The notes beneath the pieces are model-generated. The model was not told the origin of the DNA, made no database searches, and was given only the letters and a program-made list of their open reading frames with translations. 49,354 nucleotides of DNA from Nemertoderma westbladi (taxonomy: Eukaryota > Animalia > Xenacoelomorpha): contig JAUCBJ010003589.1 of assembly GCA_032718475.1 (NCBI GenBank), forward strand, positions 1 through 49,354, in the 5' to 3' direction. This document shows positions 1 to 49,354 of the stretch, in pieces (the stretch's first letter is position 1; every line of letters starts with the position of its first letter). The translations under genes and the position numbers were made by a program.

Positions 1-1439
1 GCCACTTTTGCCTCTGCCGCTGCCTCGGCTGCTGCCTCTGCCGCTTTTGCCTCTGCCGCTGCCTCTGTCGCTTTTGCCTCTGCCGCTGCCTCTGCCGCTT
101 TTGCCTTGGCCGCTGCCTCTGCCGCCTTTGCCTCTGCCGCTGCCTCTGCCGCTTTTGCCTCTGCCGCTGCCTCTGCCGCTTTTGCCTTGGCCGCTACCTC
201 TGCCGCCTTTGCCTTGGCCGCCGCCGCCTTTCTTTCTGCTTCTGCAGCTACCACTGCTGCTTTCTTTCTGTCTTCTATACGTTTTTTCTTTACTTGTTCT
301 TCTTGAACTCGTGTGATGCGGAGTTGTTCATCGAATTTAGCCTGATTCGCAGCCCTCATTTCCACATCGATGGCATCCAACACAAGCTTGGTTCCTTCAC
401 TATTAGGGCTAAGTCCCTCTAACCTTCTCCTCAACTCGTCATCACCTAAAAAACGTTGATAGTCTGACAGATAGATGTCAATGGCATCCCTCTTATGCGG
501 TTTCTCTGCCGTCGCTTCACTTTCCACTTGGGAAGAAATAGCGTCCGTTGATTCTCCATGGGTTGAGCGCTCCTCCAATTGAGCTTTCCACTGAGCTGCT
601 CCTTGAACCTGGCGACTCACCCTTTGAAACCAAGTCTTTACGGCAACTTGCAACGACGTGTCTTGCTTTCGTTTAGAAGCCTCCTCAAAGGCGGATAAGA
701 TTAGCCTAATCCGCAGAACTCTTTCTCTAACTTGATAAAGCAGCGATCCCTGCTCTTGAGGTCCTTGAGGTTGTTGAAAAAGTTGCTTTTCTATTCGCTC
801 CATAGAGCTGAAGAATCCCTGTGCGTATCCGGCTGCGGACCTCTTCCACACAGCTGGATCGATGGTTTCCTTGGCTACTCCCATCCGGTGTATGTCTTCC
901 CAGGCAGCTTCTGATAAATCAAACGGGAGTCCGGGTCCGGGGAAGTTCCATTGCGACTCGACAATAGACTTCAGTTCTTCACTAGTGTATCCCGCATAAC
1001 TATCTCTAGTTGACCGTTGACTTCTCGCCCAATCGATCTGGTGTTCTTCCACCGCGATCAATAACCCAGCGAGCACGGCTGCAGGAAGGATGAGAAGGGG
1101 ATCCGTATAAACCGCATCCGTCATCTCTGCTCCGCTCTCGGGTGTCAGCTCTACAGTATCCTCACTACTGGAGCTGCTGGGCCGCTGAGGAATAAGTTCT
1201 TGACTAACGGGTTGTTGCTGTTCCGCTGCTTCTTGGTCCCGCTTGACCTGAGCTCGGGTGCCTATGATAGACCTACGATGTTGGACCAGCCTAGGTTCTT
1301 TTATTACTACTGGAGGGATGACTTTCCTCACAGTGGGGGGTGAACTGGACTTACGACCAGACGGTTCTACGTCTCTATCTGAGTCGCAGATAGTTACATC
1401 TAATAAACTGTCTGACAGGTTCTGCTTAGTATCAGACAT
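1..1439 (-). CDS. N-terminus of Gag(-Pol) of copy A, runs off window
   Basis: ATG at 1439 reads MSDTKQNLSDSLLD, as in ORF 5556, with many synonymous differences. Ends in an Ala/Glu/Lys repeat (AEAKAAE). No stop in the segments I translated; I did not check every codon. Confidence 0.8.
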   Translation of the reverse strand, partial: MSDTKQNLSDSLLDVTICDSDRDVEPSGRKSSSPPTVRKVIPPVVIKEPRLVQHRRSIIGTRAQVKRDQEAAEQQQPVSQELIPQRPSSSSSEDTVELTPESGAEMTDAVYTDPLLILPAAVLAGLLIAVEEHQIDWARSQRSTRDSYAGYTSEELKSIVESQWNFPGPGLPFDLSEAAWEDIHRMGVAKETIDPAVWKRSAAGYAQGFFSSMERIEKQLFQQPQGPQEQGSLLYQVRERVLRIRLILSAFEEASKRKQDTSLQVAVKTWFQRVSRQVQGAAQWKAQLEERSTHGESTDAISSQVESEATAEKPHKRDAIDIYLSDYQRFLGDDELRRRLEGLSPNSEGTKLVLDAIDVEMRAANQAKFDEQLRITRVQEEQVKKKRIEDRKKAAVVAAEAERKAAAAKAKAAEVAAKAKAAEAAAEAKAAEAAAEAKAAEAAAKAKAAEAAAEAKATEAAAEAKAAEAAAEAAAEAKV

Positions 1440-2755
1440 GACTATGTATACCGTTGAATGTCTACTGCTGTATTACAGTCTGAGCAAGTCTAGGAACTCA
1501 GTATTAACTGCTAGCCTAGTAATTAATTACCGGTACTGCTACTCAGTGTAGCGTGATATATATAATATATTAGAATACCGGTATGCTTATAGTATATATA
1601 ACTATTATTACAGACTAGGTTTATCACAGAATACCGGTATAATTTTAGCACAAATATATATAAATATATAATAGGCCTATCGGAATACCGGTATACAGCT
1701 TACACTTATAGTGTATATATATAAGTATAATTACAAACTAGAATTAATTACAAGTACCGGTATAATTTCAGCCGAAATTTATAGAAATAAAGATAATAGG
1801 CCTATCGTAAATACCGGTATATCAATTATTTTAAATAATTGAATTTCTGAATTTTAGGGTTACTTGGTTACTTTACTTACTTTATTACCGTTATTTGAGC
1901 AGTAATCCAACTGATATTGAGACCTAATGGTTGTATGGTAGGCCTACGATTTATAAATCGTTAGATTTGATTTATAATATATATATACCCGTTTTAATGG
2001 GTTTTGTCAATGTTTGAAATAAATGTTATTATTTCTGGGGAGTAATCACTACACAAAGCGGTGCGCTTTCAGTGAAGTGTTACGTACAGGACACTAAAAC
2101 AAATAATACTAATTTACCTAAGTTACTTAATACTACAAATTACGTACAATTCGGGTTGAGATTACAATCTCTAAATAAACACAAAAATTTACAAAAACAC
2201 AAATACGAATTTTTAGGGTAATTTTACAAGAAGTCTACAAACCAGCCTAACAAAGGGTTAGAAAACCGGTTATTACAACGGACAGGGTACTACGGTATTT
2301 GAAATAATAAGTAGTAGTAAATACACTGCGTTGTCCAGATAGGAAAATACCACCGCCTGACGACCTATAGCCGTATCGCTATAGGTTCTACGTTATGTAT
2401 CACGGAGTGTTCCTACCTAGAAGTTAATAGAGCTAATCGAATGTGCCTATCAACCACTTTACAACACAGATATAATGTCTACAATAATTACTTCGGAAAG
2501 TACTGTACACTAAACCCTAAATTAGGTACGAGTACTTGTACAACAGATAATCAGTAGTTAAATATACTTGAACAGCTAAAAGAACCACGGCATCTGCTGG
2601 AGTGACCGATGCACAAAATCACCAGTCTTTACCTACGCCGAGCAGCCCGTGTAGTACCGGGGTTAATTTAACTATAGCGGTATGTATAACAAACACAATT
2701 ACTGTAGGAACAAACTTGGGGAATGAATGTTGCGGATAATCGCATAAACTCTGAA

Positions 2756-3331
2756 TAATAAATATTACGCTACGCGTACAAACTACTCAAACAAAATACA
2801 GACCGAACACTGACAGACTACTATCAAGCCTAAACAAACTACGGTATATGCAGACTCCGAAATGATTAGGGAGTATGCGCTCTAACCCAGTAGTGCGACT
2901 TATTCTTTAGTTGGGGGTTTACCTTACAGCGTTCGCTGCCCCTACTTCCTAACCGTACTTAATCGGACAAATGATCTACACACGCTGCAATCCGTTCAGA
3001 CCTAATAACAGCCGGACAACTATCCAGCCTACAAATTATCTAAATAAAATTATACGCTACCCGTACAGACTTACACAAACAAAGTACAGACTAAACGATG
3101 GCAGACTACTCTCAAGCCTAAATAAACTACAGGACATGCAGACTCCGAAATGATTAGGGAGTATGCGCTCTAACCCAGTAGTGCGACTTATTCTTTAGTT
3201 GGGGGTTTACCTTACAGCGTTCGCTGCCCCTACTGCCTAATCGTACTTAATCGGACAGGTGATCTACACACACTGCAATTCGTTCGGACTTAACAGCAAT
3301 CAGACAACAGCTCAGCCTACAAATTGTCTGT
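2756..3331. repeat. ~290-bp tandem duplication in the leader of copy A
   Basis: The block GCAGACTCCGAAATGATTAGGGAGTATGCGCTCTAACCCAGTAGTGCG... occurs at ~2850 and ~3138. Confidence 0.9.
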
Positions 3332-3613
3332 ACAATCTGATCAGGTTTACACGCCTTCTGTTCAATACTGGCCTACAAACAAATAAAACTGACAGAAATA
3401 GGCCTAAGTAAAAATCCCAATAAAAACCAGGCGTCCCCGATTAATTATTAAGACCTACCGGCATATATAATCAAATCGAATAATACTGCTGTACTTATAC
3501 GGAAGTACCGGTACCGGTCCGGCCACTGATCAGGCAGTCAGGCCTACTGGTTACCGGTCGACCGGTACTTTCGACTTTATTGCTTACTGCAATAAAGAAG
3601 CTATATCCTTTAA

Positions 3614-4813
3614 TGTTCGCGCTTTCAGACCTTTGGCAGTTTAACCCACCAAATTAAGATGTCTTCTAGATATTAAATCGGTTTTTAGTCTATGACAAGT
3701 ATTTGATTCACTACACTAGTCGAAACCAATCTGTGCGCGATCATTCACCCGCTGGATATTCCCGGGAGATTGGGTTCGACGGTTTAATTTTATTGCTATG
3801 TAAGCCTAATGTATTATTCGACTGACAGTACTATATAATCTCTGACAATATTATTCACCTTCGGTAATATTAACAGTTCCTTTAGGACGTGGCGCTTTAT
3901 CTATATAAACAGAGTTATGACTTAAACTACTCACAACGATATGGCTTAATTATAATTCACATATATGGCGCATTCTTTAGGAATTGCTTCTTTAACAGAC
4001 TCACTCATACACAATGCTGCACAATACTGCACACTAATCTGCCAATCTTCACTGATTTTAGTCACATATAAAAGGAACACAGACTGACTCATGTAGGGTC
4101 TATCAAATAACATTAGATTCACTTCAAACCACTTTAACATAAGTCACAATCGTTTATCTGTAACCCTTCTCTCTTACCTTCGGTATATCAAGAATATTGG
4201 GTTTCGGGGTTATTTATCGTTATTCCAAATATAATTATTCATCAACCATATTATGAAGAACTGACGGTAAATAGCAGTATAAAACAACAATGAAAACACT
4301 GATTGTTATGAGTTTGCAATGTTTCAGCAGTCAGCATGTATGATCAGTCAGCAGTTAAAGGATATATGTCCTTGTAATTAAACCTACTAGTGTAAGACTA
4401 AAAACAGTAAAGCACAAAATACTTCCAAGCCGTTCTTTCTTTGGCTCAGGACTGAATGTAAACACTGCACATCGGAAATTTTCTGTACAAGGAGCCACAA
4501 AAACGCTCTAATTGGCTGACTGAACTGAGAGACGCCGTAGAACAAAGGAAATCAACACGTATGAATGTCAGCTGTTAACCGTAGTCATAGTAACTACTGT
4601 TCAAGAGTAGCTATCACCCCTTTGCGTCACGAATTGCCATAGAATCATAAAATATGCCTTTCACAGTACACATACGGAGGAAATAGGTCTTAGATCCTCT
4701 AAAAACACCGATACAGCAATAATACGGTCTCTTACACTTATTAAATCAACTACAGAGTATTTTAATGTAAAAGATAATAAAAATAACGGGGCAATTCAGC
4801 AAAGGCTTTTACA
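3614..4813 (-). repeat. 5' LTR of copy A (1200 bp)
   Basis: On the minus strand it begins TGTAAAAGCC and ends GAAAGCGCGAACA (TG...CA termini). Colinear with 18349-19514. Confidence 0.9.
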
Positions 4814-5049
4814 CGCTCTGTGTAGTGACTCCCCCCAGAAATAATAACATTTATTTCAAATATTGAAAAAACCCATTTTAACGGGTATATATATTATAAA
4901 TCAACTCAAACGATTTATAAATAGTAGGCCTGCCATACAACAATTAGGTCTTAATATCAGTTGGACTACTGCTTAAATAACGGTAATAAAGTAAGTTAAA
5001 GTAACCAAGTAACCCCTAAAATTCAGAAATTCAATTATTCCAAAATAAT

Positions 5050-5470
5050 TGACATACCGGTATTTACCATAGGCTTATTATATTTATTTCTATAAATTTA
5101 GGCTGAAATCATACCGGTATTCTGTAATTAATTCTAGTCTGTAATTATACTTATATATATACTATAAGTGTAAGCTGTATACCGGTATTCACGATAGGCC
5201 TATTATATATTTATAAATTTAGGCTGAAAATTATACCGGTATTCTGTAATTAATTCTAGTCCATAATTATACTTATATATACTATAAGTGTAAACTGTAT
5301 ACCGGTATTCACGATAGGCCTATTATATATTTATATATATTTGTGCTAAAATTATATACCGGTATTCTGTGACAAACCTAGTCTGTAATAATACTTATAT
5401 ATACTATAAGCATACCGGTATTCTAATATATTATATATATCACGCTACACTGAGTAGCAGTATCGGTAAT
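5050..5470. repeat. Leader array of ~60/120-bp units, each with a TACCGGTA palindrome
   Basis: TACCGGTA at 5055, 5112, 5180, 5234, 5300, 5357 and 5413. Mirrored at ~1528-1820 in copy A. Confidence 0.85.
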
Positions 5471-5555
5471 TAATTACTAGGCTAACAGTGATACTGAATT
5501 ACTAGACTTGCTTAAACTGTAATATAGCAGTAGGCATTCAACTGTACAAACAAAC

Positions 5556-8500
5556 ATGTCTGACACAAAGCAAAACCTGTCAGACAGTCTCCTTGATACA
5601 ACCATATGTGACCCAGACAGGAGTGTGGAACGTGTGAGACCGAAGTTCAACTCACCTCCTACTGTAAGAAAGATCATCCCTCCAGTAGTAATATCAGACC
5701 CTAGGCTAGTCCAACACCGTAGGTCTATCATAGGCACTCGAGCTCAGGTCAAGCGGGACCAAGAAGCAGCAGAACAGCAACAACCCGCGAGCCGAGAACT
5801 TATTTCTCAATGGCCCGACAGCTCCAGTAGTGCGGATACTGTAGAGCTGACACCCGAGCACGGAGCAAAGATGACAGATGCGGTTTATTCGGATCCCCTT
5901 CTCATCCTTCCTGCAGCCGTACTCACGAGGTTATTGATTGCGGTAGAGGAACACCAGATTGATTGGGCGAGAAATAAGCGATCAACTAAGGATAGTTATG
6001 CGGGATACGCAAGGGAAGAACTGAAGCCTATGGTCGAGTCGCAATGGAACTTCCCCGGACCCGGACTCCCGTTTGATTTATCGGAAGCTGCCTGGGAAGA
6101 CATACACAGGATGGGAGTAACCAAGGAAACCATCGATCCAGCTGTGTGGAAGAGGTCCGCAGCCGGATACGTACAGGGATTCTTCAGCTCCATGGAGCGA
6201 TTAGAAGAACAATTGTTTAGACAATCACAAGGACCTCAAGAGCAGGGAGAGCTGCTTTATCAAGTTCGAGAAAGAATTTTAAGAATCAGACTAATCCTAT
6301 CGGCCTTTGAGGAGGCTTCGAAAAGAAGGCAAGACACGTCGTTGCAAGTTGCCGTAAAGACTTGGTTACAGCGGGTGAGTCTCCAAGTTCAAAGAACTGC
6401 CCCGTGGAAATCTCAGTTAGCTGAGCGCTCAACCCATGAAGAATCCACAGACGCTACATTTTCCCAAGTGGAAAGTGAAGCGACAGCAGAGAAACCGCAT
6501 AAGAGGGATGCTATTGACATCTATCTGTCAGACTATCAACGCTTTGTAGGTGATGAAGAGTTGAGGAGAAGGCTGGAGGGGCTTAGCCCTAATAGTGAAG
6601 GAGCCAAGCTTGTGTTGGACGCAATCGATGTGGATATGAGAGCTGCGAACCAAGCTAAATTTGATGAACGCCTCCGCATCACTAGAGTCCAAGAAGAACA
6701 AGTAAAGAAAAAACGTATAGAAGACAGAAAGATAGCAGCAGCGGCAGCAGCAGAGGCAGAGGCAGAAGCAGAAAGAAAAGCGGCAGAAGTGTAAAGAAAA
6801 GCGGCAGAGGCAAAAGCTGCAGCGGCAAAATCAGATAGAAAAGCGGCAGTGGCAGCAGTAGAAGCGGAAAGAAGAGCGGCAGAGGCAAAAGCTGCAGCGG
6901 CAGAATCAGATAGAAAAGCGGCAGTGGCAGCAGTAGAAGCAGAAAGAAAGCGAGCATTGGCAGAAGCAGAACGAAGAGCAGCTGAAGAGACCACCCAACT
7001 GGAGTTGGAGGATATTCAGGAGAGTCAGGACTGCATAAATAAACAGTTAACAGCTAGTCAAATGCAGATGATGAGTCGATCTACTCCCAAGAGACAGGGT
7101 TTTACATCATCAGATGAGGGCGATACAACAGATCCTGAAGGCGGAGGAAATCGATCTCGTCTCAGCAGACGTAGAAGAATGTCCCACCGTCAGAAATTGC
7201 ATGATTTGCCCCCAGCTGTTCGAAAACAACTAGTTAGCACAGACTTAGGTAGTACAGAACCCACAGACCAAATTATTAAAATAGACAGACTCCCTACTAT
7301 AGTAGATGAGCCTGAAATAATTAGTTCTCGAATCCCCCCCTTCGGTGATAGAGACACCTGTACTCCCAGAACCTACCTCTAGATTCCCTTTGCATAGCAC
7401 TAAGCTACCTGTGCCCAGCAGAACAGCCCAGGAGACAGTTCATGTTCTGTTCATGTTCATATTAATGATTTGTCGCCCGTTGTCCCTCGTCTGCCCGCTA
7501 CAACGTTGGCGGCTCCCGCTTCGGCGGTCGAGTGGGTGGATGAGAGACCGCGGGGGATGGATCTCCTGCTCGGGCAGATGCAGGAGACTGTTAAGCAGTT
7601 CAAGGGCACAGTAAGGGAAAGTAGGTTAGAGTTGCAAGAAGTGCAGCAAAGTATCGCGTTAGAACGCGATAAATTAGTAAATACACAAAGGGGTATACCA
7701 CCACCCCCGGTAACAATGTGTCAACCTGTTAGGTCTGAAGTATCTCATGCGCAAGGTGTGGAGCCTACACGCATCTATACTGCTAGTGAAGTGGAAACTC
7801 CTATAGTGAACCCTATTAAGGGTAATTATAAACCTGTTGATAATGATATTCCCTATAGACTTGTTCATAATCCGAGAAATTTATATACCGATAACTCAAT
7901 ATTAAATAACACGATGGCCCAAGAAAGTTTTACACGTCAAATGGCTAGAACCGAAGCCCGTCAAGCGGTAAAGGTGGGAGAGATAGTCAAGTTCAATGGA
8001 GATGAGATGAAATGGTTACCTTTTAATGAATATTACAAAGATAACATACAGAACTCTGTGCTATCTAATGGAGAGAAACTTAGATTCCTCATCAAGTGTT
8101 TGGAAGGATCTCCCAAGTTAATGGCGTTAAAGTTTATTGGACATCCGGATGGATTAAGACAAGTTTGGGATACACTAAACATCAGGTATGGTAATAGGAA
8201 TAACATAGCTAAATATTTGTATGCAAAATTAGTAGGGCCCCGAAAGTTCATTAGCAGCGGGATAATAGAGTTTACCGATGAGATTCAAGAGATCTGTAGA
8301 CAATTAGATTGGTTAGGTAAGTCTCATGAATATCAGAGTTCTATGGTTATTGGAGCCGTGGCTTCTACTTTATCTAAGGGTGGAGTAGGTACACGCTGGG
8401 ATAAGAAAGTGTTATATATGATGGAACAACAACGACGAGACCCTACCATGGCTGATCTCATGTCATTCTTAGATGGAGAAGTGAAATTACAACTCCTAAA

Positions 8501-11500
8501 ACAGTCCAGAGAGAAGACACCGGAAAACAAGGTAAGTGAGAAACCCGTTTCTAGGAGAAAAGTAACACCAGTGTGTTATACCGACGACGGCAAAAGCCAG
8601 ACTTCTCAAGGAGAGGATAGCGGGAAAGACACTGAAAGATCTTATTATGTCAATAAAACGCCTAAAGAACAGGTAAGTAAATTCAAGTCTCGAACCAATG
8701 ACAGGAGAGAACAGGTAAGAAAAACTCCTCCTACGTCTCCTAAGAGAATTCAGGTGAGAAAGCCCGAAGAAAGAACAAATGTGCACAATGTTATTCAAAA
8801 TAAGGTAAGTAACATCAAACCGAAATGTGTGCTATGTGACGGGACCCACCATTTGAATATGTATGATGAATTCCTGAAGAAATCATTAACAGAGAGACGG
8901 GAAGTCATGTGGGATAAGCGGTTGTGTTATAATTGCCTCAGACAAGGACACCAATGGCGAACCTGTTACTCCGACACAAGGTGTGCAAAGTGCGGTGCGA
9001 AACATCATATTTTGTTGCACACTGAATTCGAACGAAACAGTCCGAGTCAGGTAAGTGATTCCGAACTACATGTCCAATTCAGTGATGTGAACGACACTGA
9101 CCAAAGTTCTGAGATGGAAGGATTCTATACAGATGAATTCTCCGACGAAGATGAATCCTGTTACATGATAAATACCGCTGTGTATCGAGCACTTACGTAT
9201 GAAAAAGACACAGACAGTGACCTCACCCTAACTACTTCTGATTGACAACCATCTTGGAAAGCGCCAACTTCCAATGTAGAAATCCGAGAATTTCCTGTAG
9301 TACAGTTAAGGGTCCACGGACCTAAAAGGAGTTATATAGTGAACGCCCTCCTTGACTCCGGTAGCACAGGAACATTCATCGACAAAGAACTAGCCGAAGA
9401 CATCTTTGCTGGACAACCCAAGTTCCGAACTAAGCTAAACATGTCAGGAATTATGCATTTTTGGAAATCTACAGTAATCGCGGATTATTATGTAGGTGCG
9501 TTGTCCACCCCCCAGGATGAACTAGGAGAACATAGTATAAGGTCAGTAAAAATGGTGGCGATAAAGAACTTCGCTACCAGCCAAGTGGAACCTTATAACT
9601 GGGATGAGGACGATTTCACCCAGCAGCTCGAAATACCTAGATTTAACACCGATTACCCTGGAGTGCAAATACTTATCGGTCAAAACGCGCATGAAGCGCT
9701 CGAAACATTGGAGAAACGGCCTGCTCAACCGCAACCACTACAAGCTTATGCGGGAAGAACTAGAGTGGGTTGGTACTTTACTGGCCCTTCCCGTAGAACT
9801 CTCATGGAAAGATTACCGAAAGATCAGGTATATCAAGTAAGAGAATGGGAAGTTGAGAGCAGTGAGTTAGACGATCCAACTGAGGGAACACCATACTCCT
9901 CAGATAATGACGATGTCCACCAACTATTCGACGAGGAGAATACCATTGATCTCCTTAAGGAAAACCAGACTTGGCAAAACCAAGTGAACTTATGTCAGCT
10001 CCTTGAACACGCCGTACGATTCTTTACTCAAGAGGCTGTAGAGCCCAATTCCTACGATAAGGCCCTATCGGTAGAGGAAGAAAGAGCCAAGCAGATCCAA
10101 GAGACAACTACACGTTTTCTTAAAGATCAAGGTAGATATGAGATCGGTCTACCTTTCCGAAAGCGAGAACCAAAGTTCATAAACAACAGACCCTTGGCGG
10201 AGAAAAGAATTGCTCAACTACATCAACGCCTTACGGCAAATTCTTCAGCTAAAGAAATGTATCAAACGCAGTTGAAGAAATATATTAGCAAGGGATATGC
10301 GGAGCGAGTACCGGAAGAAACACCTATAACTGAGAGAACGTATTATTTAACTCACCATTACGTTCCCAAACCCGGTAAACCCCATGAGGTACGAGTGGTG
10401 TTTGACGGCTCGGCCCTCTATATGGGCCAATCCCTTAATTCCGAATTGTTACCTGGACCCAACTTACTCCAATCCTTGTTGGGAATACTCTTAAGATTAA
10501 GACAATATTCAATCGCTTTCGCCTCAGATATAGAAGGCATGTTCTTACAAGTCAAGGCGCTGGATAGGGATCGAGATAGCCTACGATTTCTGTGGTGGCC
10601 TGAAGGAGACCTCAACCAGAAACCGGTGGAGTACTGGATGACCATCCAGGCTTTTGGGATAATCTCAAGCCCTTCAAACGCCTGTTCAGTGGTGCGCACC
10701 ACTGCGGATGACAACCGAGAAGCCTTCTCTAAAGAGGTGATTGACAACATCAAACGGGATATATACATGGACGACAACCTAAAGTCCCTTCCATCAGTCG
10801 AAGAAGCCATTGATGTCGCTAAAGGAACGGTAGAGTGCTTAAAAAGAGGTGGATTTCGACCATTTTCGACCTAAATTCACCAGCAACTCCCGTGAGTTTC
10901 TGGAGTCGATCCCGGTAGAAGATCGAGGAGCGAAAGACCTAGATCTAATCAAAGATGATCTTCCAGAAACCAAGACACTTGGTTTGAAATGGGACACAGA
11001 GAGAGATATCCTGTTTTTCCAGCTAAAACAGCGAGATAATCCAGTTCGGACTAGACGGATTTGTTTAAGTATCCTGAGCACTTATTTCGATCCATTGGGA
11101 TTTATTAGCCCAGTTATATTGATTGCTCGGAGTTTAGTACAACAAATGTGGCTTGAAAACCACTCATGGGACGATCCACTTAAGGGAGACTTATTAAAGA
11201 AGTGGATGAAATGGGAAGATTCTCTACCAGCCATCGAGAACTTTATAATTTCCCGTTCATATTTTGGTCATGTTCTCCCTACGTATTCCTATCAACTCCA
11301 TGTGTTTGGAGACGCCAGCGATATGGGAATAGGTATAGTAGCCTACCTAAGAGTGGAAACTCCGGATGGAATCAAAGTCGCCTTGGTTACCTCTAAGGCA
11401 TTGATAAACAACAATTTGAAAGTTCCTCGAGCGGAGTTAAAAGCGGCTCTATACGCTACAGCCATCGGCCGGAATGTAACAGAACAGATCGATTATCCAT

Positions 11501-13656
11501 TGGAGAAAACTGTCTATTGGACCGACGCTTTACTCGTGTTGGAGTATATAACCAATGAAGTCTGTCAGTTCAGCGTCTTCGTTACCAACAGAGTAGCCAT
11601 TATACTTAGTCGCACGAAGATGGATCAATAGAGACATTGCCCCGGAACGATCAATCCAGCAGACATCGCCTCCAGGGGAGCAACTCCACAAGAACTGGTA
11701 GATACTCCAGACTGGTTAGGTGGACCCGACTTCCTCTACAAAGAAGAAGAAGAATGGCCTCCTCATCTTACTACAGCAGAGATTAGACAGGCCAAGGGAG
11801 CGGAGAAAGTCAAACCTAAAACTCGGGCGAGTAAATCGAAGTTATTTAAACCTATGGTAGATCTGTCTGTACTACATACTTCCGGAGACGACGCTTTGGA
11901 TCAGAAACCCACAGCCACAAATAAGTTTGTTGTGGAAATCCGTGAGAAGGATTGGAAATCTGGAATACCAGACGTCTCGCAAGGACTCTCACCTCTCCTG
12001 CAGAGAGCGATACATCACTACAGTTCCTGGAATCGGCTCTGTAAGGCCGTTACATATTTAAAAAGATGTTTTCACCATCACTACTCCGGGATGAAGACCA
12101 AAGGTGATACCGCTCCACTAACATCGGTGCAGGTCCATGTTGTTAAAGATCTTCCCAAATATAAGATATCCGACAGGTTTCTGAAGGAGAAGATCAGTTA
12201 TCAGGAGCATGAAGAAACCAACAAGCAGATGCTGAGACTCCTGCAATGCTATGAGGATTCCGATAAGTATTTCCTGTTGTTGAGAAATCCACAGATGCGC
12301 TTAAGGGATCGTTTCTCTAGCACAATGATAGATGGGTTGATACGTGTTGGAGGAAGATTAACGAATGCTCCATTATCCTTTGACACTAAGTTTCCCATAC
12401 TCATTAGAAATCTTGAAATACAAGTCAAGATGATTGTAGATGTTCACAGCAAACTTTATCATGCTGGTAGAGAACGAGTTCTTAGCGAAATTCGAACTCG
12501 CTATTATTTTTATAAACCCCGTAGAGCTCTGAACCAAGTTCTTAGGAACTGCATACCCTGTAGGAAAGCATTCAGTAGGCCTTTAACACAGTGAGAGGCA
12601 GAATTACCTAGGGAACGAGTAAGCTTCTATGAACCACCCTTTACTAATACCGGTGTAGATTTATTTGGCCCTATTGAAGTATATCGTGCTAGGACTATAG
12701 TCAAGAGATGGTGTGTCATCTTTGTTTGTATGACTTGTAGAGCTATCCATCTCGATATGGTGAACGATTTATCTACCAACAGCTTCCTATTAAGCTTACG
12801 ACGACAGATCGCTCGCTTTGGAACTAGTAACACGATGAGATCTGATAAGGGAACAAACTTCATTGGTGCCAACAATGAAATCAAAGCTTACGTCAAAGAT
12901 TGGAACCAAAGACAGGTGGACGATCAGCTATGAGTAACAGCGTCTAGCTGGACCTTCAACGCCGCCGACGCCCCTTGGTGGGGAGGAAGTTGGGAGAGAT
13001 TAATAAGAAGTGTGAAGACCGCGTTTCACTTTATAGTGCCGTGCCGCGCGTATCTCACCGACGAACTTTTGTGGACGTTAATGGAGGAAATCGCCGCCTA
13101 TCTCAACGAGAGACCGCTTATGCCAGTCTCATCGAGTCCCGATTCCCTGGAAGCGCTAACACCCGCGCACTTCCTACTGAAGAAACCTGTAGCCATGCTC
13201 CCACAATCGGAAATCACAGACGGAGACGAATACTGCCGGCAAACTTGGCAACTCATGCAGTTGTTATCCCGTCGTTTCGCTGACAATTTCGAAAAACATT
13301 ATCTGCCCACGCTACAACTTCGAACTAAGTGGTTTGCGCAGCAAGAAAACGTCAGCGCTGGTGACATGGTCCTTATTGTGGATGCAGATCTTCCACGTAA
13401 GCGGTGGCAGACAGGTCGTATCATCGAGACTCACATCTCGGATGACGGTTTGGTGCGATCGGTAGAACTCGTCGTCATGCGACGTAACTTCAAGAAACCG
13501 GGAATTGTCTTCGAGACATAGCAGCTCAATCGCCCAGTTGGTCGTTTATGTTTACTGGAAAGAGACAGAGAACTCTCCGGAAACTATGGAAGACAAGATA
13601 CTCTTCCCACGACCACCTCCCTAATCCAACAAACATCTAGGGACTCCCCAGCTTAG
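5556..13656 (+). pseudogene. Disrupted BEL/Pao gag-pol polyprotein
   Basis: Gag: KFNGDEMKW (DUF1759-like) and knuckles CVLCDGTH, CYNCLRQGHQWRTC, CAKCGAKHHILLH. Protease: LLDSGSTGTFI. RT: DIEGMFLQV, RFLWW, YMDD. RNase H: LHVFGDAS, PRAEL, WTD. Integrase: H..LYHAG...CIPC, GVDLFGP, SDKGTNF, GGSWER, LTPAHFL. In-frame stops at 6792, 9243, 11629, 12592, 12931, 13519; frameshifts near 7337, 7450 and 10860. Confidence 0.96.
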
Positions 13657-14206
13657 TAGCATATGGAGTGGGTGTGTGACCATATTATTTTATATTCTTA
13701 TCATTTTATATTTATGTATGTATTATTATGTAATTTTATTATAATCGTTTTCTTTAATTTTATTTAGTAGAATGTTATTTTAGCGATTATTTGGTAGATT
13801 AGTGCATTATATATTAGTGTTTATTACTTAATTACTTACATATTATATATTTACAGCGACGGCGAGAAATAATTCTTTTTCTCTTTCCTTACTGTCCGTA
13901 TTACATTACAAATACGTAACTACAGTAAGATGAAATATCCGTACTTATTAAAGTACAATAAAGCTCCTACTATATTCAAGTATTATTGGTAAAGTAGAGT
14001 ATTAGGAATGCAAAATTCAGATCCTCGTGTCTCGGCTAAACCAAGCTCTGGGTAGACCTTGGAAACGACTTGCCTCTTCTCACTGACATTGCTTCGTGCG
14101 ATATTGCTCTCATACCGTATATTAAATAATACATATAGTAGCGTGATGTCCCTTTAACAGTAGCGTATAACGCAAAATAAATCTGTTAAACCCTTTGACC
14201 ATCTGC

Positions 14207-14500
14207 AATTCTAGTCGATTAAGATATCGCGGCACCCACCGATATACTTGAAAGACAAAATTCTAGAATCAGTGGTTAACGTCCCCAGACAAGTTCTGGA
14301 ATAAACTGGTGCCCATCCTAAATATTAATTATTAATATTTACAAAATCTGTCAAATTTTAGATCCTTTAAAATTCTAGTCTATTAAGATATAGTAGCACT
14401 TACCGATATTCTTAAAAGGACCAATTTCCTAGAATCAAGGATCCCAGTCCCCAGACATGTTCTGGAATAAAATTGTGTCTATTTAATATTAAATAATAAA
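14207..14500. repeat. ~165-bp diverged direct repeat downstream of pol
   Basis: AATTCTAGTC(G/T)ATTAAGATAT...GTCCCCAGACA(A/T)GTTCTGGAATAAA occurs at ~14207 and ~14371. Confidence 0.8.
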
Positions 14501-15290
14501 ATTTACGGGAATAAATTTAAATTCATATTTTAATGAATTTGATAAATTGTCATTTTATACAATTTATAACATCCCAAAATTCCATTAATTAGTAGATCAT
14601 GGGAGCGGAGATTCACCCTATTAAGTGTATTAGTGTGCGAGAATCTCCAATATATAGTCAATAGCCGATAAAATTCATAAAATCATGTATAGAGAGGATA
14701 TTGACCATTAAAGAATTACTATTAAATAGCATCCCAGATCTGTATGCATGAGAATTACCCTAATTCTACCGCTAGCTTTCCATAATGTCACCATGGCAAC
14801 AACCACGCTAGAATTAGAAGTGAGTTAAAAGAACAATAGAAAGCTTGCCCCATTGAATAGCATAGGGAATAAATAGCGCACTGCTAGTATCCAAGGATAC
14901 ATAATAAATAAAGTAACATTCTGGAAGGCACTGACTAACGGACAAATGGCCCGAATGTGTACAGTTTGTGACAGTTGTGTTGAATTTGTGCATTTATAGG
15001 TGAATGTTACTGCTAAAGTGTGTTTACAGTAGCGAGTCGCAATTGTGAAAGTAACCCTAACTCTCCAGAAAGAACCTGAAGTACATCCAAGCCTTTGGGA
15101 CGGACAGTGGAGTGACTTGTGCCGGTTATCGTTGTCGTTGTGTAGCTACATCGTTGGCGAAAGCACAGCGACGACGGTACATCGGCGCTGAGGATCTTGC
15201 ACTGTCCGGGGGCAAAAGAAGGGTAGGCAGCGACGCCCGCTAGCCTAATATATAAACTCATTATATTATTGATAAACTCATATAGCAAAT

Positions 15291-15668
15291 ATGACTGAGT
15301 TGATAGAAGATGATCTTGGTATCAGGGAGCGATATACTCTACCTTTACAAGCGTTTGTCGATAGCTTGATACGCGGCGACGCTGGTCCAACTACTACGGA
15401 AGATGATGGTCGTTATATCGAACCGCCAATGTCCCCGGATCAACTTACGCGTAAATTGGATTATAGAAAGTTCACCGCTCGCTATACACATCGTAATGGT
15501 ACGTATATGGACTTCTTAACTACTGGCCATCCTATCGATTTACACGATACGGACGATGTAGACACCGAAAGGGAAATGGTTTTATTTAAATATCATACCC
15601 AGCGGAGTCAGCACGATGAACCGAGAATGGAACACGAGAATTCTATTCGAAATCAACTCGAAAGCTAG
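15291..15668 (+). CDS. Small acidic ORF (125 aa) inside copy B, function unknown
   Basis: ATG-initiated, coding-like composition, TATATAAA about 40 bp upstream (15249). No motif recognised. Confidence 0.4.
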   Translation: MTELIEDDLGIRERYTLPLQAFVDSLIRGDAGPTTTEDDGRYIEPPMSPDQLTRKLDYRKFTARYTHRNGTYMDFLTTGHPIDLHDTDDVDTEREMVLFKYHTQRSQHDEPRMEHENSIRNQLES

Positions 15669-16494
15669 AACGTGGAAGAAGGCTTGTAAAGACAAATAGA
15701 GGAGAACCACTGGAGAAGAGACATGGGTTAATGTCCAGGGTCCATAATGTGAATAGTTTTCCCCGGGGCACGGGTGCTCGCGGGCAGTCTCCTTCGGGAG
15801 GCTGTAATTTTCTCTTCCTTCATCGTTTTCCTGTAATTATTGTGATCAGTGTCACAATTAAAAGGCAAGAATGAATGATGACGTGACGGAAAACATGTCC
15901 ATTGTGGTACCTTATGGATACTACCATATCTCCTCCCTCCTCTTTACTCCTCTTATCCCTCTATCTATACTCCCTCTATCTTATCCCTCTATTGAAAATA
16001 CAACATACTTCGTCCCACCTTCTCTTCCCAACGCGCTCGGAGCTTTGGGAGACGATCGACCGATCATTGCCGTATCGTGGTATTGATCATACCGCCTCGT
16101 AATAAACCTCCCATCCCTTACTATTAATCTGGATGCTCATATTGGTGTCCGCACCTCCTGTCCATGTCACACTCTGTTGATATTTATGATATCAACTTCG
16201 TTGTTGATTAGAAAGTCAACCATCAATGATTTCCTTTAGTCCACAACTGTGATACAAGGACTGAAAGGACACGCAGATAGTTTGTGAACAACTGGTACCA
16301 TTATGTGTCTTAAATCTGGTTGTTCACCCCCTAATCACTGGGGATAAATTCATTTGGAGATAGTCTTCGAACGTTTGAATCCTCCTACTGAGAACTGAGA
16401 TCGTATTTCTGAATCTTTCTGAATACGACATAGGTCTTCCCTTGCTCTCTACCACTACCATCAATGGAAGACATATTAGGCATACGACGGGAAT

Positions 16495-18270
16495 ATGGAG
16501 AACATTCCATACCCTTTCGTTGATACTCAGCTGATTGCTCCCTGGGCGGAAGGCCGAGGTTTCTTCCGCACTATGTATGCCAATACACCCAGCGGCATTA
16601 CTAAAGTACAACGAACCTCCATCGGACATCTTGCCTTTCAAGAATATGGATGGAATTTCAAGGTTGGAAATCCTATCAATTACCAACAAGTATATGGAGA
16701 CCATTATTCTCGTTTATACTTTGATGGACCATTGACCGCACCTGGCGCCGTGTATAGCTTTATGAGTGTTCCACTTCGTCCCTCCTTAGCTATATACACG
16801 ATCTTTGAAAACGCAGCACTTGCCGGTTGGCTAGCCGATGTGTGCAGTCGTACCATACACGCCTATCCCTTAATACTTGGAACCAAACTCGCCAAGTTAG
16901 ATGAACACAATAAATTCATCCGCTTCGAATGTTTCAGGCGCTTTCTGACTCCGTTCCGTAACGTTGATAGTCAGTTCAAGGACCGCGCTCTGACCAAACT
17001 CACCCTAAGAGACTCAGCGGCGGAGAAGCTAAACAGCGCGGGATTTGCCCTCTTTCAGGACGTTTGTATACAGAACTTACATTCATCTGTTATACAAAGA
17101 CCCCGAATACCCACGGGTTATTCTGTCGTGGAAGTTCAGACAGTGGGTCCGCTTACGGATACAGCCGCACCTACCTCAGCTATGCAATTGGAAGACGAAC
17201 CAATATGCTTAGAATCTGAAGCGATTCAGCCTACAGCGCCCCGGAGCAGCGATAATGATTACGTCTTGGAGTGGTATCAAGGTCCACAATGTCTCACCGC
17301 ATACGATTATCGACACGCCAACTATGTTTCTCGAAAACGTTGTCGATTATGCGCATCGAGAGACCATTTCACCCCTATGGACTCAGACGTACCCTGCTCC
17401 TATTTCCACGAACAACCGATGATGGAGATCTATTGTGCGTATTGCAGACTTAATAACTCGCACATTTTTTCAGTCTGCCCCCAATTTATGACTCAATGCC
17501 ACCACTGTCAACTTAAAGGACATGCCAGTTATAATTGCCCCTTTAACCGCGATTTAGAAAGCGTAGATGAGATGATTACCCTGCGCTACATCCGAGCTTG
17601 GGAAGCGAACGCAGATTTACATTGTGAGTCCCGCCATCGCTATTACCCTGGACGCTCTTACGAGGGAGTTTACGCGTTCCATCCTTATTTATTCGCGTCT
17701 GTTGAACAAAAAACACGCACACCGAGTTACGAACTAATGAAGCGTGTTGGTGAGTGTATTTCCACCAAATTTGTTCGAAAATATCTCAGGAACGTCAATC
17801 CTAACGATATTACTTCATACCATTTGATCAATTTCATCCGTCAAGACCCTGAGTTTGGCGATTTATTTATCAACTCGCACCCTGAGTTACAGGAAGTATC
17901 TCGACGGCCCTACGAATATCGAGCCCGAGAACGCGAGCTGGAAAGAACCATTAAACCGAGGAAGTTTCTCACCACTCACGGTCCACCTACCGCCATTGTC
18001 CAGACGACCCGTCAGGGACCAGTAGGAGCTGCTGTCCTAAAACGCGCTCTAAAGGCCGTTAGACCTCGCTCCACTGAAGTTGATATCGAGCAACCAGGTA
18101 CTTCGACCGGCGGATACACCGATCGTAATCCTAAACCTTCTGATGCAATTGTATTGCACCCTTCACCCAGGAGTTACAGCCCTCCTAGTAAAGTGGCTCG
18201 CCCCAAAGAGAAAAGGACTCTTGCTAGCCTCAAAAAACTGCGTAAACGCCGTCCGCGTAAGAAAGACTAA
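16495..18270 (+). CDS. Accessory ORF of copy B: 591-aa protein with three CCHC-type knuckles and a basic C-terminus
   Basis: CRLCASRDH..C, CAYCRLNNSHIFSVC and CHHCQLKGHASYNC; tail KKLRKRRPRKKD; ends 78 bp before the 3' LTR. No signal peptide or TM helix visible. Confidence 0.85.
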   Translation: MENIPYPFVDTQLIAPWAEGRGFFRTMYANTPSGITKVQRTSIGHLAFQEYGWNFKVGNPINYQQVYGDHYSRLYFDGPLTAPGAVYSFMSVPLRPSLAIYTIFENAALAGWLADVCSRTIHAYPLILGTKLAKLDEHNKFIRFECFRRFLTPFRNVDSQFKDRALTKLTLRDSAAEKLNSAGFALFQDVCIQNLHSSVIQRPRIPTGYSVVEVQTVGPLTDTAAPTSAMQLEDEPICLESEAIQPTAPRSSDNDYVLEWYQGPQCLTAYDYRHANYVSRKRCRLCASRDHFTPMDSDVPCSYFHEQPMMEIYCAYCRLNNSHIFSVCPQFMTQCHHCQLKGHASYNCPFNRDLESVDEMITLRYIRAWEANADLHCESRHRYYPGRSYEGVYAFHPYLFASVEQKTRTPSYELMKRVGECISTKFVRKYLRNVNPNDITSYHLINFIRQDPEFGDLFINSHPELQEVSRRPYEYRARERELERTIKPRKFLTTHGPPTAIVQTTRQGPVGAAVLKRALKAVRPRSTEVDIEQPGTSTGGYTDRNPKPSDAIVLHPSPRSYSPPSKVARPKEKRTLASLKKLRKRRPRKKD

Positions 18271-18348
18271 CTGTTTAGAGTATTTTTATTTTTTAGAAAC
18301 TGTGATTTTTTATATTTTATAGACTTAAATCCCATTTTCTGGGAGCGG

Positions 18349-19514
18349 TGTAAAAGCTTTTGCGGAATTAGCCGGTTATTTTCCCCGTAAAGTGCTCTGT
18401 AGTTGGTTTAACAGGCATAAAAAGCCGTGTCCTTACTGTACTGGTGTTTTAGGGGACATAAAAAGCTATTTCTTCTGTATGTGTACTTTAGCGGACATAA
18501 TTAGCAATTCTATAATGCAATGCGCTAGATCCTCTTGAAACAGTGTAGTTACTATGACGACAGCTAACAGCTGAGCTGTACATGTGTAGCTTTTCCCTTG
18601 TTCTCTGGTGTTTCTTTGTTCGGTCAACCAATCAGAGCGATTCTCCTGCTTTTTGTACAGAAACCTCCGAGAAATCGCGCAATGCATTATGGGTCAATGT
18701 TTACATTTTGTCCTGAGCCTAGAAGACTGGCTTCGGATTCTCTGTGTTTTCAGTCTTTAGCCCAACATTAGTAGGCTTAATTATAGAACGTATATCTGTT
18801 ATCTAACCAATTCTCACATATCATATCAATTTATACCTTAACATTTTACTGCTATTTACTGTCGGTTATTCATTATATCTGTTGATGGAATATTATTATA
18901 TTTGGAATACCGATAAATAATTACAAACCCTCAATCTTCTTGATATACTGAAGGTAAGAGAGACCGGTTACATATAACGATTGCGACTTACATTAAAGTG
19001 GTTTTGAAGTGAATCTAATGCTATTTCATAGGCACTACATGTATTGGTTGTTGTTCTCTTTATATGTGACTAAAATTAGTGAAGGTCGGCAGATTGGTGT
19101 GCAGTATTGTGCAGTATTGTGTATGATTGTGACTGATAACAAAGCATCTCCTAAAGAATGCGCCATATACGTGAATCTATAGCCTTCCCGTTGTGTCTAG
19201 TTTAAGTCATAACTCTGTTTACATATTTAGAGCGCCATGTCCTAAAGGAACTGTTAATATTTCCCGAAAGTGAATAATATTTGTCAGAGATTATATATTA
19301 CGATCAGTCGAATAATACAGTAGGCCTACACCGCAATACGGTTAGGCTTCCGAATCCAGTCTCCCGGGTATATCCAGCGGGTGAATGGTCGCGCATAGAC
19401 TGGCTTCGGCTAATGTAGTGTATCAAATACTTGTCATAGGCTAAAGACGATTTATTATCTAGAAGACATCCAAATTTGGCAGGTTAAACTGCTAAAGGTC
19501 TAAAAGCGCGAACA
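18349..19514 (+). repeat. 3' LTR of copy B (1166 bp)
   Basis: TGTAAAAGC...AAAAGCGCGAACA, preceded by a short purine tract; homologous to 3614-4813. Confidence 0.92.
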
Positions 19515-20470
19515 CTGATTGCTGCAATAATTTCATCAGGAATCCCATATAATGAAAGTATGCTGAACATACGTGAGCGGGAGACTGAATCAAAGGCCTT
19601 GAAGAAGTCAACAAAGATAACAGCCAGATGCCTGTCTTTCTTTTTTGAAAATTCTTCAATTATCCTTCTAAGTGCCAAAATGGGCGCCATGGTCCCACGA
19701 CCTTTACGGAACCCATTCTGATTTCCACGGAGCAGTCTCTCAATGGGATCCCTGATGCGATCTAATAGAATTCTATTGTATAGCTTTGCAGCAATCGAGA
19801 TCAATGAGATTCCCCGAAAAGAACCATAAAGTGCTTCTTCCAAAAAGCCCTTCTTGGGAACTGGCACCAACTTATTTGTTTTCATTTCTTGTGGGACTCT
19901 TGTTGTTCGGTACATGTCTACTATGATGGGATATATGAGCTTTAAACACTCAGGTATTTTAAAGACCTCAGGGGGAACACCATCTACTCTTCTGGCACGA
20001 TTGGTCTTAATGCTCTTTGCAGCAGCCTTCACTTCTGCAAAGGAGATATCGCCAATGGGAATATCTGGGAGTACAGACTCAGACACTCAGACACGCGACG
20101 ACCGAGCCGGTATTTCTCCTGGAGGGTTCTCATACTCATATCTTTCAGTTGCGAGAGTAAACCGCTTGTGGTCGCAACTCCTACAAGCGTCTTCGCAGTA
20201 GGTCGCCGTTGGTTGATTACCTTCCGCCGACCTTGTCAGCATGTCTAGCCGTTGGTTGATTACCTTCCGCCTATCCATGGCCTACAGCCCTGCTGCCGAC
20301 TGTAAGGGTCCCTTTGTTACACCTTGAACCAAGTGTGCCTTCTGGGTTAGGTTACCTAACAATGGTAGAAGAGCATCCAGTATAGACAGAGCGGGTGGTG
20401 TATCATCTCTATTGCAGATGCGTACTGCCTTTGCCTTCAATGGTGCCCTAGGCGCTATAGCCCTCAATGA
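19515..20470 (-). mobile_element. Non-LTR retrotransposon (RTE-like) remnant: N-terminal RT region plus putative 5' UTR
   Basis: ORF 20086-19515 has DGVPPE, VPVPKKG, FRGISLISIAAKLYNRIL, QNGFRKGRGT and FVDFFKAFDSV. The frame is cut at IIAAIS by the LTR end. The extent of 20087-20470 is inferred. Confidence 0.85.
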
Positions 20471-21593
20471 CTTATTTAGTTGACGGGGCTAAAACCATCC
20501 CACTCTTGATCAACTAAATAATGAATAGGCTATGCTTATCGGGCCTGCCCTACTGGGCTGACAGCTACAGGTAGTACCACATTACTGCCATAGTGGTAGC
20601 AGGACCTGGGGACCTGACCTGACTAATCAGGTCAGGAAAGGTCATGGTGACTTACAGATATGTTTTAATTCGTTGCTATACGGAACCATCTGGTAATTAA
20701 AAAACTTAAAGATAATAAGATATGTTTTTAGATGCCATTTAAAATGATTGATTAAAAAACGAATAATTACAAGCTGAATTGTTGTAGGACACCGTGATGA
20801 GCTTTGTGTTCTTGCTCCCACTGTAATGTGGGGGGGGGGGGGGGGGGGGGGGCTTACACCGTCGGCAATGTCAGGTATGTCAGACCCGGAAGGATCTGTA
20901 TAGTATAGGTAATAATAGTTAATAAAACACTGATTGTACAGTAATGGTTGATATGGTCACTAATCTCAGGCGAATTGGAAAGTACCACCATCGGCGTACC
21001 ATACTACAGTACTGTGTAATCGATATACAAGCAATTGCTGATGACAAGAGAAATTGAACTTTGAACTACAGAAATATTTGCATTATTAAGTTATTGCAAA
21101 ACTGGAGATTGCATAGGCTAAAACATTCACAATTAATAACATTGATAATCTTGTTACTTTTATATTGGTGTTTTTAATCAAAAAATACAACAAGGTGAGA
21201 TTTAAATTTATAGGACAAAAAATAAATGTATATGGGGTGGGACATTGTATTTTGATAGGTATTTCCCATTATTGTACCGCTGAAATGAAATATAATAGTA
21301 TAATAATAAAACTATGAATCTGTCGGGATAGAGGTAAAGTGTATATTGAGAGTCTTTATTCAACCTTGGGTGAAAGTGAATAGTAGTCTGCCTTATAGGT
21401 AACTGCCAAGAGAGATGAAATCCGGTATTTTGTGATTCACGTTCAGTTAAATCAACCGACTCAGACATTATTTAAATTACTGGTCTAGCTTACCGTATTG
21501 GTTTTCTTCTTTCGAATAAAATAAATCTTCCTTGAAATGGATAATTATTGAAAAGTGATCTATTTTGTAGAAACTACGCAAGATCAAGTCATA

Positions 21594-23642
21594 ATGGAAC
21601 CAGCAAATAACACAGAGCTGGACATGGAGTGCTCAATGTGTCTCGGCATCCTATACAACCCTAGGGTTCTCACTTGCCAACACACATACTGTTTCCGATG
21701 CATTAAAGGGATTTCTAACATAACCACGAGTGGAACGGCAATAGAATGCCCCCAATGCAGAAAAGTAACAATAGTAGACTACATTGAGTCTTTATCAACA
21801 AATCATCTTATTGCTTCTATTGTAGAAAGAATTAGGTCAACGAAAACCTGTGAATCTTGTAACTCAAAGAAAGGCATAAAGCCATGCGAAGGTTGTCTTC
21901 TCGAGTTGTGTAAGGATTGTGAGTTGTTCCATGTTTGTGACGATGGTGGTCGTATTAGACCAGATGATGTTGGGTCTGAGGATACGTTATGCGGGGCTGT
22001 TGGTGGTGCTGATGCTAAAGGGGAAAAAGGGGGGAAAAATATGTGTTATAAACATCGATTAGCTAAGAGGCATTACTGCAAGGAATGTGATTCAGTTGTT
22101 TGCCGAAGATGTCATTTAGAAAACAAAGGTAACAAGAGTCATGACATAATGCCTTCTGTTAATGTTGCTGAAAGCTTTCGGAAAAAACTACAAGAAAGTC
22201 CTGGAAATGCATCTTTTCAATTACGCTCCCGTTTAGCCATGCTTGACGATGTTTCAGATGAGTTAGATGAAGTAACAGATGTTTGTATTGATGATATTGA
22301 ACGTCATATTTCTAAAATAACATCCAGGCTAAATACGGCAATGGTAAGTTTGAAACAGAGCGTAATTGTGAAAAATGAAGAGACAAAAAGAAATATTATG
22401 AAATCTCGAAGAAACTTAGAAAATATTTTAATACCCAAAGAATCTGAATATTATTGCAAATTAGATAACTCACAACTTATCAATGAACTAGATGGAGCTA
22501 AACGATTAATTGATCGATTTGAAAATATTTATGAGAAAATTGGTGAGGTTGAAATCATTGAGGTACCTGCAATGCGATTTGTAACGACAGAAGATTATGA
22601 AATATCAAATGGATTGGATAGAATTATTGGAAAGATAGAGATCGATGCGGTTGTACATGAACAAAATGAAGCAATTCCTAAAGTAAATGAGAAACTTGCA
22701 ACTGAACCGCTACAGAACGGTGTTGATATACCGCCGCTAAATAACATCTTCATTAACATTTACGAGAAAAGCATTCTTGAAAAACCAAAACTCATTGAAA
22801 CTTGTAGGATTGACTGCAAAAAAATGGGCGTTTCAACAGTTGGAACGATTGGTTGGGATGGTGTATATTGTATAACAGACACTAAGAAACAACAGCTGGT
22901 TTTCCGTCAACTGGATTACTCCACAACCGGCAATATATTATCGATTAATCGAGATCCCGTCAACTTACATCCACCACCCGAATGCATCAAGCCGGGGAAA
23001 CCAATAAAACACATTGATGGTTGGGTCGGAAAATGGATAGCCGCCACTGAAAACTGTATTTATGGTGTAAACAATGGCAAAGTGAAACATTTGTGTATTA
23101 GAAAACACAAAAGTATAGAAGTTGGGTCTATTGTGGGGGTAGGTGTTCACCAGAATGTAGGGTTTCTTGCCTGTAATAGTAACTACGTTGTTGTTGTTGG
23201 CATGGATAACGTTGAGGTTAAAGATGTGTGTCTTTTAAATCACCCCGGTGTATTAGCTAGTTGTTGGGGGTACCGTTACTATGGTTTTTTTGAAGTCGAT
23301 AAGGGAATGTTTACCGTATATTGTTACAACTTCCATGAAGAAGGCGGGTCAAATAAACAACACGTTTCCTTAGCTTGTGAGTATAACGCAATTGATTGTG
23401 GAAAATCAACTCCTATGACCGGATTGTGTCAGTTTGATAATGGCAGCTATTGGATAGTTCCTTTACAAGAAGATGGTAAAGATATTATTGCTGTTTATAA
23501 CGTTTGTGTTGGGTCTAATAAGGTTGAAAGATTAGGTACTATTAACGTAAAAGGCTTTGGAGGGGCTGTTTGTGCTTATGGGGTGAAGGGTTTCTTTGTT
23601 TCTGAAACTAATACCAATAATTTCATTCACATTAAATATTAA
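21594..23642 (+). CDS. TRIM-family E3 ligase (RING, two B-boxes, coiled coil, divergent beta-propeller-like C-terminus), single coding exon
   Basis: C3HC4 RING CSMC..CQHTYCFRC..CPQC; B-boxes CESC..CEGC..CKDC..H and CYKH..YCKEC..VCRRC..H; helical segment; beta-strand-rich tail. First ATG is 21594, just after a TTTTGTAG acceptor. Confidence 0.9.
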   Translation: MEPANNTELDMECSMCLGILYNPRVLTCQHTYCFRCIKGISNITTSGTAIECPQCRKVTIVDYIESLSTNHLIASIVERIRSTKTCESCNSKKGIKPCEGCLLELCKDCELFHVCDDGGRIRPDDVGSEDTLCGAVGGADAKGEKGGKNMCYKHRLAKRHYCKECDSVVCRRCHLENKGNKSHDIMPSVNVAESFRKKLQESPGNASFQLRSRLAMLDDVSDELDEVTDVCIDDIERHISKITSRLNTAMVSLKQSVIVKNEETKRNIMKSRRNLENILIPKESEYYCKLDNSQLINELDGAKRLIDRFENIYEKIGEVEIIEVPAMRFVTTEDYEISNGLDRIIGKIEIDAVVHEQNEAIPKVNEKLATEPLQNGVDIPPLNNIFINIYEKSILEKPKLIETCRIDCKKMGVSTVGTIGWDGVYCITDTKKQQLVFRQLDYSTTGNILSINRDPVNLHPPPECIKPGKPIKHIDGWVGKWIAATENCIYGVNNGKVKHLCIRKHKSIEVGSIVGVGVHQNVGFLACNSNYVVVVGMDNVEVKDVCLLNHPGVLASCWGYRYYGFFEVDKGMFTVYCYNFHEEGGSNKQHVSLACEYNAIDCGKSTPMTGLCQFDNGSYWIVPLQEDGKDIIAVYNVCVGSNKVERLGTINVKGFGGAVCAYGVKGFFVSETNTNNFIHIKY

Positions 23643-24939
23643 ATCATATGCTAATTGCTTAATGTATAATGTTATATCTTGTAGCTAAAGTTAGTTTAAG
23701 TAGGCCTATATACATATCAATTGAATTGTATTTTACATTTTAGTGAATAGAGATTTGAATCAAACATTTTTTGATATTTGTTTTTTTGTAATAAGCAACA
23801 AGTTCGAAAATTTTGTCAGACATTATAAATCGATATTTTGGCCAACCAAAAACAAAGGTTATTATTGGTATCTTAGGTGAATGAGTTGAGTGGTTTCGGC
23901 CAAGTACAATAGGATTGAGCACAATGACAGCAGACGATGGTATTGACGGATGGGAGGCCATGAGGAGGTAAATTGCAGACATACAAGGTATCATATAGTA
24001 TTTACAGGTCTATCTTTTACCTGAGCTGCTAGATGAATGGGGTAGAGCGCATTAATTATATATTATTAAAATCAGATTTAACTTAATAATGATAGAGACA
24101 AAGGGGGGGAGGGGGGGGGGGTTGAGGCAAATCCCATCTTGGCTAATTATTGATATCTCGTCCCGGGGATTAACAATATTATCATCTATAAGAAAGATAC
24201 TTATTTTAAGTTATTTTTGAGATGTTTGCGTCGATTTTCCCCTGGAAAGAATACAATTTTAATTTCGTCAACAGCGCCCCCTTCCTATTATTAGTATTAA
24301 TTAATATTATTTGATTACCAATATTTTATAACTCCAGATATTATATAACTCTAGGACTTATAGAACATAGTACCGGTATTTATTTGATAAAAACTAAAAA
24401 TAAATAATTAATAAATAGTTCTAGAAATCCTTGTTAACTTTAACTACATTTTAATGATACTGTGGACATTATCTTAATAATGACATTAAAGTTTAATAAA
24501 GTATCTTAAAATTATATTATATTAGATTATATCATTTATAACCAAATTATGTTATTCGACACTCCGGTGACAACAACGTGGCGGTACAGGTAATTTGGAA
24601 ATTTTGGATGGAAATGTCATGGTGTGGGGACTCTGTGCTTTAGTGCAGGTGAAAATTAACCGCTGTGCGTCGATTGCGAAAACAGTGGCCGTATTTTTTT
24701 CGTAATTACGTCGAAACATGAGCGAAGCATACGGATGGACTAACAAAATTTGCCTGTATTTAATTATGTTAGGACTATTATACAGCACATCAGAAACAAG
24801 ACAGGCGGGTTTACGAAATAGTTTACATGTATTATTCCTAACAAAGTGTTGAGTTTGAATTACTTATTTAATGAAACATTTGGGATTACAAATTAAATTC
24901 AATTAACAATATGTTACTTGATATTTTTAGTTCACATTA

Positions 24940-25535
24940 TCACACCAGATTCTGAGTTATTAACGGCAGATGTTTCGCAACCCTAACAACTTTGTCTCCT
25001 TTTGACGTAAGTCGAGACTTTTTCCCCGGTTTCTCATTAGCAATTTCTTTCAGAATATCTTTTGAATGATCGCCAGTGTCGGCGTTATTAGAGTCATTAT
25101 TCCGAACTAAGTTTTCTTGTTTCAGAACATCTTTATAAATTAAATCAATCTTTGATACTCGAAGTGTTTCTTTATAATTGTTATGACGACCAGAGGATTT
25201 AGATAAGACTTTTCTCACACTGCCAAGGTAACGGGCAGACTGACTTTGAAGGACTACATCCTTATAATACTGGTCTATTTGTTGACGGGTACTAAGAGAG
25301 TCTTTGTAAACATCCCGTTGTAACAAAGTTTTAGATTCTGTTGAACCGGGCCTATTGTAAACAACACCGACTAGGTTATTGTGTAACGGCTGGCCGTGGA
25401 CTTGGCAGAACGCCGGAGCCGATTGTGGAACACGGACGTAGGTTTCACGAGGGTCCGACTCACAAGCCTCATCCTTAACCCGAACCTTATTGAGCAGTTC
25501 TACAGCAAACTCAGGTAGCGGGTAGTCTCTGTCTT
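24940..25535 (-). CDS. Unrecognised two-exon gene, exon 2
   Basis: Acceptor TTCTTATATTATAG at 25536. Open frame (E)DRDYPLPEFAVELL...TQNLV*, phase-compatible with the exon 1 donor. Confidence 0.65.
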
Positions 25536-25856
25536 CTATAATATAAGAAGTTATATAATATTTAATTGACGCAAATCCAATGTCAGCGAATTAATATCTT
25601 GTCTCGACAAATTACCAATGTTACAGTATTATAATCAAAACAATAAACGAAAGTCAATAGAACAGGTTACAGTTTAATTTTTGATCGAAATCTGCTGCAG
25701 TTTGCATAGATTTTCTCCTGAAGAGGGATAAATGTTTGGAAGCGCCTATAGGGAATAATGGAGAAATGGAAAATATATGAAAATAAAAAAACGCGGAAAA
25801 TTCAAATAAACAAATAGTAGTTTCTTCAAAATACATAAAATTTATATTTTAGAGAA

Positions 25857-26339
25857 AATATATGCTGTTGTTACGGAATATATGCTGTTGTTACGGAATA
25901 TATGCTGTTGTTACGGAATATATGCTGTTGTTACGGAATATATGCTGTTGTTACGAAATATATGCTGTTGTTACGGAATATATGCTGTTGTTACGGAATA
26001 TATGCTGTTGTTACGGAATATATGCTGTTGTTACGGAATATATGCTGTTGTTACGGAATATATGCTGTTGTTACGGAATATATGCTGTTGTTACGGAATA
26101 TATGCTGTTGTTACGGAATATATGCTGTTGTTACGGAATATATGCTGTTGTTACGGAATATATGCTGTTGTTACGGAATATATGCTGTTGTTACGGAATA
26201 TATGCTGTTGTTACGGAATATATGCTGTTGTTACGGAATATATGCTGTTGTTACGGAATATATGCTGTTGTTACGGAATATATGCTGTTGTTACGGAATA
26301 TATGCTGTTGTTACGGAATATATGCTGTTGTTACGGAAT
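25857..26339. repeat. 20-bp minisatellite (AATATATGCTGTTGTTACGG) x~24
   Basis: Near-perfect copies, one variant at ~25956; lies in the intron of the two-exon gene. Confidence 0.98.
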
Positions 26340-27257
26340 TTTAGTACTGTATGTTATATGTATATGCCCACATTAATATTTCGGAATATAATCTTAAGAT
26401 CATTAGAATATAAATAGATTCTAGAACATAATATTTAAGCAATTTTGGAAATTAATCCGTATTTGTCCCCCATGTTGCAAAATTAAGAAACATTGACTAT
26501 AATGTCTATAACCATAATTGTATTTTTTTGTAGTTGCGGCATTGAAGTGTGAGCAGTTGGCTTGTAACCTAGGTAATAAGAAAATAATATGTAATGATTA
26601 TATAATTTATATTAAATAATTTAATTAAACATGGGTGCTATTATTATTATTATGTTTATTATCGTACATATTATGATATAGTACAGTCAATCATCATTTA
26701 AATTTAAATAAATCATAATTAAAAAAACGACTTCCAGGACAAATTATTACCTTACATGGTTGATAAGTCCATGGGATAATTTTACAACCAATCATGTATT
26801 TTCTTATTACCATGGCAACCGATAACATTATTTTGTATATTGAATTTCCGTCACAAACATATATTCAACAAGTGAAGTCATTATTCTGTTGTTACCATAG
26901 CAACTGGCATATATATTATTTAAGTAGTTCGTATTTGGCAATTTATTGACATCAGGAAGTTAACCATATCAAATGTTATTGAAAAAAATTGTGGGTCATC
27001 CGGGCGTTTTTAGTACCAACAACCATAGCAACATGAGTTATATTCTGGAACACATTATAAAACTAATAAAACATTGCAGTAGTAAACAAATATACTCGCT
27101 AAATGTTAATAACAATCCTAAAATATAATTAAAGGAACTCGAAATAGCTTAGATTATAACAACTAATAACGTAGTTGCTTCAAAATTCATAAAAATTTGT
27201 ATTTTTAGAAAAATAAACGTTGACATCGATCCACCTGTGTAGTTATAGTGAACTAAC

Positions 27258-27720
27258 CTAAATGCCTCAGTCGCAATAAACTAGACCTTGTTTGTCTCCC
27301 TTGAGCAATTTCGTTGCTAAGGACTACGTCAGGTGTCTCTGTAAGGGTGAGGTACTTGAGACCCCGCCTGGGATCGGGATCCTGGGCGGGACCCGCTTTC
27401 AGCTTACGGATCATCGTGTAACTGGTTGACGGTCGTCTGGGCAACGGTGGATGCCAACCAATCGCCTGTCTGCGTTTAAATGGAGACATAACTTTAGTCT
27501 CGAATAGATTGTTTCTACCCGAGTGAGTTGGTTTGAAAGCGACATTAATCGTCCATTCTGGCAAGGTTGTTTGCCGTAACCATCGCAACCGGTGGGACTC
27601 CAATTCCGCATTAACAGCTGTCATAAACTCTCCGTCACTTTCTTTATCGTAGTTGAACAGTGATAGGCTGTTACCACGGCAACCAACATTGCCACCATGC
27701 AACCGTTTTTCTCCCGGCAT
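27258..27720 (-). CDS. Unrecognised two-exon gene, exon 1 (joined product ~352 aa)
   Basis: ATG at 27720, 154 codons plus G, donor G|GTTAGT at 27257. G+AA gives Glu in frame with exon 2. Confidence 0.65.
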
Positions 27721-27896
27721 TTCGTACCAAAATAAGACAAATTTAATAACTCGAATATTTTATACTAATTTACCGTAACTAAGAAGCTGAGCAAGTCAAT
27801 AATATAGTAAAATGTATAATGTCTCTCGATTACAATATATATCCTACAATTACTTAGTACGATATTCCTTCAACTTAATTTCCAGAAATTACAATT

Positions 27897-27910
27897 GTTC
27901 CCATAGTAAC
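27897..27910. promoter_or_regulatory. RFX X-box-like motif
   Basis: GTTCCCATAGTAAC about 180 bp upstream of ATG 27720. A second, GTTACCATAGCAAC, is at 26891-26904. Confidence 0.5.
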
Positions 27911-28058
27911 CAAAACAACTTTTATGGGTAGGCCCTAATATTGCGGTACACTTGCATGGCGAAATAATTTATGAGTGAAAGTTAAAAACGAAAAAAATAT
28001 TAACCACAAAAGTAAATATAATTGAGTTTTTAATCACAATTTATAAGGAAGGGAACAG

Positions 28059-28100
28059 CCATGACCTACTACTATGTATATTTATTATAGTAGGTCATGG
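28059..28100. mobile_element. 42-bp minimal TIR element with 5-bp TSD
   Basis: AACAG-CCATGACCTACTA...TAGTAGGTCATGG-AACAG. Confidence 0.75.
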
Positions 28101-29588
28101 AACAGCAGTTGATAAAGGTGATATAATTGTTCTATTAGAAAAAAACTTGAACTTTCTTTTAAAGTTTATAATTTAGAATTAAAAGTGATATACAACAGAG
28201 GGTAATATTGTAAGAAATACAATTAGCCGAACGAACGAAATGTAGAAATAAAAATTTTATACTACTGTGGTGGGTAAAGTAGCGCTTTACAGTTTTATGA
28301 TTTGAGTATTTTTTAACACGAACGCACGCAGCGAGTGTGTGTAAATAAATAACGAACTGTGCAGCACTAAGAAACTATATTTTACGATAAAAACCGCAGC
28401 TAAATATGTTTGTGTTAAAATAAGTATAAAGTTTTCTATATCCCGCTATGTAGGCGTGAAGTTTCAGGGTAAAGTTTGTGCTTTTTATCCCGGCGGTAGA
28501 AAAAATGGATTAAATACCTCTTCTTTATATTTCCGAGAAAAAAGGTACCATGATACAGCTGAGATACCAGATAGCAACGGAGTGCATGACAGACAAGCAA
28601 AAAAAGCAAACAGTCGGCCGAAGCCAGAGGCGACCCAAAGGCTCCTCTTTCGATAGCTGCTACCCGAGGGTAGGGGTGGTCGCTACTCCTATCCCAAGAT
28701 TTGACAGCAAGGCATGACAGACAGCTGATCGCAACTGTAATTAGTTGACTGATGTCATAATCGTGAATAATACTGATATAATAATAGTTTAAATATAAAA
28801 TTATTTAAAACAATTTAAGACATAAGGGAAAGAAGCACTTTACAATGACATTGTTTTCAAACCAAAACAATCTATGAAACTTTATTTCATATGCGAATAT
28901 AAGAAAGAGATCTCATAGATAGAGATCTCATTACCCAATTTGGGCCACTTTTCTGGTACAATAAGTAGCTGCATATTCACCTAACAGGATAGTAAAGTAC
29001 AACAAACTTTATAATATCAAATACGTTGATCCACGTTACTAAAGTTAAACAATTTGTTCAATTATATTTCGACCTTATTAGATTGTTTATAATGAGTGTT
29101 GGCAACAACTGGCAAGACACACGATTGATGTATTTATAATAAAACGCTCAATTGATTGCGCGAGGCCCGAATACCAAGTTGTATAACTAAGTGTTGGATG
29201 TATTTATTCATTAACGTTTCGTTATTTGGCTGGCTTAAACGACGGTGTTAGACACCCTAAGTAATTCTCTAATCATTTAATTGATATCTCCTGCGTAATA
29301 TTGTCATTATATTATTGTTATGAAGGAAAGAATATTATCTTGCCAGATCAAGTTTGGTTACGTGGAACAAAATCCCAAGGTCACCCTTAAAACCTAAAAT
29401 AAATATAGAACAACCAAGTAAAAGTGATTATCAAGCATATATTTCACATTATTTTACAAACATCGTGAAAAAAATCAGAATTTTTTTACAATTACTAGCG
29501 GTTAATTTATACGGATTACGATATTGTTTAATCTTCCATAAAAATAAGTTCCTTATCGTTTTTGTTGGCTGTTATCAAATTCGGCAAT

Positions 29589-29648
29589 GACGTCCAGGTG
29601 GGATCGAACTAGTGACCTTCAGGTTGGAAGTCGGGCAACCTTAACAAT
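29589..29648 (-). mobile_element. tRNA-derived SINE head fragment
   Basis: Minus strand reads GTTAAGGTTGCCCGACTTCCAACCTGAAGGTCACTAGTTCGATCCCACC. B box present, A box incomplete. Confidence 0.5.
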
Positions 29649-30762
29649 TCCCAAATAGCAGCTCACTCTTTGATAAATGGTAGACTTGTAAATACCTCCA
29701 GAAACTGCCCTGTTAACATGTACTATCCTCAAAACTGGAGAATCGATAGATTTCTGTAACAATCGCTAATGAATTCCGCAGATTTTCTAAAACTCGCCAG
29801 GATTTGATGCGTCTGTTAGACTATATAAACCCATCGGTGGTGGCAAATTGCGAATTATAAAACTTCTGTGTTTCAATAATCTGAAATACAAAATTTAATA
29901 AGATTAATTGATTAAAAAGTAAACGCTGCTTAGGAAATTATTATAAAATAAGAATATTCTTCTTATAAAATAAAGTAGATTTTACTTATCTGCCAGCGCC
30001 GTAAATACGTGAAGCAAGTCCTAAACTGGACAATAAATATTACAATATATTTGATCTGGTAAAATTATCCTGTTTCAAGATATATTGTGAACCCCTAGGG
30101 ATGAATAAACCAGAATGTAAAAAATCCACGAGACAATGAAATATTTATCTAGCCTTCAGGAAGAAACATCAATGATGTGATTTATAAGTTTTTATTCCAA
30201 AATTGTAACATTACTCAGCGCCGTTAGAATTAACAGCGAGTTGTTATTTAGCACTTTACAACTTTAGAGGACATACAGTCTGTAGTACATTTAGTATTGT
30301 ATTTGGTGTATCCGTTAAGTAATGTCCCCTTAGTGGACATTACTTAACGCCGTCATTGGAACCACGTAAACAGTGGGTGGAAATTTGCCTGACAGCCAAA
30401 TTAATAATTAACCAGCCCCTTATTAATCAACCCTATTAATAACCAGTAGGGCCTAGCTATATTATTATAACATGGCTCCAAACGCCACCATAAATATAAG
30501 CTAACTTATTTATAACATAATTTATGTCATTTTTACATTTATTTATACAGCAACTAATATAATTTGTACAGTTTCTATCACTTATAATATATATGTACAT
30601 CCATTTCGTATAAAACTACATACATACTTGTTGCAAAGTACTTTACAGTGTTCTGATCCTCGTGGCTTTATTTTCACTCACTCACTAACGTTCGTTCGTG
30701 TAACAAAGCCTTTCGGATCATCACACTGTAAAGTGCTACTTTACACACAAGTTGAGGAGAAT

Positions 30763-31006
30763 GGTTGGGTGCAATCTTCGCCCGCCTCCAACCTTCGCCC
30801 GCGTTAACCTTCGCCCAGGGGAAACCTTATAAGATTTGTGTTAGTAACCATTTTAGTAACAAATTGAGGGAAAGCAGCAGGCTACAGAGACGGCTTTTTC
30901 TAACCAAAACAAAAAAAGATGGTGTTACTAATTGAGGGTGTTACTAAAATCGGGCGAAGATTGCCTGCGGGCGAAGATTGTACGCGGGCGAAGTTTGCTG
31001 CGTACC
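30763..31006. mobile_element. Mutator-like MITE
   Basis: 9-bp TSD GAGGAGAAT on both sides, GGT...ACC ends, inverted subterminal CTTCGCCC / GGGCGAAG repeats. Confidence 0.75.
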
Positions 31007-31192
31007 GAGGAGAATGGTTATAGGGACACTAATTATTGTACCTCTACACAGGAGCTCTCATCTGGACTTATACCACTCACATGTTATTAATTATAAGTTT
31101 AAAATGACATTGTATCAACAACGAAGCCCCCGTAACTAGATACACCTACAACCAACAGTATCAATGTAGCAACATACGTTAAAACTTTCAGT

Positions 31193-31348
31193 TTATGTGT
31201 CTGTAACGTGTTGTTTGACATCTTGATTACTCTTCCAGAGTTTAACCGTTGCTTCGCTGGCTGTTAACATACAGGGTAGAGTTGGATGGTAGGCTATAGA
31301 ATGTACCGCGCGTTTACCAGTAGAGGGCAGTGTGTGTTTAACGTCAGT
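31193..31348 (-). CDS. WDR83: WDR83/MORG1 exon 7 (last)
   Basis: TDVKHTLP...VHSIAYHPTLPCMLTA...LWK...*; acceptor TTTCAG. Confidence 0.9.
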   Translation of the reverse strand, partial: TDVKHTLPSTGKRAVHSIAYHPTLPCMLTASEATVKLWKSNQDVKQHVTDT

Positions 31349-32261
31349 CTGAAACATACAAAACCAAAAGTCAGTAAATACTAATAACAAAAAAATACTT
31401 CGCGTAGCACTTAAAGCTATTGGCAGATTTCCGGAAACAGGTTTTTTCTTCAAATTTAAGTTCCTGTAACCATGCAGGGACAGGATACGATACGATACGA
31501 AAACGGATTTTCGTATTTCGTATCGCAGTATTTTAATCGTATCGAATTTCGTATCGTATCATACAAATTAACTTCGTATAATACGAATAAATATTTTTCG
31601 TATTTTCGTAACTTATTATTTTGTAAATATTAATGTTTTCAACAGTCAAACCCGAGATCAACACCACTTATTTCTTTTGTAGATAAAATGATAAAATGTG
31701 TAAGGAGGATCGTTACTCACATTGAAATAAACTGTAGAAAAATGATAAAAAGACCACTGAAATATATAATCTAATTAATACAGTTCAAATAAACTTGTGA
31801 GGAGAACTCTAATCGAGCTTATAAGGCATTTATTATAAGAAGGGATCTAGGGGTCTTAACCTCGAATGATAAGTTTATTTTTACCGAAAATAACTTATCT
31901 TTTATTGGCGCAATTGTAGGACTAATCCCATCACATGCGTACGTGGTTTGGAGAGATATGAGATATTAATTTCAAGAAAAATTACGCGATTCCTAAATTT
32001 GTACACTACCCGGTTAAAAAGTACGCATGTGATGGGATTAGTCCTACAATTGCGCCAATAAAAGATAAGTTATTTTCGGTAAAAATAAACTTATCATTCG
32101 AGGTTAAGACCCCTAGATCCCTTCCTATAATAAATGTATAATAACAAACACCTCGAAAAATACAGCTTGCCAACACATTGTTACTATCAATAATAAAAAA
32201 AGCAGGGGCTAATAAAATGGCAGCTGTCTTTGAAATTAATACTCCATATCTCAAGAACCTG

Positions 32262-32314
32262 TGGCCTAGTGGTTGTAGTCTCGGCTTCCGCCTCGAGGTC
32301 CCAGGTTCGAATCC
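32262..32314 (+). promoter_or_regulatory. tRNA-type internal Pol III promoter
   Basis: A box TGGCCTAGTGG at 32262-32272 and B box GGTTCGAATCC at 32304-32314, with tRNA-like spacing. Confidence 0.8.
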
Positions 32315-32317
32315 GAC

Positions 32318-32360
32318 ACCACGCTGATGAGACCCAGTAAGGTCGAAACGCGTACGTGGT
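32318..32360 (+). ncRNA. Minimal type I hammerhead ribozyme
   Basis: Stem I ACCACG/CGTGGT, core CTGATGA, stem II GACC-cagtaa-GGTC, GAAA, palindromic stem III ACGCGT, cleavage triplet GUA (cut after 32354). Confidence 0.92.
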
Positions 32361-33994
32361 TTGGAGAGATATGAGATATTAATTTCAAGAAAAATTACGC
32401 GATTCCTAAATTTGTACACTACCCGGTTAAAAAGTACGCATGTGATGGGATTAGTCCCACAATTGCGCCAATAAAAGATAAGTTATTTTTGGTAAAAATA
32501 AACTTATCATTCGAGGTTAAGACCCCTAGATCCCTTCTTATAATAAATGTATAATAACAAACACCTCGAAAAATACAGCTTGCCAACACATTGTTACTAT
32601 CAATTACTAGAACGCCATCAAGATGGCTTTAAACGAACCTGTCTTACACAGACTCCAAGAAACAGATGGGATTGGAAGATGCAAACCAAGAATGACTTGC
32701 ATCAACCAAAAAACTGCCTCCCATCTAATGTAATACACTTCGCCTAGGCAAACAAATCATAATCACAATTACTACGATGATGTGTGAAATGGTATCCATA
32801 TCCGCAACCTGAGAAACGGCCCAAAAGAGCAGTTTATTCTGCGGAGGGGTCTTTTCTGTATTAGATAAATAAAATAAAGAACACTATAATTACAGTATTT
32901 ATACCTGATACATTCTCAGTTAGCCTAATAAAAACATCGGAGCAACCAATATAATGTACATGTACAAGCATCCTATGAAAGTTTGTGAAATGTTCCCTAA
33001 GTCTACCCAACAGCCGTTGGTACCCGGCTGGCAGCCACCCTGGTTCAGTTTTATGGTTTTGTTAGTTTAATCGACAGCTGTTGTAAACGTCCCAGATATA
33101 CAAAACCTACTAAGCCTTTGCATTACAATTGAGCTTAGCCTAAGTTGATGACAGTATTATAACGATGACAATTAGGCCCTATAGATACATACGATATATA
33201 AATGATGTACTGCTTGACATTACACTAACTGGCTGAATAGAGATAGAACTATAATAATACGTTGGGCATTCTGTCAGATTTCAGTAGTAAGTAACCTCAT
33301 AATAATTGCTAAATATCAATCACCTGAAAAACATTTCAAGCAAGGGAGTTGTGGGTATTTAATTTCGCGTTCAATAATGTTGAAAATATGCAAATATTTC
33401 GAATATCGCACTTCGAATCGTTCCCAACTTTTTTATTCAACAACTAGACAACAATTGATAAATACTTGCGTTTACAATTTTACAATGCATGCAAGTGGTT
33501 TCAAGCCATTTGGTGAACATACATAGTGACATATATAGTGATATAGTGATATAGGTAAATATATATATCCATCGTGTTTTTGCCGGCCTCAGCTTTAGAC
33601 AAAAACTACCCAGTCTAAAGACAGGTTCGTTATAAGGCATTGATGTTATGATAAAGGCCCTAGTGAGAGAAATAAAACACGGTTTTATTCTTGTATTAGT
33701 TTAACTTTTATTCCATATTGGTACATCAAATTCAAAAGTATTCCACAAATAACGGTATTTGGCCTAGGTACAGCAGTACAGTACAGTATGCACAAAGTGA
33801 CATGGTAATATGGTAACGCCTACTTTTAGGCGCCGTTGCATAACGTCCTTCAGTATAGCCGCCATGTTGCTGTGGTTGACATATTGGAACATTGTTAAAT
33901 AAAAAATATTTGCCTATTATAGAGAGATTTATATGATTTTCTAAGTGTAATACAAAATACAATACAATATTTTATCAACTCTTAGATAAAATAC

Positions 33995-34463
33995 AATACG
34001 AAAAAATACGAAACGTTTTTCGTATTTCGTATCGTATCTTGGATTTTTCGTATCGTATCGTATTTTCTAAAAATTGCATTCGTATCGTATCGTATCGTGA
34101 AAAATTGGTTCGTATCGTAACGTATTTTCGTATCATATCGTATCGTATCGTATCGTATCGTATCGTATCTTGAATTTTTCGTATCGTATCGTATTTTCTA
34201 AAAATTGCATTCGTATCGTATCGTATCGTGAAAAATTGGTTCGTATCGTAACGTATTTTCGTATCATATCGTATCGTATCGTATCGTATCGTATCTTGAA
34301 TTTTTCGTATCGTATCGTATTTTCTAAAAATTGCATTCGTATCGTATCGTATCGTGAAAAATTGGTTCGTATCGTATCGTATCGTATCGTATCGTATCGT
34401 ATCGTATCGTATCGTATCGTATCGTATCGTATCGTATCGTATCGTATCGTATCGTATCGTATC
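33995..34463. repeat. (CGTAT)n microsatellite within ~125-130-bp units x3
   Basis: TTTTCTAAAAATTGCATTCGTATCG...GAAAAATTGGTTCG recurs three times; pure pentamer run at 34368-34463. Confidence 0.95.
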
Positions 34464-35088
34464 CTGTCCCTGCCTGTAACTATAGTCAAACTTGATTGTG
34501 ATCGTTTTAAATGGATTGTGTGAAGGCTTGTGAATTTTTTAAACTGTATGTTGAACTGAATGAAACACGAAATATAAAATATACGATCACTCCAAACTCG
34601 ATCGCTAAACTTCGCCGGTAATCGGTATAATGGTTCGGATTAGGTATACTTTAACAATGTACGACAATTGTCACCTAAATAAATAGGTCGTGGGGTCCTC
34701 AACCCGTATAGTAGTCAACATCAAGGTCAACTTTATATTTTACGAAATTTAAATATTTAGCATGAGCGACCTTGAAAATGTCAAGCTACCCTGAAATTTA
34801 ATTCGACTCACCAGATTCTGTCTTAACAAATACCTTATCAACTTCTCAAACTCAAAGTTTATGGACTGAGATTTCACAACCCACATTATTGGCAATTTTG
34901 TCCTGGTCAATTTAGCTATAGCAATTCTGTACTTTAAAATAGCTAAACGTTCTAGAATAATGTATTGAAAATATTATGTTAAATACCGGTAATTTGAGCA
35001 AAATTCATACACACACTCAAAAGTGTCACTTTGGTGTTTGTGGGGCGTTCCAAAACAGAACTCAATTAATATCCAATATTGGTTAGTA

Positions 35089-35646
35089 CTCTGGAGAACC
35101 GAATATACGGGGTGCGGTGGCTGGAATAAACGTGGTGGGTAGAAAATTTAACATACTTAGTAAACATACAGTGTAGGCGCACAGGTACAGTTTGTAGTAC
35201 CTGCGGTTACAGGTGGTATACTCGGTACACGGTTTTTGATTTCTTTCACTTTCAACTCTCAATTATTAGAGTGCAACCTACTACAGTAGTACCTGCGGTT
35301 ACAGGTGGTATACTCGGTACACGGTTTTTGATTTATTTCAATTTCAACACTCAATTATTAATATGAGTGCAACCTACTACAGTAGTACCTACGGTTACCG
35401 GTGGTATACTCGGTACACGGTTTTTGTTTTCTTTCATTTTCAACTCTCAATTATTAATATGAGTGCAACCGGTTATTTACTCATAATAAAAAGTGTACTA
35501 AATTTTTTAGATGTTTGTAATTAGGGATAAGATAATTTTTAAGATTTTAAGATAAATTTTAAGATAATCTGGAATAAGAGAATTGTGGGTGGATTTTTTT
35601 TCAAAAATTAATTGCCGTGTCGCCCCGTCTATTCGGGACTCCAGAG
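35089..35646. mobile_element. TA-flanked MITE (Tc1/mariner-like) with an internal ~93-bp x3 tandem repeat
   Basis: TA-CTCTGGAGAACCGAATATACGGGG...CCCCGTCTATTCGGGACTCCAGAG-TA. Repeat GTAGTACCTGCGGTTACAGGTGGTATACTCGG at ~35194, 35286 and 35382. Confidence 0.75.
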
Positions 35647-35905
35647 TAGTTGAGCTGCTCTCTATTTAAATTAATAAATATTCCAGGACATTAAATTATT
35701 TAACATTGAGAAAGACAGCATCAGGAGTTGAGGAGCAGGTCTACAAAAATTGGAATCGCTGTAATTACTAGAAAATACTATACATTCATTAGATACATAC
35801 TGAATAAGATACAGAGTGCACATTTAACGAACTACATAGTTCGTTCAATTTATTTTGTAACTCTATTTCGTTCAATCTTTTATTAAAGAATTAAACAACA
35901 AGAAA

Positions 35906-38276
35906 GTTTCTCACATACTATGACTGGGTTTCTCATACTATGACTGGGTTTCTCATACTATGACTGGGTTTCTCATACTATGACCAGGTTTCTCATACTA
36001 TGGCTCTGATTCTCACAATATAGCTGAGTTTCTCATACTATGACTGGGTTTCTCATACTATGACTGGGTTTCTCATACTATGACTGGGTTTCTCATACTA
36101 TGACTGGGTTTCTCATACTATGACAAGGTTTCTCATACTATGGCTCTGATTCTCACAATATAGCTGAGTTTCTCATACTATGACTGGGTTTCTCATACTA
36201 TGACTGGGTTTCTCATACTATGACTGGGTTTCTCATACTATGACCAGGTTTCTCATACTATGGCTCTGATTCTCACAATATAGCTGAGTTTCTCATACTA
36301 TGACTGGGTTTCTCATACTATGATTGGGTTTCTCATACTATGACTGGGTTTCTCATACTATGACTGGGTTTCTCATACTATGACTGGGTTTCTCATACTA
36401 TGACCAGGTTTCTCATACTATGGCTCTGATTCTCACAATATAGCTGAGTTTCTCATACTATGACTGGGTTTCTCATACTATGACTGGGTTTCTCATACTA
36501 TGACTGGGTTTCTCATACTATGACTGGGTTTCTCATACTATGACTGGGTTTCTCATACTATGACTGGGATTCTCATACTATGACCAGGTTTCTCATACTA
36601 TGGCTCTGATTCTCACAATATAGCTGAGTTTCTCATACTATGACTGGGTTTCTCATACTATGACTGGGTTTCTCATACTATGACTGGGTTTCTCATACTA
36701 TGACCAGGTTTCTCATACTATGGCTCTGATTCTCACAATATAGCGAGTTTCTCATACTATGACTGGGTTTCTCATACTATGACTGGGTTTCTCATACTAT
36801 GACTGGGTTTCTCATACTATGACAAGGTTTCTCATACTATGGCTCTGATTCTCACAATATAGCTGAGTTTCTCATACTATGACTGGGTTTCTCATACTAT
36901 GACTGGGTTTCTCATACTATGACTGGGTTTCTCATACTATGACCAGGTTGCTCATACTATGGCTCTGATTCTCACAATATAGCTGAGTTTCTCATACTAT
37001 GACTGGGTTTCTCATACTATGATTGGGTTTCTCATACTATGACTGGGTTTCTCATACTATGACTGGGTTTCTCATACTATGACTGGGTTTCTCATACTAT
37101 GACCAGGTTTCTCATACTATGGCTCTGATTCTCACAATATAGCTGAGTTTCTCATACTATGACTGGGTTTCTCATACTATGACTGGGTTTATCATACTAT
37201 GACTGGGTTTCTCATACTATGACTGGGTTTCTCATACTATGGCTAGGTTTCTCATACTATGACTGGGTTTCTCATACTATGACTGGGTTTCTCATACTAT
37301 GACCAGGTTTCTCATACTATGGCTCTGATTCTCACAATATAGCTGAGTTTCTCATACTATGGCTGTGTTTCTCATACGATGACAGGGTTTTCTAACACAA
37401 TGGATGGGTTTCTCACATTATGGGTGGGTTTCTTATATTATGCTGTTTCTCAACTATGCTGGTTTCTCAAACTATGACTGGGTTTCTCAACTATGCTGTT
37501 TCTCAACTATGCTGGATTTCTCACTATGGCGTTTCTCACATATGGGTTTCTCATATAGGCTGTTTCTCAAACTACTGTTTCATCTATGGCTGGGTTTCTC
37601 ACTATGCTTGGTTTCTCATATATGCTGGTTTCTCATACTACGGATGGTTATCTTATATTATGACTGAGTATCTCACAATATAGCAGGGTTTCTCATATTA
37701 TGGCTGGGTTTCTAACAAACCATGACTGGGTTTCTAATACTATGGCTGGGTTTCTCATACTATGACTGGGTTTATCATACTATGGCGGGTTTCTTACAAT
37801 ATAGCTTGGTTTCTCATACTATGGCTAGATTTCTCATACTATGGCTAGATTTCTCATACTATGGCTGGGTTTATCATACTATGACTGGGTTTCTCATACT
37901 ATGGCTGGGTTTCTCAAACTATGACTCGGTTTCTCATACTATGGCTGTGTTTCTCAGTCACAATATAGCAGGGTTAATCATACTATGGCTGGGTTTCTAA
38001 CAATATAGCTTGGTTTCTCATACTATGGCTAGATTTCTCATACTATGGACTATGGCTAGATTTCTCATACTATGGCTGGGTTTCTCACAATATAGCTTGG
38101 TTTCTTATATTATGGCTGGATTTCTCAAACGATGACTGGGTTTCTCATATTATGGATGGGTTTCTCATACTATGACAGCATTTCTCACACTATAGCTGTG
38201 TTTTCTCACACTATAGCTGGGTTTCTCACATAATAGCTGTGTTTTCTCACACTATAACAGGGTTTTCTCACACAAT
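35906..38276. repeat. 20-bp satellite (GTTTCTCATACTATGACTGG) with higher-order structure
   Basis: Homogeneous to ~37380, degenerate afterwards, with recurring variant monomers. Confidence 0.98.
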
Positions 38277-38292
38277 ATTCGAATCAACTCAC

Positions 38293-38407
38293 GTCTGTAA
38301 AATCCCAAAGTTTCACTGATCCATCCTCAGAGCCGCATACTACTTGTGTATCGTTGTTGCCAAGGCAACACTCCAGTTTGTATTCGGTATTGGTGTGTCC
38401 GGTATAC
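38293..38407 (-). CDS. WDR83: WDR83 exon 6
   Basis: YTGHTNTEYKLECCLGNNDTQVVCGSEDGSVKLWDF; AG/GT borders. Confidence 0.93.
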
Positions 38408-38659
38408 CTGGATCGGAAATAAAATCAATAGCCAATCCTAACAGTTACGTACGGACGGATGCTACTGGCGATTACAGAAAATTTGTTAAATAAAAAATTA
38501 ATAATATTAATTAGATTTTTTTTTAATATCTCAATACCCTGAGAATTAGGAGAATTTATGTGCGAATTAAAATCGATAATAAATAAAATTATAAATTTAA
38601 TTGTGTCATTGAAACTGTGTTAAACAATTGAAGATGATTCGTATTATTCACCAACTTAC

Positions 38660-38768
38660 TCGTTCAACAATTCTCCAGTGTCCCTGTCTATTAATCTAAG
38701 AGTAGAATCTAGTGTCGCCACAAGTAGACATTGGGTATCGCGAGTAAACGCAACACACGTAACGGATT
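38660..38768 (-). CDS. WDR83: WDR83 exon 5
   Basis: SVTCVAFTRDTQCLLVATLDSTLRLIDRDTGELLNE; AG/GT borders. Confidence 0.93.
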
Positions 38769-39649
38769 CTAGAACATAAGACGGATATTAATTAAAACAA
38801 TAGCTAAATCAGCGACTGCTTTATCAGCTGATATTTTAAGCAGCCCATCAGTGACTAGAAGGTCACTACTTGTCGTATGTTTATCGTGATCGTGAATGGG
38901 TTTATCATTAATTCTCGCTTTTTGTTTACGCATTGTTGGGGCAACAAACCAGTATTATATCCGTTTAATCCTGATTTTTTGAGGTAATATACTCGAAACA
39001 TGAATTTATTTAAGATTGTGAAATATTATGAGAATATACTAGCTAGTAATCGATTGTACTAAGAAACTATATATTTAAAGCATTGCTACGCAAGGTGGAA
39101 CTGCGATGGAAGTAGCTAAACTTAATCTTTACGTTTTGTGCTGATTTTTGAGAAGCCTACCGTAGCGGATTTCAATTTCACTCCATAATGATTTCCTTAT
39201 GCCATTTTATTATCAGTCTGTTTGGATTTGCCCAATAATAAAGTTAGACCAAAGCTTGCGTAAGAATGCGAAATTAAAATCATTAAGGAAAGGAAATTGA
39301 GATGCATTACTGTATGCCAAATTAAATAATTATTTTCAAAAATAATTGTTGCTTTTTACTGTAGCCTGAGAGTGGCGAACTTGTAGCATTGGAGGCGGAC
39401 AACAATGGCTATAAGATAACCTTCCGTTTTGTCTTTAAAGGGGTTTTTTTGAGTCGAAACTACAAAAATGAAAGTTTGTAATAATATGATATGTGGAAAC
39501 AAAACGACAGTGGGTGGTGTTGAGCATCGAACATAAATACAAACTAATTGATTTATCATGTTAATCATTGACAGTACTGTACAGCAAACCTCTGAGCATG
39601 AAAGTAACATATTTCTTAGCCATCCTCAGCAAAAAGCTCGAATTAATGA

Positions 39650-39816
39650 TAAACTAATTATTGTCTGTTCGAGAACGGAATATACGGATATAATACCTTG
39701 AGCAAATAAATCATGTATAACTACTTCGGCCTACGGCCTCAGTAGTTATACGGATTAATTTGCTTCAGGTATTATAGCCGTATATTCCGTTCTCGAACAG
39801 TCAATAATTATAGTTT
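39650..39816. repeat. ~165-bp near-perfect palindrome (Crypton-like non-autonomous hairpin element)
   Basis: Arms TTATTGTCTGTTCGAGAACGGAATATACGG / CCGTATATTCCGTTCTCGAACAGTCAATAA with centre GGCCTACGGCC. The family label is tentative. Confidence 0.65.
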
Positions 39817-40383
39817 ATTTATAGAATGAATGGGTGTTCTTAAATCGCTTATTATTTTTTTAAGTGTATTGACCACTCAACCACCCCCCCCCCCCCCCCA
39901 CCCCCCCCCCCCCCTCACTTTGTCACGTCGCACAATCTATACCAAATTTAATAACTTTATATAAATCACGGTGATTACCAGTTTAGGGATTATGTCATGG
40001 CTATAACACAGGGCTAATGTACCTACAGTTAGATTATGGGGTTTATTATCCGCCAAAACGTTTCACAAAATTGGGAAAGAATAAAGTGTTGCATCATATC
40101 AGATATACACAATTTCGATATCGTCAAATATAATAATATTATATATACGCCCCCAGTCGGGGCAAATGGACATATTATTAACATATTATTTAAATTATTA
40201 AAATTTGAGTTTATAAATATTATAAATATAATTAAATAATATAAAATATAAAAATACATCATGAACCGTAATATAGTGTCATTTTCTGATGACACGGACC
40301 CCCCCCCCCCCCTCCCCAACTTTTTCTACAAATCTTTATCATGTTGCTTGAAATTTGAAACACAACTAGTTCAACTCACCGTG

Positions 40384-41454
40384 CCGCAGCTCCAAACCAA
40401 AACCCAGTAAGTACATTTTTTGACTTTTCGAGATAATCGCGTTTAAAGTTTTTGGACTTTAAACAGCTGGCATTTGGTTAAAATTTAATTTGATGAGTTA
40501 TAATTTTGTGTACCTTTACAAATTGTACATATATATTAGTGCCAAAACTTTTTTTTTAAATTTATTCTTTACTTTTCATATAAATCGACTTACACGGTTT
40601 TGGTATGGTAGAAAAGAAAATAATTGTGATTTTTGATGCATCAATACCCAGTAACGTCATGATTCCCATTTCAAAACACAGTAACTAATTTGCCCACACC
40701 AAAACCCAGTAAACTAACATTTAACTTTTCCAATCAGTTACCTTTCCCATGCCAAAACCAAGTAACTGACAAGTCCCTTCGCCAAAACCCAGTAACTCTG
40801 ACTTCCTTCGCCAACGGTTAGCGAAAACAAAGAGGCAACATTCTAGAATATAATATTCTAGAACATTTAATTATTTGTCTACGTCTGTTGCGTTGCCGGA
40901 GTTACTGGGTTTTGGTTTGGCATAGTATCTGCATTCGGGAAATCCCACGTCAAAACCCAGTATCTCAAACTGCTGGAAACCCAGTAACTCTGTTTACTGG
41001 GTTTTGACGTGGTAAATCTGACATTGACAATATACATACTGGGTTTTGACTTGGACAATTTGTCTTTCGGAAACGATACTCGATTTTGTTCAGAAAATAC
41101 CAGGTGAAAACCCAGTAAAGAATTTTGCTCGAAACCCAGTAAGTGCAGTTACTGGGTTTTGGCGTAGGATCTTGGGATTTTTGAGCACATACTGGGTTTT
41201 GATGGAGTAACTTTTTCAAAATAACACCAGAAAGGATACACGAAACCCAGTAACTAGCATTACTGTGTTTCGACGTGGTATTTGCTCTAAATTAGCTAAT
41301 TAGTTAATTAATTAATTGTTAATACTGCGAAATCGGTTAGTGCTATGGTTTCGAAACTGAGTCAGATGAATTCTACGCCCCCAAAAACCCCAAAAATCGA
41401 AAAAAATAGATTTCGAAAAAAATTGACATACTGGGTTTTGGTTTGGAGCTGCCG
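40384..41454. mobile_element. Nested non-autonomous DNA transposon, 4-bp TSD CGTG
   Basis: TIR CCGCAGCTCCAAACCAAAACCCAGTA / TACTGGGTTTTGGTTTGGAGCTGCCG and many AAACCCAGTAA motifs. The empty site is visible at ~46661. Confidence 0.88.
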
Positions 41455-41644
41455 CGTGGTTGATCCCATGAGGCCGGAATTTTCGATTTTGCCTTTAAAT
41501 TTTTTTTATAAGCGTTTTAAAAAAGTGTCTTTTGCGAAATCGCACCCTCCGTAACGTGGCCATTCTTCACTTTAGTCGTAATATCGTTTATCGTTATCGT
41601 AGTAGGCAACAGCAAAATGCCTACCCAATAGATCTACTGTGTAG

Positions 41645-42454
41645 CCATTGCCTACTATATTTATACGGCCAAACAGGTCACTTGAAGTGGCCTCTTAAAA
41701 TGAGGCCAGTTTTTTTTAACAATATTTTGATATGGGGTATTTCATTGATATTTCATTTTCTGCAATTTGGTCAACGGACGTAATTGAAGTCTCTTCGTTA
41801 AGCAAGATACTAAATTTTATGGTAGCAGCTAGTGTTTTAGATAGGTTTAGCTAGTAATTTCAACACTGGTTCCGACATCCTACTTCCCTCTATAAATATT
41901 TTGTAGTAGCTAGTTCTTATTACTATTTGTATAGAAAATATTCCAGAACATGTTAGCTATTCATTTAAAAAAAAAATATGTTCTAGAACAAATATTTTTT
42001 GTTCTAGAACATATTATTGATTTTCAACACGTTTTAGAACGATTCCATGCGTTTTAAATAGAATCCAGATTTTTGTCAAAAAAATGTTCTAGAATAAAAA
42101 ATATTTGTTCTAGAACATATTTTTTTTTTAAATGAATAGCTAACATGTTCTGGAACATTTTCTATACAAATAATAACAAGGACTAGCTACTACAAAATAT
42201 TTATAGAAGGAAGTAGGATGTCGGAACCAGTGTTGGAATTACTAGCTAAACCTATCTAAAACACTAGCTAAGCTACCATAAAATTTAGTATCATACTTAA
42301 CGAGGAGGCTTCAATTACGTCCGTTGACCAAATTGCAGCAAATTAAAAATTATATAACTCTCCCAATATCAAAATATTGTTAAAAAAAACTGGCATCTTT
42401 TTAAGAGGCCAGTTCAAGTGACCTGTTCGGCCGTATAAATATATTAGGCCATGG
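41645..42454. mobile_element. Nested foldback MITE, 5-bp TSD TGTAG
   Basis: The 810 bp are almost wholly palindromic; ends CCATTGCCTACTATAT / ATATATTAGGCCATGG. Confidence 0.85.
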
Positions 42455-43039
42455 TGTAGCTATTCATACTTAAACAAATTGTTCCAGAATATTGTGTATT
42501 TATTAAATAAAATAAATGGCCTCCAGTGAACAATAATTCTTGCAATCTTTGAACGCCTATTTCTCAGCTGTTTCTCAACGAAATTCAGATATTGTTACAT
42601 ATTTGGAATCCTTTCAACGCAAGCTTTCTATTGATGTGAAAAAATTACGACTAAAGTGAAGAATGGCAATGATACAGAGGGTGCGATTTCGCAAAACACA
42701 CATTTTTAAAACGCTTATAAATAAAATTTAAAGGCGAAATCGAAAATTCCGGCTTCATGGTAACAACCACGGTGAGTTGAACTAGTTGTGTTTCAAATTT
42801 CAAGCAATATGATAAAGATTTGAAGAAAAATTTGGGGGGGGGGGGTCCGGGTCATCAGAAAATGACACTATATTACGGGTCATGGTGTATATCATAAAAT
42901 AATGAAAAGTAAAGCCATAAGTGGCTTGGGAGGGAAATTTAAAAAAACGCAGGAATTTCTGAAAAAAAGGTAAAGAAGATGAAAAAAGATACGCCAGTAA
43001 CGATTATTATGTAACTTCGGTAACATAAGATCAACTTAC

Positions 43040-43234
43040 TGCCCATAAAGTCAATGTGGAGCGACCCTTTGCGAATATCGTAGCAGTATATCCGGCCATC
43101 TAGAGACCCGGCGAGGATACAGTGGTCGGACACGGCGAGTGTCTGCACCGAGTCGGTACTGTCGGACAGTGTCTGACAGGGGCTGCCGGAACGGGACCGA
43201 TTGTCCCATAGATGGACGAGGGCGTCTGTTGAAG
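43040..43234 (-). CDS. WDR83: WDR83 exon 4
   Basis: STDALVHLWDNRSRSGSPCQTL...VSDHCILAGSLDGRIYCYDIRKG; AG/GT borders. Confidence 0.95.
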
Positions 43235-43809
43235 CTGAATATATAATTAAGGCGATCAGGACAATCGAAAGTTATTAATTAAAATATAAAAAAAAAAATA
43301 AAAATTACAGGGTTTATATTTTGCGAACGCAACTTTTGATGGCTTTTTTAACGTAAATCTTAAATTTTATTACATTTTTAAAGATATCCCAAGTGAATGC
43401 ATGAAAAGAGCTTTGCTCTACGTAAAATACCGCGTAAACCTCACTCGCTGCGATCCCAGGTGTATTTCCATTCTGAACATCAAATACACCAATAATTGTG
43501 TAAAAACGCCATCGAAATAACGCCCCCCTTACAATTAAATAAGCAACTTAAACGCCTTCGACGAATAAACTCCTCGGCGTTTAATAATATTACAATGTGG
43601 GGCGAGCCACGATTTGTGAGAGATGCCCATAGAAACACAATTACTGAGATAAACAATTATTATTAATATAGGGAGGGACAAATATCGTGTCGACAAATGT
43701 CTGTCTGTCTGTTTAACAACATTCTTTATTAGGGTATTTAGATTCAAAATGCTGAAAATATAGAACATAAACATAAACGCCCCTACTAGATCCACACAAT
43801 TTGGAACTT

Positions 43810-44615
43810 AAACGCCTCCCCGAATAAACGCCCTCCCCGAATAAACGCCTCCCCCGAATAAACGCCTCCCCCAAATAAACGCCTCCCGCGAATAAACGTC
43901 CTCCCCGAATAAACGCCTCCCCCGAATAAACGCCTCCCCCAAATAAACGTCTCCCCCGAATAAACGTCTCCCCCGAATAAACGCCTCCCCCGAATAAACG
44001 CCTACCCGAATAAACGCCTCCCCCGAATAAACGCCTCCCCCGAATAAACGCCTCCCCCGAATAAACGCCTCCCCCGAATAAACGCCTACCCGAATAAACG
44101 CCTCCCCCGAATAAACGCCTCCCCCGAATAAACGCCTCCCCCTAATAAACGCCTCCCCCGAATAAACGCCTCCCCCGAATAAACGCCTCCCCCGAATAAA
44201 CGCCTCCCCCGAATAAACGCCTCCCCCGAATAAACGCCTCCCCCGAATAAACGCCTCCCCCGAATAAACGCCTCCCCCGAATAAACGCCTCCCCCGAATA
44301 AACGCCTCCCCCGAATAAACGCCTCCCCCGAATAAACGCCTCCCCCGAATAAACGCCTCCCCCGAATAAACGCCTCCCCCGAATAAACGCCTCCCCCGAA
44401 TAAACGCCTCCCCCGAATAAACGCCTCCCCGAATAAACGCCTCCCCCGAATAAACGCCTCCCCCGAATAAACGCCTCCCCCGAATAAACACCTCCCCCGA
44501 ATAAACGCCCCCCTCGAATAAACGCCTCCCCCGAATAAACGCCTCCCCCGAATAAACGCCCCCCTCGAATAAACGCCTCCCCGAATAAACGTCCCCCTCG
44601 AATAAACGCCTCCCC
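43810..44615. repeat. 18-bp minisatellite (CGAATAAACGCCTCCCC[C]) x~45
   Basis: Direct reading; core homogeneous, edges variant. Confidence 0.98.
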
Positions 44616-44650
44616 AATTGGCATGATTAAAAACTGTTAAGTTGTAATGG

Positions 44651-45734
44651 AAGGGGGGGGGGGGGGGGTTACCCCTTTTCTTTTTTTCATCAGATTTTTT
44701 AAATGTGTTTTCCGATGTAAAATGTTATGGTAATTCCGAATCTGAAATTAGTTTTTCGATAAGTTGTTTTGTTCTCGACACCTGTACCACATTTGGCACC
44801 AAAAAAGACCAAGAAACTCCCAGAAATGTCGAAATATTTCGCCTTTTGTCGGAATCAGAGCCGAAAATTAGCCTATAGGTATCAAAACCACAAAAGACCA
44901 TTATTGAAACATTTTAAAACATATTCACTTTTGGTGCATGTTTGGTCAGTTAGTTGTAATCAGGAGGAAAATTTAATTTAAAACACGTTTTTCTCGGTTT
45001 ATCATATTTTTTCCTACTAGTTCTGTGATTTTTAACAGATTTTAATTTTGTTTGCGTTTTTTCAAAGCTCCTGGTGTCGCCAACAAACGATACCACCAGA
45101 TTAATTTGAATTATATTAAAAGTTACAGCATTTAAAGTATTAAAATATGCTAAAAAATCTAGTATTTTCAAAATTCGGGTATTTTTTAGCATATTTTGAT
45201 ATTTTAAATGCTGTAAATTTTAATATAATAAAAAAAAAATCTGGTAGTTTGTTGGCGACACCAGAGCTTCGAAAAAAACGCAAAGAGAATTAAAATCGGT
45301 TAAAAATTTCAGAACTATTAGGAAAAAAAATGATAAACCGAGAAAAACGTGTTTTAAATTTCCTTAGCCGATTACAACTGACCAAACATGCACCAAAAGT
45401 GAAATTTGTTTTAATTTTTTCAAAAATGATCTTATTTTGCGGCTTTGATACCAATATTTTTAATTTATTGCTAATTTTTGGCGCTGATTCCGTAAATGGC
45501 AAAATATTTCGACATTTCTGGGTGTTTGTTGGTCTGTTTTGGTGACAAATGTGGTGCTGCACCAAAATTAAAAATTTTCAAATTTTGGATGAAAATGACA
45601 AAAGTTGCCATAACTAGAAAACTAAACAACTTATCGTAAAACTGATTTTAGATTCGGAATCACCATAAAATTTTACATCGGAAAACAAAATGAAAAAAAT
45701 TGATGAAAAAAAAGACAAGGGGTAAACCCCCCTT
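44651..45734. mobile_element. ~1.08-kb foldback MITE
   Basis: Arms are diverged reverse complements (GGGGTTACCCCTT...TTTTCCGATGTAAAA / TTTTACATCGGAAAA...AAGGGGTAAACCCC), centre ~45190. Ends approximate. Confidence 0.8.
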
Positions 45735-46187
45735 GGGGTTTTAAAGAATTGATACAACAGTGACACAACTATAAACTTATTAAATAAATGTAAATTTATT
45801 TTATTTAAGTATCAAAATTAATTTATTTTTCAAGATTAAAAAAAAATTATTTCAAGTCAGATCTGATAAGGTTGTAATTGTGAAGTTGAGACAGGGAGGG
45901 GGGATCTGGACGCAAAGACCATCCCAGTAAATTCTCAATTTAAGGAAAAGAGCAGGTTACAGTACCACGTTATTCTAACCAAAAAAATAAACTATATTCA
46001 ATGGAACAGGTTACAGTTGTATTTCTCTGAGTCTGAGTTCTCTGTCATTTGCGTAGAATATCCCCTGGGGAGGGAGGGATAATAATGATTGTGTCGTAAG
46101 TCCTCTATCCGATAAATTAAATTAATTAACTCATCGTTGTCACTGCAAGTAAATATCAAATATAACGCCATATTGAACTCGACAAAC

Positions 46188-46342
46188 CTGATATTACTAT
46201 GGAAGCATCTGCGTTGAAACGGACAGCGTTAACTCTGCCATTATGGCCGCGCAACCTACGGAACATCTGTCCCGTGGCGACATCGAATACCGCCACAAGT
46301 TTATCCATACCACCCGAACATATCTGGCTGTTATCCGTCGAC
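46188..46342 (-). CDS. WDR83: WDR83 exon 3
   Basis: STDNSQICSGGMDKLVAVFDVATGQMFRRLRGHNGRVNAVRFNADASIVIS; AG/GT borders. Confidence 0.95.
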
Positions 46343-46543
46343 CTGAGGTACAAGACTGCAAGATATATCGGAGTCCATTGGCTGATTGGTCACAATTAGT
46401 AATGTTACCCCGGTAGTGACACTCAAACAAGTTACTAAAATAATTTTCGTGGAATGGCCCATAGAAAAGTAAGTTAATTATCCATATATAATATAAATTT
46501 AAATATTAATCTATTGAAATAATTAATTTAATTAACTTAATTA

Positions 46544-47264
46544 CACCATGACCCGTAATATAGTGTCATTTTCTGATGACACGGACCCCCCCCCCCCCAT
46601 TTTTTTCTACAAATCTTTATCATTTTGCTTGAAATTGGAAACACAACTAGTTCAACTCACCGTGGTTGTTACCATGAAGCCGGAATTTTCGATTTCGCCT
46701 TTAAATTTTATTTATAAGCGTTTTAAAAAAGTGTCTTTTTCGAAATCGCACCCTCTGTATCATTGCCATTCTTCACATTAGTCCTAATTAATTCAAATTT
46801 ATATCAATAGAAAGCTTGCGTTGAAAGGATTCCAAATATGTAACAATATCTGAATTTCGTTGAGAAACAGCTGAGATATAGGCGTTCAAAGATTGCAAGA
46901 ATTATTGTTCACTGGAGGCCATTTATTTTATTTAATAAATACACAATATTCTGGAACAATTTGTTTCTGTATGAATAGCTACGCGATATGGATATCGCAT
47001 AGGCATTCCGCTGTTGCCAACCAACTCATAAAATAAATAACAATGGCAATGATACGGATGGTGCGATTTTGCAAAAGACACTTTTTTAAAACACTTATAA
47101 ATACAATTTAAAGGCGAAATCGAAAATTCCGGCTTCATGGTAACAACCACGGTGAGTTGAACTCGTGGAGTTTCAAATTTCAAGCAATATGATAAAGATT
47201 TGAAGAAAAATCTGGGGGGTCATCCGGGTCATCTGAAAATGACACTATATTACGGGACATGGTG
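46544..47264. mobile_element. Uninterrupted copy of the CACCATGACCCG MITE
   Basis: TA-CACCATGACCCGTAATATAGTGTC...GACACTATATTACGGGACATGGTG-TA, ~220-bp TIRs. A lone end fragment lies at ~47438-47502. Confidence 0.9.
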
Positions 47265-47582
47265 TAATTATTTACAATGCTACCTGTATTAAATAATAAT
47301 TGTTGTTAGAAATAATGCTATGGTTTATCATTTGGTTTATCATCATATTGATTTCAAATGGTTTATTAATAAATCGGAACGTCAGCTGCGTTTTACGTTA
47401 TATTATTTTTAAATAATATGATGTTACAGATATTTGCGGGGGGGAGGGGGGGGGGGGGGGTCCGTGTCATCAGAAAATGACACTTTGTTATGGGTCATGG
47501 TGTATCTATTGTAATCTGTGCTGCTATTGGCTATTCACCTTCTGCCCGATTATTAGAACTGTTTCCTTTGTGAAATACTTAC

Positions 47583-47703
47583 GCCATACAGTCTAGAACT
47601 TCGTAACCATGGCCACCGTAAGTTTTGATTAGGACGTTTCTGTATGGATTCCACAACTTCACTGATTTATCAGCCCCACAAGTCATACAATATTTTCCAT
47701 CAG
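47583..47703 (-). CDS. WDR83: WDR83 exon 2
   Basis: DGKYCMTCGADKSVKLWNPYRNVLIKTYGGHGYEVLD; AG/GT borders. Confidence 0.95.
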
Positions 47704-48834
47704 CTAAAACATTTGAGGGTAATAAAATTATACATGGAAAGGATATGTGAGATAAATAAATCGTTGTTTTAGAGAAATATTAATAAGCAATCACTAATCA
47801 GGACAAATTTTCTGACCGGTACCGATAGAACTATGATTAACATTAACAATAACAATAATGTATTGCCACGTAGTCTTACAACAAAATTTGGTTGCGCTAA
47901 ATGCTACTGCCGAATGGTTGCACGTTTCGACCACTTCCAGACTTTAACGGTTGCTGTTGTTAACATCAATCTGGTGTTGCATTTAGGGGCAACTGGGCAA
48001 CTAATTAAGTATCATTCTGTTGAAATTTAACTTTTCCTTACTTACGCCTTTCTCGCTTACTGCCTTACCCCATGAGCATAATGTAAACAATGCACTTCCC
48101 TGCCACAATTCAAAACTAAAATTCAAAACGACATCCTCAACACCTATGACTCATAACGTGTATCGTTCTTTACCAATTTTTACTAAATGAAAAGTATTAG
48201 TACAGTTCCATTGAATATCCTATCTATTATTCTATGGTGAATTTTCATTTGCAATCTCTCGAGAGCCACATAGAGTCAATAATAATCAATAATAACCAAC
48301 AATAATAACCAAAAAAAAAAGGCCAGAATCGCCTTCGTTTACTGAGGTTCGTACTTTGGTTGAAGTCGGAATTCGGGTGCAATTGTTTTCTTTAGATTTA
48401 TACAGTAGACCTACTAACTATACTTAGGCAGTTGTAACTACTAAACAATATCGTACAGTAATTATCCTAAGGCCTCAGGGGGGTGGGTTGGGTTGGTAAC
48501 ACGTGCATGCTCTCATTAAATATTTTAGTTTAATCGTGTTAGGTATAGGTTTAAATTTATTACATCATTATATTGGACAGTTGGATATTATACGAGTCCT
48601 ATGGGCTCAATCAATCAATCAAAGTCAGGATTTTTGCTGTGCTTTCGCTTACCGTACCGGTATCGGTTCGGCGGTATCTCGCACTTGTCTCATTCTTCTG
48701 TACTAGAAGTAAAAAGTAAATAAGAACGGATCACTGGAATACACCAAACAAGCCAACAAGGACTACTACCGTTACAGACAAGGACATCACGGTGAAACAA
48801 TTTGATTGACGACAATACCAAATGTTTCACTTAC

Positions 48835-48913
48835 CGTTAAACCGTACAGCGCGAACTGCACCTTGTTTACATTCCATGTTGTGAACAAACGCCGTTGGGT
48901 AAGAATCAGACAT
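48835..48913 (-). CDS. WDR83: WDR83/MORG1 exon 1 (seven exons total 930 nt, 309 aa)
   Basis: MSDSYPTAFVHNMECKQGAVRAVRFN, donor GTAAGT. All seven exons join in phase and match the WDR83 protein as I recall it. Confidence 0.93.
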
Positions 48914-49354
48914 GATGAGCGGCGAAGAGCAGAGGCCAGGCCAGGAGGCAGCTGCGCCCAGGCCCAGTCAGCCAGTAGTCTATAACTACTGAACTACAAT
49001 CAGCAATACGGTACAGAAGCACGTACAGATTCTCTCAGGCTCAAAATTGTAGGGATATACTGATATAATAGGCCTGCTCCTACTGCATACCGGTACTGTA
49101 GTACTATGGCAATGTGCAATGGCATTATCTGCTTGCATAACACGTAACACAACAGTGCAGTACCCACTTAACTAAATATTTAAATTTCCCTCCCAATCTG
49201 CGAATATAACGAACCTGCCTGTATAGTGTATACTGTAATACTGTAATAGGCGGGGTGAGTATTTTGTCAAAACCTTTTGTCTCATGTGTTAGTGTGTATC
49301 TATCAGCGAACTGCACGAAGGCCCCACTCGTGTATCCATCTGCCATAAATCAGC

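Follow-up and report, generated by a model that had tools for sequence, protein, structure and literature searches.

What kind of element carries a Pol III-type promoter only a few nucleotides ahead of a hammerhead ribozyme, and how might such an element be copied? The question is raised by a locus on the + strand of contig JAUCBJ010003589.1 of Nemertoderma westbladi (GCA_032718475.1), whose 49,354 nt were analysed as one stretch and are referred to here as the window. A first-pass annotation of this DNA had described a non-coding replicon that joins the two motifs and lies antisense to WDR83. The placement is borne out by matches on the − strand: 42939–43271 matches WDR83 residues 121–195 (E 8e-19), two exons at 38287–38787 match WD40, and 31193–31558 matches WDR83 residues 272–305 (E 1.7e-5), with other WD40 proteins scoring higher over this last segment. 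Because the element occupies the + strand between WD40 exons of the − strand, an antisense position within a late intron of a WDR83-matching gene is supported.

The promoter is recognizable from two boxes, an A box (TGGCCTAGTGG) at 32262–32272 and a B box (GGTTCGAATCC) at 32304–32314; neither strand of the window has another match to the B-box pattern. Both lie where they had been reported, with 3 nt between the B box and stem I of the ribozyme, and the pair was found in 0 of 200 dinucleotide shuffles of the window; the patterns used for the boxes and for the hammerhead were consensus sequences, written after the site was known. The head that contains them (32255–32314, + strand), for which tRNA numbering suggests a start at 32255, was not called as a tRNA by ARAGORN or by the Rfam tRNA model at E values up to 10, and its predicted fold is a rod and not a cloverleaf. 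The earlier wording of a tRNA-like promoter thus stands for the two boxes and their spacing only. The last bases of the B box are predicted to pair within the lower extension of stem I. The scarcity of T runs was considered as a sign of Pol III transcription and set aside as not beyond chance (P = 0.45). The unit's only run of four or more T on the sense strand (32486–32490) is T5 here, and both the upstream copy and most of the run depth have T4; it is a possible leaky terminator that, 132 nt past the cut, could halt Pol III before a full monomer is made.

The ribozyme itself (32318–32360, + strand) has all the core and stem parts of a type I hammerhead, as claimed. Stem I pairs ACCACG (32318–32323) with CGTGGT (32355–32360), the core CTGATGA occupies 32324–32330, stem II (GACC/GGTC, 4 bp with a 6-nt loop) spans 32331–32344, GAAA lies at 32345–32348, and the GUA cleavage triplet ends at 32354, after which the cut is predicted. 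Helix I comprises 6 bp and a 5-bp lower extension and helix III only 1–2 bp. The palindrome noted earlier in stem III is present as the self-complementary hexamer ACGCGT (32348–32353), and in modelling it joins two ribozyme strands as an intermolecular stem III. Such a layout is that of the canonical metazoan type I hammerhead, whose weak helix III makes dimeric cleavage the favoured route; the minimal hammerhead (min-HHR) of Penelope elements has instead a helix II of 7–8 bp, a helix I of 4–5 bp and an extra nucleotide before stem II (PMC4209133). Because helix II here is 4 bp, helix I is 6 bp and the extra nucleotide is missing, the min-HHR assignment is rejected and the word minimal has to be dropped; by its layout the ribozyme is a canonical metazoan type I hammerhead, and self-cleavage is predicted.

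A hammerhead descriptor matched once in the window, at the + strand site, and not at all on the − strand, with 1 match in 200 dinucleotide shuffles. The Rfam scan that had been proposed as a check recovered a hammerhead in part: Hammerhead_HH9 aligns to 32308–32375 with 26.6 bits (E values of 0.001 and 5.6e-5), short of the 52 set as its gathering score, and no Rfam family reached its gathering score anywhere in the window. Matches to MIR8007 and MIR5565, also under gathering, arise from an inverted copy described below and were discarded. The near-complementary arms said to bracket the module (32230–32252 and 32366–32388, + strand) are complementary at 20 of their 23 positions, and a G–U pair accounts for one of the other three; none of 150 shuffles did as well (maximum 16). 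The enclosing stretch 32225–32395 folds at −64.2 kcal/mol (z = −6.44), and 0 of 200 shuffles were as stable. These motifs exceed chance.

The module belongs to a repeat of 413 bp (GC 39%, one type I hammerhead), represented at this locus by 1.6 tandem units and an inverted arm of 116 bp. The period, given correctly in the first-pass annotation, is evident in the repetition of 31937–32191 at 32350–32604 with 3 differences, and the unit is non-coding, as that annotation also held: the sole frame of more than 100 codons across it lies on the − strand and has no known role. Counted from cut site to cut site, the full unit (31942–32354, 413 nt, + strand) would be the RNA monomer or circle. It is followed by a partial second unit of 250 nt (32355–32604, + strand, 3 differences from 31942–32191) that stops at the fixed genomic end of the family, 32604. 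The upstream unit begins at the cut site and therefore lacks the 5′ half of the ribozyme.

The inverted arm (31827–31942, − strand) is the reverse complement of 32021–32136 and 32434–32549. It meets the forward unit via a 6-nt microhomology (31937–31942) that overlaps the cut site, and its outer end is the equivalent of 32549, which leaves 55 nt up to the right end. The stretch in question (32550–32604, + strand; A/C-rich, with 24 A and 13 C) is present at the right end and absent from the outer end of the arm, and is a candidate for a one-sided tail of the Penelope type; the end at 32604 lies in a small predicted stem–loop after the A/C-rich stretch. The start of the forward copy at the cut site can be read also as a microhomology join, a 6-nt inverted microhomology being on offer at 67 of the 413 positions of the unit. 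Since arm and unit both match the 5 nt that precede the cut, the cDNA may have passed it. A candidate target-site duplication (TTATAAGGCATT), a 12-mer at 31819–31830 that occurs again at 33630–33641, was not accepted, since the recurrence is 1025 nt past the end and inside the terminus of another repeat, with an empirical chance of 5.8%; in non-LTR retrozymes such duplications, where they occur, exceed 4 bp.

Part of the stretch was present in 7 of 12 sequencing runs, none of the seven recorded as RNA, and four of these were compared with 32192–33400. Three are DNA runs (X1 and X2 from one sample, and X3; two samples and two studies in all), in which 4744, 2598 and 2185 contigs, respectively, matched this interval. 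Summed depth was 2.1–8.9e5 over the unit against 0.3–7.9e4 from 32725 on, figures that give no copy number, the flank being itself repetitive. At least 29, 24 and 21 contigs of X1, X2 and X3 leave the element at 32604, among the 19 loose ends listed (with 1179 more), and the sequences that they enter are A/T-rich and mutually different (agreement 0.46–0.50). One fixed end at many sites points to repeated insertion. Joints from 32604 to 32195–32199 occur in all three DNA runs, one of them at a contig depth of 10979, and at least 10 joint rows make this link among the best 12 of 80. No locus with two intact ribozymes was seen, and the joints in the DNA runs can arise from partial tandems such as this one too.

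Within the unit, the variants present at 5% or more amount to six substitutions and two indels, and the majority sequence differs from the studied copy at 5 of the 6 substitutions while keeping core, stems and boxes intact. None of these variants falls in the 65 nt of the boxes and ribozyme, against 8 in the other 348 nt, a difference that is not significant (about P = 0.25). Over the whole stretch, 284, 193 and 219 contigs of X1, X2 and X3 are less than 90% alike, and older copies may exist. The repeat is thus many-copy, near-identical, joined head-to-tail and fixed at one end, which together with the boxes upstream of the ribozyme supports a mobile repeat; its copies are too uniform for covariation. 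The fourth run, X4, carries another organism's label and is guessed to be RNA. It yielded three contigs, two on the flank at depth 3 and one that is cyclic, of 441 nt (a 411-nt cycle plus a 30-nt overlap) at depth 13.8. X4 was not taken as evidence of expression, trace DNA explaining the contigs as well as RNA.

It is unlikely that the repeat is simply a tRNA-derived SINE (32255–32604: head, body and AAT/A-rich tail) mobilised by a LINE, in which the hammerhead is a passenger and the tandem a local accident. The order of head, body and tail fits such an origin, as does the termination of copies at 32604 in AAT/A-rich letters, and a reverse transcriptase fragment (PF00078) is encoded at 19484–20083 on the − strand of the window. 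LINE-type insertion, too, is known to give 5′ inversions. The difficulty lies at the other end of the unit: copies do not begin at the Pol III start, and the 63 nt before the predicted start (32192–32254, + strand) show a depth of coverage like that of the remaining unit and are joined head-to-tail to 32604 in 3 of 3 DNA runs. That these upstream nucleotides travel with the unit argues for a multimeric or circular template, since an ordinary SINE should be unable to copy sequence upstream of its own start, which a multimer or circle could supply. In addition, one arm of the outer stem lies before the start and the other beyond the cut, and an active ribozyme 100 nt past the start would strip the promoter from any single-unit transcript.

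We consider it more likely than not that the repeat is a young non-LTR retrozyme, one that Pol III would transcribe, that would cleave its own RNA, and that a Penelope-like element would probably return to DNA. Transcription would start near 32255 by tRNA numbering; at a locus holding at least two full units, Pol III would have to read through both the T4 run and the next promoter. Two hammerheads would then cut, probably as a dimer via the swapped self-complementary stem III, to release a monomer whose 3′ end holds the promoter. This monomer may be circularised by a host ligase, with head and ribozyme enclosed by the outer stem of the self-paired circle; the predicted 413-nt circle folds at −104.4 kcal/mol (z = −5.0; 0 of 60 shuffles), and in the model stems I and II form with probability 0.76–1.0 and the outer stem is kept. 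A Penelope-type reverse transcriptase might next begin at an internal position of the RNA, 250 nt past the cut site, and copy the multimer or circle for more than one round, which would produce partial tandems that restore the promoter, while a second cDNA begun at a site 55 nt earlier could give the inverted arm.

The studied copy would have no such fate. With one intact ribozyme, its upstream unit lacking the 5′ half, this locus does not release a 413-nt monomer, and judged from its arrangement it is a dead end for monomer release, which would take a locus with two intact ribozymes. Double cleavage is impossible here, so that the earlier expectation of a circle of ~413 nt has to be given up for this copy. 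It is predicted to yield a 100-nt head together with a 3′ piece at least about 136 nt long, this being the length at which the first T run would end it unless read through.

There is reason to think that the insertion machinery is of the Penelope type. The described marks of Penelope-like insertion are a partial tandem, an adjacent inverted 5′-truncated copy and a one-sided tail of 30–40 bp (PMC8557442), and Penelope reverse transcriptase starts within its own RNA at two sites, in an AC-rich stem–loop, and extends both nicked strands (PMC11167929). Animal retrozymes have been argued to be non-autonomous Penelope derivatives (bioRxiv 10.64898/2026.07.22.740005). Counting against the proposed cycle are an Rfam score at about half of the gathering score, the failure of most Xenopus retrozyme dimers to cleave in vitro (bioRxiv 10.64898/2026.07.22.740005), and insertion by an anole Penelope protein that did not require ribozyme cleavage (PMC11167929). 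Mobilisation by a Penelope-like element is accordingly described here as likely, on insertion marks from one locus and with a tail of 55 nt against the 30–40 nt described. No Penelope ORF was found in the 13 frames scanned within the window.

A more specific version of the retrozyme reading may be ventured, with confidence falling short of even. The repeat would be another Penelope-dependent SINE, assembled independently of the first: a retrozyme, still young, with a captured tRNA promoter remodelled into a rod inside a three-way RNA fold and with Pol III-driven self-cleaving circles, whose insertions would show both start sites of the Penelope reverse transcriptase (32604 and 32549) and would begin 5′ at the ribozyme cut. 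If this were true, the design of Sm-alpha, the circles of retrozymes and Penelope mobilisation would become one testable cycle.

The same insertion marks could be expected if the unit were a pLTR, the terminal repeat of an autonomous Penelope-like element, here in the form of a truncated insertion, with boxes and ribozyme belonging to that element. The Xenopus retrozymes are pLTR-related, 24 of 57 families having matched 22 transposable elements, of which 21 were Penelope-like (bioRxiv 10.64898/2026.07.22.740005). We regard this as improbable, given that the unit closes on itself at a period of 411–413 nt, leaving no space for an ORF, and that its ribozyme is canonical as in retrozymes, whereas metazoan pLTRs carry the min-HHR; the retrozyme explanation would nonetheless allow descent from a pLTR. 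Nor does it seem at all likely that a satellite-type repeat has spread at the DNA level with ribozyme and promoter no longer working, a view that can draw on the sub-threshold Rfam score and on the inactivity of most tested Xenopus dimers (in vitro cleavage was absent in 8 of 9 Xenopus retrozyme dimers; bioRxiv 10.64898/2026.07.22.740005). The fixed end, with its differently flanked contigs in every DNA run, and the inverted arm speak for repeated insertion, and the majority sequence keeps core, stems and boxes.

A viroid-like replicon copying RNA to RNA, its genomic copies mere by-products, is very improbable: the strong self-pairing of the predicted circle suits it and such copying has been suggested as possible in retrozymes (PMC7761336), but the − strand has no hammerhead, the copies are near-identical, and a DNA-level promoter with insertion marks of the reverse transcriptase type would suffice. 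The term replicon, applied to the element in the first-pass annotation, is likewise not retained, the genomic footprint being that of reverse transcription. The retrozyme, Pol III-transcribed and Penelope-copied, remains the reading that we favour.

Searches for relatives were directed at several collections. A metagenome scan for a B box with the hammerhead core returned 3 loci, none of them related: in two cases a bacterial tRNA with a hairpin behind it, and in the third a locus that has no Rfam match. The exact ribozyme core was found 0 times in a collection of (prokaryotic) genome contigs. A looser core occurs at 128 or more loci in viral contigs; among the matches listed, 0 of 16 BLAST matches extend past the ribozyme region, and a B-box-like word lies in the preceding 60 nt in 1 of 127 distinct contexts. 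An absence of relatives from prokaryotic, viral and metagenome collections is as expected for an animal repeat. In the literature, covered in part, with few subscription papers and outside Repbase, no tRNA-promoter hammerhead repeat was found beyond Schistosoma; a paper that covers Pol III promoters in non-autonomous LTR elements has, in the portion drawn on here, nothing on a promoter–hammerhead design (PMC10886601).

The closest known design is that of Schistosoma, to which the locus had been likened earlier, and the likeness holds in its logic. The SINE-like repeats of Schistosoma have a promoter and then a hammerhead, cleavage gives a monomer with its Pol III promoter at the 3′ end, and single copies for this reason cannot propagate, tandems being needed (PMC6765202). 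More than 38,000 hammerhead motif candidates are reported for S. mansoni, and Sm-alpha is a tRNA-related SINE with a hammerhead (PMC2770079). Sm-alpha and Sj-alpha share with the element described here a repeated unit in which a tRNA-type promoter precedes a canonical type I hammerhead (PMC6765202; PMC2770079), a promoter at the 3′ end of the monomer (predicted here), the need for tandems, and many copies. The accounts of Sm-alpha, compared by description only and as far as drawn on here, include no outer stem, circles, inverted arm or tail, and Sm-alpha resembles tRNA-Gln whereas the head here was given no parent tRNA (PMC6765202; PMC2770079). Protein searches aimed at the host lineage gave no match, and the nearest TRIM clusters, a weak pointer, are those of echinoderms and molluscs, so that the host looks like an invertebrate other than a schistosome. 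The family is probably a new one of a known kind, the promoter and hammerhead tandem design having already been described for Schistosoma. The earlier suggestion of a probable new family thus fares well in having no match in Rfam or in the prokaryotic and viral collections, and less well in its design, which is known (PMC6765202).

With the non-LTR retrozymes of metazoans the element has in common a non-coding tandem unit of 150–450 bp, a GC content below 50%, a type I hammerhead, and a self-paired predicted circle in which the ribozyme is free to fold (PMC7229834), as well as the lack of LTR, PBS and PPT and a suspected Penelope partner (PMC7229834; bioRxiv 10.64898/2026.07.22.740005). Circles of metazoan retrozymes have been closed in vitro by tRNA ligase (PMC7229834). 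An "active" retrozyme has been taken to have two consecutive complete motifs (bioRxiv 10.64898/2026.07.22.740005), and this locus, with one ribozyme, is outside that definition. Retrozymes were said in a 2020 review to seem without promoters (PMC7761336), unlike the element here with its A and B boxes.

To EN+ Penelope-like elements the locus is similar in its partial tandem, inverted 5′-truncated neighbour and candidate one-sided tail (PMC8557442), and in A/T-rich flanks and a fixed end that lies downstream of a type I hammerhead, within an A/C-rich stem–loop region (PMC11167929; PMC4209133). It differs from them in having no reverse transcriptase/GIY-YIG ORF, a canonical and not a minimal hammerhead, the longer tail, and an internal Pol III-type promoter.

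Two questions are open for animal retrozymes, namely how they are transcribed (PMC7761336) and what mobilises them, for which Penelope-like elements have been proposed from co-occurrence and kinship (bioRxiv 10.64898/2026.07.22.740005; PMC7229834). What this repeat appears to add, as far as its letters can tell, is clear promoter boxes in a class said to seem promoterless, together with marks of the Penelope type. The repeat opens no new class; if the favoured reading is true, the design of promoter then ribozyme would not be confined to schistosomes. The presence of promoter boxes and Penelope-type marks in one young element would make both the transcription and the mobilisation of retrozymes testable.

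The inverted arm of the ribozyme element (31827–31942, minus strand) can be compared with the corresponding sequence in the two copies of the unit, at 32125 and 32538, and its letters are shared with both: two majority letters are common to the arm and the upstream copy, and one minor letter is common to the arm and the downstream copy. Recurrent mutation, gene conversion, mixed templates and an assembly artefact are all candidate readings of this mixed pattern. A hexamer in the body of the unit (32434–32439) is the source of the microhomology at the inversion, and is also complementary to 32350–32355, the region of stem III and the cut site. Alternative pairing between these two segments could block the ribozyme.

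Among the matches listed, two of the DNA sequencing runs (X2 and X3) contained internally deleted variants of the 413-bp unit at low depth, one of which skips 32461–32545 (depth 1838–4313), and their presence suggests derived subfamilies. One viral contig also has a B-box-like word ∼20 nt upstream of its hammerhead core (1 of 127 contexts among the matches listed).

Elsewhere the window carries a BEL/Pao retrotransposon (5523–13521, plus strand) with DUF1759 and Peptidase_A17 matches and stops in frame, and a reverse transcriptase fragment (19484–20083, minus strand; PF00078) that by eye looks non-LTR-like. Tandem arrays lie at 35914–37000 and beyond, 25810–26417, 43713–44724 and 35177–35470; one is a 20-bp array, another a 96-bp triple, and the remaining two show as repetitive reading frames. 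A RING/B-box (TRIM-like) protein of 696 aa is encoded in one frame at 21552–23642 (plus strand), its closest atlas clusters being mainly, if weakly, echinoderm and mollusc. Two further plus-strand open frames, of 596 codons with Cys/His-rich, knuckle-like stretches (16480–18270) and of 130 codons (15276–15668), had no Pfam match.

Directly adjoining the right end of the ribozyme element is a further repeat (32606–33665), and the letters before 32606 are loose in 30–34 contigs per DNA run among the matches listed. This whole region is flanked by two TCGTA-rich stretches (31471–31625 and 33980–34476) with 30-nt inverted termini that are 97% complementary, and because these enclose both repeats, the ribozyme element and its neighbor may be nested inside an older non-autonomous DNA transposon. 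The neighboring repeat itself has ACTAG at both ends, a subterminal inverted repeat (AACGAACCTGTCTT) at both ends and a small hairpin close to its left end, and is presumably MITE- or Helentron-like.
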